Assembly: GCA_036229005.1 (NCBI GenBank)
Contig: JAZAMN010000024.1
Coordinates: 160,001 to 224,000, forward strand
DNA: 64,000 nucleotides
Direction: 5' to 3'
From: Myxococcota bacterium
GTDB taxonomy: Bacteria > Myxococcota_A > UBA796 > CAJQPC01
Part shown: piece after piece, positions 1 to 64,000 of the stretch
Numbering within the stretch: the stretch's first letter is position 1
Layout of the letters: each line of letters starts with the position of its first letter
Notes under the pieces: model-generated
Database searches by the model: none
The model's input: the letters and a program-made list of their open reading frames with translations, nothing else
Told to the model about the DNA's origin: nothing
Translations under genes and position numbers: made by a program

Positions 1-68
1 CCGGACGGGCTTGTTTGGAACTCTGGCCCGGCAGAACCAGCCCGCGGTTTCTCCGACCCTCCAGCGGC

Positions 69-485
69 TCAGCGCCTCAGCAGCCGGGAGAGCAGGCTGC
101 GCTCGATGGGGCCGGTGACCGTGCGCGCGCCCTCGCGTCCGTCCAGCAGCTCCAGGATCTGTTCGGGGCTGAGCTGACCCCGGCCGTAGGCGTCGGCCAG
201 GTGGGTGTCCAGCACCGCCTCCTGCTCGCTCGCCCCGTGAGGATCGAGCACGACCACCCGCGGGGGACGGCGGTCCGTCTTGAGGGAGAGGCAGAGGCGG
301 AGTCCCGGGGCCGCGCGGCGGCCCAGGCTCAGGAGCACAAGCTCCGGACGCTGCTCGCGGATACGACGCACCGAAGGGGGCTTGTCAGCGCTGACGAGGA
401 CATCGAAGCGCGCGCGTAGCTGCGTGATGAGCGTCAGGCGCCGCTTGGGGTCTTCCACAACCAGCAGCAGTCGGGGCAGGTGCAT
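69..485 (-). CDS. Atypical single-domain response-regulator receiver-like protein
   Basis: RLLLVVED...RPELVLLSL...GLRLCLSLK follows the receiver pattern; phospho-Asp position is Ser; start re-picked at ATG 485. Confidence 0.6.
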   Translation of the reverse strand: MHLPRLLLVVEDPKRRLTLITQLRARFDVLVSADKPPSVRRIREQRPELVLLSLGRRAAPGLRLCLSLKTDRRPPRVVVLDPHGASEQEAVLDTHLADAYGRGQLSPEQILELLDGREGARTVTGPIERSLLSRLLRR

Positions 486-596
486 CCGGGTCCCTAACGC
501 GGAGTCACGCGGATTGACCCTGCTCTGAGCGCCTGATAGCGTCTGAGTCGGTCGGAAAGCTCCGGCAGTCAAAGCTGAAAGTTGTAGAGGCAATCA

Positions 597-1100
597 ATGA
601 GTGACCGCCTTCAGACGCTCCAGGGGGAGCTCCAGTCCATCCTCGACGAGAAGATGGCCGCCCTCCAGACGGCAATCGCCAACGCGGAGGAGACCACGCG
701 GGGCATCGTGACCGCGGAGCTGGAGATCGCCCGCAACGAGCAGGATGCGGCCTCCATGGCCGAGGACACCAAGCGCCTGGAGCAGGACCTGGACGCCAGC
801 AAGGCCAAGGCCGACGCTGCCCGCAAGTCCAACGAGGCCCTGCGCGGTGAGCGCGACGAGCTCGCCCTGATGCTCGCTGGCGTCGAAGAGGAGGGCTCCG
901 ACCTGCACGCCGAGGTCGCTGAGCTGCGCGAGAAGGTCGCCAAGGCCGAGGCCGCGAACGCCAAGCTCCAGGCCGAGCAGGAGTCCCTGCAGAGCAAGCT
1001 CCAGAACCTGGAGGAGACCGCCAGCAAGATGCGCGCCCTCAAGGCCGAGCTGATGAGCTCCATCAAGCAGAACATGGACGAGCTGTCCGGGGGCAACTAG
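597..1100 (+). CDS. Coiled-coil protein
   Basis: Heptad-rich E/L/A/K sequence; strong GC3 codon bias. Confidence 0.8.
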   Translation: MSDRLQTLQGELQSILDEKMAALQTAIANAEETTRGIVTAELEIARNEQDAASMAEDTKRLEQDLDASKAKADAARKSNEALRGERDELALMLAGVEEEGSDLHAEVAELREKVAKAEAANAKLQAEQESLQSKLQNLEETASKMRALKAELMSSIKQNMDELSGGN

Positions 1101-1101
1101 C

Positions 1102-3018
1102 GTGTCGGCGTCCTCCCTTCTGGCCACCCTGGCGCAGGCCAGGGGGCAGCTCGCCACCCTCCGCCTCGCGCCGCTGGAGCTGATCCGCGCCGAGGCTGAG
1201 CTCCACCTGGAGACCTTCGGGCCCGTCCACCAGGCCGCCCGTCAGCGCCGCATCGCCATCCAGCGCGAGCTCTTGGGGAAGCGGTCTTCGGAGCGTGGTC
1301 CCATTCAGGGGGTCACCCCTGTCCCCGACGTGGCCCCCGCGCCTGTGGTTCGACCCACTGGCGAGAACGAGGACACCACGGTCGACCACTCCGTCGAGCC
1401 CATCGAGGAGCTGGACCTGCTGAGCGACGACCTCTCGGTCGAGCCCGCGGAGCCCTCGGTCGAGCCCGCGGAGCTGTCGGTCGAGCCCTCAGGAGAGGCA
1501 ACGGTCGACGCCACGGTCGAGGAGTACCCCACCTCGCCCCTGCCGGGTATGGACGGCGGCTTCGATGAGGGTACCCAGCCCCTGGACGAGCTGACTGAGG
1601 TCTCCCCCGACTCGATCCCGGCCTCCGCCGAGGACATCGCCGACCTGCTGGACAGCGACGATCTGGCCGATGCCCTCTCGGGCACCCTGGACGACGACCT
1701 GACTGGCCTGGAGGACGAGGACAGCGGTGAGCTCCCCGAGCTCTCCCTCTCCGAGCTGGAGGCCTCCGACCTGCTGGACGACGAGCCCCCGCTGGACCTG
1801 CTGGGCGACGACGACTCCATCGACGAGGGCGCGCTGCTCGCGCCCATCGACCCCATCGACGGCCTGGCCGAGGACGAGCCCGTCCCCGGCTCCGAGGAGG
1901 AGGTCCAGGGTCTGGACCCGGCGCTCCACCCGGACGCGCTGTCCCTGGACGCCGATCTGCTCGAGCCGCTCTCCCAGGATCTGCCCCTGGATCTGGACGG
2001 CGACATCGCCCCGGACGAGGACGAGGACGACGCCGACTTCGCGGACGCCTTCGGCGACCACGAGGACGACGGCCTGGGCGAGCTGGTCGACGACGACGAC
2101 GAGATCGAGGCCGCGCTCTTCGAGGTCGAGGGTGGCCGCGGCGCCGGCGTGGACAGCGCCCAGCTCCGCGAGGTCCCCGCCGAGCACGCCAAGGACGCGC
2201 TCCCCGACATCATCCCCACCATCAAGGACCGCACCTCCGACACCCCGGTGGGCGCGGCCGCCGCCATCCAGCTCAACGCGGACGGCAGCTCGATGGCGCT
2301 GATGGGCGACGACGAAGAGAACATCGAAGTCGAGATGCCCGAGGCGGACGAGGACGAGTACGACGATCTGGAGCACGGTGAGGGCGGCCTGAACCTGTCG
2401 TACGTGGACGAGGTCGAGTACGTCGAAGAAGAGGAGTCCGAGGCTCCCGAGCTCGACCACGCCGGCAACCTGGAGACCCTGGACAACGGCCAGGACCTCA
2501 CCGGCGCGGACTTCCACGCCATGGAGGAGGTCGACTCCGTCGCGGTGGCCAACCTCGAGGCCGCCGCCGCCGAGGCGCTGGACCGGGGTGACCTGCACGC
2601 GGCCGTCCAGGCCTGGTCCGACATGCTGGAGCACGACCCCAGCAACATGGAGGCCTACCTGGGGCGCGGTCGCGCGCACCTGGACCTGGGCGACTTCGCC
2701 GCGGCGATGTCCGACTTCCAGAAGGCCGAGGACCAGGACCGCGAGGGCCCCGAGCCCCTGGTGGCCATGGGCGAGCTCTTCTTTGCCCGCAAGGAGTACA
2801 CCCGGGCCATCGAGTTCTTCGACCAGGCCGTGGAGATGGACAACGACCACGCCATGGCGCGCTGCCGGCGGGGCATCTCCTACTACTACAAGAAGAGCTA
2901 CCGCCAGGCCTTCCTGGACCTGCAGAAGGCCTACACGCTGGACCCGGACATCCCCAACATCCGCAAGTACGTGCAGATGGCCATCAAGAAGCTGGAGCGC
3001 AGCGGCGAGTCCATCTGA
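1102..3018 (+). CDS. Protein with long acidic disordered region and C-terminal TPR repeats
   Basis: Long D/E-rich tract, then TPR motifs (AYLGRGRAHLDLGDFAAAMSDFQKA, ARCRRGISYY); abuts upstream ORF. Confidence 0.85.
   Translation: MSASSLLATLAQARGQLATLRLAPLELIRAEAELHLETFGPVHQAARQRRIAIQRELLGKRSSERGPIQGVTPVPDVAPAPVVRPTGENEDTTVDHSVEPIEELDLLSDDLSVEPAEPSVEPAELSVEPSGEATVDATVEEYPTSPLPGMDGGFDEGTQPLDELTEVSPDSIPASAEDIADLLDSDDLADALSGTLDDDLTGLEDEDSGELPELSLSELEASDLLDDEPPLDLLGDDDSIDEGALLAPIDPIDGLAEDEPVPGSEEEVQGLDPALHPDALSLDADLLEPLSQDLPLDLDGDIAPDEDEDDADFADAFGDHEDDGLGELVDDDDEIEAALFEVEGGRGAGVDSAQLREVPAEHAKDALPDIIPTIKDRTSDTPVGAAAAIQLNADGSSMALMGDDEENIEVEMPEADEDEYDDLEHGEGGLNLSYVDEVEYVEEEESEAPELDHAGNLETLDNGQDLTGADFHAMEEVDSVAVANLEAAAAEALDRGDLHAAVQAWSDMLEHDPSNMEAYLGRGRAHLDLGDFAAAMSDFQKAEDQDREGPEPLVAMGELFFARKEYTRAIEFFDQAVEMDNDHAMARCRRGISYYYKKSYRQAFLDLQKAYTLDPDIPNIRKYVQMAIKKLERSGESI
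1435..1488 (+). repeat. 21-bp in-frame tandem repeat (SVEPAE[P/L])
   Basis: TCGGTCGAGCCC at 1435, 1456 and 1477. Confidence 0.8.
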
Positions 3019-3040
3019 GCGTCGCTTTCACTTCTTGGAG

Positions 3041-3066
3041 AACCCGCCTTTGAGGCGGGTTTTCTT
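3041..3066 (+). terminator. Rho-independent terminator
   Basis: AACCCGCCT-TTG-AGGCGGGTT followed by TTCTT just after stop at 3018. Confidence 0.8.
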
Positions 3067-3193
3067 GCTCTGGGGCTTTGCCCCCTGCGCCGCGAAGGCC
3101 GCTTCCCACCAACCTGGAGTCCGCCGCGAAGTCCGCTTCGCACCTGGGGGCGAGATTGGGCTCAAGTCCTTGGAATCGCGACCGGGGTGCTCT

Positions 3194-3209
3194 TGGCCCG
3201 GGTCTTGCT
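3194..3209 (+). promoter_or_regulatory. Putative sigma-54 (-24/-12) promoter
   Basis: TGGCCCGGGTCTTGCT = GG-N10-GC; GGAGG RBS and ATG 3238 lie just downstream. Confidence 0.65.
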
Positions 3210-3237
3210 GGGAAAGGGGGAAAACACGGAGGCCTCC

Positions 3238-3411
3238 ATGGATACCCGCTCTGATCTCCTGCGCAACCGCAACCGCGTCGTCGCCCGCTCCTTCTACCGC
3301 CACCTCAAGAGCCAGGGCTTCTCGCACGAGCAGATCATCGAGCTGAGCACGCAGCTCCTCGACATGGTGACCGACGACATGCAGGCCCAGGCCCCCGCAG
3401 AGGCCAAGTAG
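3238..3411 (+). CDS. Small hypothetical protein (57 aa)
   Basis: GGAGG RBS; good codon bias; helical motif ARSFYRHLKSQGFSHEQIIELSTQLLDMVT. Confidence 0.75.
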   Translation: MDTRSDLLRNRNRVVARSFYRHLKSQGFSHEQIIELSTQLLDMVTDDMQAQAPAEAK

Positions 3412-3530
3412 CGCCCAGCCTGACCTCGCTGGCGGCAGGGTGTCGCTGGTGAGTCTCCAGGGGAGGGGAGTCGACGTGGTGGGCCAAGGTGGCCCAGCGT
3501 CCAGATCCCCTCGACCCTGTCGCCCTGAGC

Positions 3531-4430
3531 TCAGCCCTCCAGCTTGCTGGTGAGCTCGGCCCACTCGCGCTTGGACAGGCCGGAGTCCTCCTGGCTGACG
3601 GGCTCGCCAGCGATCATCTTGCGGATGACGGCCAGGCCCTGCGCGGAGAAGAAGGCGCCGCCGACGCGGTAGTCGTTGAAGGCCTCGTAGGCCGCGGGGA
3701 CCCAGTCCTTGACGTAGTCGGCGATGGCGTCGGCGTAGACGCGGATCTCGTACTGCGCGTGGGGGTGCATGCGCAGGGACAAGAAGTGCAGCAGGTTGTG
3801 GAGGTCGATCTTCCAGTACCACTGCGTGTAGAAGTTCACCGGCAGGTTCATGCGGGCGAGCTCGCGGGCCAGGCCGTGCTCGTCCATCAGGGACTTGTAG
3901 GTGCCGTAGCTCTGGATGGCGTCGGCCTTGAGCAGGTCCAGCACCTGGGCGGACTGCTCGGCGCTCAGGGTGTCGCCGCGGCCCTGCTTGTTGTCGGTGG
4001 ACTGGAGCGCGATGTGCTCGGGGTCGGGCAGGTAGAACTCGCGGTCCAGCACGGAGTAGCGGGCGCTGTACTCGTTGACGTTGGCGGTGCGGTGCCGGAT
4101 CCACTGGCGGGCCACGAAGATGGGCAGCTTGACGTGCAGCTTGAGCTCGCACATCTCAAAGGGCGTGGTGTGGCGGTGGCGCATCAGGTAGCGGATCAGG
4201 CCGCGGTCCTGGCGGACCTTCTTGGTGCCCTTGCCGTAGGAGACGCGGGCGGCCTGGACGATCGCGGAGTCGTCGCCCATGTAGTCCACGACCCGCACGA
4301 AGCCGTGGTCCAGGAGCATGGTGGGCTCGTAGAGCCGCTCCTCCAGCGCGGGGACGGTCGCCCTGCGCGTGGGGTGGCTCTGGGCGCGGGCCTCGTCGAT
4401 GGCGTCGCGCATGTCCTGGCTGAGCTTCAT
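3531..4430 (-). CDS. thyX: FAD-dependent thymidylate synthase
   Basis: [33 protein letters not shown] and HAQYEIR motifs. Confidence 0.97.
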
Positions 4431-4485
4431 CCTGCCTCCCGGGGTAGGGTTCGATAACCGAAACCCCTGCCCCGTGGAGGCCCCC

Positions 4486-5625
4486 TTGAGCGCGGACACC
4501 TTCTCCCAACTCGCCCTGCAGGCCCTCAAGTCCAACGAGCCCGAGAAGGCCGTGGCCTACTTCGAGCAAGCCCTGGAGCACGCGGAGCGGCCGCGCCCCG
4601 ACATCCTGCACAGCATGGGGGTTGTGCTCCTTCAGCTTGGCGAGCCCGAGAAGGCCCGGCCCCTGATGCAGCAGGCCCTGGAGCAGGCCTGGAAGGTCAA
4701 CGCCGAGCCCGAGCTGCTGCTGCAGTGCGCCCTTGGACTGGCCGCTGCGTCCGAGGACAGCGACCACGTGGGGGAGGCCCTGGCCGCGTACGAGCAGGCC
4801 TTCGAGGTCGACGCCCGCAGCGACCGCGCATTGGTCGGCAAGGCCCACCTGCTGCTGGGGCTGGGGCGCCTGGACGAGGCTGTTGGCCTGCTCGAGCGCT
4901 ACCTGGAGTTCTCCAAGGACGACGCCGAATACCTGGACGCCGCCAAGGCCTTGGTGGAGCACGTCAAGGCCTTCCAGGCCGAGGGCGAGCCCATCACCCT
5001 GCTGCGCGCCCACCGCGAGTCCTACATCGAGTTCTTTGACGAGACCATGAAGAACATGGCCGAGCAGGGCTGGATCGGCGAATGCGCCCGCATGATGCGG
5101 GACGACAGCGGCCAGGTCGTCAACGTCATCCCCGAAGGCGCCCGCCCCTACGCCGCGGTCCGCGTGGACCTGGTGGACCCCAGCACCGGCCAGGCCGGCC
5201 AGATCGGCGAGCAGCCCATGGTCGTGGCCGTCGGCGGCTTCGAGGCCCTCGCGCAGGCCCCGGTGTCCTTCGACGTGGAGGGCCGCCCCTACCGTCTGCG
5301 GGTGAGCAGCCAAGCTCCGTGGGACCAGCTCCCCATCTCCATCCTCCTGGAGAAGGGCGACGCCGAGCAGATCTGCGAGCCCATCTTCGCGACCTGGTAC
5401 ACCGCCGGGTTCAACGGGCAGTTCGGGGAGAAGGAGAAGGGCCGCTTCCACTACATCAGCGACCCCATCGTCTCGCGCTCTGGGCGCGGCATCACCTTCC
5501 ACCTGGATCTGGGCCGAAGCGAGGAGCGGTGTATCGAGCACCTGCTGGCCCGCATCGACCAGCTCCACCAGGAGGTCGGGGTGGTCGAGGTGCTGCTGGG
5601 GCGGGGCTACCTCAGTCCGGTGTGA
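4486..5625 (+). CDS. TPR-containing hypothetical protein
   Basis: N-terminal TPR-like helices; GGAGG RBS before TTG 4486. Confidence 0.75.
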
Positions 5626-6526
5626 GGCCGGGGACGGCGAAGGGCCGCAAGGGGAACCCAGGGCTCAGGAGCTGGAGCTGGTGCATGGCGTAGGTGGCGT
5701 CCGCTTGGGCGCCCAGGGCCTGGAATGCGCGGGCTCGCTGGGCGAGCAGGACGGGGTCCTGGCGGTGCATCACGAGGCTCTTGTCCAGCAGGTCCAGCAC
5801 GGCGCCGGGGTCGTCCTGGGCCAGGAAGATCTCGCACTGCATGGCCACGTTGTCGGCCAGCCAGCGCCGGTTCTCCCGGGCCGCGGAGACCAGGGCCTGG
5901 GCGCTCTCCAGGTCACCCTCGGCGATCGCCAGGCGGGCGCGCGCCAGCAGCAGACGGTTGGCCGGGTCGGCGGGGAGCGAGTCGGCCATGTAGAGGGACT
6001 CGCGGGCCAGCTCGACGTCCCCCTGGTCCAGGTGGATCTCAGCCATCCAGGCGTGCACGGTGGCTGAGCGGGGACTCAGGGAGAGGGCCATGTAGCCCGC
6101 ATCCAGCGCCCGCTGGGGCTCACCGGCGCTGCGGTGGTCTTGCAGCAGGTTCAGCCACACCTGGAGCTGGCGGCGCTCGTCGGGGGACTGCCACAGGCGC
6201 TCGGTGTGGAGGGCGATGGCGGCCTGGGCTTGTCCGGTGGCCCGCAGGCCCTCGGCCTCCCGGGCGACGCCCACCTGGGGGTAGATCTCGGAGCCCTCGG
6301 CGTAGGCCAGGTAGCCCAAGGCGTCGGCGTAGCGGCCCATGGCGTGGTAGGCGAGGCCCGCCTGGGCGTTCAGCCCGGGGTCCAGCGGAGCGGTCTCCAG
6401 CTTGGGGAGAAGCTGGTCGAGGGCCAGCCGGCCGCGCCCTTGGTGGATCATGCCCATGGTGCGGGACTGGGCCCACACCGCACCGGAGGCGAGCAGGAGG
6501 AGCAGCAGGGGGGCACGCTTTGACAT
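5612..6526 (-). CDS. Secreted TPR protein
   Basis: Signal peptide MSKRAPLLLLLLASGAVWA; TPR motifs. Confidence 0.75.
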   Translation of the reverse strand: MSKRAPLLLLLLASGAVWAQSRTMGMIHQGRGRLALDQLLPKLETAPLDPGLNAQAGLAYHAMGRYADALGYLAYAEGSEIYPQVGVAREAEGLRATGQAQAAIALHTERLWQSPDERRQLQVWLNLLQDHRSAGEPQRALDAGYMALSLSPRSATVHAWMAEIHLDQGDVELARESLYMADSLPADPANRLLLARARLAIAEGDLESAQALVSAARENRRWLADNVAMQCEIFLAQDDPGAVLDLLDKSLVMHRQDPVLLAQRARAFQALGAQADATYAMHQLQLLSPGFPLRPFAVPGLTPD

Positions 6527-6613
6527 TGTCTGTCGATAAGCCGCCCGCCCGGTCGGCGTCTACAGCAGGGGTGTTATCGGGGACCCTGGCCGCCCCCCGG
6601 CCCTGGAGCACCC

Positions 6614-8917
6614 ATGTCCCTGTTGTTGTGGTTGGCCTGCACTGGCGCCCCCGAGCCTCAGCCCGAGCCCGAGGCTGCCCCCCGCCCCTCGCTGCTGCTG
6701 GTGACGCTGGACACGACCCGGGCCGACGCGCTGGGCGCCTACGGCCACAGCGGCGCGCAGACCCCGGTGTTCGACAGCCTGGCCGGACAGGGTGTGCGCT
6801 TCGAGCGGGCCTACGCCACGGTGCCCCTGACCACGCCGTCCCACGCCTCGATGCTCACCGGGCTCTACCCGACCCGGCACGGCATCCACAACAACGGCGA
6901 CGCCGTCCTCCGCGACGACGTGGACACCCTCGCCGAGCTGCTGGGCGCGCAGGGCTACCGCAGCGCGGCCTCGGCCTCCGCCTTCGTGACCACGGCGACC
7001 TGGAACCTGGACCAGGGCTTCGACGCCTACTTTGACGAGGTCGAGCGCAGCAAGGGCTCCCGCTGGGAGTACGAGCGCCCCGCGAACGAGGTGGTCGACG
7101 ACCTGCTGGGCTGGCTGCCCCAGGGCGAGGAGCCCTTCTTCATGTGGGCCCACTTCTACGACGCCCACGCGCCCTACCAGGACCACGCCGAGTTCGACCT
7201 GGCCACGCCCTACGACGAGGAGATCGCGTTCGCCGATCAGCAGCTCGGGCGCCTGCTGGAGGCCGCCCAGGCCAAGGCCGGACCCGGCGGTCTGGCCGTC
7301 ATCGTGGTCGCGGATCACGGCGAGGCCTTCGGAGAGCACGACGAGACCGGCCACGGGCTCTTTGTCTACGACAGCACCATGCGCATCCCCTTCGTGGCGG
7401 TCCCCCCCGAGCGCCTCAAGGAGGGCGTGGTCTTCCCCCAGGCGGTCTCCAACGTGGACGTGACCCCCACCGCGCTCGGGCTGCTCGGCCTGACCGTGCC
7501 GCAGGGCCTGGACGGCCGCGATCTGAGCGTGGCCAAGGACGGCGCGCTCCAGGAGCGCGGGCCGGTCTACATGGAGTCGGAGATGGCGGCCCAGCGCTTT
7601 GGCTTCCACCCGGAGCTGGCCGTGGCCGCCGGCGTGATCAAGCTCATCGACACCCCGCAGCCGCTGCTCTTTGACGTGCAGAAGGACCCCAAGGAGCTGC
7701 AGAACCTGGCCGCCGAGCAGCCCGAGACCGTCAGCAGCCTGCACGGCTTCCGGATGGAGGTCTGGGCCCAGCGGCAGGCCGGTGAGGAGGCCGCCATGAC
7801 CCCCGAGCTGATGGAGCAGCTTGCTGCCCTCGGCTACGTCGGCGGCACCTCGGTCGAGGAGGTCGACTACAGCCAGGCGCCGGACGCCAAGGCCAACATG
7901 GCGGTGATCCAGGCCATCGAGTCCGCCCGCGAGCTGGCCTCCCAGGGCAAGGCCAAGGAGTCCATCCAGGCCTACCAGGAGGTGCTCAAGACTCACCCCG
8001 ATCTGGGCGAAGCGCTGGCCGGGCTGGCCCGCGCCCAGGCGCAGGTGGGTGACCACGCAGCCGCTGAGGCCACTTGGCGACGGGCCATGGAGCTGGCCCC
8101 GGACAGCACCTTCATCCGCACCAACCTGGCCCAGGCCCTGGCCGCTCAGGGGCGCCTGGAGGACGGCTTGGCGCTGATGCGCTCGGTGCACGAGCAGGTC
8201 CCCGGGGACGAGCTCGCCCGCAGCGGCATGCTCAAGATGCTGATCGACCTGGACCGCTACGAAGAGGCGGTCAGTCTGGGGCAGGAGTGGCTGGCCGCTG
8301 AGCCGGAGCAGCCCTCCATCCAGGCCTTCACGGGGATCGCGCTCACCCACATGGGCCAGGTCGAGCCGGCCAGGACCTTGCTGGAGGCCAGCCTGAACGA
8401 CGGCATGCCCCGCCAGCTTGTGCACATGGCCCTGGCCGAGCTCGACAAGCGCGACGGCAACGCCGAGGGCGCCCGCAAACACCTGGAGGCGGAGCTAAAG
8501 TGGTTCCCCGCCAAGCGCGAGGTGCGCCGGGAGCTGGCCAACGTCTGCATGGCCCTCAAGGACTGGAGCTGCGCGGTCGCGAGCTTCGAGGAGCTGGCCA
8601 AAGGACAGAAGAAGCTGCCGCCCGCCATGCGCTGGGGCTGGAGCCAGTCCCTCTACAACCTGCAGGAGTACGAGAAAGCCCGCATCGTGCTGGACCCCGC
8701 CCTCAAGGGCAGCCCCTCCGCGGACCTGCTGCTGCTCCACGCCAACCTGCTGGCCAAGGAAGGCAAGCGGGAAGAGGGCAAGGCGGTCTTCGAGAAGGCC
8801 CAGGCCCTCAAGGTCAAGGAGGTCGAGGCCGCGCGCAAGGCCGCCGAGGCCCGCAAGGCGGAGCAGGAGGCCAAGGGGGCGACCCCGGCTGCTTCGGACG
8901 ACAAGAAGACCCCCTGA
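6614..8917 (+). CDS. Sulfatase-like hydrolase/transferase lipoprotein with C-terminal TPRs
   Basis: LLVTLDTTRAD, PLTTPSHASMLTG, ADHGE, LAALGY motifs; TPR tail. Confidence 0.9.
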   Translation: MSLLLWLACTGAPEPQPEPEAAPRPSLLLVTLDTTRADALGAYGHSGAQTPVFDSLAGQGVRFERAYATVPLTTPSHASMLTGLYPTRHGIHNNGDAVLRDDVDTLAELLGAQGYRSAASASAFVTTATWNLDQGFDAYFDEVERSKGSRWEYERPANEVVDDLLGWLPQGEEPFFMWAHFYDAHAPYQDHAEFDLATPYDEEIAFADQQLGRLLEAAQAKAGPGGLAVIVVADHGEAFGEHDETGHGLFVYDSTMRIPFVAVPPERLKEGVVFPQAVSNVDVTPTALGLLGLTVPQGLDGRDLSVAKDGALQERGPVYMESEMAAQRFGFHPELAVAAGVIKLIDTPQPLLFDVQKDPKELQNLAAEQPETVSSLHGFRMEVWAQRQAGEEAAMTPELMEQLAALGYVGGTSVEEVDYSQAPDAKANMAVIQAIESARELASQGKAKESIQAYQEVLKTHPDLGEALAGLARAQAQVGDHAAAEATWRRAMELAPDSTFIRTNLAQALAAQGRLEDGLALMRSVHEQVPGDELARSGMLKMLIDLDRYEEAVSLGQEWLAAEPEQPSIQAFTGIALTHMGQVEPARTLLEASLNDGMPRQLVHMALAELDKRDGNAEGARKHLEAELKWFPAKREVRRELANVCMALKDWSCAVASFEELAKGQKKLPPAMRWGWSQSLYNLQEYEKARIVLDPALKGSPSADLLLLHANLLAKEGKREEGKAVFEKAQALKVKEVEAARKAAEARKAEQEAKGATPAASDDKKTP

Positions 8918-9059
8918 GAGGCTCCGCTCTGGGGGCCGGCCGAGGAGACTCAGCGCGGGCCCGCCCAGGTCCCCCCGAGCACAGCCCCCCGGGACACAGG
9001 ATCCCAGAGCACAACACCCCCGCCCGAGGGCGAGGGTGCGGTTGAGCGGCTGCTTGGTC

Positions 9060-9692
9060 TCACTTGGAGACGGTCGCGTAGCCCTCGTAGTAGTTGGTGA
9101 TGTACTTGCCGGCGTAGTCGGGGTAGTAGCCGTAGCTGCCGGAGTAGTAGTACTCGGAGTAGCCGGAGCTGTACTCGAAGTTGCTGCCGTCGAAGGTGCC
9201 GGCGGTCCAGGCACCCCAGCCGTAGGTGCTGGAGTAGTACATGACGTAGGAGCCGTAGCCCTGGTAGTCGTCGGTGTAGCCGTAACCGAAGCTGAAGTCG
9301 GTCATGTAGCCAGCGCAGTCACCACCAGCGGTGTTGTCGAAGGAGCTGCCGGCGTTGTAGGTCAGGGCGACGTCGAAGGCGAACTCGCAGTCAGCGCAGG
9401 CGTCGCGGTAGGTGCCGACGGCGTCCCAGGTGATGGTGCAGTCCAGATCGACGCTGTCCTTCCAGCCCTGGTAGCTCCAGACCTCCTGGCCCGAGTAGGA
9501 CTTGTAGTCGTGGGGGACGTCAGCGTCAGCGTCGGAGTCGCTGTCGCTGTCGGAGTCGGAGTCCGCATCGGAGTCGGCGTCAGCGTCGCCCTCGGTCTCC
9601 CAGGTGTCGCCGGTCTCGGACTTGACCGAGATGCAGGCGGTGGACAGCGCGGCGAGGCCGGCGACGGACAGAATCAGGGACAAACGGCGCAT
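9060..9692 (-). CDS. Lipoprotein with (D-S/A)n linker and Tyr/Gly-rich domain
   Basis: Lipobox LSTAC; DADADSDADSDSDS linker; CADC motif. Confidence 0.8.
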   Translation of the reverse strand: MRRLSLILSVAGLAALSTACISVKSETGDTWETEGDADADSDADSDSDSDSDSDADADVPHDYKSYSGQEVWSYQGWKDSVDLDCTITWDAVGTYRDACADCEFAFDVALTYNAGSSFDNTAGGDCAGYMTDFSFGYGYTDDYQGYGSYVMYYSSTYGWGAWTAGTFDGSNFEYSSGYSEYYYSGSYGYYPDYAGKYITNYYEGYATVSK

Positions 9693-9814
9693 GGGCACTC
9701 CATCTCAGCCTGGGGGTAGGTCCCCAGGGGCTTCCTCGCAGGGTATTCAAAGGGGACGAGGTGTGCAAGGACCCTGCAGACCTTGGGTCGTCGTGGTGCC
9801 AACGGCACACAAGC

Positions 9815-10495
9815 TCAGAAAGTGAAGAAGAGATCGAGGCTGGGCAGGGGCAGCATCGCGGGCAGGTTGCTGCTGTCGCCATCTGCCCGGTCCACCCAGG
9901 TGACCAGGCGAGTGGTGTCCTGGTACTTGAGGCCCAGGGCGACCCGCCCAGCGTCGCCGAAGCCGCGGGTCCACTCCGCGCCAGCGCTGCCTACAAAGGT
10001 CTTAAGCTGCACGGCGTTGTAGGGATCGGCCTCGGCGTAGAAGCGCCAGACGGTCTTCTTGTTGGTGCTCAGGTGGTAGCTCCAGTAGAGCATCGTGGAG
10101 GGGGCGAAGTAGCGCTCCCCGTCCACCGACGCGGTGCCCACGCCGACCCCCGCGGCCAGGTTCACCCGGTTGCCCTTGGGGCCGCCCTTGGTCCACCGGA
10201 CGTTGCCGCTGACAGCTTGACTCCCAAAGAGCCAGCCGGTGCTGGCGTTGGCCCCCACGGAGAGCGCGCCCTGCTTGTTCTGCCGGATGGCGTACTCCAG
10301 CCCGGCGTTGGGGCCGCCCAGCCAGCTCAGGAAGGTGGTCTTGAGCTCCAGCTCCTTGGAGATGGCGAACTGTGACTCGCGGAACACGTCGATCTGCTTC
10401 TGCCCCTCCTTGAGGGTGTGGGCGGTGTCGTCGAACTCCGAGCTGGTCAGAGGCTTGGCCTGGGCGGTGGTCAGCGCGAGCAGCAGCGTCAGCAT
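9815..10495 (-). CDS. Putative outer-membrane beta-barrel protein
   Basis: Signal peptide, amphipathic beta strands, C-terminal Phe (DLFFTF). Confidence 0.7.
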   Translation of the reverse strand: MLTLLLALTTAQAKPLTSSEFDDTAHTLKEGQKQIDVFRESQFAISKELELKTTFLSWLGGPNAGLEYAIRQNKQGALSVGANASTGWLFGSQAVSGNVRWTKGGPKGNRVNLAAGVGVGTASVDGERYFAPSTMLYWSYHLSTNKKTVWRFYAEADPYNAVQLKTFVGSAGAEWTRGFGDAGRVALGLKYQDTTRLVTWVDRADGDSSNLPAMLPLPSLDLFFTF

Positions 10496-10526
10496 GGGGG
10501 ACTCCTGGCGGTTGTCTGCCGGGAGC

Positions 10527-11654
10527 CTACAACGGCTCGAGCTCGCCTTCCTCCAGCAGCACCACGTCGTCCCGGTGGATGGCCGGGCGGTGGCCACCCT
10601 GACCCAGCCGCTCCTGCATCACGCTGGCCCCGTCATTGGCCACCCCGTGGGCGAACACCCGGCCGTCGGCGCCGCGGATCGCGATGGCCTCGCCTGCGGG
10701 AAACTCCCCATGGATGTGGGTGATGCCGATCGGCAGCAAGGATGCACCGCGGGTGCGCAGGGCCCGCTCAGCCCCCTCGTTCACCTGGACCCAGAAGCGG
10801 GGGGCGGTCGCGTAGGCGAGCCATCTGCGGCGGCGGGTGCTGGTCACGTTGGCCGGAAAGAGGGTGCCCTCTGCGGCCCCCTCCATGATGTGGCGCACCG
10901 TCCCGGCTTCGTTCCCCGCGGCGATCACGGTGCTCACGCCCGCAAGCGAGGACACCTGTGCGCTGGCCACCTTGGCCTCCATGCCGCCCGTCCCGCCGGT
11001 CGATGAGCCGTAGAACTCCACGTCCAGGCTGGGATCCCAGCGCTCGATCACCTCGCCGTTGTGCAGCACGCCGCGCACGTTGGTGAGCAGGATGAGCAGG
11101 TCGGCGCCCAGTGCGGCGGCCACCAGGGCGGCCAGGCGGTCGTTGTCGCCGAACACCCGGGCGCGCGAGGGGTCCAGCCCCTGGGTGGACACGCTGTCGT
11201 TCTCGTTGACCACCGGGATGGCGCCCAGCTCCAGCAGGCGCTCCAGGTTCTGGGACAGGTTCCCGTAGCGGCGGCGGTTGTGGAAGTCGGCCTCGATGAG
11301 CAGGACCTGGGCGGTGCGCACCCCCAGGCGGCGGGCCAGCTCGTCGTAGAAGGACATCAGGCCGGCCTGGCCCGCGGTCGCGGCGGCCTGGCGGTCCCGC
11401 AGGTTGTCGGGCTGCGGGGGCAGGCCCAGGCGGCGGGCCCCGACTCCGATGGCGCCGGAGGACACCAGGATGACCTCGACGCCCTGGGATCTCAGGTCCG
11501 CGAGCTGCTCCATCAAGTGGGCCAGGCGGCTGACCGACAAGCCCCCGTCTGGCCGCGTGACCACTCGGGTCCCGACCTTGACGACGATGCGGCGGGCAGA
11601 GGCGAAGGCGGCGCGCTCCGGGCTGGGGGGCACCGGCGTTACAAGGTGGGCCAC
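10527..11654 (-). CDS. proB: Glutamate 5-kinase with PUA domain
   Basis: RIVVKVGT, VSSGAI, PVVNEND, FGDND, GTGGM..K, SLLPIGI; start uncertain (11654 or 11633). Confidence 0.95.
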   Translation of the reverse strand: MAHLVTPVPPSPERAAFASARRIVVKVGTRVVTRPDGGLSVSRLAHLMEQLADLRSQGVEVILVSSGAIGVGARRLGLPPQPDNLRDRQAAATAGQAGLMSFYDELARRLGVRTAQVLLIEADFHNRRRYGNLSQNLERLLELGAIPVVNENDSVSTQGLDPSRARVFGDNDRLAALVAAALGADLLILLTNVRGVLHNGEVIERWDPSLDVEFYGSSTGGTGGMEAKVASAQVSSLAGVSTVIAAGNEAGTVRHIMEGAAEGTLFPANVTSTRRRRWLAYATAPRFWVQVNEGAERALRTRGASLLPIGITHIHGEFPAGEAIAIRGADGRVFAHGVANDGASVMQERLGQGGHRPAIHRDDVVLLEEGELEPL

Positions 11655-12607
11655 TTCTGGGCTCTCTCGTCGGGGGCGTAGTCCATGAACAGCGGGTGGT
11701 CGTCCACCGCGCGGCGGGCGCGGCAGTGGGAGAGCCACAGGCCGTAGTGGGCGGGGTTGGCGCGCAGCCAGGGCTCGGCGCGCTCCTGGATGAAGCGCCG
11801 CATGAGCAGCTTCCAGTCGCGCTCGTAGAGCGGCTCACCCACCTGGCAGAGGTTGGGGCCGTCGGCCGGGCACTTGTTGAAGATGGGCACCAGGGCGGCC
11901 CCGGAGCGGGCGGCGATGCGGAAGGCGCCGGGGTTGAGCAGGGCCTGGCGCCCCAGGTAGGGCACGCGCACAAAGCGGCTGCCGATGCGGCCGTCGTAGG
12001 TGATGCCCACGGTCTCGTTGGCCTCCAGGCGGCGGAAGAGCTCGCGGACGGAGGTGTCCAGCGTCAGGTAGCGGGCGGGCAGCCTGTCCTCGTTGTCCTC
12101 GCGTGCGGCACGCACCTGGGCACGGAGTGGGTTGTGCCCGAATGTGTCGGGGTGGGCCTGGGCCACATCGGGGGGAGCCAAGCCCCTCGCCGCATACTGC
12201 GTGTACGGGATTCCGCTCAGGGAGATGCGGGCGATCATCATCATGATGTTGCCGGCGTGGGGGAGCACGATGACCGCGCCCTTGCCGCGGGACAGGGCGG
12301 CGTCCAGGTGCTCGCGGCCCTCCCACAGCATGTAGTTGTCCACGGTCTGGGGGGTGAGCTTGCCCAGCAGCAGCTCCTCCAGGTGGACGCGGAAGGCGAT
12401 GCGGTAGGCGTCCTGGACGCGCTCGGGGCGGGCGTCTCCGAAGCTCAAGACCAGCTCTTCGGCCAGGTCGGCCTTCTGGGGGCCGGCGGCGGCCAGCTGG
12501 GCGCGCCAGAGGGGGTAGAGCGCGCGCAGTTGACCGGGGAGCTCGGGGCGGAGGGCGCGGCGGAAGGGCACCCAGAAGGCCCAGCGGGCCAGGTCCTTGG
12601 GGCTCAA
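11639..12607 (-). CDS. LpxL/lysophospholipid acyltransferase family protein
   Basis: EGREHLDAALSRGKGAVIVLPHAGN, VPYLGR, LRANPAHYGLW; TTG start overlaps upstream TGA. Confidence 0.8.
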   Translation of the reverse strand: MSPKDLARWAFWVPFRRALRPELPGQLRALYPLWRAQLAAAGPQKADLAEELVLSFGDARPERVQDAYRIAFRVHLEELLLGKLTPQTVDNYMLWEGREHLDAALSRGKGAVIVLPHAGNIMMMIARISLSGIPYTQYAARGLAPPDVAQAHPDTFGHNPLRAQVRAAREDNEDRLPARYLTLDTSVRELFRRLEANETVGITYDGRIGSRFVRVPYLGRQALLNPGAFRIAARSGAALVPIFNKCPADGPNLCQVGEPLYERDWKLLMRRFIQERAEPWLRANPAHYGLWLSHCRARRAVDDHPLFMDYAPDERAQKWPTL

Positions 12608-13149
12608 CCCAGCACCAGGGAGAGCACGGTGCGGATGAGCACGCTGCCGCCGCAGCACAGGATCAGCAGAGCGGCCGCGCCGGCCAGGATGAGGATGAGC
12701 TTCTCGCCCTCCTTCTTCTCCTTGGCGCCGTCGGGGGTGGGGCCCTCGGCGATGGGCTGGGGGGCCACGTCGGACACGCCCTGGATCTGGCGGCCCCAGT
12801 GCAGCAGGAAGGGGCGGATGTGCGGGTGCAGGTCCTGGCGGTCGATGTGGACCAGGTGGATGGGCTCGGGGAAGCCCTCGATCTCCAGGCGCGCGTCGCT
12901 GGTGGTGGTGCGGGGGTACTGGCCGATGGCGACGGTGTCCCGGTTCATGGCCCAGCGTTTGTCGGTGGCCCAGCCCGCGGCGCCGTCGGCGGCGGTCATC
13001 TTGATGACGAAGATCCGGTAGTCGGTGAGCGCCACCTGGTACCAGACGTTCAGCGCGCCCTGCCGGGGACCGGGGGCGCCGAGCACGGTGATGACCGACT
13101 CCTGGCCGACCAACATGTCGTCGAACAGCTCGGTGTTCTGCGCGGACAA
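12604..13149 (-). CDS. Hypothetical protein with C-terminal transmembrane helix
   Basis: GGAGG RBS; hydrophobic C-terminus; coupled to acyltransferase. Confidence 0.7.
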   Translation of the reverse strand: MSAQNTELFDDMLVGQESVITVLGAPGPRQGALNVWYQVALTDYRIFVIKMTAADGAAGWATDKRWAMNRDTVAIGQYPRTTTSDARLEIEGFPEPIHLVHIDRQDLHPHIRPFLLHWGRQIQGVSDVAPQPIAEGPTPDGAKEKKEGEKLILILAGAAALLILCCGGSVLIRTVLSLVLG

Positions 13150-13248
13150 CGCAACCTCCAGGTAGAGGGGAGGCTAACACCCTGTGAGCCCGCGCTCTTT
13201 CCGACCAGCGGCGCGACGCTCTATTCTCTGCGGACCCTGGGAGAGACC

Positions 13249-14772
13249 GTGCGCATCATCCTGATCAACCCGCCGCTGGACTCCGTGCTGCGCGACGGCA
13301 ACGTGGATCCGGTCACCACCTACCTCTTCTACAACTCCGCGCCGCTGGGGCTGCTCTACATCGCTGCGATGCTGGAGCAGCAGGGCCACCAGGTCGCCTG
13401 CCTGGACGCCGCCGCCGAGAAGCTGGACATCCCCGGGACCGTGCAGCGCATCCAGGAGTTCGGCCCGGACCTCATCGGCATCGGCTCGACCACCGTGGTG
13501 TTCGACGGGACGGTGGAGCTCGCCAAGCAGCTCAAGCAGGTCCTGCCGCGCATCCCCATCGTGCTGGGCGGCTACCACGTGACCCTGCTGCCCGACGAGG
13601 CCATGGCGCACACCTGCTTTGACGTGGGCGTCATCCACGAGGGTGAGCACACGATGGTCGAACTCGTCGAGCACTACGAGGGCAAGGGCCAGCTCGCGGA
13701 GGTCGAGGGGATCGTGTTCCGTGGTGAGGACGGGGCCGTGGTCCACACCCCGCACCGCAAGGCCTTCCGCAAGCTGGACGAGCTCCCTCTGCCAGCGAGG
13801 CATCTGCTCCCGCCCGACCTCTACAAGCCCATCCCCGTCGATGAGCACGCCATGCCCAAGTTCGCGATGGTGAGCTCCCGGGGCTGCCCCCACGCCTGCG
13901 CCTTCTGCCAGAAGAGCCGCACCGGCTACCGCTCGCGCAGCCCCCAGCAGGTGGTGGACGAGATCGAGCACCTGGTGCGGGACTACGGCGTGCGGGATCT
14001 GGCGTTCGTGGACAGCCTCTTCTGCGCCAACAAGCGCCGCGTGATGGCCATCTGCGACGAGATCATCCGCCGCGGGGTCAAGGTGAGCTGGACCTGCAGT
14101 TCGCGCGTCGAGGTCGTGGACCAGGAGATGCTGCAGCGCATGGCCGAGGCCGGCTGCTGGCGCACCCGCTTTGGCATCGAGTCGGGCTCGGACCAGGTGC
14201 TGGACTTCATCTCCAAGGGCATCACCAAGGAGAAGATCCGCAACGCGGTGACCTGGGCCCACGAGGCCGGGCTGCGCCCCAAGGCCTTCTTCATGGTGGG
14301 CCACATGCCCGACACCCACGAGACCATCGTGGAGACCATCGAGTTCGCCAAGAGCATCCCGCTGCACGACGTCACCGTGCAGATCAACACCCTGCTCCCC
14401 AAGACCCCGCAGATGGAGGCCTGGGAGCGCGAGGGCAGCAAGTGGGGCCGGCTCATCAACGAGAGCAGCTCCGAGAAGAGCTTCTGGGAGCCGACCTTCG
14501 TGCCCTGGGGCCTGGAGCCACAGGACCTGATCGACTACCACCGCCGCTTCTACCGGGAGTTCTACTTCCGCCCGGTCACGCTGGCGCGGCACCTGGAGAA
14601 CATCGACACCTGGCAGGACGTCTACAAGTACCTGCAGGCCAGCGGGCTGTTCAGCTTCTTGTTCTACAACGCCGAGAAGCCCAGCCTGAGCATGGTGACC
14701 AACTTCGCCAAGACGCTGCGGGAGGCGCGGCGGATGCGGGAGGCTGGGGCTGCGATGGAATACGCGGATTAG
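13249..14772 (+). CDS. Cobalamin-binding radical SAM protein (class B methylase-like)
   Basis: LINPP, PLGLLYIAA, GGYHVT, SRGCPHACAFC (CxxxCxxC), GIESGS. Confidence 0.92.
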   Translation: MRIILINPPLDSVLRDGNVDPVTTYLFYNSAPLGLLYIAAMLEQQGHQVACLDAAAEKLDIPGTVQRIQEFGPDLIGIGSTTVVFDGTVELAKQLKQVLPRIPIVLGGYHVTLLPDEAMAHTCFDVGVIHEGEHTMVELVEHYEGKGQLAEVEGIVFRGEDGAVVHTPHRKAFRKLDELPLPARHLLPPDLYKPIPVDEHAMPKFAMVSSRGCPHACAFCQKSRTGYRSRSPQQVVDEIEHLVRDYGVRDLAFVDSLFCANKRRVMAICDEIIRRGVKVSWTCSSRVEVVDQEMLQRMAEAGCWRTRFGIESGSDQVLDFISKGITKEKIRNAVTWAHEAGLRPKAFFMVGHMPDTHETIVETIEFAKSIPLHDVTVQINTLLPKTPQMEAWEREGSKWGRLINESSSEKSFWEPTFVPWGLEPQDLIDYHRRFYREFYFRPVTLARHLENIDTWQDVYKYLQASGLFSFLFYNAEKPSLSMVTNFAKTLREARRMREAGAAMEYAD

Positions 14773-14900
14773 ATATTCGCGTATCGGCACGGTCAACGCC
14801 CGAGCGGAGCGAGCGGCTTGAGCGGCAGGGTATGCCGATTAGAGTTCGGCATACCGGCACGGTCAATGCCCGAGCGCAGCGAGTGGCTTGAGCGGCAGGG
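14760..14900. repeat. Two ~70-bp direct repeats, each starting with a hairpin
   Basis: Shared CGGCACGGTCAA.GCCCGAGCG.AGCGAG.GGCTTGAGCGGCAGGG; stems ATACGCGGA/TTCGCGTAT and GTATGCCGA/TCGGCATAC. Confidence 0.85.
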
Positions 14901-14910
14901 GGCTCGCCGG

Positions 14911-15120
14911 GCGCGCAAGTCGTTCTGAACGCAACAGGGCCGCGCGCAAGTGGCTCTGAACGCAACACGCTGCCGCGCAAGCCCCTCTGAACGCAACACA
15001 ACCGGCCTATCCACCCTCGCTGAGAGCGCCTGTTGTTGCGTTGACCCCGACTTGCGCGGCGCCTTGTTGCGTTGACCCCGACTTGAGCGGTGCCTTGTTG
15101 TGCTCACCCCGAGTTGCGCC
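14911..15120. repeat. 31-bp period array: 3 direct copies then 3 inverted copies
   Basis: CGCGCAAG....CTGAACGCAACA units at 14911/14942/14973; inverted TGTTGCGTTGACCCCGACTTG units at 15034/15065/15096. Confidence 0.85.
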
Positions 15121-15128
15121 GGCCGCGG

Positions 15129-16004
15129 CTACCCGGCCACCGCGCAGTAGCTCCCCAGCTCACGAGACCCGAGCCGACGGACCTGCTCGCGGGGAATGCC
15201 CTCATGAATCCAGAGCTCACCGCTGGGATTCGAGGAGGCCTGCACGCAGAGCGTGTCTTCGGTGGTGAGGGCCAGTGCCAGAGGGCTCTCTTGGGTGTCC
15301 GCCCAGAGGGTGAGGGGCAGGCGCTCTCCGGTCAACGTCACCTCGGCCTCAAAGCAGCTGCGCTCCGTGAAGGCCGGCATGTTCGGTCGGCCGTCCGGGG
15401 CCTCTCCGCACTCCCGGGGCTCCACCGCGCGGATGGGCACGCACTCCAACTGGGCGGGGAGCAGGCTGCTGTGGAAGGTGGCCTGGTCGCGCGGCATCAG
15501 CGCTGGGTACAGGCCCAGGAGCTGGGCGGTGCTGGGCTCGAACACCAGCAGCTCGCTCACGATGCAGCGCTGGTAGTCGGTGAAGGTGGCTCGTGTGGGC
15601 CTGGTGGCCTCCATGGTCCGCAGCGTCGCGGCCAGCTCCAGCAGGGGGGCGCCGCGGTGGCTGCGCTGTGCGGCCTGGAGGTAGAGGAAGGGCGCGGCCT
15701 CCGACCCGTCGAGCTCGGCCTCCAGGGCCAGGATCCAGAGCAGACGTCCGTCCCGTGGAGCACTCTCCTTGCGCTCGACCAGGCGGGTCCGGGCGGCCTC
15801 GCGCTCGGAGGGCTCAGCGTCCGAGAGGAGCAGCAGCGCGTCCTCCAGCACCGGAGCGTCCACCCAGGGCCCCGTGCAGTCCGGCGTCGGAGGCAGCTCG
15901 GGAAAGGCGAAGCGCAGGTCGTCGGCGACGCAGCGACCGTCCGGCCAGCGGCGAAGGGCGGGCGCCTCGGGGGCGCCGGTCATCAGGGTCAGGAGCAGGA
16001 GCAT
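15129..16004 (-). CDS. Hypothetical secreted protein
   Basis: Short hydrophobic N-terminus; several Cys; no family recognised. Confidence 0.6.
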   Translation of the reverse strand: MLLLLTLMTGAPEAPALRRWPDGRCVADDLRFAFPELPPTPDCTGPWVDAPVLEDALLLLSDAEPSEREAARTRLVERKESAPRDGRLLWILALEAELDGSEAAPFLYLQAAQRSHRGAPLLELAATLRTMEATRPTRATFTDYQRCIVSELLVFEPSTAQLLGLYPALMPRDQATFHSSLLPAQLECVPIRAVEPRECGEAPDGRPNMPAFTERSCFEAEVTLTGERLPLTLWADTQESPLALALTTEDTLCVQASSNPSGELWIHEGIPREQVRRLGSRELGSYCAVAG

Positions 16005-16037
16005 AGGGGGTTGGTACCCCGCGTGGCCTCCGGGTTC

Positions 16038-16742
16038 CTACGCGATCGGCGAGAAGTTCCCCACCACCGCGCCCGTCTCCGGGTCGGCCCAGATGTGCAG
16101 GCCTTCGTGGGGGCGCTTGCCGGCTCGGATGCGCGCCAGCTCGAAGCGCCAGGCCTCGGCCCAGGCGTCAAAGCGGAGGTTGGCCCAGGCGCACGGGGGC
16201 TCGGTCAGCTTCTCCAGGGGGCCGGTCTGCGCCTCGATGGCGGCGAGCTCGTCGGTGAAGGGGTTCACCGCGATGAGCACCCACAGACGACCGCCGGAGT
16301 GGGGCCAGTACAGGGCGTTCCACTGCGCCAGGATGGCGGGGGTGCCCTCGAGCATCTCCTGCAGCCTGTCCTCGTTGGCGGGCTCAAGCTTTGGGAGTTG
16401 GAGGTCAGTCAAGCGGGGGAGGTGTTGGACCACCTTCTCCGAGACGGACTCCGCGAAGACCTCCTCCACCGTCGCCCAGGGGCCAGTGCAGGCACCCTCG
16501 ACCTGGGGACAGCCCATCAGCGCCTCCAGCTCCTGGCCGCTGATGAACTCCTTGCCGTCGGGCTTGCAGGGGTCCTCTGGGGCCTCGATCTCGGGGTCGT
16601 AGCGGTAGGGCGCGTTGCGCTTCTGCCAGCAGGTCGTGGCGATCCAGGGGACCGGGGGCAAGGTCCGGGTGTCGGGCTCGCCGGAGCTGGGGGCGTCCCG
16701 CTCGTAGGGAGTCGAGAAGAGCTGCCCGATTGCCTTGAACAT
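16038..16742 (-). CDS. Hypothetical protein
   Basis: GGAGG RBS before ATG 16742; codon bias. Confidence 0.65.
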   Translation of the reverse strand: MFKAIGQLFSTPYERDAPSSGEPDTRTLPPVPWIATTCWQKRNAPYRYDPEIEAPEDPCKPDGKEFISGQELEALMGCPQVEGACTGPWATVEEVFAESVSEKVVQHLPRLTDLQLPKLEPANEDRLQEMLEGTPAILAQWNALYWPHSGGRLWVLIAVNPFTDELAAIEAQTGPLEKLTEPPCAWANLRFDAWAEAWRFELARIRAGKRPHEGLHIWADPETGAVVGNFSPIA

Positions 16743-16945
16743 GGGTCCTCCAGGGTCACCCCCTATTCTGGTCCGGTCCGCATGCCGGGGGAAGGGGCGC
16801 TGACTCCCTTGTTGCCCGGAGCATGCTCTGGGACAGGGAGGAAGCGCGGAGGAGCCCCCGGGGTTTTGGGACACACCCCTTGACATCGTGATCGAGCGGG
16901 GTACCGATCCCTGTCCACTTTCTTGTCTCTTGCGAGGTCACTGCG

Positions 16946-18085
16946 ATGCTCTCTCTGCTGCTTGCGCTCTCCGCCCCTGTCCAGGCTCAGGACTGCAACG
17001 TCCGCCAGGCCCAGGCCGACCTCAAGGCCGCGACCCCCACCAGCGTGCCCGCCGCCTACAGCGCGTTGGCCGAGTGCGACGCGGGCGCCGCAAAGAAGGC
17101 CGCGCCCGACGCCCTGGAGAAGGTGCTCGCCGGCAAGGAGGGGAACGCTGTGCTCAAGACGGCCGTGCAGGTGGGCGCGGACGCCGCCGCGCTGGAGTAC
17201 ATCGAGGGCCTGCAGTCCGACGAGCGCTCCAAGGCCGTGGCCTCCCTGGGCACCGCCTGCAATGCCTCCGAGCATGTCGCCGACTTCCTGACCGCCACCG
17301 CCGAGTCCAAGGGCGACGCCTTCTGGACCGAGCGCTGGTACCGCTCCCTGGCCGAGTGTCGGAACCCCGGCGTCCAGGAGCTCCTGCAGTCCGAGATCGA
17401 CAAGCCCGTCTCCGACCAGACCCGCTTCTTTGGTGTGCTGGAGGTCTACTCCCGCAACCTGGGCGCCGACGCGCTGCCCACCCTCAAGCGCCTGCTGGGC
17501 GAGCTCGAGAACGAAGAGGAGCTCACCTACGTCGTCAACGCCTTCGCCGACGCCGCGCAGGTCGGCTCCCTGGAGGGGGTGAACGCCGAGACCTCCGGGA
17601 AGGCGGCCGCGATCATCGTCGAGATGGCCCCTCAGCTCCCCCCCAAGGCGGTCGAGCAGGCCCGCACCACGCTGCTCTCCCTGGGCGCCGAGGCCGAGGC
17701 CAACAAGCTCGCCGGCGTCCGCTACCAGGACCGCATGGTCGATGGTCAGCTTCGCTACGGCGTGGTCGTCGTCGAGACCGCCACCTGCAAGAAGGGCGAC
17801 ACCCAGATCGGCGTGCACATGGGCGTGCTCACCGAGTCCGGCGCCGCCTGGCCCGATCAGGTCGCTGAGTCCGTCGACGCCGCCAGCTACGGCTGGGACT
17901 ATGAGCTCGCGGGCAGCCGCAAGTGCAAGGGCACCAGCGAGAACACCGTGTTCCTGAGCGCCCAGCCCGTCGAGGACGACGCCGCCCTCCAGGCCTTCTG
18001 GGATGAGCAGCGCCAGAAGGTGATCCGCGCCGCCCAGGGACCCGTCACCGAGATCTCGGAAGAGACCGAGCTCAAGCTCCAGTGA
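16946..18085 (+). CDS. Secreted helical-repeat hypothetical protein
   Basis: Signal peptide MLSLLLALSAPVQA; strong codon bias. Confidence 0.8.
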   Translation: MLSLLLALSAPVQAQDCNVRQAQADLKAATPTSVPAAYSALAECDAGAAKKAAPDALEKVLAGKEGNAVLKTAVQVGADAAALEYIEGLQSDERSKAVASLGTACNASEHVADFLTATAESKGDAFWTERWYRSLAECRNPGVQELLQSEIDKPVSDQTRFFGVLEVYSRNLGADALPTLKRLLGELENEEELTYVVNAFADAAQVGSLEGVNAETSGKAAAIIVEMAPQLPPKAVEQARTTLLSLGAEAEANKLAGVRYQDRMVDGQLRYGVVVVETATCKKGDTQIGVHMGVLTESGAAWPDQVAESVDAASYGWDYELAGSRKCKGTSENTVFLSAQPVEDDAALQAFWDEQRQKVIRAAQGPVTEISEETELKLQ

Positions 18086-18621
18086 GTCCTCGCTTTGGGG
18101 CCGATGCCCTGCAGGATGCGCGCGTCCAGGAGCTGCAGCGGTGGGTCCTGGAGTGGGTGGTGGGGCTCAACCTCTGCCCCTTCGCGAAGGCCCCCTTGGA
18201 CAGCGGTCGCGTGGGCTGGGGCATCGAGGAGGGCGACGACTCCGCGGTGATCGACGCCCTGCTGCTGGCCATCGACGAGATCGAGGCCGGCCGCTGCGAC
18301 ACCCTGCTGCTGGCCCTGCCTTGGTTCCTGGACTTCTACGAGCTCATGGACTGCGTGGCCGCCTGCGAGGCGCTGCTGGACCAGGCCGGCCTCTCCGAGC
18401 GCTACCAGCTCGCGCACTTCCACCCGCGCTACATCTTCGAGGACGTCGAGTTCGACGACGCCTCCAACCTGACCAACCGCAGCCCGGTCCCGGCGCTCCA
18501 TCTACTGCGCACGCAGGACGTCGCGTGGGCCGTGGACAAGCACCCGGACATCGCGTCGGTGCCGGAGCGGAACGTGGCCTTGCTGCGGGAGCTCGCCGCC
18601 AAGGGGCAGCTCCCCGGCTGA
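18082..18621 (+). CDS. DUF1415 family protein
   Basis: VVGLNLCPFA, QLAHFHP, TNRSPVP.LHLLR. Confidence 0.88.
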   Translation: MSPRFGADALQDARVQELQRWVLEWVVGLNLCPFAKAPLDSGRVGWGIEEGDDSAVIDALLLAIDEIEAGRCDTLLLALPWFLDFYELMDCVAACEALLDQAGLSERYQLAHFHPRYIFEDVEFDDASNLTNRSPVPALHLLRTQDVAWAVDKHPDIASVPERNVALLRELAAKGQLPG

Positions 18622-18649
18622 GTCTCCGGGCGGATGCTTCGGGTTGGGG

Positions 18650-19387
18650 TCAGCGGCCGCCGGCGGAGTGGATCTCGCAGAGCTCGCCTTCGTCCATCCA
18701 GGCGATGCAGGTGACCGGGCAGGCGTCGATGGCGTCCTGGATCAGGTCCATGGGGCCCTCCTGCTTGAGGACCTCGGCCTTGACCTCTTCGCCTTGCTTG
18801 TCGTCTTCGCCCAGGAAGAACACGTCCTCGGTCTGCTCGACGCAGGTGCCGCAGGAGATGCACTCCTCCTGGTCGATGCTCAGCACCTGGCCGGCGGCCT
18901 TGGCCCGGCTGGACTCGTTGTCGACCGGCCCGACGAACTGCACGCCGTCGTCCGCCGTGTTCAGGCCCACCCCAGCGAGCTCCACGTCGTCTCGGCCGTT
19001 GACCCGCATGCGCTCGGCGTAGGCCTCCAGGTCCGTGCCCGACTGGTCGGCGTGGCGCGCCTCTCCGAGCTGTCCGCTGGCCGCCAGAGCCGCCAGTGCC
19101 GCGAACGAGCTCCCACCCGCGGCAGGCTGCGGCGCGGCGGTCTCCGGGGGAGGAGAGGCTGGGGTCCGCTTTGGGGCTGCTTGGCCCACCGTCTGGACCG
19201 GCTCAGGCAGCGACTCCCTCTGTGCACGCTCTCCCCCCGGCGAGGTGCGACTGGGCGCAGCGGGGCTCGGGGCCTTCGCGGCGGAGGGAGCGGGGCGGGG
19301 GCTGGGCTCAGCGGGGGCGGGCTTGCCGGAGGGCTTGCCGCGTCCCAGGAGCTTCCTGCCGATGCGCTTGAGGCCAGAGCGGATCAT
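18650..19387 (-). CDS. Single-cluster ferredoxin with long Pro/Ala-rich N-terminal extension
   Basis: CISCGTC...AIDACPVTCI. Confidence 0.8.
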   Translation of the reverse strand: MIRSGLKRIGRKLLGRGKPSGKPAPAEPSPRPAPSAAKAPSPAAPSRTSPGGERAQRESLPEPVQTVGQAAPKRTPASPPPETAAPQPAAGGSSFAALAALAASGQLGEARHADQSGTDLEAYAERMRVNGRDDVELAGVGLNTADDGVQFVGPVDNESSRAKAAGQVLSIDQEECISCGTCVEQTEDVFFLGEDDKQGEEVKAEVLKQEGPMDLIQDAIDACPVTCIAWMDEGELCEIHSAGGR

Positions 19388-19455
19388 GGCGGCCAGTGTA
19401 GCCGGGTCGTCCGCGCTTGGCCCGGATAGAGGACGGTGAACCAAAGGAGGACGTC

Positions 19456-20142
19456 ATGGTGGGGTGGGTACTGGTGGTGGGGTTGGGGAGCGCGCAGGCT
19501 GGCGAGGGCGGGCCCATGCTTGGGATCGGGGCCGGGGTCGGCGGCCCTGGCACGGTGCGGATGCTGAACGGCGGCACCACCGTGTCTGCACCGCCGCTTC
19601 CCTACACGTCCCTGCGCTGGTTCATCGGGTCCAGCTTCATCCTGGAGCCCGACCTGACCTGGCTCCGCAGCTCTGGTTGGCTCGACGAAGAGGACCTGGA
19701 CCGCAGCGCGGATGAGCTCGTCTCAAGCTCGCTGTACTCGGAGCACAGCTACTTGAGCGCTGGCCTGACGGCCAAGTGGCTGCTCCCCGTGGGCGACGAG
19801 CTCGCCGTCTACCCCATGCTGGGGGGCGCTTGGGAGCGAGAGCAGCTGTGGGTGTGGAGCGACTCCGAGCTCCGCTCGGAAGCTGTGGTGACCGAGTCCA
19901 AGGTCGCGTCCGGCTGGATCGTGGGTGGGGGACTGGGGACCATGATCTGGCTGCGCTCCCAGCAGCTGAGCCTCTCAGCAGAGCTCTTCCTGGCGCAGTA
20001 CGGCGCCGTTCAGGTCACCCAGGAGCAGTACCTGCTCGACGATGAGACCGGAGACCGCACCCTGGACAACGTCAAGGACTACGACCTTGACGGGCTGCGG
20101 GTCGCGCCGGACGGTCGCCTGGCCGTCCACCTCTACTTCTGA
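19456..20142 (+). CDS. Outer-membrane beta-barrel protein
   Basis: AGGAGG RBS; signal peptide; C-terminal VHLYF. Confidence 0.7.
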   Translation: MVGWVLVVGLGSAQAGEGGPMLGIGAGVGGPGTVRMLNGGTTVSAPPLPYTSLRWFIGSSFILEPDLTWLRSSGWLDEEDLDRSADELVSSSLYSEHSYLSAGLTAKWLLPVGDELAVYPMLGGAWEREQLWVWSDSELRSEAVVTESKVASGWIVGGGLGTMIWLRSQQLSLSAELFLAQYGAVQVTQEQYLLDDETGDRTLDNVKDYDLDGLRVAPDGRLAVHLYF

Positions 20143-20160
20143 GCCGCCGCAGCACGCAGC

Positions 20161-21816
20161 TCAGCGCGGCCACTGCTCCAGAAAGCGCACGATCCGGTCG
20201 CCCAGCGGGTCCAGGCGCTCGAAGAGCTCGTGGTCTTCGACATCGGACTGCAGGCGCAGGAAGAAGGCCTCCTCCAGCACCAGGGTGCGGCCCACCCGCT
20301 GGGCGATGCCCAAGGCCTCCAGCACCTCGGCGAGCTGCTCTCCGGTGGTCCCGCCGCGGGGACGACGGGTCACCAGCCAGCCCTGCATGGAGCAGAACTC
20401 GTCCAGCAGGAAGAGCAGATCTTCGTAGCGACGGCGCTTGATGCGCAGGTCGATGCGGGTGTTCTGGATGGTGAGCTGGACCTCGGCCCCGCTGCGGCGG
20501 TGCACCTGGAGCAGCGACACGATCATGGCCAGGTGGGGCACGTGGGCCAGGGCCCGCTGGCGCAGGGTCACCCGGTCGGGGATGGCGCGGCTGCGGGGCT
20601 CGCCGGGGTGGAAGATGCCGCCGTGCACCAGCTCTCGGCGGTCCACCGCGCTGGGCAGACCACCCTCCTTGGCCCGCCGCTCTTCCAGCAGGCGGTTCAC
20701 GCCGGTCACCCCGCCGACCAGGTCCTGCAGCGTGGGGGGCAGGGCGATGACCAGGTCGGTCTCCTCGGTCAGCTCCAGGAAGGGGCCGGTGAGCTCGCCG
20801 GGCTCGGGGCCGGGGTCGTCGGCCAGGGGGAAGGCGTCGATGGGGCGGCCCAGGAGCACGCGGTCCAGGTCGGCGGCCAGGCGGGCCGGGGTGACCTCGG
20901 CGCCGAACACGCGTCGATCCCAGCTTCCGTAGCGCTGCTGGAGCTTGGCGTATTGCATCGCCGCGCCCGGGTGCCCATCGGCCGCTTCCTTCAAGACCTC
21001 CAGGTAGTTGCGGTACCCAGGGTCGGAGAGGGCCACGCCCGCGACCGTGTCCGCCAGGTCCCGCCGCCAGACCGCGCCCCAGGAGACCACCAATCGGTCG
21101 CCCACGCGCCAGCCGTCTCCGCGACGCACCGCCATCTCGACATAGGAGCCCACCGGACACTCCTCGCCGCCGTGCCAGTCCAGCAGGGCCCGGACGTGCC
21201 ACAGCGAGAGCTCCCCGTGGTCCAACAGGGCGCGCAGGAGCACCCGGTAGGCCTCGGGGCTGTGCTCCGGGTTGCCGTGGATCTCCAGCTTGGGGGGGCG
21301 ACGCCGCGGCCGACCCAGGCCCAGGTCGAAGCTGAGCTGGTGGCCCTGGTTGGGCTTGCGGGCGGCGGGGTAGCGCATCGCGGGCTCCAGGAGGGCGCGC
21401 ACCGAGGTCGCTCGGCGGCGGGCGGTGCTGGGGGCCATGTCCGGCACGGCCTGTTGGATGTACTGGGCGATCACCCCGCTCTGGGGGAGCTCCGTGCGCC
21501 CCTCCATGAGCTGCACCACGAAGGGGTTCTGCCAGACCGCGCGCGCGTAGACCCGGGGGCGGTCGCGACCGGCGTAGGCGTACTCGGTACCCAGGCGCGT
21601 GAGGGTGGGGTGCAGCGTCTTCTCGTCCGTCGAGAGCAGCCGCAGCCAATCACCGGCCTGGGTGTAGTAGTTGACCGTCCGGACCTCGCAGTCCAGCAGC
21701 ATCGCGAGGCTACGGTTGTCCCGTACGCCGCGGGCGACCAGCTCGACCAGGCGGGCCAGCAGGCGCACGTTGTTCGCGTTGGGGATCAGGTTCTGGCGCG
21801 GGACCCGGGAGCTCAT
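20161..21816 (-). CDS. Hypothetical multi-winged-helix protein; N-terminus resembles restriction-associated DUF7226-like domain
   Basis: IPNANN...RTVNYYTQAGDWLRLL...LTRLG...STARRRATSV pattern; no nuclease motif seen. Confidence 0.65.
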   Translation of the reverse strand: MSSRVPRQNLIPNANNVRLLARLVELVARGVRDNRSLAMLLDCEVRTVNYYTQAGDWLRLLSTDEKTLHPTLTRLGTEYAYAGRDRPRVYARAVWQNPFVVQLMEGRTELPQSGVIAQYIQQAVPDMAPSTARRRATSVRALLEPAMRYPAARKPNQGHQLSFDLGLGRPRRRPPKLEIHGNPEHSPEAYRVLLRALLDHGELSLWHVRALLDWHGGEECPVGSYVEMAVRRGDGWRVGDRLVVSWGAVWRRDLADTVAGVALSDPGYRNYLEVLKEAADGHPGAAMQYAKLQQRYGSWDRRVFGAEVTPARLAADLDRVLLGRPIDAFPLADDPGPEPGELTGPFLELTEETDLVIALPPTLQDLVGGVTGVNRLLEERRAKEGGLPSAVDRRELVHGGIFHPGEPRSRAIPDRVTLRQRALAHVPHLAMIVSLLQVHRRSGAEVQLTIQNTRIDLRIKRRRYEDLLFLLDEFCSMQGWLVTRRPRGGTTGEQLAEVLEALGIAQRVGRTLVLEEAFFLRLQSDVEDHELFERLDPLGDRIVRFLEQWPR

Positions 21817-21867
21817 GGCGCGATCCTATCCCCGTTCGAACCTTCATGTTAGGTGGAAACAAATCCC

Positions 21868-21896
21868 TTGACATGACAAGAGCTTCGACCTAGTGT
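21868..21896 (+). promoter_or_regulatory. Sigma-70-type promoter
   Basis: TTGACA-17 bp-TAGTGT; GGAGG RBS and GTG 21941 downstream. Confidence 0.7.
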
Positions 21897-21940
21897 TTCG
21901 CTGCCGTGGGCGTCTGCAGCGTCCGCTGGCGGAGGAAGTT

Positions 21941-22960
21941 GTGAGCCGATTGGCCAGCCGCTTGGCGCGCAGAATGGAGCTCGAGAAGACAGGTGGCCAG
22001 CGCCAGGCCGCCTCCTTCGACCCCGACCAGCACTTCCTGGAGGCCGCTCTGCGTGGCCGGACCGCCCGCAAGGTGCGCGCCCACCTGCGCCGCCTGGAGC
22101 CCGTCGTCCTGATGACACCGCGGTGGTCCAACCCCCAGACTTTCCTGGAGGAGATCGCCCTGGACCTGGCCGTCGGAGAGCCCGCCGTGGGCTGCCGCAC
22201 CGTGTCCTTCCGGCCTCTCAAGGGTCGCCGCCCGCCCGAGGCCTGGAGCTTCATCCTCCAGGTTCTGGGCCAGCTCCGCAACCGCCGAAACGTCTCCCAC
22301 CCCCCCATCGTCGCCGATGGCCGCGGCTTCCGCTCCGTCGCCTTGGAGCTGCTGCTCCGGGCCCAGGACGAGACCGACCACAACCTGGCTCTGCTGGCCC
22401 ACGGCGCCGAGTACCTGCCCATCGACGTGATCGAGGACCTGGGCGAGGTCTGGGCCACCTACGTCCAGAGGATCCCGCGGGACCGCCGGGCCACAATGTT
22501 GCTCGCTGGCAGCGTCAACGCCGAGCTCGACCAGGGCAACCCCGTGACGCTGGCCGATTACGGGGAGGCTGAAGCGGCTGCTGCGATCTTCGGACGGACG
22601 GGGCCCACCGCTCGGGCTCACCTGGAGACCGCCGCCCGCTTCTCGGGCGGCATCCCCGCAGTGGTTGATGCGCTCGGTCGAGGTGCTCGGGAGCAAGGCG
22701 CGATGCCGCGCAGCCGGGCTGGTCTGGTGCGCGCTCTGGGCCCCCTGGGCGAAGAGATGCGCATGGCCGTGGACATCGTGAAGGCCGACACCGAGCTGGC
22801 TGAGCGCCTGCAGGCGCTGCTGCGCGGTGAGCCCCTGGTCGAGGTCCCGCAGGTCGACAAGCCCCTGATGATGGCGGGCTTGCTGCGTCGCGTGCGCTTG
22901 CCTGGCGAGGACCGCGTCATGCTGCGGGCCCCCGCAATCGGCGAGGTCGCTGGGAGCTGA
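21941..22960 (+). CDS. Hypothetical protein, degenerate STAND/AAA-like fold
   Basis: VVLMTPRWSNPQT (eroded Walker A), LALLAHGAEYL (eroded Walker B), SGGIP, LMMAGLLRR. Confidence 0.6.
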   Translation: MSRLASRLARRMELEKTGGQRQAASFDPDQHFLEAALRGRTARKVRAHLRRLEPVVLMTPRWSNPQTFLEEIALDLAVGEPAVGCRTVSFRPLKGRRPPEAWSFILQVLGQLRNRRNVSHPPIVADGRGFRSVALELLLRAQDETDHNLALLAHGAEYLPIDVIEDLGEVWATYVQRIPRDRRATMLLAGSVNAELDQGNPVTLADYGEAEAAAAIFGRTGPTARAHLETAARFSGGIPAVVDALGRGAREQGAMPRSRAGLVRALGPLGEEMRMAVDIVKADTELAERLQALLRGEPLVEVPQVDKPLMMAGLLRRVRLPGEDRVMLRAPAIGEVAGS

Positions 22961-22997
22961 GGGTTCTCCGGGCGAGCCCGGAGCCCCCCGACCGGTC

Positions 22998-23495
22998 TCA
23001 GCCCGAGACCGAGGCGCCGCGCTCACCCTGGACGGTGGCGCTGCCCTTGTTGCCGTCGACGTCGACGACAAAGAGCTCGAAGGTCCACTCGTCCGCCGAG
23101 GTGCAGGGCAGGCTGTAGAGGTTGGCCTGGAAGCTGCCCGTGCAGGTGGCCGCGTCGGGGTCGCAGACCACGATGTCAAAGGCCGTGTCGACGGTCTGGC
23201 CGTCCTGTCCCCAGCTCACGCCGTGCTTGTAGGCCTCGTCCTCCTGGAAGGTGTTCCGGGGGACATCGTTGGGGCCCTGCGGGTCGTCGTAGCTCAGGGA
23301 GAAGCTCCAGAGATCGTAGGGGTTGTCGCCGCCCTCGTCGTGGGTGCGACAGATGGCCTCGAGCTCGCTCAGCTTGGGGCTCACGCCGTCGTCGACGACC
23401 TCCTCTGCGGTGTCGGAGTCGATGGGCTCGTCGTCTCCCTTGCAGGCGGTCAGGAGGACAAGGCCGGTGAAGAGGGCCAGGGGGGTGCTGCGCAT
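22998..23495 (-). CDS. Lipoprotein, hypothetical
   Basis: AAGGAG RBS; lipobox LTAC. Confidence 0.8.
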   Translation of the reverse strand: MRSTPLALFTGLVLLTACKGDDEPIDSDTAEEVVDDGVSPKLSELEAICRTHDEGGDNPYDLWSFSLSYDDPQGPNDVPRNTFQEDEAYKHGVSWGQDGQTVDTAFDIVVCDPDAATCTGSFQANLYSLPCTSADEWTFELFVVDVDGNKGSATVQGERGASVSG

Positions 23496-23577
23496 GCGAA
23501 CTCCTTCAGCTCTCTGAAGGGTACCCCACTGGGGCTCGGCTGGCGAAGGCTCTCTGGGCTGGCCTCCGAGCCCAGTG

Positions 23578-23675
23578 TGTATAGTTGGCGATACATGGTG
23601 AAGGAGTGTGTACAGTGGCGCTGAGAAGCGTGTAATCCTGTAGGTTTGGCGTTCACTGTATTCGGTGATCTACAG
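23578..23675. promoter_or_regulatory. Two palindromic TGTA-N10-TACA sites (putative enhancer-binding-protein UAS)
   Basis: TGTATAGTTGGCGATACA 23578-23595 and CTGTATTCGGTGATCTACAG 23656-23675, in an AT-richer tract upstream of a sigma-54 motif. Confidence 0.6.
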
Positions 23676-23751
23676 GTGTTGATGGTCTTGGTGTAAGCAG
23701 GGGTCGTCAAGCGGTTTGCCGCAAGTGCCTGAAATCACGTTTCCAAAAAGT

Positions 23752-23767
23752 TGGCACAGGTCCTGCA
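23752..23767 (+). promoter_or_regulatory. Sigma-54 (-24/-12) promoter
   Basis: TGGCACAGGTCCTGCA vs consensus TGGCACGNNNNTTGCW; predicts TSS near 23779. Confidence 0.75.
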
Positions 23768-23779
23768 ATCTCTTTCTCC

Positions 23780-25345
23780 GACACCCGGCACAGTCCGGAG
23801 GTCAACCGAGAAAAACGCTCGGCACGTTCTTTGACGTTGACATCGCTGATTGTAGACGGCCGCTGGCCACCTCCTGTCGGAGGGACCTGAACTGGAAACA
23901 GAGCAGGGACAAAGTCAGCGCCTTGGGACAGACTCCTCGGAGTGGAAGACCCAAGGGGCCAACCCCGCAAGGCCAGGGCGACCTGGACGAGCGACGGAAG
24001 GCCGGAATCCAAAGCCTCCCTCGGGAGTGCGGAGGACCCAGCCGGAGCTCTTCGGAGCGAAAGGCGCGCTGCAGTCAGACAAACAAGCCCATGGAAGAAT
24101 CGAGCGGACCTTGGTCGGAAACGGCAAAGGGACGCAACGGACTCTCCCAGCGGAGCAAAGCCTTGGAGCCGCGAGAGCAGACCCCCTCGGGGGAACGCTC
24201 AGGACACAAGCCGGAGACGGCGGGTGTCCAAGTCGCCCAGACAGGACGGGAAACCAGCCTGACACGGCGGCGGGAACGGCAAGAGGGAAGCGCGGGTGCG
24301 GTGACGCATCGGCGGCTGCTGGAGAGGGAAAGTCTTTGAAGGGTCAGCGCTGCGGAAGCGCCAGGGACCGAGGCACCGAAAGGTGGGTCGGCAAGGGAGC
24401 CTCCTTTTGGGGGTGAACGGAACTGGAGCGGGAACGCAGCGAACCTCATGACCGGTAGCAGGATGCAACAAGCCTGCAGACCAGATGCTGATGCCGCCAA
24501 GGAGCTGAGAAAGCTCAAGGCAGCGCGAGCCCGACCTGGCAAGGAAGGGACAAAGCATGGACGAGCGACGCGGAGCCAGCGATGGCGAAGCGGAGCGGCA
24601 GTCGGAGACGGCTGTTGGGGTCGGAATGGCGTCGAGGCCACCCGGCACACACCCAAGACCATGTGGGAGCAGGCATCGCTGGAGAGAAGCCGACTGGAGA
24701 CAGTCTGAGGACAGCCAGCTTGGGTCCAGGAGAGACGGAGTCTGGAGAGCGCGCAGGCAGCGGAGTCGGCAACGACTCAGGCGCAGCGTGAACAAAGGCA
24801 CCGAACAGCCAGGACCGACGGTGACATCGGTGGAGAGGCGGAGAAACCCTCGGAGGAGGAGCAGGCGAGAGCGGACGACAGGACGCACTCACAGGCAAGC
24901 GAAAGAAAGGTCCTCGGACCCGGAGAGCGCCGGCTGCCGGCTCAGGAAACTTGGAAGAGTCTCCAAAGGAGGCGCCCAAGGACAGAAGGACGCAGCATCT
25001 TCGGATGCACAGCGGACTGCGAGAGAGACCTTGAAGGTCCCACCGAATCAACGCGAATCAAACCGCGTCGGTGAAGGCCAGGAAGGGACGCGGGAAAGGC
25101 CAACGACCCGCATCGCAGCCCAGGAAGGACAGCAGCAATGCTGGACGGCGACCTTGAGGTTCAGGCGAACCCCACAGCAGGCGTGACGCGGCGACGCGTT
25201 GAGCGCCAAGGTTCCCGTATCCTCCAAGAGGAACCCTCCCTGGGCTGGGTGTCACCTCTCCTTCAACTGCAAGGAGAGGAAGGCAGCAGACCTTGCTGCC
25301 AACCAAGACCCCGAACCGCTTTGCGCGGTTCGGGGTCTTGTCGTT
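23780..25345 (+). ncRNA. Candidate very large (~1.55 kb) structured non-coding RNA
   Basis: No ORF with host codon bias; purine-rich; more than 15 GNRA/UNCG-type hairpins on + strand; 5'/3' closing helix; flanked by promoter and terminator. Confidence 0.8.
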
Positions 25346-25346
25346 T
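25304..25346 (+). terminator. Strong intrinsic terminator, possibly bidirectional
   Basis: Perfect 16-bp stem CAAGACCCCGAACCGC-TTTGC-GCGGTTCGGGGTCTTG then TCGTTT. Confidence 0.8.
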
Positions 25347-25477
25347 CGGGGCCCACCGCTCCGCCACCGCAGTGCAAACCCACCCCGACCCCCAGAGCAC
25401 AAACGAGGACACCCTCAGGATGTCCTCGCTTGCGGATCGGGTGCACAGGTGTGCGGGGGCCCAGGACCCTGGGCGGT

Positions 25478-27649
<2,172 letters not shown>

Positions 27650-27704
27650 CGAGTCTCCTCGGGAGAGTTTGGGGACCAAGGGGTATCACGCCCGGCGCGG
27701 GGAT

Positions 27705-28937
27705 TCAGATGACCATCGCCTCGGCGCTGCGGAACTCGCGATCGATCTGGAAGACCCCGAGGCTGGCCTGCTCGCCGAGGACGGTGACATGGTCGATTGA
27801 ACGCCCGGCTTCAGCCAGGGCGGTGCAGACCTTGGCGGAGAAGGGGCCGAACATCGCGCCGTGTCCGGAGAAGCCCACCAGCCGGATCAGGTTCCGGGTG
27901 TTGGGGTCGAAGTCCATGAAGGGGTTGTGGTCGGGGGTGGTCCCGTAGAACCCGGCCGTGGTGGCGGAGATCCCCTTGAACTCGCCGACGGGGGGCAGGA
28001 CCTCGGCCAGGGCCATCCAGGTCTCGAAGGGGCGCGCGTCGGCCCCGGAGCGGTGGAAGAACTCGGGCTGCACGGAGTCCTGGTCTTCGTAGGAGAAGTC
28101 GGCGGACTGGTCGGGCGCCGCGTGCTTCCACCCGATCATCAGCGAGCCCGCGTTCTCGGGGCGGCAGTAGGCCCCCGACGGCGAGATCACCAGGGGCATG
28201 GACAGGAGCTGCTCGGCGCTCATGGCCTGGTCGTCGCGCTCCAGGAACCACAGGTAGCGCTTGAGGGCGGCCACGGGCAGCGCCTTGGCCCCCAGGATGT
28301 CACCGAGGCGCCGGCTCCAGGCGTTCGTGCAGTCCACGAACAGGTCGGCCGACAGGGTCTCGCCCTTGGCCGTGGTGACGCTCAGCAGGCGGTCACCTGC
28401 GCGCTCCGCCGAGACCACAGCGCTGTTCATCTTGAGGGTGCCGCCCCGCTGACGGAGCCCCTGGGCGGCCTCGTTGTAGAGCACCTCGGGCCTCAAGAAG
28501 CCATCGCTCGGGCACCAGGTCGCCCCCCCGATGCTCTCCGGGTCCACCCAGGAGAAGCGGCTCTGGACCTGCTCGGGGCTGAGGGCCTCCACCTCCTTCA
28601 ACCCCCAGGCCCTTTGACTCTCCACGCGGATCCGGGCGCCAGCGAGGACATCGGGGGCGTTGGGCAGCAGGAAGAGGTAGCCATTGGACTGGATGGGCCG
28701 GCCCTCGCCGCCGGTGCGCGCCTGCCAGTCGTTGTAGAAGTCCACGGCGTAGCGCATCCCCAGCACCGTCTCGCGCGTGGTGAACTGCTGCCGAAAGCCC
28801 GCCGCGGTGCGCGAGCTGGAGCCGGCGCCCAGGTGCTGGGCCTCGAGCAGGGTGACCGCCCAGCCCTGGTCCTGGAGCTGCAGCGCAGTGAGCGTGCCTG
28901 TGATGCCAGCACCGATGACGATCGCCGAACGAGCCAT
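27705..28937 (-). CDS. FAD-dependent oxidoreductase (DAO / sarcosine oxidase beta-like)
   Basis: IGAGITG, GSSSRTAAG, TPDHNP, GFSGHG. Confidence 0.9.
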   Translation of the reverse strand: MARSAIVIGAGITGTLTALQLQDQGWAVTLLEAQHLGAGSSSRTAAGFRQQFTTRETVLGMRYAVDFYNDWQARTGGEGRPIQSNGYLFLLPNAPDVLAGARIRVESQRAWGLKEVEALSPEQVQSRFSWVDPESIGGATWCPSDGFLRPEVLYNEAAQGLRQRGGTLKMNSAVVSAERAGDRLLSVTTAKGETLSADLFVDCTNAWSRRLGDILGAKALPVAALKRYLWFLERDDQAMSAEQLLSMPLVISPSGAYCRPENAGSLMIGWKHAAPDQSADFSYEDQDSVQPEFFHRSGADARPFETWMALAEVLPPVGEFKGISATTAGFYGTTPDHNPFMDFDPNTRNLIRLVGFSGHGAMFGPFSAKVCTALAEAGRSIDHVTVLGEQASLGVFQIDREFRSAEAMVI

Positions 28938-29040
28938 TGAGGACCTCTGCTTTCGCAGAGCCTATCCAACCGCGCTCGCCGGGAATGTCAGAAGGCCCTG
29001 ACGGGTGGTAGCTTGGTCGGAATCCTGTGGAGGTCCCCCC

Positions 29041-29613
29041 ATGCTTGCCCTGCTTCTCCCCGCGCTCCTGGCTGCTCCCGCTGGCTGGGAGAGCTTCGAC
29101 AGCGGCGGCGGCTGCACCTACTTCAAGAGCCCCAAGCACGCCTCCGGCTACCCCACCCTGCGGGCGGAGTGCACCTGGTCGGACGTGACCCCGGCGCAGC
29201 TCGACGCCCTGCTCTCGGACCTGGAGGGCCACGACGAGATCCACAGCAGCATCGCGGAGGCCAAGGTCGTGGGGACCACCACCAGCGGCACCAAGGTGTA
29301 CCAGCGCCACGTGGCCTCGGGGATCTCCGACCGAGAGGCCAACATGGAGTACACCCGCGCGGTCTCCGGGGACACCATCACCCACGCGTGGTCCATGACC
29401 GCGGACCAGCCCACCCCGGCCGCCGGGAACGAAGCCCCCGCCCACAACTCCGGCAAGTGGGAGCTCAGCCCGGACGGCGCCGGCACCAAGGTGGTCTATG
29501 AGCTGCGCTACGAGCCCGGAGGCAGCGTCCCGGGCTTTGTGGTCCGCGCCTTCCAGACCAGCGGCTTTGTCCTGATTGTCCAGGAGCTCCACAAGGCGGG
29601 CCTGGCAGGCTGA
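29041..29613 (+). CDS. Secreted START/SRPBCC-domain protein
   Basis: GGAGG RBS; signal peptide; ISDRE, GKWEL..GTKVVY..EPGGSVPGFVV. Confidence 0.75.
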   Translation: MLALLLPALLAAPAGWESFDSGGGCTYFKSPKHASGYPTLRAECTWSDVTPAQLDALLSDLEGHDEIHSSIAEAKVVGTTTSGTKVYQRHVASGISDREANMEYTRAVSGDTITHAWSMTADQPTPAAGNEAPAHNSGKWELSPDGAGTKVVYELRYEPGGSVPGFVVRAFQTSGFVLIVQELHKAGLAG

Positions 29614-29680
29614 CACCCACCGGGCCGCGGGACGCTCCGAGGGCCCCCTCCCGGCGACTGGGCCCCTCGGAGCGCAGCCC

Positions 29681-30271
29681 TCAGTAGGCCATCAGCTCGT
29701 CGACGATGTCGTCCGGCCAGGTGCGCTTGCCGTCCAGCCAGGTGGGCTCCTCGCCGTCCAGGTCAAAGAACAAGGGCTCGCTGCCGTCGACGTCGAACCA
29801 GGTGGGCTGCTCCCCGTCGATGTCGAAGAACTCGGGCTCCGTTCCGTCGATGTCGAAGGCCACGATGCTCCCGGCCTTGTCGCCATCGGGGGTGTAGAGC
29901 AGCAGGTCGCCATCCACGGCGGTGCGCCAGATCTCCACGTGCTCCTGGCTGGCGAACACGGCGAAGCCGTCCCCGTCGATGCCGCCCTGCAGGTCACACT
30001 GCCAGTCGGAGGCACCCTTGTTGGAGAGCCAGTGGCTCTGGCTGTCCGAGAGCCAGTGGGTCTGGCTGTTGGACTTGCACACGCCCTTGAGCTTGCCGGT
30101 GTCGGTGTAGAAGCCCAGCACGGCGTCGGTGGCGCTGCCCTCCTTGGCGACGTCCAGCATCACCGTCACGCGCAGGTCCGCGGAGTATTCGGCCGCGGCC
30201 GCCATGGTGGCGGCCATGCTCAGGCCAAAGGAGACGGCGAAGAGGGCCAGGGTGGACTTGGACATGGACAC
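29681..30271 (-). CDS. Secreted protein with short tandem peptide repeats
   Basis: Signal peptide; SQxHWLS x2; FD[IVL]DGxxP x4. Confidence 0.75.
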   Translation of the reverse strand: MSMSKSTLALFAVSFGLSMAATMAAAAEYSADLRVTVMLDVAKEGSATDAVLGFYTDTGKLKGVCKSNSQTHWLSDSQSHWLSNKGASDWQCDLQGGIDGDGFAVFASQEHVEIWRTAVDGDLLLYTPDGDKAGSIVAFDIDGTEPEFFDIDGEQPTWFDVDGSEPLFFDLDGEEPTWLDGKRTWPDDIVDELMAY

Positions 30272-30352
30272 GGAGACCTCCTGTTCTTGGGTCTCCGCAA
30301 AGCTATGGCTGGGCCCCCTGGCGGTCCTGTCCCAGCTTGTCCCAGGCCGCGC

Positions 30353-30967
30353 CTACTCCTGGGGCAGGGCCTCGTCCGCCACCACGTCGATGCCCACGCC
30401 GACCACCTGGGCCAGCTCCTGCGCCTTCTTCTTGAGGTTCAGCTCCTTGCTGTCCTCGTAGACCAGGCGCCGGCCGTCCTTGAGCTCCAGCACGATGGCC
30501 GAGCAGAGCGCGTCCCCCTGGACCCGGCCCTCGTACTGCACCCCCGCGACCTCGCGGAAGCCGATCTCCAGGCGCTCGGGCTCCTCGATGCCCTTGTGGT
30601 GCACGTCGATCTTGATGAGCTCCCGGCCCCCCGCGAGCTGCGTGTAGGCGGTCTGGTCGGGATCGCAGATCTTGAGGACCGCGGGCGGCTCCGGGATGGT
30701 CAGCGCCCCCGGCAGGGTCGCGCTCTGTCCGTCGGGGTTCGCCACGATCACGGTGTGGGCGCCAGCGGCCAGCTCGGGCACGGTGCCCACAAGCTGCACG
30801 GCCCCCTTGAACTCCACGGCCAGATCCTGCCCACCCGCGGTGGCGGTCGCGCCCTGCTGGAAGTCGGCGCCGATCAGCGTCAGGCTGTCGCCGGGCTTGG
30901 CCGTGCCGGGATCCACGGCGCTGAGGGTGGGGGGAGCTGCGGTACAAGCCAGCAACAGAGCGAACAT
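30353..30967 (-). CDS. IPT/TIG-domain lipoprotein
   Basis: MFALLLAC; PTLSAVDP..G..LTLIGADF..VIVANPDG. Confidence 0.75.
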   Translation of the reverse strand: MFALLLACTAAPPTLSAVDPGTAKPGDSLTLIGADFQQGATATAGGQDLAVEFKGAVQLVGTVPELAAGAHTVIVANPDGQSATLPGALTIPEPPAVLKICDPDQTAYTQLAGGRELIKIDVHHKGIEEPERLEIGFREVAGVQYEGRVQGDALCSAIVLELKDGRRLVYEDSKELNLKKKAQELAQVVGVGIDVVADEALPQE

Positions 30968-31006
30968 GAGGCCTCCAAGGCACAAACATAGCGAATAGGG
31001 GATCCC

Positions 31007-32643
<1,637 letters not shown>

Positions 32644-32647
<4 letters not shown>

Positions 32648-33651
32648 AGCCCGTCGACCTGCGCTCGGACACCGTCACCAAGCCCACGCCCCAGATGCTG
32701 GAGGCCATGTTCTCCGCCCAGGTGGGGGACGATGTCCTGGGCGACGACCCCTCGGTCATCGCGCTGGAGCGGGAGGCTGCGCGGCTTGCGGGTATGGAAG
32801 CCGCTCTGTTCACACCGTCCGGGACGATGGCCAATCAGATCGCCATCCGATGCCACACCCAGCCCGGCGACGAGGTCATCATGGAGGAGGGGGCCCACCC
32901 CTACCACTACGAGGCCGGCGCCGCGGCGGTGATCAGCGGGGTGCAGATCCGCCTGGTCAAGGGGCGCGCCGGGGTCCTGGATCCCGACACCCTGTTCGCC
33001 GCGGTGCGCCCGGAGAACGTGCACTTTGCGCCGGCCTCGCTGATCTGCGTGGAGAACACGGCCAACCGCGGGGGCGGCACGGTCTACCCCCAGGGCATCC
33101 TGGACGCCATCGGCCGGGGGGCCCGGGAGCGCGGCCTCAAGGCCCACATGGACGGCGCCCGGGTGTTCAACGCGGTGGTGGCCAGCGGCCAGCCCCTGAG
33201 CCGGGTGCTCCAGGAGTTCGACTCCGTGGCCTTCTGCCTGAGCAAGGGCCTGGGCGCGCCGGTGGGCAGCATCCTGGCGGGCTCCGCGGAGATGATCCAC
33301 ACCGCCCGGAGGGTGCGGAAGCTGCTGGGCGGTGGGATGCGCCAGGCGGGATACCTTGCGGCCGCCGGAAGCTACGCGCTGGAGCATCACGTGCTCCGCC
33401 TGGCCGACGATCACGAGCGCGCGCAGCGCCTGGCGCAGGGGCTCGCGGAGCTGGGCTTTGGGGTGAACGTCCCGGACACCAACATGGTGTACGTCGAGCT
33501 GCCGGACGCTCACGCGGCCCAGGCGCAACTGGAGGCCCTGGGGGTCCACTGCATCGCGATCCGGGACGACGCGATTCGCTTGGTGACGCACCTGGATGTG
33601 GACGATGCGGGGATCAGCCGGGCGCTCGAGGGCTTCGCTGGACTCCGGTGA
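32644..33651 (+). CDS. ltaE: Low-specificity L-threonine aldolase
   Basis: [44 protein letters not shown]. Confidence 0.95.
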
Positions 33652-33775
33652 GCTTGGGGATTCGCTGAGTTGAGGCGAGTGCGGAGTCACCCAGCCGCAC
33701 CTCGCCAGAGCAGAAGAGCCCCACCAGATGGCGGGGCTCCCAGTCACCCCGAGGGGTGAGCTACGCGGTGTCGCG

Positions 33776-35317
33776 TCAGTCGCAGTTGGCCTTCCCTGCG
33801 TAGGAGACCTTGACCACGTCGCCACCCTCGGGGATGTCCGAGGTGAACACCACGGTGTTGCTGGGCTCGTCGTAGTACCAGCCGCCGGTGCGCTCGACGT
33901 CGTTGACCAGGACCACGATGGTGGCCTCGACGGGGGTCGCCTGCAGCTCGTAGGTGTCCACGGAGACCGAGGCCTTGGCCAGGCTGCTCATGTAGGAGGA
34001 CCAGGAGCTCGCGCAGATGCTCAGGAACTCACCGCCGGTGGCGTTGACGGCGTCGTAGTAGCCGGTGCCAGGGTCGGCGGAGCCACAGCCGCTGGGGTAG
34101 TCACCCACGATGGCGGAGAGCTTGACGAGGCTGCTGCTGCCCTTGGCGGCCTGGATGCGGGAGACGTAGTTGCTCCAGCTCCCGCTGCTCTGCTCGGGCT
34201 CGTCGCTGACCATGATGACGTGCAGCAGGGCGCCGTCGCGCATGAAGCCGGCGTTGCAGCCCGTGACGGACTTCTCGGTGCCCAGGGCTGCCAGGGTCAG
34301 CAGGGACTCGGTGTAGGAGCTGCCGCTACCGGCCTTGGCCGCGGTGGCGAACTTGCTCTCGTAGCCCGAGGTGGTGGGCTTGAGGATGCCGGCGGTGTTG
34401 TTCTTGCAGCCGTCGTCCCCACCGATGACCATGACGTGCCAGTCGTTGGTGTAGGTGTCCAGGTTCTGGATGAAGTAGGAGAAGTTGTTGGCCAGGCGGG
34501 CCTGGTCGTCGTCCATCGAGCAGGAGTTGTCCACCAGGAACATGATGTCGGTGGGCGGATCGAAGGGGACGGTCCACTTCTCCTTGTACTCGGCGGTGTA
34601 GCGGCCCTCGCCCTCGGCGATGCCGGTGTGCACGCCCGCGGGGTCGTCGGCCTCGACCGTGAACTCGCCGGTGTAGGCGACCTCCTCCAGCGGGTCGAAC
34701 CAGATGCTGACCTCGGCGGACTCACCGGGGGCCAGGGTGAGGGGGAGGCTCAGGCCGTGATCCAGGCCGAAGTCGGAGGTGCCGAAGTCGTTGATCGCGG
34801 TGACCTGGAGGCTGTCGGTGCCGACGTTCTCAAGGGTGATGGGCACCTCTTGGTCGCAGCCGACGTAGGTCTTGCCGAAGTCGTAGGGGTTGGGGGAGAT
34901 CTGCAGCTCGGGGACAAGGCCGCCGCCCAGCAGATCGACGGTGGCCTTGGGCACCTGCGCGTCGTTGCTGGAGATGATGGCCAGGGTCTCCTGAGCGACC
35001 CCGTGGGGGGTGAAGTCGACCTCGATGGTCTCGGCGGCTCCCGCGGGCAGCACGAACTCGAGGCTCTCGTTCAGGATGGTGAAGCCGCCGGAGCCGGCGC
35101 CGAGGGTGATCCCGGAGACCTCCAGCTCACCGCCGCAGTCGTTGATCACATCGAAGCTCTTGGTGACGTGCTCGTCGCGGGCGAGCTCGCCGAAGTTCAG
35201 GACCTCGGGGGTCACCACGATGCAGGGATCGTTGGCTCCGTACCCGTCGTTGTCGGGGGTGAGCTCGTAGTCCTGGGCACAACCCAGGAGGCCCGCGAAG
35301 AGGGCGGCGGTAAACAT
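33776..35317 (-). CDS. Lipoprotein with tandem Ig-like (ASH/choice-of-anchor D-like) domains and vWA domain
   Basis: Lipobox LLGC; two Ig-like repeats; MIDAS-like DNSCSM and VSDEPEQS. Confidence 0.8.
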   Translation of the reverse strand: MFTAALFAGLLGCAQDYELTPDNDGYGANDPCIVVTPEVLNFGELARDEHVTKSFDVINDCGGELEVSGITLGAGSGGFTILNESLEFVLPAGAAETIEVDFTPHGVAQETLAIISSNDAQVPKATVDLLGGGLVPELQISPNPYDFGKTYVGCDQEVPITLENVGTDSLQVTAINDFGTSDFGLDHGLSLPLTLAPGESAEVSIWFDPLEEVAYTGEFTVEADDPAGVHTGIAEGEGRYTAEYKEKWTVPFDPPTDIMFLVDNSCSMDDDQARLANNFSYFIQNLDTYTNDWHVMVIGGDDGCKNNTAGILKPTTSGYESKFATAAKAGSGSSYTESLLTLAALGTEKSVTGCNAGFMRDGALLHVIMVSDEPEQSSGSWSNYVSRIQAAKGSSSLVKLSAIVGDYPSGCGSADPGTGYYDAVNATGGEFLSICASSWSSYMSSLAKASVSVDTYELQATPVEATIVVLVNDVERTGGWYYDEPSNTVVFTSDIPEGGDVVKVSYAGKANCD

Positions 35318-35365
35318 CAAGGTGCCTCCGTGGCGCAGGGAGCGCCAGATTCGATCAGGTCCCAG

Positions 35366-35381
35366 AGCAAAATGCATGCCG
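35366..35381 (-). promoter_or_regulatory. Putative sigma-54 promoter of vWA lipoprotein
   Basis: Minus strand CGGCATGCATTTTGCT = GG-N10-GC, about 50 bp upstream of ATG 35317 with GGAGG RBS. Confidence 0.55.
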
Positions 35382-35533
35382 GACTGGATGTCAAGAACTC
35401 TGTACGCAGGATCCGCCGGTGGTGTGACGCATCTCCACAGTCGCCGGGAGTGTGCGACACACATGTCCCACAACGCAAGAGGGGTGAGGCATCGCTGCCC
35501 CACCCCTTCAGGAGTCGTAAAGGTGCCTGGGGC

Positions 35534-36514
35534 TCAGCCCAGCAGCTCCTTGACGGCCTCGCGCTCACCCAGGAGGTCGTCGGCGCTGGCCTTGATCTTC
35601 TCCTTGGCGAAGTCGCTGTGCTCGATGTCGGTGACGGGGGTGACCTTGCGGTCCTTCACCGTGCAGGGCACCGAGTAGACGATGTCCTTAGGCAGGCCGT
35701 AGTGGCTGCCGTCGCTGTAGAGGCCGATCGAGGCGGTCTCGCCCTCGGCGGTGCCGTGCCACAGGGTGGACATGTGGTCGATGGCGGCGGAGGCGGCGGA
35801 GGCGGCGGAGGAGGCGCCGCGGGCCTCGATGATGGCCTTGCCGCGGGTGGGCACGGTCTTCATGAAGTGCTCGTGGAACCAGCTCTCCTCGATCTGCTCG
35901 GTGACCAGCTTGCCGTTCGCCTTGGCGTGGAAGAAGTCGGGGAACATGGAGGGGGCGTGGTTGCCATAGATCGACATGTTGCTGATCTCGCCGGGGGTCA
36001 CGCCCAGCTTGGTGGCGAGCTGGCTCTTGCCGCGGTTCTCGTCCAGGCGGGTCATCGCGTGGATGCGGTCCTTGGGCAGGTCACCGGCGTTGTGCAGAGC
36101 GATCAGCGCGTTGGTGTTGGCGGGGTTGCCGACCACCAGGGCCTGCAGGTCGTCCGCGGCCTTCATCAGGGCCTTGCCCTGGCCGACGAAGATGGGGCCG
36201 TTGGCGGCGACGAGGTCTGCACGCACCATGCCGGGGCCGCGGGGGCGAGCGCCCACGAGGAAGGCGTGGTTGACGCCGTCGAAGGCGACGTTGGCGTCGT
36301 CGCTGATCTCGATGCCGTGGACCAGCGGGAAGGCGCCGTCCATGAGCTCCATGACCACACCCTCCAGGGCCTTCATGCCCGGGGTGATCTCGAGGAGCTG
36401 CAGGATGATGGGCTGGTCGGGGCCGTAGCAGGAGCCGCAGGCCAGACGGAAGAGCAGGGCGTAGCCGATGTTGCCGGCGGCGCCGGTCACTGCGACGCGG
36501 ATGGGCGCGTTCAT
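35534..36514 (-). CDS. mdh: Malate dehydrogenase
   Basis: [49 protein letters not shown]. Confidence 0.96.
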
Positions 36515-36604
36515 GGAGTCACTCCAGTTGGATGAAGGGCAGGTGTGGAGGCCTAACCAAGTGCGGGGGGCTTGACTGCCACAGGGCTGTTTCGATGCAG
36601 GGGC

Positions 36605-37285
36605 TCAGATCCCCAGGAACTGGATGGCCAATCCGCTGGCCAGGATGGCGCCGCCAGCGGCCAGGTTGCCGTAGCGCTCGACGCGCTTGATGGCGACGAG
36701 CTTGAGGCCCAGGAACCCGATGGTGGCCATGCCCAGCATGGTCCCGATGGTGGCCAGGGAGAAGAGCCCCGCGACCTGGGCGACCAGGGCCCAGTCCTGT
36801 TCGTAGGCGGGGGCCATGAGCACGGGGATCAGGGGCTCGCAGGGGCCCAGCACGAACACGATGAAGATGCCCCAGAAGCTCATGGAGGCGTCCGGGCCGT
36901 GGTCGTGACTGTGTCCGTCCTCGGGCTCCTTCCAGAGCTTGCGGGCGGCCCAGGCCATGTAGACCAGGCCGAAGGCGATCAGGCCCCAGGCCGCGAGGTT
37001 CCCGCGCACCCCCTCGATCCACTCGAGCTGGGTCAGGGCGGTGCCCAGGGCGATGCCGACGAAGCCCAGGCCGATGCTGCCCACGACGTGTCCGAGCCCG
37101 CAGGCTGCGGTGATGCGGAGCACCTTGGCCAGGGGCCACTTGCGGGCGCGGCCGAGCACGATGAAGGGCAGGTAGTGATCCACGCCGATGAAGGTGTGCA
37201 CCAGCGCCACGCTCAGGGCCGCGGCCAGCAGGGGGGCACGGGCGGGGTCTGCGAAGGCGGTCAGGGGGATCACAGGAAGGTACAC
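36605..37285 (-). CDS. Nickel transporter-like membrane protein (UreH/NiCoT-related)
   Basis: HTFIGVDH, His-rich loop, LGPCEPLIP; downstream of sodN-sodX; start uncertain. Confidence 0.8.
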   Translation of the reverse strand: MYLPVIPLTAFADPARAPLLAAALSVALVHTFIGVDHYLPFIVLGRARKWPLAKVLRITAACGLGHVVGSIGLGFVGIALGTALTQLEWIEGVRGNLAAWGLIAFGLVYMAWAARKLWKEPEDGHSHDHGPDASMSFWGIFIVFVLGPCEPLIPVLMAPAYEQDWALVAQVAGLFSLATIGTMLGMATIGFLGLKLVAIKRVERYGNLAAGGAILASGLAIQFLGI

Positions 37286-37620
37286 ACCACGCGCCCGCGG
37301 AGGCGCTCAAGGGGAAGGGGGCCGTAGTGACGGCTGTCGGTGCTCTGCGCGGGGTTGTCCCCCAGGAGCTCGACCCCGTGGGGATCGATTCGGGACACGC
37401 GCTTGATCACCAACAGGTCCTGGTGCGGATGCTGGGCCAGGACCAGATCCCCGGCGCGAGGGGCCGCGCGGGGGTCCACCAGCACGGTCTCGCCGGGCTG
37501 GAGGGTGGGCAGCATGCTGGGACCGGAGACCCGCACGCGGCGGAGTCGCCCCAGTGCCCAGAGCAGCAGGTGCCGACCCCGGGAGGACGGCACCGCTGGA
37601 GCTTGGGGTGTCTGACTCAC
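37270..37620 (-). CDS. sodX: Ni-SOD maturation protease (S26 family)
   Basis: VSGPSMLPTL, IKRV, GDNP..STDSRHYG. Confidence 0.9.
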   Translation of the reverse strand: MSQTPQAPAVPSSRGRHLLLWALGRLRRVRVSGPSMLPTLQPGETVLVDPRAAPRAGDLVLAQHPHQDLLVIKRVSRIDPHGVELLGDNPAQSTDSRHYGPLPLERLRGRVVCTFL

Positions 37621-37681
37621 GCGCCAAGCCAGCGCGTGGGGACAGACGCACGGTCGCCAGAGCGGCTCACCGTGGGGCGCC

Positions 37682-38155
37682 TCAGGAGGCGGTGTACCAG
37701 GCGATGTCGCGGTTCTTGGTCTTCCAGAACAGCTCGTGGATCTGCTGGACGTAGTTCATCACGTTCTGGGCGTGCTCCAGGGAGCACTCGACCTTGGCGT
37801 AGGAGAGCTCCTTGGTGGCCTTCCAGATCAGGTCGTGCAGCTCGGGGTGCGCCTCGAGGTGGGGGGGCTTGAAGTAGTCGGTCCACAGCACCAGGATCTC
37901 GTCCTTGGCGATGGTGGCCTGCTCCTCCTTGATGGCCACGTAGCGCGCGAAGGTGTTGTGGTACTTGACCACAGCGGCCTTGTCGGAGGGGTCCGGGACC
38001 TCGAGAGCCAGCAGCTTCTTGGTCATGGACAGCACGGCCTCGGCGGCGATGCGGGCGGAGGCGGGGTCGTAGACGCCGCAGGGGCCGTCGCAGTGTGCGT
38101 GGGCGGTGGTGGCGGGGAGGGCCTTGTCCAGGCCAGCGAGCAGACGCTTGATCAT
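37682..38155 (-). CDS. sodN: Nickel superoxide dismutase
   Basis: Ni-hook [11 protein letters not shown] after propeptide; LWTDYFKP. Confidence 0.97.
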
Positions 38156-38271
38156 GTGGGGTGCTCCAGTTGGGGCGGTTTGACTGCCAGAGCCTATCGG
38201 TAGAGTCGGACCTGTCAAGGCGGCCAGCCGCCGGGGTGGGACGGGTTAGGTCGCCCCTGCTGGAGGCTTGC

Positions 38272-39036
38272 ATGTTGAAGCTGGGTGAACTCGAGTTGTC
38301 CGAGCGGCTGATCCTGGGAACGGGCAAATACCCGAGCTTCTCGGTGATGCAGGCCTGCCACCAGGCGGGGCGCACCCAGCTCGTCACGCTGGCGATCCGG
38401 CGGGTGGATCTCAACGCCGGTCCTGCCGAATCCATCATGGGGTACATCGACCGCGCGCGCATCCACCTGCTGCCCAACACCGCGGGCTGCTACACGGCCG
38501 AAGAGGCCATCGTGACCGCGCGCCTGGCCCGCGAGCTGCTGGGAACGAGCCTGCTCAAGCTGGAGGTCATCGGCTGCCCCCGGACGCTCTTCCCCGACGC
38601 CGAGGGGACTCTGGAGGCCGCGCGCGTGTTGGTGGCGGAAGGCTTCACCGTGCTCCCCTACGTCCAGGCGGATCCTGTGCTGTGTCAGCGCCTGGAGGAC
38701 CTGGGCTGCGCGGCCGTGATGCCCCTGGCCGCCCCCATCGGCTCCGGGCTGGGCGTCCGCAACCCGGAGAACCTGCGCATCATCCGGGAGCTCGTCTCCT
38801 GTCCGATGATCGTCGACGCCGGGATCGGCACCGCGTCGGACGCCGCACAGGCCATGGAGCTCGGCGCGGACGCTGTCTTGATGAACACCGCGGTCGCGGC
38901 CGCGGACGACCCCGTCAAGATGGCCTCCGCCATGGCCCACGCCGTCGAGGCGGGCCGCCTGGCCTTCGAGGCGGGCCGCATGCCCCGCAAGCTCTACGCC
39001 TCCGCGAGCTCCCCCGAGACGGGGCTGATCCGCTGA
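38272..39036 (+). CDS. thiG: Thiazole synthase
   Basis: [34 protein letters not shown]. Confidence 0.97.
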
Positions 39037-39638
39037 GCGCCCCCCGCCTGCTGGTCCTCACCCCGGGGACGCTTCGGGGGGAAGAGGAGGAGCTGCAGGT
39101 CCTGCTCCGGGTGCTGGGATCCACCGCTGCACACCTGCTCTTTCGGGAGCCCTCGCTGGATCCGGGCACCAGCGAGGACTGGCTGAGGCGCCTTGGGGTC
39201 GCAGGCGTTCGTCCCATCGTGCACGAGCGCTGCCCGGATGGGGAGTCGCTGGCCGAGCGGCTGGGGCTCCCGCTTCACCAACGCGCCAGCAGCTCCCGGG
39301 CGCCGGATACAGAACGCGTGACCTCGTTCTCGCGGAGCTGTCACAGTGTGGAGGAGTGCCAGGATGCGCAGCGGTGTGGGGCGGCGTTCGTGCTGCTATC
39401 GCCTGTCTTCCCCCCCTCCTCCAAGCCCCTGGACAGACGCCAGACGCTGGGGATCTCGGGGCTGGTCGCTGCGCAGGACGCGCTGGAGATTCCGGTGCTG
39501 GGCCTGGGGGGCATCACGCCGGAGCGGGCCTCCCGGATCCGCGCAGCGGGTGGGTTCGGGGTCGCGGTTCTGGGGGGAGTCTGGGCCGAACCTGCTCCCA
39601 AGGTGCGACTTCTTGACCTGTTGAAGGCCACGGGCTGA
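39033..39638 (+). CDS. thiE: Thiamine-phosphate synthase / TenI-like protein
   Basis: [33 protein letters not shown]-terminal strand PRLLVLT requires CTG start overlapping thiG stop. Confidence 0.7.
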
Positions 39639-39671
39639 GCGCTTAGATCAGGGGGCTTCTGGAGAAAGCCC

Positions 39672-40727
39672 ATGACCTTCCTTTTGATGATTGCCTGCTC
39701 TGGGGCCCCCGAGCCCGAGACCCCCGTTGAACCCGCAGAGGCCGAGCCGCAGGTCGACCCGCTGGCCAAGGAGCTGCTGCCCAAGGCCCAGGGCTCCTTC
39801 AAGGCGCTGCCCGAGCGCATGGACGGCGAGACCCCCGCGACCCAGGCGCAGATCGACCTGGGGCGGCAGCTCTACTACGACGCCCGACTGTCCAAGAACC
39901 AGGACGTGAGCTGCAACAGCTGCCACCAGCTTGACGGCTACGGCGTCGACGGTGAGCCCACCAGCCCTGGCCACAAGGGCCAGCGCGGCGACCGCAACTC
40001 GCCCACCAGCTTCAACGCGGCCGTGCACATCGCTCAGTTCTGGGACGGGCGCGCGGCGACGGTGGAAGAGCAGGCCAAGGGCCCCGTGCTCAACCCCGTC
40101 GAGATGGCCATGCCGGACGAGGCCTCCGTGGTCGCGGTGCTCAAGAGCATCCCCGAGTACGAGACCGCGTTCAAGGCCGCCTTCCCCGACGCGGAAGACC
40201 CCATCACCTACGACAACATGGCCGCTGCCATCGGCGCCTTCGAGCGGGGACTGGTGACCCCGGCGCCCATCGATGCCTACCTGGGCGGGGACCTGGCCGC
40301 GCTGAGCACCGAGGAGCTCAAGGGCATGCAGACCTTCCTGGAGGTGGGCTGCCAGACCTGCCACATGGGCGTGGCCATCGGCGGCACCCAGTACCGGAAG
40401 CTCGGCGAGCGCGTGCCCTTCGAGACCGAGGACAAGGGCCTGGGCGCGCTCAAGGGCGACCCCAACCAGGACTTCATGTTCAAGGTGCCCAGCCTGCGGA
40501 ACATCGAGAAGACCGGCCCGTACTTCCACGACGGCAGCGTCGCGACCTTGAGCGAGGCGGTCACCCTGATGGGCAAGCACCAGCTTGACGTGGAGCTCAG
40601 CGAGCAGCAGGTCAGCGAAATCACGACCTTCCTGGGCGCACTCACCGGCTCCGTGGACGCCGAGTACTGCAAGCAGCCCGAGGCCTTCGCCAGCGGCGAG
40701 AAGACCCCGGCGCCCGACCCGAGCTGA
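39672..40727 (+). CDS. Di-heme cytochrome c peroxidase (CcpA/MauG family) lipoprotein
   Basis: CNSCH and [29 protein letters not shown]. Confidence 0.93.
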
Positions 40728-40751
40728 TCCTGCAGAAGGCTCAGCATCCAG

Positions 40752-40785
40752 CGCCGCGCTCGGGAGACCGGGGGCGGCGTTTTTG
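40752..40785 (+). terminator. Rho-independent terminator
   Basis: CGCCGC..CGG-GAGA-CCG..GCGGCG followed by TTTTT. Confidence 0.6.
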
Positions 40786-40820
40786 CGTCCGGACGCTGGT
40801 GGCAGACCGGGCCAAGGGCG

Positions 40821-41003
40821 GTGAGTGGGCGCTTTTCTTGAGCTAGGGCCCGTGAGTGCGCGCTTTTCTTGAGCTACGGCCCGTGAGTGCGCGCTCAGCG
40901 ACCGACAGGCGCGCACTGAGCCCCCGTAGCTCCGCGAAAGCGCGCACTGAGCCCCCGTAGCTCCGCCAGAGCGCGCACCGAGCCCCCGTAGCTCCCCCAA
41001 AGC
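40821..41003. repeat. 31-bp period array: about 2.4 direct copies then 3 inverted copies
   Basis: GTGAGTGCGCGCTTTTCTTGAGCTACGGCCC units, then GCGCGCACTGAGCCCCCGTAGCTCC units related to their reverse complement. Confidence 0.85.
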
Positions 41004-41008
41004 GGCCC

Positions 41009-42496
41009 TCAGCCGTTCCACCCCGCCCGAATCACCGCCTTCTGCACCTTCCCCATCGCGTTCCGGGGCAGGGCGTCCACGCGCCGCAGCTCCTTGGGGC
41101 ACTTGAAGGCGGCCAGCTCGGCGCGGCAGAAGTCCACCAATGCCGAGGGCTCCGCGTCGCCGACGAACACGCCCACGACCTGCTCGCCCCAGTCCGGGTG
41201 GGGGACGCCGACGATGGCGACCTCGCTGACGCCGGGGTGCTCCAGGAGTATGGTCTCCACCTCTCGCGGGTAGACGTTGAGCCCACCGGTGATGACCATG
41301 TCCCCAGCCCTCCCGACGATCGTGAAGTAGCCGTCGGCGCTCACCGAGCCCAGATCGCCGGTGTGCATCCAGCCGTCGCCGATCGCGGCCTGGGTCTGCT
41401 CGGGGAGGCCCAGGTAGCCGAGCATCACGCTGGGGCCGTGGATGCGGATCTCGCCCACCTGGTCGGGGCCCAGCTCCTGGCCGCTCTCCAGGTCGGTGAC
41501 CTTGGCCTGGGCGTGGGGGAGGGGGAAGCCCACGGTGCCCGCGCGGCGCTCGCCGTCGTAGGGGTTGGAGAGCACGATGCCGACCTCCGACATGCCGTAG
41601 CGCTCCAGGATGCGCAGGCCGGTGCGCTGCTCGAAGGCGCGGTGGACGGCGGCGGGGAGGGGGGCCGAGCCGCTGGTGAACAGGCGCATGGACGACAGGT
41701 CGGCCTGGACCTGGGACTGGAGCAGCCGGTGGTGGAAGGTGGGCACGCCCATGAACACGCTCACCTGGTGGGCCTCGATGGCTCCCCACACCGCGTCGGC
41801 GTCAAAGCGGGGCAGCCACAGGGTCTGCGCGCCGGCCCACAAGGCCACGAACTGGGCGACCACCAGGCCGTGGACGTGGAAGAGGGGGAGGCAGTGGAGC
41901 TGTACGTCCTCTGCGGTCCACCGCCAGGCTTCGTGGAGCCCCTCAATGGCCGCCAGCAGGTTCCCATGCGAGGACAACGCACCCTTGGGCCGCCCCGTGG
42001 TGCCGCTGGTGTAGAGCAGCATGGCCGGGGTCTCCAGCGGCAGTTGGGGCGGGGGCTCAGTGCACGGCGTGGCCATCCTGAGGGCCGTGGGCAGCACGGC
42101 CGCGGGCTCGACGGGGCAGGGCGCGGTGTCCCCAAGCTCGGTGAAGCGCTCGCTCAGGAGCACTGCCCTGCTGGCGCCCGAGTCCTCCAGGGCAAAGCGC
42201 AGCTCCCGCGCGGTGTAGGCGCGGTTCAGGGGGAGGACGGTCAGCCCCTCGGACATGGCGGCCAGGGCCAGCTCCAGCATCGCGGGGTGGCGGGGCATCT
42301 GCAGGGCCAGCGTGTCGCCGCGGCCAAGGCTCCGCTGCCGCAGCCAGGTGCGCGCGCGGTCGATGGACTGGCCGAGCTGCCGGTAGGTCTGGTCCGGGCC
42401 GGGGCTCAGCGGCTGCTCGCTCCAGTCACCGACGAAGCCCACGGCGGGGCGTCCAGGTTCGGTCCAGCGGGCGCGGAGGCGGGCGACCCAGCTCAT
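41009..42496 (-). CDS. Acyl-CoA synthetase (MatB/malonyl-CoA synthetase-like)
   Basis: YTSGTTGRPKG, LPLFHVHGL, ERYGMSE, TGDLG, PRNAMGKVQK. Confidence 0.9.
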   Translation of the reverse strand: MSWVARLRARWTEPGRPAVGFVGDWSEQPLSPGPDQTYRQLGQSIDRARTWLRQRSLGRGDTLALQMPRHPAMLELALAAMSEGLTVLPLNRAYTARELRFALEDSGASRAVLLSERFTELGDTAPCPVEPAAVLPTALRMATPCTEPPPQLPLETPAMLLYTSGTTGRPKGALSSHGNLLAAIEGLHEAWRWTAEDVQLHCLPLFHVHGLVVAQFVALWAGAQTLWLPRFDADAVWGAIEAHQVSVFMGVPTFHHRLLQSQVQADLSSMRLFTSGSAPLPAAVHRAFEQRTGLRILERYGMSEVGIVLSNPYDGERRAGTVGFPLPHAQAKVTDLESGQELGPDQVGEIRIHGPSVMLGYLGLPEQTQAAIGDGWMHTGDLGSVSADGYFTIVGRAGDMVITGGLNVYPREVETILLEHPGVSEVAIVGVPHPDWGEQVVGVFVGDAEPSALVDFCRAELAAFKCPKELRRVDALPRNAMGKVQKAVIRAGWNG

Positions 42497-42554
42497 GGGC
42501 ATCTCCTTTGGGGACACAGGTCCTTTGGGGACACAGGGATAACGCCCGCGCAGG

Positions 42555-43535
42555 CTACTCCACCCGCTCCAGCTCGCCGGCGACGATGCGGTCCCGCCAC
42601 TGCTGGAAGCGCTCGGGGTCCACAGCCCGTCCTCGCTGGTCCCGCTGGCTGCTGCACCAGCTACTGGGCTGCACGCGGATAAGCGGTAGACCCGTCGCTG
42701 CGAAGGCCCTGTCCTGCTCCCTCCACAGCGCGTTGAGCAGGTCCGTCGCGGAGTGCTCCGGGCCCAGGACCGCCACCACGCCCAGCTCTCCGTCCTGGAA
42801 GCGCCCCAGGGTCAGCAGCTCGCCCAGGTAGCGCTCGGCGATGGCGCCCACGATCTCGTGGAAGTGCTCCGGCTCGGCCATGCCCTCGAAGAACCAGATG
42901 CTGCCCTCGGGGAGGTCGAAGGCGGGCTGGGGGTGCAGCGCAGGCCCGTCCCCACCTTGGGGCTCCTGGGGTGCTCCCTGCTCCTCTTCGCTCGGTCCCG
43001 CCGGCGAGGTCACCCTGTCCTCGTTTGCGTCCAGATCGCGCAGATCCTGGGTGAGCCGACGCTCCTGGGCGGGGTCGACCCCCATGACGGAGTGGGTGGC
43101 CTCCCTCCTCGCCTGCTCCAGCTCCCGACGCAGCATCTCCGCGGCGGCCCGCTCGATGCCGACGAGCCCCTCCGCGCGCGCGAGCTGCTCCCGCAGGCTG
43201 ACGATGCGGTCGAAGGCGTGGCGGGACTCGGCCTCCATGCGCTCGGCGTTCACGTTCGCGCGCTGGGCGCTGCGCTCGGCCCACTCTTGTGCCTGCTCGG
43301 CGGCGCGCCTGGCCTGGTTGGCGTCCTCGAGCTGGCTCCGGAGCGCCTCCAGCTCGGCCTGGGCGGCCTCCAGCTCGATCTGGGAGGCCGGCTTCACGGC
43401 GGCGAGCTCGGCGCGCAGACCCCGGAGCTGCTCCCGGAGCAGACGCGACTCGGCCCGGGCGCGGTCCCGCTCCGCCTGGCAGCGGCTCAGGGCCTCCCGG
43501 GCCTCGTTCAGTTCAACGTTGGGGTCGGTGGGCAC
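42555..43535 (-). CDS. Coiled-coil hypothetical protein
   Basis: N-terminal coiled coil plus globular C-terminus; TACACT 6 nt before GTG. Confidence 0.7.
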   Translation of the reverse strand: MPTDPNVELNEAREALSRCQAERDRARAESRLLREQLRGLRAELAAVKPASQIELEAAQAELEALRSQLEDANQARRAAEQAQEWAERSAQRANVNAERMEAESRHAFDRIVSLREQLARAEGLVGIERAAAEMLRRELEQARREATHSVMGVDPAQERRLTQDLRDLDANEDRVTSPAGPSEEEQGAPQEPQGGDGPALHPQPAFDLPEGSIWFFEGMAEPEHFHEIVGAIAERYLGELLTLGRFQDGELGVVAVLGPEHSATDLLNALWREQDRAFAATGLPLIRVQPSSWCSSQRDQRGRAVDPERFQQWRDRIVAGELERVE

Positions 43536-43559
43536 CGCGGCAGTGTACCCGCTGCCGAC

Positions 43560-45263
43560 TCAGGAGAGGTCGCGGCCGCGGATCCACCGGCCGTAGGCCA
43601 CGATCAAGACGGCGCTCACGACGCCGACGATGCCCATGATGTCCCAGAACAGCGAGACGTTGTGGCTCGCGTAGAGCTCCTGGGTCAGCGGGTTGGCGAC
43701 GGTGTTGTAGATGGTCTCCAGGTGGGGGCCGGCCTGCTCCAGCAGGGGCGCGGCGGTCTCCTCGGGGAGGGCGGCGGCCAGGTCCTTGGGCACCGCGTCG
43801 TGCAGGTCCCACACGCCGATGCCCTGGGCGGAGAGCGCCTGGGCCGCGTCGGGGGTCATGCCGGGCAGGTCGGTCAGGGCCATCTCGTCGATGCGGGAGA
43901 GGACCAGGGTGTCGAAGGCCTCGCCCTCGGGGATGGCGTCCACGGCGGCCTGGGCCAGGCCCTCTTCCAGCATCAGCTCGCGGGAGAAGAGCTCCTTGGA
44001 GGCCAGCATGCCGTAGAGCTCGGGGCCGACCTTGCCCTCCAGGGCGCCGCCCAGGGCCAGGGGGATCTGGGAGAAGCCCAGGTACATGGCCTTCTTGTCG
44101 GAGGGGGCGATGTTGCCGATGAACTCGCCGGTCTTGGGGGAGGAGAGCATCTCGCCGACGGAGAAGAAGGCGATGCTGCCGAAGCAGATCCAGCCCATCG
44201 TGGACTGGCCGACCAGGAACATGGACAGCGAGGCCATCAGCGCGCCCAGGGCCATGGAGGTCGTGGGGCGCACCAGGCCGCTGGCCCAGCCAAAGAAGAA
44301 GGCGGTCAGCATGATCAGCAGGGCGTTGACGTTGAGCAGGCCCTCGGGCTGGATCTGGGTGCCGTACTGGTTGGTGACGATGAAGAAGTTCACCACCGGG
44401 TTGTCGGAGCCGCCCTCGCCGAACAGCGTGGTGAGGATGTCGCCGGTCCAGACCCACTCGTCGATGTAGACGGGCAGCACGTCAAAGAGCGCGCTGAACA
44501 TGAACCAGAAGCCGCTGAGCAGCAGCAGGAAGCTCCACAGGTGGGGCTTGGCCAGCTCCTTGAGGGAGTCCACAAGCAGGTTGTCCTGCTCGCCGCTCTC
44601 CTTCTGGGCGGCCAGCTTGGCCTCGCGCTCCTCCTTCCCGGGCTCCTTGTACATGAACAGGAAGAGGAAGTTGACGGAGATGACCACGGCGCAGGCCAGG
44701 AACACCCACTTCCAGTCCATCTTGCGCATGAAGCCGGCCAGCAGGGGGCCCATGAAGCCGCCGATGTTGACCGTCTGGTAGAAGATGCCCCAGGCGACCG
44801 AGGAGTTCTCGGGCTTGGTGGCCTTGACCAGGGTGCCCTGGATGCCGGGCTTGAACACCGCGGTGCCGGTGGCCAGCAGGACCGCGCCGGCCATGAAGCC
44901 GCCGTAGCTGGCGAACTGGAACATCACCAGGTAGCCCAGGATCTTGATGACCGTGGACACGGCGATGGTCTGCTTGTAGCCCATGCGGTCGGAGATCCCG
45001 CCGGTGAACACGGGCAGCACCGACTGGATGAGCGTCCAGATCAGCAGCAGGTTGCCGTACTGGGACATCGTGATGCCCAGGCCGCCCTTGGACACCGGGT
45101 CCTTGGCGTAGAGGCCCACGACGGCCTTGACCCCGTAGTAGGCCAGGCGCTCGACCATCTCCATGCCGCCGACGATCCAGAAGACGTAGGAGAGGCTGCT
45201 GATGGCCGCGAACAGGCCGAGCTGCTTGACCTGCTCGGAGCTGGTCTGGGTGTTGCTTGCCAC
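43560..45263 (-). CDS. MFS transporter, POT/PTR peptide transporter-like
   Basis: EMVERLAYYG, GTAVFKP, FYQTVNIGG, GEMLSSP. Confidence 0.88.
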   Translation of the reverse strand: MASNTQTSSEQVKQLGLFAAISSLSYVFWIVGGMEMVERLAYYGVKAVVGLYAKDPVSKGGLGITMSQYGNLLLIWTLIQSVLPVFTGGISDRMGYKQTIAVSTVIKILGYLVMFQFASYGGFMAGAVLLATGTAVFKPGIQGTLVKATKPENSSVAWGIFYQTVNIGGFMGPLLAGFMRKMDWKWVFLACAVVISVNFLFLFMYKEPGKEEREAKLAAQKESGEQDNLLVDSLKELAKPHLWSFLLLLSGFWFMFSALFDVLPVYIDEWVWTGDILTTLFGEGGSDNPVVNFFIVTNQYGTQIQPEGLLNVNALLIMLTAFFFGWASGLVRPTTSMALGALMASLSMFLVGQSTMGWICFGSIAFFSVGEMLSSPKTGEFIGNIAPSDKKAMYLGFSQIPLALGGALEGKVGPELYGMLASKELFSRELMLEEGLAQAAVDAIPEGEAFDTLVLSRIDEMALTDLPGMTPDAAQALSAQGIGVWDLHDAVPKDLAAALPEETAAPLLEQAGPHLETIYNTVANPLTQELYASHNVSLFWDIMGIVGVVSAVLIVAYGRWIRGRDLS

Positions 45264-45369
45264 GAAGGGGCTCCTTTGGGGCGAGGCCCGAAAAATGCGG
45301 CTCAAGGTAGCCCAAAGTGGCGCTCAGGTCACGGCGGGGTGCCGCCCTCCCCGGGCTCGAGCCGCCGTC

Positions 45370-46923
45370 TCATTGCGTCGCTGGCATCGGGAAGGTGGTC
45401 TGCGGCGGGTACCACAGCGCGTCCGAGTCCAGATACGCGGCGGGCATCTCCAGCAGGGCGCAGTCCCGGGCACCCACGGCGCCCAGCCACCCGTGCAGGA
45501 AGGAGACGTCGCCCTTGGCGGCCAGCAGGGACACCGGGACCACCTTCACGGGGTGGCCCACCCGCACGCGCTCGGGGATCAGGTACTCGGCGCCCAGCGC
45601 GGCCACGTCCCGGTCGGTGAGCCCCAGCGGGTCCACCACGGAGAGCTCCAGGGGGCTGTAGTAGGCGATGCCGCCGGGCATCTTGGCGTGCACCGTCATC
45701 GGCCCGCACGCGGAGATGTAGGCGGCCATGTCGTCGATGATCTGTTGGGACACGACCTGGGGCCTGAGCCCGTGCCGGCGGATCGCCGACCAGGACTGGA
45801 ACTCGTAGTAGTAGGCGCGCTCGTCCACGATCCCGCTCTCCGGGATCTCATGGGGATCGCCAGGGGGAGCCTGGGGCAGGAGAGGGGAGAGGCAGGACAG
45901 CCCCAAGAACACCCCGGTCCACCCCTGCGACCGCGGGTGCGCCCGCCACAGCTCCAGCAACCCCAGCCCAAGCGAGGACAGGCCGAGCACGACCAGCACC
46001 AGCCAGAAGCGCCCCCGCATGAAGTCGCCGCCCACGACCACCACGTACACCAGGTGCATCAGCGCGCCCAGCGGCAGCGCCCAGGTCGGCTGACCCCGCA
46101 GGCGCCAGAGCCCCAGACCCACCCCCGCCAGAGACAGCAGCGCGACGCCGGGCTCGTGGACCACCCAGTCCTGCAGGTAGACCCAGCCCTGGGCGATCGC
46201 GTCGGCCGTGCTGGGGAAGATCCCCACCTTGGCGCGGGCCGTGTTGGGCAGCGGGTCGCCGTAATAGAGCGTGGCGAAGGCCAGCCAGGCCAGCATCGGT
46301 AGCCCCCCCAGAGCCGCCTGCAGCCAGCGCTTTGGGGTCTTGAGCTCCCGGGCCAGCAGCAGCGCGCTGGGCAGCGCGGCGGCCGCCATGTCCATGCGGT
46401 TCAGGCCCAGCAGGGCCCAGAGCAGGGAGAGCACGAATGGGCGCTGGAAGCCGCGTTGGCTCAACTCCCAGGCCACCCCGATCAGCAGCGCGTGGCTGAG
46501 GCTGTTCTCCAGACCCGAGGTCGAGAAGGCCAGCCAGGACTCGCTGGTCCCCAGCAGCAGTGTGGTGACGCCCGCCAGCACCAGGGACTGCGCGGAGCCC
46601 TCCCCCTTCTGCAGGAGCATCCCCGCCCAGCCGGCCACCGCCACCCCGGAGAACACCAGCCCCAGCACCATCGCGCTGCGCCAGGGCGCCGCACCCAGCG
46701 CCTGACAGGCCGCCAGCACGCCGAACCAGAGCGGGTGGGTGTACCCCTGCACCCGCTCGCCGATGTTGAACACCGGACCGTTCCCTCCCGCGAGCTGCTG
46801 GAGGTGGCGCAGGGTGATCAGCGCGTCATCGCTCAGCCAGGCGACCTGCAGCGCGAGCCCAGCGACCGCGAGGCCACAGGACAGAGCGATGAACGCACGC
46901 ACGCTGGGCCGCAGGGGACTCAC
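45370..46923 (-). CDS. GT-C membrane glycosyltransferase (AftB-like)
   Basis: DDALIT, GPVFNIGERVQGYTHPLW, TSGLE, YYGDPLPNTA.AK, GGDFM.GRF. Confidence 0.8.
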   Translation of the reverse strand: MSPLRPSVRAFIALSCGLAVAGLALQVAWLSDDALITLRHLQQLAGGNGPVFNIGERVQGYTHPLWFGVLAACQALGAAPWRSAMVLGLVFSGVAVAGWAGMLLQKGEGSAQSLVLAGVTTLLLGTSESWLAFSTSGLENSLSHALLIGVAWELSQRGFQRPFVLSLLWALLGLNRMDMAAAALPSALLLARELKTPKRWLQAALGGLPMLAWLAFATLYYGDPLPNTARAKVGIFPSTADAIAQGWVYLQDWVVHEPGVALLSLAGVGLGLWRLRGQPTWALPLGALMHLVYVVVVGGDFMRGRFWLVLVVLGLSSLGLGLLELWRAHPRSQGWTGVFLGLSCLSPLLPQAPPGDPHEIPESGIVDERAYYYEFQSWSAIRRHGLRPQVVSQQIIDDMAAYISACGPMTVHAKMPGGIAYYSPLELSVVDPLGLTDRDVAALGAEYLIPERVRVGHPVKVVPVSLLAAKGDVSFLHGWLGAVGARDCALLEMPAAYLDSDALWYPPQTTFPMPATQ

Positions 46924-46955
46924 GCCGGGAGTGTACCTCAGCCGCCCCGGCGCGC

Positions 46956-48458
46956 TCAGCGCTGGACCTGCACCACGCCGCCGATGTTCTCGGGCCCGAT
47001 GCTCACGACCAGGGAGCCGGTGGCCCCCTTGGGCAGCCCGTTGCCCAGGATCTCCAGGCCCCCCAGGCCGCGCACGCCGTCGATGTTCATCACGGACTGG
47101 AGCTTGGGGTTTGAGAGCACCCGCAGCGCGCCGCCCACCCGCACCAGCCCGTCCAGGCCCCGCAGGGACTGCAGGCGGTCGTTGTCGTGGATGTAGAGCT
47201 GCCCGTCCACCAGGGCCAGGGACTCCAGGCCGGTCAGGTTCGCCAGGCGCTTGTTGTCCGCGATCTCCACGCTCTCAGCGCGCACGAGCTCGGTCAGCCC
47301 GATGTCCATCAGCGCGGGGTTGCCCTGGATGCTCAGGCTGCCGACCACCGCCAGCGCGGGCCCGGAGGCCGTTAGCAGCGAGGCGTTGTCGTGCAGCACC
47401 AGGCTCCCGACCCGGGTGAGCGAGCGGGGACCGTTCAAGCTGCGCAGCGTGTCCTCGTTTGCGATCCGCAGCTCCCCCTTGACGAGGGTGAGGGCCTCGA
47501 GGCCAGAGAGGTTGGCCAAGCTGTTGTCCCGCAGCAGCAGCCCCCCCTCCACCAGGACCAGCTTGCCCAGGCCGGAGAGGTCCACGAGGCGGCTGTTGCC
47601 CATGATCACCAGCTCGCCGTCCACCGCGCGCAGGGCGTCCAGGCCGGACAGGGTGCGCAGGCCGCGGTTGTCCTGGATGACCAGGGTGCCGGTGGATTGC
47701 AGGCCCAGGGGCCCGAGCTCCTGCAGGCTGGGGTTGTCGGCGATCACCAGGCCATTGGACAGGGAGGCGACCCCGGAGAGGCCGGAGAGCTGCCGCAGAG
47801 AGGCGTTCCCGCTGAGCTGCAGGCCCTTGGCGCTGTGCAGGCCGGAGAGCCCGGAGAGGTCCTGCAGGGCGGCGTTGCCCTCGATGTCGATCTGGCCCAG
47901 GGACTCCAGGCGCTCCAGGCCGCTGAGGCTGGTGAGCTTGTCGTTGTCGACGATGCGCAGGTCTCCGCCCACCGACTCCAGGCGCGCGAGGCCCGAGAGG
48001 TCGCTCACCCCGGAGAGCTTCACCAGCTCCAGCTTGCCGCTCACGGAGCCGAGGCAGCCCAGGGCGCTCAGGTCCTCCAGGCCGTCCAGGCCCACCAGAC
48101 GCAGGTTCCCCTGCACGCTGTTGTAGTCCTGGGCCCAGGTCACCAGGGCGTCTTCGGAGGAGAAGACCAGATCGCCCACGAAGGGGCCGCGGCCCTCACA
48201 TTCGTCCCAATCGCCCGTGTCGCCGGTGTCCCAGCCCGTGTCCCCGCTGTCCATCGGGCCGCTGTCCACCGCCCCGGTGTCTGCGGTATCCCCGCTGTCC
48301 GCAGGAGGCGCGGTGTCCGCAGTGTCCGCGGTGTCTGCCGAGTCCAGCAGCTCCTGGGCGCTGTCCAGCACCTCCTGGATCACCCCCTCCTGGGCGAGGG
48401 CCGCCCCCGCGCCGCCCAGGAACACCGAGACGCCGATGGGGAGCAGCCAGCGCTTCAT
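46956..48458 (-). CDS. Secreted receptor-L-domain / leucine-rich repeat protein
   Basis: Repeated L.GL..L..V.G.L.I.dN..L units; D-T-G linker. Confidence 0.85.
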   Translation of the reverse strand: MKRWLLPIGVSVFLGGAGAALAQEGVIQEVLDSAQELLDSADTADTADTAPPADSGDTADTGAVDSGPMDSGDTGWDTGDTGDWDECEGRGPFVGDLVFSSEDALVTWAQDYNSVQGNLRLVGLDGLEDLSALGCLGSVSGKLELVKLSGVSDLSGLARLESVGGDLRIVDNDKLTSLSGLERLESLGQIDIEGNAALQDLSGLSGLHSAKGLQLSGNASLRQLSGLSGVASLSNGLVIADNPSLQELGPLGLQSTGTLVIQDNRGLRTLSGLDALRAVDGELVIMGNSRLVDLSGLGKLVLVEGGLLLRDNSLANLSGLEALTLVKGELRIANEDTLRSLNGPRSLTRVGSLVLHDNASLLTASGPALAVVGSLSIQGNPALMDIGLTELVRAESVEIADNKRLANLTGLESLALVDGQLYIHDNDRLQSLRGLDGLVRVGGALRVLSNPKLQSVMNIDGVRGLGGLEILGNGLPKGATGSLVVSIGPENIGGVVQVQR

Positions 48459-49078
48459 TGCTGGCTCCGGAGCCGCTCCAGGTGGGCGGCCAGCTCAGGG
48501 GGCAGGGGCGAGCGCACCGGCTCCTGGTCGGGGAGGGCCAGGGAGGCCGCGTGCAGCCAGAGCCGCTTGGGCGCGCCCTCGGGGTGCTTGTTGGCCCGCC
48601 GCTTGTAGCGCCGATCCCCGACGATGGGGTGGCGGATGCTCAGCAGGTGCTGCCGGAGCTGGTGCTTGCGGCCGGTGCTGGGGTGCAGCTCGACCAGGGT
48701 CAGGGGGCCGCTGTCGCTCTCGAAGGCCGCCAGCATGCGCAGCTCCGTCTCCGCGTCCTTGCCGTCGATGGGCGCCGAGATGCGGCCCACCGGCTTGAGC
48801 TTCCCGAATACGAGCGCCAGGTAGCGCTTGTTGCAGAGGCCCTGCTCGAAGAGCTTGGAGGCGTCGCGCCGGGCGGCCTTCCTACCCACCAGGAGCACCC
48901 CGGAGGTGTCCTTGTCCAGGCGGTGCACGGGCATCATGCCCTTGAGGATGCCGGACTGCTGGGCGAGCCAGCCGTTCAGGTCCTCACCGCCTTCAGCGTT
49001 CTGGTGGGTCGCCATTCCGGCGGGCTTGTGCACCCAGGCGAGGTCACCCTGGTGCGTGATGAGGCGGGGCTTGTCCAT
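48455..49078 (-). CDS. RluA-family pseudouridine synthase
   Basis: KPAG, HRLDKDTSG, TGRKHQLR, HPIVGD..Y, LHA. Confidence 0.92.
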   Translation of the reverse strand: MDKPRLITHQGDLAWVHKPAGMATHQNAEGGEDLNGWLAQQSGILKGMMPVHRLDKDTSGVLLVGRKAARRDASKLFEQGLCNKRYLALVFGKLKPVGRISAPIDGKDAETELRMLAAFESDSGPLTLVELHPSTGRKHQLRQHLLSIRHPIVGDRRYKRRANKHPEGAPKRLWLHAASLALPDQEPVRSPLPPELAAHLERLRSQQ

Positions 49079-49114
49079 GCTGCCAAGCTAACCGCCCCGC
49101 CTCCGCCGGGGACA

Positions 49115-51988
49115 TCATTCCGCGAAGAGCGCCAGCAGGTCGTCGCGGCCGATCTTCTCGACCCACTCCGCCTCGGAGCCGATGGCGGCCTCGGCCAGCG
49201 CGCGCTTCTGCGCCTGCAGGGCCACGATGCCCTCCTCGACCGAGTCCTCGCTGACCAGCTTGACGCTGAACACGGGCTTGTCCTGGCCGATTCGGTGGGC
49301 TCGGTCCGTGGCCTGGTCCTCGACCGCCGGGTTCCACCAGGGGTCGGTGTGGAACACGTAGTCCGCGGCCGTCAGGTTCAGACCCGTTCCACCGGCCTTG
49401 AGGGAGATGAGGAAGAGCGGCGGCCCATCGGGCGACTGGAAGCGGTCCACCTGGCCCTGGCGGTCGCGGGTGCTGCCGTCCAGGCGGCAGAAGTCCAGTC
49501 CTCGCTCGAGCATGGCCTGCCCGATCAGATCCAGGAAGCCGGTCCACTGCGAGAAGATGAGGGCCTTGGAGCCCTGCTCCACCACCTCGTCGACCTTCTC
49601 CAGCAGGACCTCCAGCTTGCCCGACTCGTTGGGGCGCTCGCCGGGGAGGAGCTGGGGGTGACAGGCGGCCTGGCGCATGCGCAGCAGCAGCTCCAGGACC
49701 TGCAGCGCCTGACCGGAGCCCATCATCTCGGCGACTTCCTGGCGGCCGGCGATGGCCACCATCTCGTAGACCTTGCGCTGGGCGGGGGTCATGGGGCAGG
49801 GCAGCACCAGGTCGGTGCGCGGGGGCAGGTCGGTGGCGACCTCGGACTTGTGGCGGCGCAGCACGAAGGGCCGGATGCGCTCCCGCAGGCGCTTGGCGGC
49901 GCTGCGGTCTCCCCCCTCGATGGGGCGGGCGGTGGTCCGGTCGAAGCGGCGGCGGCCGCCGAGCAGGCCGGGGTTGCAGAAGTGCATCTGCGACCACAGC
50001 TCGTCCAGGCGGTTCTCGATGGGGGTACCGGTGAGGCTCCAGCGCTGGGCGGCCTTGAGCTTGAAGGCGGCCTGGGCGGTCTGGGACTCGGGGTTCTTGA
50101 TGGCCTGGGCCTCGTCCAGGATGGCCAGGGTCCAGCGGCGCTTCTTGATCGCCGGGTCGCTGCGCATCAGGGCGTAGGAGGTGATCACCAGATCCGCCTC
50201 TTCATCCAGCTTGCGCTTGGGCCCGTGGAAGATCGAGGGCCGCAGGTGCGGGATGAAGCGCACGGCCTCCCGCGACCAGTTGTGCAGCAGCGAGGTGGGG
50301 GCGACGACCAGGATCTGGCCGCCCTTGTCCTCCAGCAGAGTGGCGGCCGCGGTCAGCGCCTGCAGGGTCTTTCCGAGGCCCATGTCGTCGGCCAGGATGC
50401 CGCCGAGTCCGGCCTGGGTGAGGAAGCCCAGCCAGCGCACGCCCAGCTCCTGGTAGGGGCGCAGGGTGGCGTTCAGGCCATCGGGCAGGCGCAGGGGCGG
50501 CAGGCCGTCGAAGTCCTCGATCAGCGGGCGCAGGCCGTCCAGCTTGGGGGGCGGCGGGGCGTCCAGGGCCTTGGCCAGGCGGGCCGCCGCGAAGGTGGCG
50601 TGGGCCGGCAGATCCATGGCGTCGCCCTTGGCCTCCACCAGGTCGGCGATCAGCTCGCCGTGGGTCTGGAGCAGGTTGACCGGGATGGGCGCGTAGCCAC
50701 CGTCGATCAGGGGGACCAGGGTGCGGCCCTCCTCCCAGGCGCGCATCAGCGTGCTCAGGTTGGCCTCGGACTGCAGGCGCTCGCCGTCAAAGCTCAGCGC
50801 CACGGGCTCCCGGCGCACCCGGAAGGCCCGGGGGTCGCCCTCGATGGTGCCGGGGAAGTCGGCCAGGCGGTCGCGGACAAAGCGGATGGCCTCGTCCTCG
50901 TTGAGCTGGATGCGGCGGGCGGTGGGCAGGCGCATCTTCTCGGCCTGGCGGAGCAGCCGGCGCTCGGCGTTGCGGTCCCGCAGGGGGACCTTGCCGTCGC
51001 TGATGATCTGCAGCTCGTCGCGCACCACGCGGGCGACCGCGGGCTCGCCGTAGACCAGATCCAGCTCCACCTGGAGCTGGCGCTCGCTGGGGACCAGGCG
51101 GAGCTGGAGCCGGGGCGGCGTGCGCTCGGCGTCCGGCAGGCGGGTGGTCTTGAGCTTGACCTCCAGGCGCTCGCGGAAGGAGGGGAGCAGCTCGGCGACC
51201 AGCTTGCCGGCCTCGTTGACCGAGAACACCCGGCCCTGGGCGAGCTGGCGGCGCTCGTGGGGCGCCAGGCCGCCGCCGCTGTAGGGGTGCAGGCCGTCCT
51301 CGCTGAGCACCACGCCGTCCTGGAACTTGCGGACGATGCGCTTGCTGCGGTGCAGGCTGAGCTTGAAGCCCTGGCCCTCGTCCCGGACGATCAGCACCGG
51401 GGTGATGGGGTCGGGGCGCGCGGGGTACTGCTTGCCGTCGAGCTCCAGGGTGCGGCCCTCGTCCGAGAAGGCCTTGAGCATGCGCATCCAGCCCACGTGG
51501 GGGAGCCGGGTGGCCCCGAGACGCAGCACCTCGTCGGCGACCTGATCCGCTGGGGTGGCGCGGAGGCCCCGGTGCTTGGAGAGTGGGCCACGGAGGGGCT
51601 TGCGCCCACCAGCCTCGTTCTTCAGGCGCTCGAGGGTGAGCCAACCCTGAGCGTCAGCGCTCAGTCGGTAGTGGATCTGGCTGTCAGCGGCGGCGCGGGG
51701 GAGCAGCCCCTTGCCGTCCTTCTGGCTCTCGCGCACCGCGAGTACACAGGCCACGACGTGGGCGCAGCCGCCGTCGAACCCGCAGTCGCAGGACCAGTCC
51801 TCGTCCTTTGGGTAGAGGTAGACCTCCAGGGGCTGGCTTCGGTTCGGGGAGTGCAGCCACAGGGAGATCTCGTCGTCGTCGTGGTCGCGGCCTTCGACCT
51901 GGCCGCCGCGGTTGAGCCGGATTCCGGCGTCCCAGACGCGCTCGGAGACCTGCCCGCGCAGGCTCTTGAAGAGGGGGGTGAGGTCCAT
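49115..51988 (-). CDS. SWIM zinc finger-SNF2 family helicase
   Basis: CDC....CAH; LADDMGLGKT, DEAQ, LTGTPIEN, QATDRAHRIGQ. Confidence 0.93.
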   Translation of the reverse strand: MDLTPLFKSLRGQVSERVWDAGIRLNRGGQVEGRDHDDDEISLWLHSPNRSQPLEVYLYPKDEDWSCDCGFDGGCAHVVACVLAVRESQKDGKGLLPRAAADSQIHYRLSADAQGWLTLERLKNEAGGRKPLRGPLSKHRGLRATPADQVADEVLRLGATRLPHVGWMRMLKAFSDEGRTLELDGKQYPARPDPITPVLIVRDEGQGFKLSLHRSKRIVRKFQDGVVLSEDGLHPYSGGGLAPHERRQLAQGRVFSVNEAGKLVAELLPSFRERLEVKLKTTRLPDAERTPPRLQLRLVPSERQLQVELDLVYGEPAVARVVRDELQIISDGKVPLRDRNAERRLLRQAEKMRLPTARRIQLNEDEAIRFVRDRLADFPGTIEGDPRAFRVRREPVALSFDGERLQSEANLSTLMRAWEEGRTLVPLIDGGYAPIPVNLLQTHGELIADLVEAKGDAMDLPAHATFAAARLAKALDAPPPPKLDGLRPLIEDFDGLPPLRLPDGLNATLRPYQELGVRWLGFLTQAGLGGILADDMGLGKTLQALTAAATLLEDKGGQILVVAPTSLLHNWSREAVRFIPHLRPSIFHGPKRKLDEEADLVITSYALMRSDPAIKKRRWTLAILDEAQAIKNPESQTAQAAFKLKAAQRWSLTGTPIENRLDELWSQMHFCNPGLLGGRRRFDRTTARPIEGGDRSAAKRLRERIRPFVLRRHKSEVATDLPPRTDLVLPCPMTPAQRKVYEMVAIAGRQEVAEMMGSGQALQVLELLLRMRQAACHPQLLPGERPNESGKLEVLLEKVDEVVEQGSKALIFSQWTGFLDLIGQAMLERGLDFCRLDGSTRDRQGQVDRFQSPDGPPLFLISLKAGGTGLNLTAADYVFHTDPWWNPAVEDQATDRAHRIGQDKPVFSVKLVSEDSVEEGIVALQAQKRALAEAAIGSEAEWVEKIGRDDLLALFAE

Positions 51989-52044
51989 TGGCGGGGGGTA
52001 GCCCGAATGCGCGCCGCTGGCCCGCCCAGATTCCGGCCTCGCGG

Positions 52045-52914
52045 TCAGCGGACCTGGACCGCGTGCGGCGTTCCATTGGTCCCAAGCATGAAGTCCTCGC
52101 TGATCTCCAGATCGGGCCCCAGCTCACCTTGTCCGAACACGGTGAGCGTGCTCCCGGACCAGGTGGCCAGCTCCGCCCGGCCGTCGCCGTCCAGGTCCAC
52201 GCCGATGGCAGTCACCGCGCCTTGCACGCGCCCCTCCCACCAGGGACTGGCGGGGTCCACCAAGGCGCCATCGACCACGCGGTAGATCCGCACGTCGCTC
52301 CCGGCGAGCTGGACGATGTCGTCCCAGCCGTCGCCGTTCATGTCCGCGGCGCTGAACTCGCCCACGTCCCCCAGGGCGGTCTCCGTGGCGATCTTGTCGT
52401 CCAGGGAGAAGGTCGCGACCTTGAGGGGGTAGACGATGAACTTGCCGCCGCCGGTGTTGAACAGGCCGATGTCGTCCTTGCCGTCGCCGTCGAAGTCGCC
52501 GACCACGACGGGCCGCTTCTTGGAGACGTTGGCGTCGGGGGTGAACGCGGGCTCGCTGTCCCAGACCCCCGCGCCGTCGTTCATGTAGACGCTGGTCTTG
52601 TCGCCGCCGTCGGGCATCTGCCAGAGGTCGTCGTGGCCGTCGCCGTCAAAGTCGCCGAAGGCCGTCCACAGGCTGCCCCCGCCCAGCTCCTCCTGGGCAG
52701 GCTCCGCGTCCAGCTCCACCGCGCCGTCCCAGGTCAGGTGCGCCACGAAGCGCCTGCCGTCGTGGAACACGATGTCCTCGCCGCCCACGCGCTCCACGGA
52801 TTCGCCGGTGTCCTGGGTGTCCGCGGTGTCGTCGCCCCCGCCCGAGGTGCTGTCGTCCACCTCCCCGTCCTTGCAGGAGGTCAGCGCGGCGATCAGCAGG
52901 GCAGAGGTCAGCAT
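52045..52914 (-). CDS. FG-GAP/VCBS repeat lipoprotein
   Basis: Lipobox LTSC; GDFDGDG.DD repeats. Confidence 0.85.
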   Translation of the reverse strand: MLTSALLIAALTSCKDGEVDDSTSGGGDDTADTQDTGESVERVGGEDIVFHDGRRFVAHLTWDGAVELDAEPAQEELGGGSLWTAFGDFDGDGHDDLWQMPDGGDKTSVYMNDGAGVWDSEPAFTPDANVSKKRPVVVGDFDGDGKDDIGLFNTGGGKFIVYPLKVATFSLDDKIATETALGDVGEFSAADMNGDGWDDIVQLAGSDVRIYRVVDGALVDPASPWWEGRVQGAVTAIGVDLDGDGRAELATWSGSTLTVFGQGELGPDLEISEDFMLGTNGTPHAVQVR

Positions 52915-52958
52915 GGGGAGGCTCCTTGGGGCATGATAGCCAGCCTTCTGGAGGCCCG

Positions 52959-53513
52959 ATGATTCCGATCGCACAAGACTGCACCCTGGAGGCCCTCGAG
53001 GCCGCCCTGGACGCCGCCTCACCCGCCGAGCGCAAGGCCTGGATGCGCGGCCTCCGCAAGCGGGACATGGCCCGGCTCTACGACCTGGCCGAGGGACGCG
53101 ATGTGGGCCCCGAGTTCTTCCTGGACCCCGACGGCGGCGAGCTCACCTGGGCGGGGCGGAACTCCCTGCCGGCCTTCTCCGACTTCGCCAAGGCCTTCGC
53201 GCGCTTCAACGGCCGCATCCAGGGCTACAACGTGAACGAGGGCGTCGCGGAGTGGTTTGGGGGACCCGGCCACTTCCTGGTTCGCGCCTGCGGGGCTGAG
53301 CACGGTCAGCAGTTGATCTTTGACTACACCTGGGAGCCCGACGCGGTCCCGGCTCACTGGCCTGGGGCAGTGTCCAATCTGAAAGGCAGCTACAAGCTGG
53401 TCTATGGAAACATGAAGGACGTGGTCCGGCGCCTCTCCAAGGACCTGATCGTGAGCGCCGCCTACCGAAAGGGCAAGCCCGAGGGGGCCTACTTCTGCCT
53501 GGTTCGCCCCTGA
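52959..53513 (+). CDS. Hypothetical protein
   Basis: GGAGG RBS; GRNSLP.F..F.K, GYN, MKDVVR motifs; no function assigned. Confidence 0.7.
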   Translation: MIPIAQDCTLEALEAALDAASPAERKAWMRGLRKRDMARLYDLAEGRDVGPEFFLDPDGGELTWAGRNSLPAFSDFAKAFARFNGRIQGYNVNEGVAEWFGGPGHFLVRACGAEHGQQLIFDYTWEPDAVPAHWPGAVSNLKGSYKLVYGNMKDVVRRLSKDLIVSAAYRKGKPEGAYFCLVRP

Positions 53514-53598
53514 CCCTGGGCGCAATGCGCTAAAGATCCCCTGAGCGCGACCGATGGCGGGTCCGCTCGACGAAAAACCGGAAAGGAGGGGGATCCCC

Positions 53599-54825
53599 AT
53601 GCGTCACACACTTCTGCTCACCACCCTGGCTCTGTCTGCGCTCACCGCCTGCAAGGACAGCGGCAACGGCGAGGACACCGCGGGCACAAGCACCGTGGGC
53701 ATCTGGACCCTGGGCAGCACGCCCTGCACCGGCAGCCGCGTGGACGCGCTCGAGTGCGACGACGCCGACACCTGCTATGTGGGCTGCGGGCAGAACGCCG
53801 AGGGCGTGGGACTCTTCCTGAGCAGCGACGCCGGCGGGAGCTGGGACGCCCCGGACGACGAGGCCGGCGGCTACTTCGCCACCATGCGCGTCAACCACCT
53901 CTCCCGCGGGGACGACGGCCTGCTCTACGTCGCCGGAGAGGGCAGCAGCAGCTACCGCGTGGTCTCCCTGGACACCGACAGCGGCGCCCTGGGCGCGGTC
54001 TACACCAACGGCAGCACGGTGGACTACTCCTTCACCGCGGGCTCCTTCGCGACCACCGGCGACACCATGGTGGCCGAGTCGCTGACCGGCACCGGCATCG
54101 TGGTCAAGCACCCCGGTGACAGCGCCTGGCTGGCCGAGTGGGAGGCCAACGACGGCTGGGCCGCTGGCTACGGCTGGTGGAACAACTCCGGCGAGTCGGG
54201 CCACGTGCAGGTGCTGGACATGGGCGTGGTCTCCGGCGAGATCGTCGGCGCCGGCTCCACCATCAACTACCCCCCCGTGGTCTACCTGCCGCCCCAGTCC
54301 TGGGACTTCGGCAGCAGCAGCGGCGGCGACTACGCCGACCAGATGTGGGAGACCGTCGTCCTGAACGAGGGCGCCTTCTCCCAGTACATCGGCGAGTGCT
54401 GGGGCATCGACGGCAACAGCGACGGCCTGGCCGTGGCCTGCGTGGACCAGGACGCCGACCGCGCCATGGTCTACACCATCGGCAGCGACTGGAAGACCAG
54501 CGCCTACGACGCCAGCAACTGGACCGAGAGCGACCTGAGCACCGTGCTCAGCGCCTCGCTGGTGCAGGACCACAGCACCTGGACCCGCCAGGTCTGCCGC
54601 GGTCCCGACAACCTGGTCGTCGCCGTGGGCGCGGACACCCAGGACGACACCGGCTGGATGGCCACCTCGACCGACGGCGGGAGCACCTGGACCGACCACA
54701 CCGACGACATCGTCGAGGCCTACGGGGACAGCTTCTCCGCCCTCTTCCAGTGCCAGGTGGTGGACGACCACATCGTCGCCGCCGGCGCCGGGGTGATGAT
54801 CCAGGTGGCGGTCGCGGACCTCTGA
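53599..54825 (+). CDS. Beta-propeller (BNR/Asp-box) lipoprotein
   Basis: AGGAGG RBS; LTAC; SSDAGGSW and STDGGSTW Asp-boxes. Confidence 0.8.
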   Translation: MRHTLLLTTLALSALTACKDSGNGEDTAGTSTVGIWTLGSTPCTGSRVDALECDDADTCYVGCGQNAEGVGLFLSSDAGGSWDAPDDEAGGYFATMRVNHLSRGDDGLLYVAGEGSSSYRVVSLDTDSGALGAVYTNGSTVDYSFTAGSFATTGDTMVAESLTGTGIVVKHPGDSAWLAEWEANDGWAAGYGWWNNSGESGHVQVLDMGVVSGEIVGAGSTINYPPVVYLPPQSWDFGSSSGGDYADQMWETVVLNEGAFSQYIGECWGIDGNSDGLAVACVDQDADRAMVYTIGSDWKTSAYDASNWTESDLSTVLSASLVQDHSTWTRQVCRGPDNLVVAVGADTQDDTGWMATSTDGGSTWTDHTDDIVEAYGDSFSALFQCQVVDDHIVAAGAGVMIQVAVADL

Positions 54826-54876
54826 TTCCCTGGGCGGATCTGGACGCTGTGCTCTGGGCTGCGGTTCAGATGCGGC

Positions 54877-56889
54877 TCAGAGCTCCATCCACCAGAGCTG
54901 GTCGGTCCCGAAGCCGACCAGCTCCGGCTCCCCGTCCAGGTCAATGTCCGCCAGCCGGCCCGCGCTCAGCCTGTCCTCGCTGGTGCCGACCAGTAGCGTG
55001 GCGTCCGAGCGGGACAGGTCGGTGTAGGTGAGGGTGGTTGTCAGCGGAAGCGGCAGCACCCAGTTCTCTCCCTGCCCGAGCCCGGCGCCGGAGAGCGAGA
55101 GCCGGTCGTCCTGGAGCGCCAGGGGGTCGCCGCTGTTGTCGGTGGGCGCGTAGATCCGCACCAGAGAGCGGTAGTCCCAGTCCGGCGTGTTGCCCCCCAG
55201 GGCGATGACCGCCGCGTGGTCCGCCTCGCTGCGGCCGTAGACCAGGTCCGGGTAGCCGTCGCCGTCCAGGTCCCCCTTGGCCAGGGCAGGCACGGCCGCG
55301 TAGCAATGCGCGCGCGAGAAGCGGGTGATGTCGTCGTCGGCGTCGATGCTGCCGGTGAAGGGCCCCTCCAGCAGGGAGACCCGGTACCCCACGTCCGTGC
55401 AGCCGCTGTTGTACCAGGCGTACTCCTGATGAACCAGCGCCATCTCGACCTGCCCGTCCCCATCGTAGTCGGCCAGCTTCATCCCGCGGCCGTCGATCCC
55501 CACCCGGTCGCCGTCGCCGTCCACCCAGTTCAGGGTCGCCAGCTCCGTGTCCGTGAGGGGGTCGAAGAGGGTTGAGCCCCAGAGCAGCACACTGCCCTCC
55601 ACCTCCTCCAGACCCTGGTCCACGAACGCCCAGTCACTCCACCCCCCCGGCGAGGACAGGCTGCTGCTGCCGGACCCGTCGTACAGCCGCAGCCCCTCGT
55701 CTTCGTGGCCCAGCAGCCAGACCGTGCCGCTGTCGCGCTCGATGGGCAGGACCAGCGTGGCCTTCTCGGGGAAGCTCAGCGCCTCCCAGCTACCGTCCAG
55801 GGGGAGCGCCCCGCGCCAGACCACCCAGTCGTCGTCGCGCCAGGCCGCCGAGTCGCTGCCCACCCAGAGCGCGCCGATCCCCGGGGTCTCGGTGTGTGCG
55901 TCCGCGTTCTGGTGCAGCTCTGGTCCGTCCACCCAGACGTACACCGGGTAGTGCCGGCTGAGCACGGCGCCGGCCGCGTCCTTGAACACCACCTTGAAGC
56001 TGTAGGCGCCCGCCTCGCTCACGCTCAGGGTGGGGCAGGCCGCGCTGTTGCTCTCCAGGGTCAGCTCGGGGACGCCGGACTCCTGGACCCAGCGCACGCT
56101 GTCGGCGGCCTCGAAGCCCTCGAAGCCCCGGGCGCTGAGCTGGTAGCTGCCCACCTGGGCGTAGTCGTCGGGAGCGAGCACCGGCGCGCTCACCTGCACC
56201 CGGGCGATGGCCTTGTCTCCCGCGCTGTTCTCGAAGCGCACCGCGTAGATCCCCGGCAGGTCCGCGACGAAGCTGCTCCCGCTGGCTGTGCTGCCCTCGG
56301 GGGCCTCGATGAGCTTCTCGGTCTCGGCGTTCGAGGCTGAGAATGTCAGAGTGTCGCCGAGCATCGCAGGGGGCAGATCCGCCGCCTCAACCCGGGGCGT
56401 TTCGCTGTCCGTGCGGATGACGAGGAAGTCCTTCGCGCTGTCGCTGCCGCTGCTCACTGTGAGCCTCACCACCGCGGACTCGAGGCCCTCGGGCGGGGTG
56501 AAGGACGCCGTGGTCCCAGCGAGGTCAACGGTCTGCTCGCCGCTGTCTGTCTGCATCGTCACGCGCCACGCGGCGCTCAGGGTGCCTGGGCCGGTGGAGG
56601 CGCTGGCGTCCAGGGAGACCGCGCCGCCGCTCCAGAGCAGGTTCGGGCCGGCGTCTGCCTTCACCAGCTCGACGGTGGGGCAGTCCCAGTCCGGGGTGGG
56701 GGTGCCCGTGTCGCCTGGGTCTCCGGTGTCAGCCGGGTCCCCGGTGTCGTCCGCAGTGCCGCTGTCCGCCGTGTCCGAGCGCTCGCCCGAGTCCCCGCTG
56801 CCCTCTCCCGCTCGCGCATCAACGGGGACCCGGTAGGTGCGGCAGCCCAGGGTCGCGACAGACAGCAGCAGCCAGAAGCCCACGGGCAC
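54877..56889 (-). CDS. Lipoprotein with PKD-like and FG-GAP domains
   Basis: LGC lipobox; ADAGP..VSLDASAS; D.DGDG repeats. Confidence 0.75.
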   Translation of the reverse strand: MPVGFWLLLSVATLGCRTYRVPVDARAGEGSGDSGERSDTADSGTADDTGDPADTGDPGDTGTPTPDWDCPTVELVKADAGPNLLWSGGAVSLDASASTGPGTLSAAWRVTMQTDSGEQTVDLAGTTASFTPPEGLESAVVRLTVSSGSDSAKDFLVIRTDSETPRVEAADLPPAMLGDTLTFSASNAETEKLIEAPEGSTASGSSFVADLPGIYAVRFENSAGDKAIARVQVSAPVLAPDDYAQVGSYQLSARGFEGFEAADSVRWVQESGVPELTLESNSAACPTLSVSEAGAYSFKVVFKDAAGAVLSRHYPVYVWVDGPELHQNADAHTETPGIGALWVGSDSAAWRDDDWVVWRGALPLDGSWEALSFPEKATLVLPIERDSGTVWLLGHEDEGLRLYDGSGSSSLSSPGGWSDWAFVDQGLEEVEGSVLLWGSTLFDPLTDTELATLNWVDGDGDRVGIDGRGMKLADYDGDGQVEMALVHQEYAWYNSGCTDVGYRVSLLEGPFTGSIDADDDITRFSRAHCYAAVPALAKGDLDGDGYPDLVYGRSEADHAAVIALGGNTPDWDYRSLVRIYAPTDNSGDPLALQDDRLSLSGAGLGQGENWVLPLPLTTTLTYTDLSRSDATLLVGTSEDRLSAGRLADIDLDGEPELVGFGTDQLWWMEL

Positions 56890-56950
56890 CTCCCATGTCC
56901 AGGAGGATGCCGGAGATCCAGGCAACTGTCAACCTGTAGGTTACAGGTGC

Positions 56951-58204
56951 TCAGGCGAGCAGGGCCTCGATCGGGGCCTTGTGCTGGATGTGCGCGGGCT
57001 TCTCCACGCCAGTGAGCTCGAAGAGGGTGGCGCCCAGGTGGCCGGCGTCCTGGATGACTCCGGCGGCGTCGGGCTCCCCGGCGCTGTTCAGGGGCTCTCC
57101 TTCGAAGTCTTCGTTGAACAGCCCGACGACCTGGCCGCCCTTGATCCCGGAGCCCACCAGCAGCGCGGAGGTCCAGATCCAGTGGTCCTTTCCGCCGGCG
57201 CCGTTGAGCAGGGGGGCCCGGCCCATCTCGCTGCAGACCAGCACGGTGGTCTCGTCCAGCAGGGTCCCGCCGCCGCTGCCCGGGCGCGCGGCAAGGGAGT
57301 CCACGACGTCCTTGACGTCGCTGAACAGGTACTGCAGGTGCCGGTTGTGCTGGCCGATCGCGGAGTGGTGATCCCAGCCGGCGCGGAAGCCCGGGTGCGC
57401 GACCGTGACCACGCGGCTCAGGCCCAGCTCCAGGCAGTCCAGGGCCGGCGCCATGCGGTCGGCCACGGAGATGTTCGCGGCGTAGTCCAGGCCCAGGTCG
57501 ATCTGGTCGCCCAGGGCGTTGACCCGGTGCAGGCGCTCCAGGCCGGTGGCGTAGTCTTCCATCCAACTGTCGGACTCCAGCCCGGCGGCGCGGCCGGCCA
57601 GGTATGCGTCCACGGAGTCCACGGCGCTCTCGCTCAGGGCCTGGGTGGGCATCTCCGAGCTGTCCAGAGCTTCGCCGGAGATCAGGGCGGAGAGCTGCCC
57701 CGACTCCCCCAGGCGCATGATCTGGGGGCCGAACTCGCCGGTGAACACGGGGCCGCTGGACACCACCATGGGCAGCTCCAGCTCGGTGGAGGCCCCGGCG
57801 ATGGTCGCGAACCAGTCGGGCACGCCGGGGGTGGCGGAGTCGGTGAAGAGCTGCTTGAGCCCGCTGGGGTGGGTCAGGGCGCGCACCTGCATCCCGTTGA
57901 GGATGGCGGCGCGGTCCCCCCAGGCGTCAAAGAACGCCTTGACCGCGGGGCGCTCGGGGCTGTGGACGTAGGGGATGCCCCCGGCGCCGTACTCGGCCGA
58001 GGCGGTCTCGTCGAAGTAGAAGGTGGGGTGCCCCAGCGTGCTGGTGAAGACCCAGGTGGGGTCCCAGCCGCCGAAGCAGTAGATCACCACCAGCTTGCGC
58101 TGGGCGGGGGTCGTCGTGGCGGCGCGGACGGTGGGGATCGCGAAGGGCAGCAGGGCCCCGGAGGCCAGGGCGGCGGCGGCGAGCTGTCGTCGATTCAGGA
58201 TCAT
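56951..58204 (-). CDS. DUF1501 family protein (Tat-exported)
   Basis: LNRRQL, GGWDP, WDHH, LDETTV...SEMGRAP.LN..GKDHW, GSGIKGGQVVG. Confidence 0.88.
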   Translation of the reverse strand: MILNRRQLAAAALASGALLPFAIPTVRAATTTPAQRKLVVIYCFGGWDPTWVFTSTLGHPTFYFDETASAEYGAGGIPYVHSPERPAVKAFFDAWGDRAAILNGMQVRALTHPSGLKQLFTDSATPGVPDWFATIAGASTELELPMVVSSGPVFTGEFGPQIMRLGESGQLSALISGEALDSSEMPTQALSESAVDSVDAYLAGRAAGLESDSWMEDYATGLERLHRVNALGDQIDLGLDYAANISVADRMAPALDCLELGLSRVVTVAHPGFRAGWDHHSAIGQHNRHLQYLFSDVKDVVDSLAARPGSGGGTLLDETTVLVCSEMGRAPLLNGAGGKDHWIWTSALLVGSGIKGGQVVGLFNEDFEGEPLNSAGEPDAAGVIQDAGHLGATLFELTGVEKPAHIQHKAPIEALLA

Positions 58205-59814
58205 CAGTAGCTCAGGAACTCGGGGTCACGGAGGAGGGCGGAGAGCGTGCCTTGCCAGGCGATCTGGGGGTCGCCGCTGATGTGCTCCAGGTCCAGCCAG
58301 AGCTGCCCGAGCTCGGCCACGTCCTGGTCGCTGGGGCGCACGGCCCGCGTCTGCCACATCAGGCGGGCCAGCGCGGCGTCGAAGCCAGCGTCTCCGGGGC
58401 GCTCGCTGAGCGTGGTCCCCTCCAGCAGGCCGCCCGCCTCGAAGGGGGTGCCGTGGAGCACCAGGTAGCCGGCGGCGCCCTCGGCCAGGCGCTGGGCGAC
58501 CAGGGTGGTGGTCATGCTGGGGGACTGGAGGGAGGTCGTCGTGAACTGCCCGTCGATGCCCCCAGCCAGGGTCCTGTAGCCCCAGGTGTCGTTGTCCATC
58601 TGGTTGAACCCGGTGTCTGTCCACAGGAAGCCGGTGAGCTCCGACACCGCGGTCTCGAGCTGCCCGGGGGAGAGCTGCCGCCGCACCGACTCGCGGCTGC
58701 GCATGTGTTCGGTGGCGGCCTCACCGAAGGCGCCCACCTGGTACTCGGGGGTCTCGGTGATGGCCGCGAGCACGGCCAGCATGTGCCCCTTCTCGTCGCG
58801 GTAGACCTGCTGGAGCTCCTCCAGGCGGGCGGCGTCCAGCTCGGGATCCACGCTGCGCCGCAGGGTCAGCTCGGTCATGGACTGCACCGCGCACTTGCCG
58901 AAGCGGGGGTCGGCCGCGATGGTATGGCCCAGCTCCTCCAGGCCGGAGACGGGCTGGCCGTACCAGGCGGGCTCGACCTCCAGGAAGCCGCGGCCCAGGA
59001 CCTCGCGCTCCGGGTGGTAGGTCCCCAGCTCAAAGGCGCTGTCCTGCACCGAGATCCAGAAGCCGAACAGGGTCGCCCCCAGCGGGTCCAGGGTCGCGTG
59101 GCAGGTGATGCAGGTGGGCACGGTCTTGACCGCCTGCTCCAGGGCCTCTTCGTCGCTGAGGGGGGGCAGGTTGTCGAAGTCCACGACCCGGGCGCTGTAG
59201 TCGTCGCAGACCAGCAGGCGGGTCAGCGCGTTGCTGCGCGTGCGCGAGTAGGAGTTCAGGGTGGTCTGGTAGCGCCACCACAGCCCGTTGCTGGAGAGCA
59301 CGCCCGCCATGGGCCGCTGGTCGGTGTAGGTGGTCTTCTGCCAGCCGGTCTGGCCCTCTTCCCAGGCCACCGGCCAGATCTCGGCCAGGGTCTCGTTGGC
59401 GAAGCTGTAGTCGGCCGTGACCACCTCGGACCAGGGGCGGTCCTGGGCGACCACGTGGGCCAGCAGGCGCATGGGCTCCTCACCCACGGAGGCCTCGAAG
59501 GGGTGCTCCTTGCTGGGGTCGTCCGCCCACTGCTCGAACTCCGTGTGGAAGATGTAGTAGCTCTCGATGCGCGTGTGCCACCGCTCGGTGAACAGGCGCA
59601 CCAGGCGCTCTTCGAGCAGGGGATCGTGCAGGTACTGGTCGCGCAGGACCAGGAGCTGCTCCGGGTCCTCTTCGACGGCGTCCAGCTCCTGGACCGAGGG
59701 CAGGGTGCCGCGCAGGTCCAGGGACATGCGCCGGAGCAGGCGGGGAGCATCCAAGGGGACGAGCGCAGGCTCCTCCGCGTGGTTGCAGGCGAGGGTCAGC
59801 CACAGGGCGATCAC
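58204..59814 (-). CDS. DUF1549/DUF1585/DUF1588-type lipoprotein with CxxCH
   Basis: RLLRRMSLDLRGTLPS, AGVLS, CITCHATLDP; coupled to DUF1501 gene. Confidence 0.8.
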   Translation of the reverse strand: MIALWLTLACNHAEEPALVPLDAPRLLRRMSLDLRGTLPSVQELDAVEEDPEQLLVLRDQYLHDPLLEERLVRLFTERWHTRIESYYIFHTEFEQWADDPSKEHPFEASVGEEPMRLLAHVVAQDRPWSEVVTADYSFANETLAEIWPVAWEEGQTGWQKTTYTDQRPMAGVLSSNGLWWRYQTTLNSYSRTRSNALTRLLVCDDYSARVVDFDNLPPLSDEEALEQAVKTVPTCITCHATLDPLGATLFGFWISVQDSAFELGTYHPEREVLGRGFLEVEPAWYGQPVSGLEELGHTIAADPRFGKCAVQSMTELTLRRSVDPELDAARLEELQQVYRDEKGHMLAVLAAITETPEYQVGAFGEAATEHMRSRESVRRQLSPGQLETAVSELTGFLWTDTGFNQMDNDTWGYRTLAGGIDGQFTTTSLQSPSMTTTLVAQRLAEGAAGYLVLHGTPFEAGGLLEGTTLSERPGDAGFDAALARLMWQTRAVRPSDQDVAELGQLWLDLEHISGDPQIAWQGTLSALLRDPEFLSY

Positions 59815-60596
59815 TGAAGGCTCCCTTGGATCCAGGCGTCGATGGGTGTGTCGAGGTCCACGCAGCCCTGCCCCACGGCGTTCCCGGCCTGGAAGACCCA
59901 CGCGGAGCAGCCGGCCGGTCCCAGGATGGCGCGGTACCAGCCGTGGTCGGAGCGCACGGCGACGCCCCCAGAGACGATCTTGCGCTCGTTGGTGGACCAG
60001 CCCAGGTTGTCAAAGGCCATGGAGCCCTCGGCGCTGGTGACGGAGCCGTTGAGGTAGAGCACGGGGCCGACCTCGGGGTCCTCGGTGAACCACTCCGCCC
60101 AAAGCGCCATGCTCTTGCGCCCCTCTTCCCAGGGGGGGACCCCCTCGTACCCGAAGGTGCCGAGCAGGTGCATGAAGACGAAGCCCTCCCCGCCGAGCAG
60201 GATGGACTCACCGCCACACCAGAAGGTGCGCCCGTCAGGGTCGATGACGTAGGCGTCGCAGAGGAACTCGAAGCCCCCGACCTCTTCGTCGAACTTGAGC
60301 GCGGTCATCCCGCTGAAGTAGTACCCGGTGTCCGCTTGGCAGCCGAAGGGCGCGTCCAGCATGGAGTAGTCCACGCGCTCGGGGCAGGCCTCGGTGCTCC
60401 CCAGGTCCACCAGCTCCACCCAGGTCTCCACGATGGGGAGGGCCATCGGGATGCCGCCGTCCAGGATGGCCTGGGTGTGGGCCGCGGCGGTCTCGCCGTC
60501 CCACTGGGATGGGGTCGCCTCGTAGGGCGGTGCGGTGTCCTGGATCGCCGTGGACGCAGGCTCGGAGCCGGTGCAGGCGAGGGTGAGCAGAAGCAT
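59811..60596 (-). CDS. Lipoprotein, hypothetical
   Basis: MLLLTLAC; stop overlaps next GTG. Confidence 0.75.
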   Translation of the reverse strand: MLLLTLACTGSEPASTAIQDTAPPYEATPSQWDGETAAAHTQAILDGGIPMALPIVETWVELVDLGSTEACPERVDYSMLDAPFGCQADTGYYFSGMTALKFDEEVGGFEFLCDAYVIDPDGRTFWCGGESILLGGEGFVFMHLLGTFGYEGVPPWEEGRKSMALWAEWFTEDPEVGPVLYLNGSVTSAEGSMAFDNLGWSTNERKIVSGGVAVRSDHGWYRAILGPAGCSAWVFQAGNAVGQGCVDLDTPIDAWIQGSLQ

Positions 60597-60636
60597 GGGC
60601 GCAAGCGTAGCGCGCCTCCGAGCCCGAACTCCAGGG

Positions 60637-61548
60637 CTATTCGCCCGCCAGCCAGCGTCGCGCGCCGAAGCGCGGGCGGATCTCCCCCGAAGCGTCCAGC
60701 CAGCGGGCCCGGTTCGCAGCGACCACGCGGAAGCGCCGCCGCCAGGTCAGCGCAGGCCCGTCCCTGAACTCAAGCTGCAGCAGGAGCTGCTCTGCGGGGG
60801 GCTGGACGGATGGATCCCGGCCCCGGGTGAACACGCCCACGGCCAGGGTTCCGGGGTCCTGGGCCAGGCGCAGGGCCAGGTCGGTGGCCTCGGTCTCCGC
60901 GGCGCGTTCAGGCATGAGCCGGGCCTCGATCACGCCGTCGCCGTAGCGCAGCACGGCGCGGGGGAGCCGCCCCTTGGAGACGAACCAGCTCTCCATCAGG
61001 TGTCCGGCCATCTGCGCGATGTCTTCGGCGGTCGCGCCCTCGGGCACAGGGATCACCGCCTCGGGCGCCAGGGTCTCCTCGTCTGCGACCAGGCGCACCG
61101 AGGTGTCCAGCGGCTCCACAAACAGCGAGGCGTAGCGGCCACCTTCGGGGCCCTGCCCGTCGCTGCGGCTCCACTCTCCCAGGTACTCCAGGCCGGTGGG
61201 CAGCGTCATGAAGGGCCGGACGTGCAGCTCCCACCTCTCCCCAGGGAAGCTGCGGCGCACAAAGAGGTGACGCAGCACCCCCGCGCCCGAGAGCAAGGGG
61301 GCCTCCCCAGCGGTCACCACCCACTGCACCTCCTCTTCGGAGAGCAGCGCGCGCTCGGCGGCCGCACACTCAGCGGGCGACAGGTCCACGCGCAGCACCG
61401 CGAGGCGCTCGCTGCGAGAGCCTCCCACCACCATCCAGGGCAGTCCCCGGTGCTTCTCGGCGTTGCGCTCCGCCTCCTCCAGCAGCTCCATCATGGGATC
61501 GCCAGGGGGGAGGGGCAGTCGGGCCAGGGGCAGGACGAGCTCAGTCAC
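60637..61548 (-). CDS. Hypothetical protein
   Basis: Fills gap; TACCGT 6 nt before GTG; no family recognised. Confidence 0.6.
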   Translation of the reverse strand: MTELVLPLARLPLPPGDPMMELLEEAERNAEKHRGLPWMVVGGSRSERLAVLRVDLSPAECAAAERALLSEEEVQWVVTAGEAPLLSGAGVLRHLFVRRSFPGERWELHVRPFMTLPTGLEYLGEWSRSDGQGPEGGRYASLFVEPLDTSVRLVADEETLAPEAVIPVPEGATAEDIAQMAGHLMESWFVSKGRLPRAVLRYGDGVIEARLMPERAAETEATDLALRLAQDPGTLAVGVFTRGRDPSVQPPAEQLLLQLEFRDGPALTWRRRFRVVAANRARWLDASGEIRPRFGARRWLAGE

Positions 61549-61615
61549 CCCCAGACGGTAGCAGAATCCTGGCCCGCCGGTCGGAGCCCAGGGGCCTCTG
61601 CGTTAGTCGGGGCCC

Positions 61616-63682
61616 ATGCGGCTCCTGCTCGTCCAGCCTCCTCTGACCCAGCTCAACACGCCCTACCCGGGGACCGCCTACCTGGCGCGCGCCCTGCGGG
61701 AGCGGGGCATCCCGGCCTCCCAGCGTGACCTGGGCATCGAGCTGGCCCTCTCCCTCTTCTCCCGCGAGGGCCTGGAGGAGGTGTTCGCCGAGCTGGAGGA
61801 GCAGGACGCGCTGCCCGACCCGGCCTGGAGGGCCCTGGCCCTGGCCCCGGCGCACCTGGCGGCCATCGATCCCGTGATCGCCTTCCTGCAGGGGCGGGAC
61901 CAGTCGCTGGCGCACCGCATCCTGCACAGTCCGCTGCTGCCCACGGGCCCCCGCCTGGAGCGCGCCGATCTGGAGGGCTTTGGCCCCCTGGGTGCCACGG
62001 ACGCCGCCCGGCACCTGGCGACTCTGTATCTGGCGGATCTGGCGGATCTGATCACCTCCTGCGTGGATCCGGGCTTTGGGCTGGCCCGCTACCAGCACCA
62101 CCTGGCGCTCTCCCCCGCGCCCTTCGACCCTCTGTGGGAGAGGCTGCAGGAGCAGAGCCTGGTGGACCGCCACCTGGACGATCTGATCGACACCCTGGAC
62201 GCCGACGTGGTCGGCCTCTCCGTGCCCTTTCCGGGGAATCTGTATGGGGCCCTGCGCATCGGCCGCGCCCTCAAGCAGCGGGGTGTCACGGTCTGGATGG
62301 GGGGCGGCTACGTCAACACAGAGCTGCGGGAGGTCAACGAGCCCAGACTGTGGGAGTGCGTGGACGCGCTCACCTATGACGACGGAGAAGGACCGCTGCT
62401 CGCCCTCATCGAGCACCACCAAGGGGGACCCGACCGTCGACACAGAACACGGACCGCCCTGGGCATGCACGAGGCCACCGTCAGCGCGCTCCCGATGACC
62501 AGCGCTGCCTGGTATGGGGACCTGGATCGCAGTCTGTATCTCGACCTGCTGGACACCCTGAACCCCGCGCACAGACTCTGGTCCGAGGGCCGGTGGAACA
62601 AGCTCACCCTGGCCCACGGCTGCTACTGGAAGCGCTGCGCGTTCTGTGATGTGTCACTGGACTACATCAGCCGCTACGAACCGGCGCGCATCGAGACCCT
62701 GCTGGACCAGATCGAAGAGCTCGTACAGACCACCGGCGTGCGCGGCTTCCACCTGGTGGACGAGGCCGCTCCGCCCCGGGGGCTGCGGGACCTGGCCTTG
62801 GGCCTGCTGGAGCGGGACCTGCGCATCACGTTCTGGGGCAACATCCGCTTTGAGGAGGCCTTCACCCCCGATCTGTGTCGCCTCCTCTCCGCCGCCGGGA
62901 TGGTGGCTGTCACCGGCGGCCTGGAGGTCGCCTCCGACAGACTCCTGGAGCGCATGGCCAAGGGTGTCACAGTCGAGCAGGTCGCCCGCGCCGCGCAGGC
63001 CTTCCAGGAGGCGGGCATCCTGGTCCACGCCTACCTGATGTACGGCTTCCCCACACAGAGCGTCCAGGAGACCGTGGACTCCATGGAGCTGGTCCGCCAG
63101 CTCTTTGAGCAGGGATTGTTGGACTCCGCGTTCTGGCACCGCTTCGCGCTCACCCGACACAGTCCCGTGTACGCGGATCCCGCAGCCTACGGCGTGGTGG
63201 TCCCCGAGTACCGGCCGGGCTTCGGCGCCGGCGATGTGCCCCACACAGATCCCCAGGGCGCGGACCACGACCAGTTCGACGCGGTGCTCCCGGTGGCCTT
63301 GGAGGCCTGGATGCGCGGGCGCGAGCTGAGCCGCCCTGTGCAGCAGTGGTTCCCGACTCGGATGCCACCTGCCACAGAGTCCCCGACACGGATCGCGGAG
63401 GCCTTGCGCCAAGCCGCACCTCGCGGGCGCCGACTTGTGTGGCTTGGGGGTGGTGTGTGGGAAGAAGGCGAGGCGGTGATCGTCCACAGCAACCAGGGGA
63501 CCCAGAGCCTCTTCCTCCCGGAGCCGGATCAGAGGGAGTGGTTGCTGGATGTGTTGGAGGCTGCGACCCCCACCGTCGGGCAGCTCACGGTGAAGCAGGC
63601 CCTCTCTGGACTGGATGCCGCCGACGAGGTCGGGCTGGGCTTGCTGGAGAGTCTGTGTGAGATGGGGCTGGTCCGCGTCTGA
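61616..63682 (+). CDS. B12-binding-domain radical SAM protein
   Basis: PPLTQLNTPYP, GCYWKRCAFCD, VDEAAPP, HAYLMYGFP. Confidence 0.9.
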   Translation: MRLLLVQPPLTQLNTPYPGTAYLARALRERGIPASQRDLGIELALSLFSREGLEEVFAELEEQDALPDPAWRALALAPAHLAAIDPVIAFLQGRDQSLAHRILHSPLLPTGPRLERADLEGFGPLGATDAARHLATLYLADLADLITSCVDPGFGLARYQHHLALSPAPFDPLWERLQEQSLVDRHLDDLIDTLDADVVGLSVPFPGNLYGALRIGRALKQRGVTVWMGGGYVNTELREVNEPRLWECVDALTYDDGEGPLLALIEHHQGGPDRRHRTRTALGMHEATVSALPMTSAAWYGDLDRSLYLDLLDTLNPAHRLWSEGRWNKLTLAHGCYWKRCAFCDVSLDYISRYEPARIETLLDQIEELVQTTGVRGFHLVDEAAPPRGLRDLALGLLERDLRITFWGNIRFEEAFTPDLCRLLSAAGMVAVTGGLEVASDRLLERMAKGVTVEQVARAAQAFQEAGILVHAYLMYGFPTQSVQETVDSMELVRQLFEQGLLDSAFWHRFALTRHSPVYADPAAYGVVVPEYRPGFGAGDVPHTDPQGADHDQFDAVLPVALEAWMRGRELSRPVQQWFPTRMPPATESPTRIAEALRQAAPRGRRLVWLGGGVWEEGEAVIVHSNQGTQSLFLPEPDQREWLLDVLEAATPTVGQLTVKQALSGLDAADEVGLGLLESLCEMGLVRV

Positions 63683-63724
63683 ATCAGGGAGGGCGCCGCC
63701 GCACCCGGGGGTTAGGATGGGAAG

Positions 63725-64000
63725 ATGCTGCTTCTCCTTCTGTCCTGTGTCCCCAAGAACCCGTCGCCGCCCTCCGTTCAGGTCGAGACCTTCGAGTACG
63801 TCTGGAAGCTGGTCGGGCAGGTCTACCCCGACCCCGACATGGGGGGCGTCGACTGGCGCGCGGTGCACGACGAGCTGCTGCCCAAGGCGCAGGAGGCCGA
63901 GACCGCGGATCAGCTCCGGCCCACTCTGGGTGACATGATCGGGCGGCTGGAGGTCAGTCACTTTGCGGTGTACCCGGGGACCAAGCACGAGCCGGAGTTC
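63725..64000 (+). CDS. S41-family peptidase lipoprotein (partial; runs off window)
   Basis: My translation: MLLLLLSC...FEYVWKLVGQVYPDPDMGGVDWRAVHDELLP...MIGRLEVSH, typical of the S41 N-terminal helical domain. Confidence 0.7.
   Translation, partial: MLLLLLSCVPKNPSPPSVQVETFEYVWKLVGQVYPDPDMGGVDWRAVHDELLPKAQEAETADQLRPTLGDMIGRLEVSHFAVYPGTKHEPEF

Follow-up and report, generated by a model that had tools for sequence, protein, structure and literature searches.

The window, the whole stretch of 64,000 nucleotides of a Myxococcota genome that was analysed here, has a single gap of more than 1 kb between codon-biased ORFs (23670-25480); the runner-up measures 605 nt. A sequence-only reading had singled out this gap as the site of a giant structured RNA. 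We are highly confident that 23778..25345 on the + strand is a stand-alone chromosomal gene for a structured non-coding RNA, whose family is widespread in the order, with members 1.2-3.3 kb long, is patchy in the phylum and often occurs in 2-6 copies. The RNA in the window is ~1.5 kb long and consists of a structured body (23780-25253), a short trailer and a terminator. The strand of the transcript is inferred from the orientation of the promoter, the asymmetry of the tetraloops and the terminator. To the earlier proposal our analysis adds the promoter class, a boxA, a second copy, the range and size span of the family, its modular domains and a kissing loop.

Both flanking genes are on the minus strand and outside the RNA. 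The divergent neighbour (22998..23495) encodes a 165-aa protein without a Pfam match and adjoins the RNA only within the genus. The convergent neighbour (25478..27679) encodes a fused 2-oxoacid dehydrogenase E1 alpha/beta protein (Pfam E1_dh and Transketolase). An E1 dehydrogenase gene lies downstream of the RNA in 9/37 loci, which suggests vertical descent. Neighbours otherwise vary, and no dedicated neighbour or partner gene was found among the loci compared. A 355-aa protein (21893-22960, +) was rejected as a partner because its gene is a core gene, present in 65/71 genomes of the order including those of RNA-negative genera; it has no Pfam match, is unannotated and nearly always has one match per genome. 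A 551-aa protein (20161-21816, minus strand) has only a sub-cut-off match to DUF7226 at its N-terminus (E 1.3e-5). In four of the 37 loci (L039, L040, L052 and L090), a gene that appears rho-like by eye is divergent from the RNA promoter. ARAGORN detected no tRNA or tmRNA in the window; the genome's single match to RNase P RNA (RF00010) is on contig C31 and its tmRNA (RF00023) is on contig C4.

The + strand is A/G-rich as described earlier (AT skew +0.3 to +0.56 across 23800-25300), and its extreme density of tetraloop hairpins was confirmed. Counting stems of at least 4 bp closed by GNRA, UUCG or CUCG-type loops, we found 18 hairpins on the + strand versus one on the minus strand. Dinucleotide shuffles (n=500) gave 1.6 ± 1.3 with a maximum of 6, and the best strand of 81 other windows had no more than 6. 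All 13 stem-loop and helix strings quoted in the sequence-only reading are present where it placed them, and its six UUCG/CUCG loops were located within ~5 nt of the positions it gave. The positions in its list of GNRA hairpins are correct, but the hairpin at 23892 has a stem of 3 bp only. In 200-nt windows, the z-scores of the folding energy are modest (+0.3 to -2.5, with -6.2 only in the last one, which contains the terminator) and do not distinguish the strands. Energy alone would therefore have missed the RNA.

The host GC3 pattern is missing from the open frames in the element; the 18 open frames inside the gap have GC3 values of 0.48-0.72 versus a host median of 0.94, in agreement with the claim that they lack the host codon bias. 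Between the two copies in this genome, 11 of the 71 indels are multiples of three, which argues against coding. Homologues could have revealed protein-coding conservation rather than covariation; in this check 18 column pairs covary and no coding signal was seen.

The RNA also lies outside the named families, as had been proposed. Rfam gave no match at gathering thresholds in the window or in 20 distant loci, and none at E<=0.1 in 16 transcript-like contigs; the element itself has only weak chance matches (best E 0.29). No description of such an RNA was found in the literature, most subscription papers and preprint supplements lying outside coverage. The main texts of two 2026 studies on non-coding mining (10.64898/2026.10.21.760802; 10.64898/2026.09.22.753630) mention no Myxococc- or giant RNAs. 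In the available text of a TRIC-seq preprint (10.1101/2025.09.11.675593), the Myxococcus xanthus ncRNAs named are Pxr and MXnc1, and a review, as far as its text is available, cites an M. xanthus ncRNA survey (PMC8538405). It is likely that the family has been undescribed so far.

Transcription signals and expression

The element TGGCAC-N6-TGC at 23752..23766 (+) fits the consensus of a sigma-54-type -24/-12 promoter, with a predicted start near 23778. About 60 nt downstream of this promoter is a motif (23826..23837, +) that we take to be boxA-like, an rRNA-type antitermination signal; it is the best-conserved 5' block. A clear promoter match followed by boxA was found in 38 of 47 distinct loci, with one doubtful and eight without, six of these eight having less than 900 nt of upstream DNA. 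A promoter scan found no sigma-70-type promoter at the locus. In distant members the strict sigma-54 box is often missing and several have a sigma-70-like promoter, while boxA is often kept. Near-identical boxA-containing sequences are also present at the ends of contigs C8, C24 and C26 of the same genome; these are probably leaders of unassembled rRNA operons.

The upstream regions share further motifs. One that presumably resembles an IHF site (23722..23735, +, upstream of the promoter) occurs in 11/36 upstream regions and in none of the shuffles. Within 150 nt, a GGGAA...TTCCC palindrome is present in 15/36 (for example L040, L052, L076 and L083; shuffle maximum 6), and a motif that we would call DnaA-box-like in 14/36 (shuffle maximum 4). 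The palindrome and the DnaA-box-like motifs are candidate activator sites and might tie the RNA to the control of replication or growth.

At the 3' end, an intrinsic-terminator-like hairpin with a T-rich tail (25304..25347, +) contains a 16-bp perfect inverted repeat. It is missing from the list of a simple terminator scan; most homologues have a comparable hairpin after the 3' end. The promoter and terminator postulated for the RNA are thus both present.

Sequencing data are consistent with independent transcription. All or part of the element was found in 20 of the 23 runs listed, with 14 recorded as RNA and 10 studies represented. Contigs of four runs (X1, X3, X8 and X12, with X8 taken as RNA by guess) were compared with positions 16000-34000 in 30 bins; runs X14-X19, with a low share, and X21-X23, with next to no words, were excluded. 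The X1 contigs span 23815-25228 at depths of 1,200-16,000 per bin or piece. Three bins have depths of 7,970, 15,885 and 2,024 versus 0-0.9 in the other 27 of 30, although depth in contigs reflects expression poorly and contigs carry no information on strand, ends or true level. In X3, X12 and X8 the element is covered at low depth, with scattered small matches elsewhere. Almost none of the 16 kb flank is covered in the four RNA-type runs; uncovered bins are no proof that the flanking genes are silent. Letters specific to the second copy are present in the contigs of X1 and X3.

A pattern scan of a metagenome collection retrieved at least 120 stretches, of which 80 were complete contigs 1.0-2.7 kb long. 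Among the matches listed, 60 of the 80 contigs begin within 150 nt of boxA (mostly ~40 nt), 57 stop within 90 nt of the last module, 44 show both ends and one includes the promoter. In many samples, contigs have their ends where those of the RNA are predicted, and assembled transcripts are the most plausible interpretation. The RNA appears to be so plentiful in environmental RNA that its full length assembles as a separate contig. The claim of an independently transcribed RNA is therefore upheld by the conserved promoter, boxA and terminator, by RNA-library coverage confined to the element and by the transcript-shaped contigs.

Covarying structure and domain organisation

That the RNA is very large and structured is borne out by homologues with covarying helices. 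A core alignment was built from 39 of the 47 sequences found, leaving out three partial ones and five with insertions or divergence. Its three core helices are 91-100% paired, with a covariation score of 0.341 versus 0.166 ± 0.011 after shuffling (0/500 as high) and 0.04-0.10 when slid. To cover the RNA from end to end, nine conserved segments were excised from each of 129 elements (127 after de-duplication), and a separate full-element alignment contained the 31 of 37 elements that are under 1,900 nt. With a home-made tree simulation of 12 replicates as the null, 18 column pairs among the 127 homologues exceed the maximum of all 12. Fourteen of them are Watson-Crick (>=80% paired), one is a T-loop-type closing pair and three are purine-purine. 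The top pairs outline nested long-range helices of domains I and II.

The body of the RNA, all on the + strand, is closed by helix P1, in which the first ten bases (23780..23789) form 10/10 pairs with 25244..25253. In homologues, the P1 pairing is kept while the sequence changes. The duplex energy is -20.0 kcal/mol with the RNA's own partner versus -15.2 kcal/mol with other partners, and the own partner beats the mean of the others in 23/29 cases, several 3' windows being mis-anchored. Next to the 5' end is a variable region with lineage-specific hairpins (23840..24080), which is poorly conserved in the alignment and grows to ~2 kb in some homologues.

Domain I (24087..24344) contains nine of the 18 top covarying pairs, in segments S2/S3. 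In the constrained fold, its outer helix with a 3x3 purine loop is formed by 24087-98 and 24333-44, and a second 3x3 module by 24161-71 and 24277-87; GNRA hairpins are located at 24118 and 24301. The helix 24142-46/24322-26 is backed by covariation, in support of the long-range helix 24142/24318 proposed earlier. The other long-range helix proposed (24576/24674) fared differently: its strings are in place, but it lies within a lineage-specific insertion and is absent from the constrained fold.

Domain II (24444..24838) is the conserved core and has a ~280-nt insertion in this copy. Inside its outer 3x3 module (24444-54/24828-38) are hairpin H1 (24458-77) with a T-loop-like UGCAA, hairpin H3 (24502-16) with a T-loop UGAGA, whose closing pair covaries as UA/GG/CA/AA, and hairpin H4 with the loop UGGC (24537-40). 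Domain III (24845..25235, limits approximate) has further 3x3 modules, for example 25029-39/25076-86. One pair in its segment S7 exceeds the null maximum; its S5-S9 and S6-S8 pairs are 87-100% Watson-Crick, yet below that maximum. The covariation-constrained fold of the window copy is 10 kcal/mol above the free minimum and has 35 hairpin loops.

The domains appear to be built from common parts. A module of helix, 3x3 purine loop and helix is repeated ~7 times per RNA. In the loop, GRR faces RNG; one G-G is almost invariant and an A-A/G-G covaries. The tallies for three of the seven (M3-M5) are off register and were left out of the counts. A covariance model of domain II also scores on the same strand where domains I and III lie, with best E-values of 1e-5 and 5e-3, which suggests internal duplication; the cross-matches are moderate and are clear in only some of 25 RNAs.

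A kissing loop joins domains II and III. The H4 loop is UGGN in 99/123 members and its partner is the NCCA loop in domain III, which in the window copy is GCCA (25099-25102) in the hairpin 25090-25111. In a separate test, which supports this contact, the variable position is strictly Watson-Crick in 72/89 (shuffle mean 43, maximum 58). In the full-matrix test it is the top partner for its column, with a score of 79, below the null maximum of 103. This contact may form only within one molecule. No loop was recognised as a conserved self-kissing palindrome, and the tetramer of domain II that resembles a palindrome has its partner in cis. Conserved GNRA hairpins are present, and from them A-minor docking is expected.

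Three candidate interactions were discarded. An extended H1 helix between alignment columns 26-30 and 55-59 is only 53% paired. A GACC-type tetramer was wrongly paired with domain III; its partner is segment S5. The idea that the UGGN loop binds the NCCA ends of tRNA was dropped once the internal partner covaried.

A patchy, multi-copy family

The genome itself carries a second copy on contig C8 (97256-98929), 73% identical and with the same promoter and boxA. A DNA search gave matches in 19/61 genomes, this one included, and an exact core pattern retrieved 41 loci among 185,579 species genomes. By their titles, 39 of these loci belong to Myxococcota (18), Pseudomonadota (17) and Bdellovibrionota (1), with three unplaced; the tree of the 39 core sequences is poorly resolved and bears no claim. 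Many records titled Enterobacterales or other Proteobacteria (L050-L090) carry the RNA. Several of the Pseudomonadota-titled loci are identical to loci of genomes listed in the same family or order, some of them close kin of the genome analysed here, so we regard those titles as unreliable, probably mis-assigned, and take the family to be myxococcotal. Phage and plasmid collections contain no match to the RNA. The viral collection holds one (L091), in which positions 1-~1550 are the RNA from its predicted 5' end fused to an RNA-virus-like replicase; this is probably an assembly chimera, and such records may mislead on host range.

Covariance models extended the range. They match in 37/71 genomes of the order, in 28/151 genomes drawn from the phylum and in 24/80 hand-picked larger ones, with up to six matches per genome, and homologues also occur in other classes of the phylum. 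No covariance-model match was found in six single-contig genomes among the 80, or in 34/71 genomes of the order, including 7/7 of one family. Given these 34, the RNA may be dispensable or may have been missed in drafts.

The 37 full-length genomic elements are 1.18-3.35 kb long (median 1.58 kb), some ends being estimated. Distant members keep the order of segments and are shorter, ~0.6-1.3 kb by eye. A closed single-contig genome (G194) has three copies. One of its loci (L267, contig C1, ~7348500-7349000) is ~380 nt longer than its sister copy owing to an extra stretch in a variable arm, with repeats that by eye resemble insertion-sequence ends. A subfamily in the same class (L253-L257, L231, L239, L242 and L243) reaches six matches per genome. 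In eight of 41 distant members, all in that subfamily, the T-loop of H1 is swapped for a GNRA tetraloop.

Possible functions and comparison with known large RNAs

Combining the signals and the structure, we propose the following course. The sigma-54 polymerase and an upstream activator would start transcription, and NusB/NusE would load on boxA as on rRNA leaders. Abstracts on boxA and NusB describe such a role in rRNA antitermination. The long untranslated RNA could thereby escape Rho and fold co-transcriptionally. The intrinsic terminator would fix its 3' end and P1 would close the molecule. The folded core, which probably arose by duplication of one ~200-nt domain, would be docked together by A-minor contacts of GNRA loops and T-loops and by the kissing loop, and its variable arms would face outward. 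An oligomer or cage could then store or hold cargo under sigma-54-controlled conditions, by analogy with the GOLLD/ROOL architecture.

By this analogy, an architectural RNA, stable, very abundant and Nus-assisted, whose copies assemble by themselves into an oligomer or cage that holds cargo, is our leading reading, at somewhat below even chances. We rank it first because the same signatures are the cage bridges in GOLLD and ROOL and because no partner gene was found. According to the available text of PMC12286853, the kissing loops and A-minor contacts of ROOL and GOLLD, which covariation had revealed first, turned out to bridge separate chains. Against such a scaffold, the kissing loop may be intramolecular, no conserved self-kissing palindrome was identified, a closed cage may have little room for the very large variable insertions, and the phage and tRNA links of GOLLD/ROOL are missing. 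A broader idea, which we hold more tentatively still, is a class of giant stable RNAs with ribosomal antitermination, at least 16S length (up to ~3.3 kb) and duplicated domains, forming an RNA machine or compartment with a catalytic or storage role phylum-wide.

The ~7 recurrences of the same 3x3 loop could instead indicate a multivalent ribonucleoprotein, in which the purine loops bind many copies of one protein and sequester or organise it, with the logic of CsrB and the form of OLE. Repeated motifs are a hallmark of protein sponges, and a sigma-54 promoter would suit a regulated one. A CsrA sponge of the CsrB/RsmZ type was rejected, since PF02599 has no match in the 94% complete genome and the hairpin loops are of GNRA/UUCG type. 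The lack of CsrA also weakens the wider protein-binding reading, as does the fact that the only neighbour recurring across several lineages is the core gene found in 65/71 genomes. The 3x3 loops could equally be tertiary docking sites and no partner protein was identified, so we rate this reading as rather unlikely. [quoted passage not shown] The H1 loop closely resembles a stretch of the genome's own RNase P RNA, presumably J11/12. All three known interdigitated T-loop pairs (RNase P, T-box and L1 stalk) bind the tRNA elbow, as the available text of PMC4810234 states. However, the change of the H1 T-loop to GNRA in distant members fits a docking loop better, the covarying partner of the UGGN loop lies inside the RNA, the two T-loops do not covary among the top pairs, and neither covariance model matches the genome's RNase P. 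We consider tRNA binding unlikely, more so than a protein-binding role.

Several copies per genome, changing neighbours and paired ends would also be expected of a ribozyme or of what is left of a mobile RNA, such as a group I/II intron, a HEARO-like element or a MITE, and the many near-invariant unpaired bases recall a catalytic core. Such an origin is improbable: Rfam has no intron or ribozyme match, there is no ORF and no interrupted gene, the paired ends are flanked by a conserved promoter and terminator, nine of the 37 loci have the E1 neighbour in common, and copies in the same genome are only 73% identical. A catalytic activity of some unfamiliar kind keeps a small probability. That the stretch encodes no functional RNA, and is decayed coding DNA, a long leader or a spacer that is purine-rich by chance, could draw on the mild folding-energy z-scores and on several open frames of more than 200 codons. 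It is largely refuted by covariation, frame-breaking indels, the conserved promoter and terminator, the convergent or divergent orientation of the neighbours and RNA-library coverage that stays within the element, and we give it hardly any weight.

The architectural reading places the RNA beside GOLLD and ROOL, whose examples measure 833 nt and 550-598 nt, respectively, in the available texts (PMC12286853; PMC12990946). As far as those texts go, both are, like the new RNA, large and ornate, have no known function, contain kissing loops and A-minor/GNRA contacts, and combine a conserved core with a variable region. Of the traits compared, a kissing loop and GNRA loops conserved by covariation were found, whereas a match to the family models and a phage or tRNA location were not. 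The new RNA differs in having no Rfam match, a length of 1.2-3.3 kb, a chromosomal location with no tRNA or phage context found, a sigma-54 promoter, boxA and repeated 3x3-loop modules. OLE and raiA are likewise described, in the texts available, as chromosomal, abundant and highly structured RNAs; the new RNA matches no family model, is several times longer, belongs to another phylum and has no dedicated partner gene beside it.

Among the universal RNAs, type A RNase P RNA (RF00010) has a similar T-loop-like stretch and many GNRA loops; RF00010 has no match at the locus, and in the new RNA the similar stretch sits in a hairpin. For tmRNA, neither an RF00023 match over the cut-off nor an ARAGORN call was obtained at the locus. 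rRNA operons also have boxA near the 5' end and a leader-trailer helix, and 16S rRNA is of similar length. The new RNA differs from them in that it has no rRNA homology, has a sigma-54-type promoter in the order, is patchy and tolerates kilobase insertions. The main text of the TRIC-seq preprint, as far as available, gives Ssr42 (1233 nt, Staphylococcus aureus) as another long bacterial ncRNA and Pxr/MXnc1 as myxobacterial ones (10.1101/2025.09.11.675593). It describes these as regulators that pair with other RNAs, whereas the new family is conserved by intramolecular covariation throughout.

Its likeness to the large ornate RNAs, together with failed membership in every named family tested, led us to file the RNA as a new class. 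Bacteria are known to have few classes of large ornate RNA, and what these do is an old question. This family is chromosomal and brings rRNA-like transcription signals to a non-ribosomal RNA, which may be a new kind of bacterial scaffold or machine. More than 120 aligned homologues, compact members of ~0.6-1.2 kb and a covariation-based structure provide a ready base for structural and probing work. In the sources available, the largest RNA described as ornate is GOLLD, at ~830 nt; the new family is two to four times longer.

Follow-up and report, generated by a model that had tools for sequence, protein, structure and literature searches.

The window analysed here is the whole 64-kb stretch of DNA, and at 23778..25253 of its forward strand lies a large non-coding RNA of 1,476 nt (62% purine), called from contigs in RNA sequencing runs, a conserved core, the lack of frame conservation, and composition. 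Upstream it is adjoined by a divergent ORF of 165 aa (22998..23495, reverse strand), which has no Pfam match and is lipoprotein-like by eye; downstream, a convergent gene for a 2-oxoacid dehydrogenase E1 of the alpha-beta fusion type (25478..27679, reverse strand) faces it, as it does in genera g1 and g14. No neighbour gene common to the whole family was found. The interval from 23778/80 to 25253 is almost certainly one discrete non-coding RNA belonging to a large family, with ends that meet in an interrupted helix and an interior that holds a conserved multi-junction core with variable hairpin insertions.

A protein-coding gene was considered and rejected: no frame was conserved in ten homolog pairs, among which 32 of 344 indels were multiples of three and so kept the reading frame, and the four ORFs overlapping the RNA are without a Pfam match. 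The stretch has the strongest A-over-T skew within the window, and a genome-wide skew scan found only this RNA and a paralog on contig C8; the purine-skew change point was too erratic for placing 3′ ends. The C8 paralog (G000:C8:97256-98929; L014) is full length, with 73% identity over 1.67 kb. ORFs named by eye as alpha-hydroxy-acid-oxidase-like and uvrB-like flank it.

Expression signals and transcription

A sigma54 promoter, TTGGCAC-N6-TGCA, is predicted from sequence at 23751..23767 (forward strand), using the -24/-12 consensus, and places the start at 23778-23780. Both host copies carry a promoter of this type with the predicted start 2 nt before the helix, followed by a hairpin and CGTTCTTTGACG. 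In the window this boxA-like motif (23825..23836, forward strand) lies at the start + 48 nt; it matches CGGTCTTTGAAAA, found at the boxA position in the host's own two rrn leaders, and the boxA consensuses given in the available part of PMC13753749 are close to it. Genes for sigma54 and NusB are present in the host genome, and a boxA following a 5′ hairpin, together with nusB, is what was sought, and found, as the mark of a boxA-antiterminated transcript. Promoter and boxA occur at 25 of 30 genome loci picked by an unrelated internal motif, and boxA in 60 of 80 contigs, again chosen by another motif. An IHF-like word, by the IHF consensus, stands at 23722-23735, 16 nt upstream of the promoter; it is common to the host family, and a rough pattern found it in 15 of 63 copies.

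At the other end, the fold gives an intrinsic terminator-like hairpin of 16 bp with a short T-rich tail (25304..25346, forward strand), whose equivalent was found automatically in 44 of 64 copies. Some copies differ in their surroundings. Those of genus g14 (L037, L038, L044, L052, L053, L055) have, past the first terminator, another conserved structured segment of ~100 nt and a further terminator; short tandem repeats lie 3′ of the terminator in others (L021, 2100-2600; L032, 1300-1360); and at the 3′ end of L133 the contig continues into the apparent 3′ half of a tRNA, with no whole tRNA by ARAGORN. L037, L038, L044, L052, L053, L055 and L058, which are g14 copies and one from g58, are adjoined upstream by a divergent ORF with a Rho-like N-terminus, as judged by eye, which is curious given the boxA.

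As with an rRNA operon leader, a long untranslated RNA has a hairpin and then a boxA-like motif close to its 5′ end, its ends are paired and it has multiple copies; the differences are that no rRNA lies downstream and that the promoter in the host order is of the sigma54 type. We propose that transcription would start at this promoter (sigma70-like in several distant classes), that boxA would load the NusB-S10 antitermination complex and so let an untranslated RNA of 1-2.7 kb escape Rho, and that transcription would stop at the terminator. Trimming back to the helix, which would shield both ends, may follow, and the molecule would thus be made like a stable RNA.

Sequence of the stretch was found in sequencing runs on record as RNA (14 rows). 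Contigs of four runs span at least 23804-25228, their joints and loose ends carrying C8 paralog sequence, and the element is covered by contigs from three RNA studies and one run guessed to be RNA, with both paralogs appearing. The flanks at 20500-23623 and 25328-29000 had no contig cover in the four runs; summed depth over the element reached 19,000 in run X1. We did not read this depth as an expression level: the runs had been selected because they contain the element, and the depth of contigs measures expression poorly. A scan of assembled metagenomes gave at least 120 matches, 80 of which were analysed. All 80 contigs are 1.0-2.7 kb long and only two include the promoter; from their extent, we infer that they are RNA assemblies. 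Contig starts lie 32-43 nt before boxA in 45 of the 60 contigs that have one, and most genomic copies have 44-52 nt from start to boxA.

The terminal helix and the 3′ end

The initial annotation held that the two ends of the RNA pair, GACACCCGGC (23780-23789) with GCTGGGTGTC (25244-25253) over 10 bp with one G-U and GGAGG (23797-23801) with CCTCC (25235-25239) as an extension, and that this terminal closing helix sets the boundaries of a discrete RNA. Its coordinates are exact for both, and the reading is borne out: the helix covaries over 18 genera, with pairing kept in homologs that have different end sequences, the predicted sigma54 start is within 0-2 nt of it, and contigs the size of the RNA stop at its 3′ strand. 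The main helix, P1, has its 5′ strand at 23780..23789 (forward strand), as supported by tests of cognate against shuffled ends. The 5′ strand of the extension, P1b (23795..23801, forward strand), includes the GGAGG, and its cognate pairing exceeds the other-genus mean in 31 of 41 copies. Their 3′ strands occupy 25235..25253 (P1b 25235-43, P1 25244-53; forward strand), where contig-end statistics place the probable mature 3′ end, at ~25253.

The host's own genome (5.4 Mb) has 59 sites that could pair with the P1 10-mer when no more than one G-U is allowed, which amounts to 0.017 chance partners per 1.5 kb; for a pair chosen post hoc, this rarity gives only modest support. When the whole RNA was folded, P1 was absent from both the MFE and the centroid structure, and comparative evidence was therefore required. 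In the C8 paralog the G-U is replaced by G-C. For the wider family we took 64 copies with promoter and boxA and retained the 44 with an automatically detected terminator, 20 being dropped as truncated or without one; both RNA ends were set independently of pairing. The best partner of the first 16 nt was the window before the terminator in 27 of 44 copies, vs 2.3 expected, with 70-nt windows, and in 30 of 44, vs 3.3 expected, with 100-nt windows. With one copy per genus (18 genera), cognate ends gave ~-20 kcal/mol vs -15.8 ± 0.6 for shuffled ends, a level reached in 0 of 10,000 shuffles in each of ten draws; internal control segments had no cognate-pairing effect, and an upstream control segment had a small one (19-1089 of 5000). 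Once three copies with doubtful terminators were set aside, cognate end duplexes of the remaining 41 averaged -30.5 vs -18.7, and 23 were better than all other-genus ends. Examples of such pairs are GACAUCCGG/UCGGAUGUC, GGCACCUGG/CCAGGUGCC and GCUGCCG/CGGCAGC. A column-by-column search for covariation, with the 5′ and 3′ end segments aligned separately, detected nothing (best antidiagonal 60% paired), because MAFFT misregistered the short segments.

More distant loci agree. Among eleven with a terminator, the pre-terminator segment had its best partner 5′ of boxA in seven, four being unclear, and the terminal helices there extend to ~27 bp and abut the terminator. ECF-type promoters were considered for distant copies and rejected, as the stretch in question is the P1 5′ strand and sigma70-like hexamers lie further upstream; such hexamers stand just upstream in five of the seven distant loci with end pairing. 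On these sequence comparisons, the terminal helix is real and covarying. As a separate observation, CACCCGGCACA (24639-24649), in a variable insert, repeats the 5′ end at 23782-23792, and its region is the second-best partner of the first 16 nt, which may be chance.

Beyond the helix, the annotation had placed three hairpins in a processable 3′ trailer. The hairpins were found as described, at 25255-25279, 25282-25300 and 25304-25340 (-13.1, -11.4 and -32.3 kcal/mol, respectively). As a trailer, the three are present in the host's genus (five copies) and absent from the rest of the family, copy comparison confining the first two (25255..25300, forward strand) to that genus. The distance from P1 end to terminator is -2 to 6 nt in 33 of 38 copies; the other five, at 48-66 nt, are the host-genus copies only. 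Processing is suggested by contig ends, which fall 26-46 nt past the final motif in 48 of the 61 contigs with that motif and at 56 nt or more in only seven. The median contig end, 35 nt past the final motif, equals the median genomic P1 end, and terminator stems end at 56-79 nt or more past it. We consider it reasonably probable that the steady-state RNA stops at the helix, its 3′ end trimmed back to P1, and hold our confidence at that level because assembled contigs are no map of RNA termini and may break off at strong hairpins.

RNase P RNA and tmRNA likewise have ends closed by a terminal helix, and the likeness drawn earlier to these two RNAs survives as an analogy only. Both identities were rejected: there is no RF00010 match and the genome's real rnpB lies at C31:31989-32440, and ARAGORN returned no tmRNA here, the real gene being at C4:67398-67777. 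The element matches neither model, has no tRNA-like end and no conserved ACC/CCA; of 38 copies, only 10 have the ACC of an RNase P-type end after the helix.

The interior fold and the family

Alignment of 29 copies gave 976 core columns, 187 of them conserved at ≥85%. Covariation was assessed in 81 dereplicated sequences (from 93 with at least six blocks, of 132) against a null that is a home-made tree approximation with 12 replicates. Seventeen pairs covaried at E≤1, of which 13 are Watson-Crick and only six exceed every null value; many lower-ranked pairs stack into the same helices. The features that follow are all on the forward strand. At the 5′ junction (23801..23841), a helix (23801-05/23837-41) accompanies a hairpin (23806-23822), and pair 23804/23838 is 94% Watson-Crick, below the significance threshold. 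A conserved domain at 24087..24344, defined by covariation, comprises two 3x3 purine loops, a at 24091-93/24338-40 and b at 24165-67/24281-83, together with a variable insert and GNRA hairpins (24117-22 and 24300-05); its covarying pairs are 24098/24333, 24149-50/24319-20, 24115/24124 and 24164/24284, with an A·A↔G·G exchange at 24167/24281. The central domain (24443..24840; covariation and shuffles) contains loop c (24448-50/24832-34), a hairpin at 24458-24477 with a G·A↔A·G pair and a UGNRA loop, and another at 24494-24521, which includes loop d and has a UGNRA/GGNRG loop of 7 nt. Its 14 central pairs are 98.5% paired, with two-sided change in 11 of the 14 and 0 of 500 shuffles as good; distant copies agree with the central structure, to which their alignment was fitted. 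The segment 24080-24860 folds with z=-9.3.

In the 3′ part (24847..25231), covariation and window pairing give long-range helices, 24847-57 with 25220-31 (holding a degenerate loop e), around a stem at 25028-25087 with loop f (25033-35/25080-82). Two further covarying pairs, 24842/25234 and 25032/25083, are suggestive (E 1.4 and 2.7). Since 25220-31 is taken by the long-range helix, CCTCC is left free for the 5′ end.

Five well-aligned sites, and probably two or three others, share one 3x3 internal loop, 5′-GRR/RNG-3′ (G·G, R·N, A·A↔G·G). The outer G·G is present in 80/81, 62/62, 68/72, 71/79 and 60/60 sequences at the five sites, the inner pair is A·A or G·G in ≥91% at each, and at three of them the inner pair switches between the two. 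The consulted part of bioRxiv 10.1101/098723 lists trans A·A and trans G·G pairs as isosteric, covarying only conditionally. The word C[CT][CT][CT]GAAG was observed 66 times vs 5.8 ± 2.6. Hairpin loops are conserved as well: GCAA/GAAA at 24117-22 in at least 71 of 81 sequences, GUGA at 24300-05, and two that are T-loop-like. The central one of these is UGNRA in 65 and CGNRA in 15 of 81 sequences; the second, of 7 nt, shows U·A↔G·G covariation (UGNRA in 38, GGNRG in 31).

Promoter plus boxA, sought as one pattern, occurred in 49 of 154 genomes of the order (reversed control 0), with many matches at contig ends and up to four in some genomes. A covariance model of the central core matched 76 of 151 genomes of the order, including 32 of 61 of high quality, and none of the ten of family f2. 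Roughly half of the order's genomes, 29 of the 61 of high quality among them, gave no match to the RNA, which is therefore probably dispensable in many lineages. In a sample of the phylum, the same model matched 30 of 151 genomes, 18 of them outside the order, and a second model matched 35 of 151, three weakly; with the latter, families f14 (0/11), f18 (0/15), f24 (0/8) and f30 (0/10) had no match. The lengths of 44 copies range from 992 to 2,707 nt, and there are up to six model matches per genome. Among individual loci, L258 (G047:C1:2184300-2190600) has near-identical tandem copies 1.9 kb apart in a two-contig genome, G031:C29 has two equal-scoring copies 3.6 kb apart, and the copy L031/L051 (G008:C55), intact in body and 3′ end and without promoter, 5′ strand and boxA, is probably 5′-truncated. 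The family is spread through uncultured relatives of the myxobacteria, every one of the 30 named genome matches being an uncultured assembly, and is seemingly undescribed.

Possible functions and relation to known RNAs

When identical loops with homo-purine pairs recur, the simplest interpretation is that one protein binds them in many copies. By analogy, we favour reading this abundant, stable RNA as a multivalent RNP scaffold or a sponge for a small protein, and give that reading somewhat less than an even chance. With five to eight such sites, the RNA would take up several copies of the protein, each in the widened groove of a 3x3 loop, as modelled on the purine-rich loops of the HIV RRE that bind Rev. 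In the RRE, too, protein sites are repeated, as several internal loops that are rich in purines and include a G·G pair (PMC4488727, available part); the parallel is one of motif, with no homology, and the myxobacterial loop is a symmetric 3x3 that holds two homo-purine pairs. A protein that binds the RNA was not found. Hfq did not rise above cut-off in five carriers, TROVE/Ro60, the protein of the Y RNA system, was not found in the host (G000) and was found in both of two other carriers tested, and a vault search matched nothing, controls included.

The 3x3 loops could equally be RNA-RNA docking sites, conserved GNRA loops being present, and the main rival to a protein scaffold is an ornate RNA that oligomerises, free of protein, into a ROOL-, GOLLD- or OLE-like cage or particle, its repeated loops acting as GNRA or T-loop receptors. 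This we regard as possible and rather unlikely. GOLLD and ROOL are large, ornate, covarying bacterial RNAs in which variable linkers accompany a conserved core and whose function is unknown, and their cages use A-minor and kissing contacts (PMC12286853, available part). The conserved core with variable insertions, the GNRA loops and the purine-rich junctions of the present family would suit such an assembly; however, the top covarying pairs include no significant loop-loop Watson-Crick covariation, and length varies 2.7-fold. A palindromic kissing loop was considered and rejected, since the UGCA loop varies to GAAA and is thus not a kept palindrome. Nor is there the location near phage or tRNA islands typical of GOLLD and ROOL: a search with one motif matched no viral contigs, phages and plasmids gave no match, and 33 loci had no tRNA genes nearby. 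Solved GOLLD and ROOL examples are ~550-830 nt in the accessible portion of PMC12990946, whereas the myxobacterial RNA is 1.0-2.7 kb, chromosomal, and repeats one internal loop. OLE, also chromosomal, is a highly expressed ornate RNA that forms an RNP (PMC3413148, available part); the RNA described here is more than twice as long, belongs to another phylum, is often multi-copy and has no shared adjacent partner gene. Membership of GOLLD, ROOL, OLE or other large RNA families of Rfam was rejected, with no covariance-model match: the window and 14 homolog loci gave no match at gathering thresholds, and the best E in a permissive scan was 0.33. In character the RNA is closest to these large ornate RNAs, being big, abundant and covarying, and it is a member of none of their families.

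The two most conserved hairpin loops, read as T-loops, could instead form an elbow-docking platform by which the RNA stores tRNAs or ribosomes. The UGNRA/CGNRA central loop, the U·A↔G·G covariation of the 7-nt second loop and the rRNA-like expression signals are in keeping with this, but the absence of tRNA genes near the 33 loci is not, and we judge it improbable. The loop pair AGNNA...UGNNA, a pattern taken from the available part of PMC3664808, was not found, the loops here being UGNRA and UGNRA/GGNRG.

Slightly less probable still is a selfish or catalytic element, such as an intron-derived ribozyme or a mobile RNA. Patchy presence, up to six matches per genome, tandem copies and varied neighbours are features that such an element might show; yet the paralogs carry their own upstream promoter, which indicates copying at the DNA level, no intron or ribozyme in Rfam matches even at E≤10, no ORF is conserved, and the neighbourhood is conserved across families.

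CsrB and RsmZ are purine-rich RNAs with a repeated short motif, and a giant sponge of this type for CsrA is largely refuted: GGA is enriched in the window copy (81 vs 56 ± 4.6) and CANGGANG in 18 representatives (32 vs 16 ± 4), but the family-wide GGA excess is small (832 vs 783), the conserved GGA-like words lie in two-stranded internal loops, and csrA is missing from most RNA hosts, being present in only 21 of the 76 genomes that carry the RNA, not found in the host (G000, 94% complete) or three congeners (genus g1), and found in 0 of 49 genomes of family f3, where 30 of 46 have the RNA. The gene is patchy in the order at large (45 of 154 genomes) and, absent from the host's genus, is present in 17 of 21 other genomes of the host's family.

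The RNA is real, well bounded and apparently undescribed. No description of the family was found among the titles and abstracts searched, and a term look-up in the main texts of PMC5737381 and PMC11109978 returned no mention of myxobacteria; part of the RNA may be listed as a candidate motif in supplementary material.

To our knowledge, structured bacterial RNAs above 1 kb are almost only rRNAs and mobile introns. RNA cages and membrane RNPs are examples of the new biology to which the few large orphan RNA classes have led. We think it likely that the protein scaffold proposed here, or an RNA particle in its stead, has at its core an undescribed class of very large bacterial stable RNA, old within the Myxococcota, with rRNA-like signals and repeats of one purine-loop module. 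If true, the class, at 1.0-2.7 kb, exceeds the GOLLD, ROOL and OLE examples in size. Its ORF-free core covaries across classes of a phylum, contigs of the whole RNA recur in public assemblies, and its repeated loop motif was matched to no known one. Members of the family, the shortest of ~990 nt, are ready targets for cryo-EM, and the family is a likely new user of boxA antitermination under sigma54.
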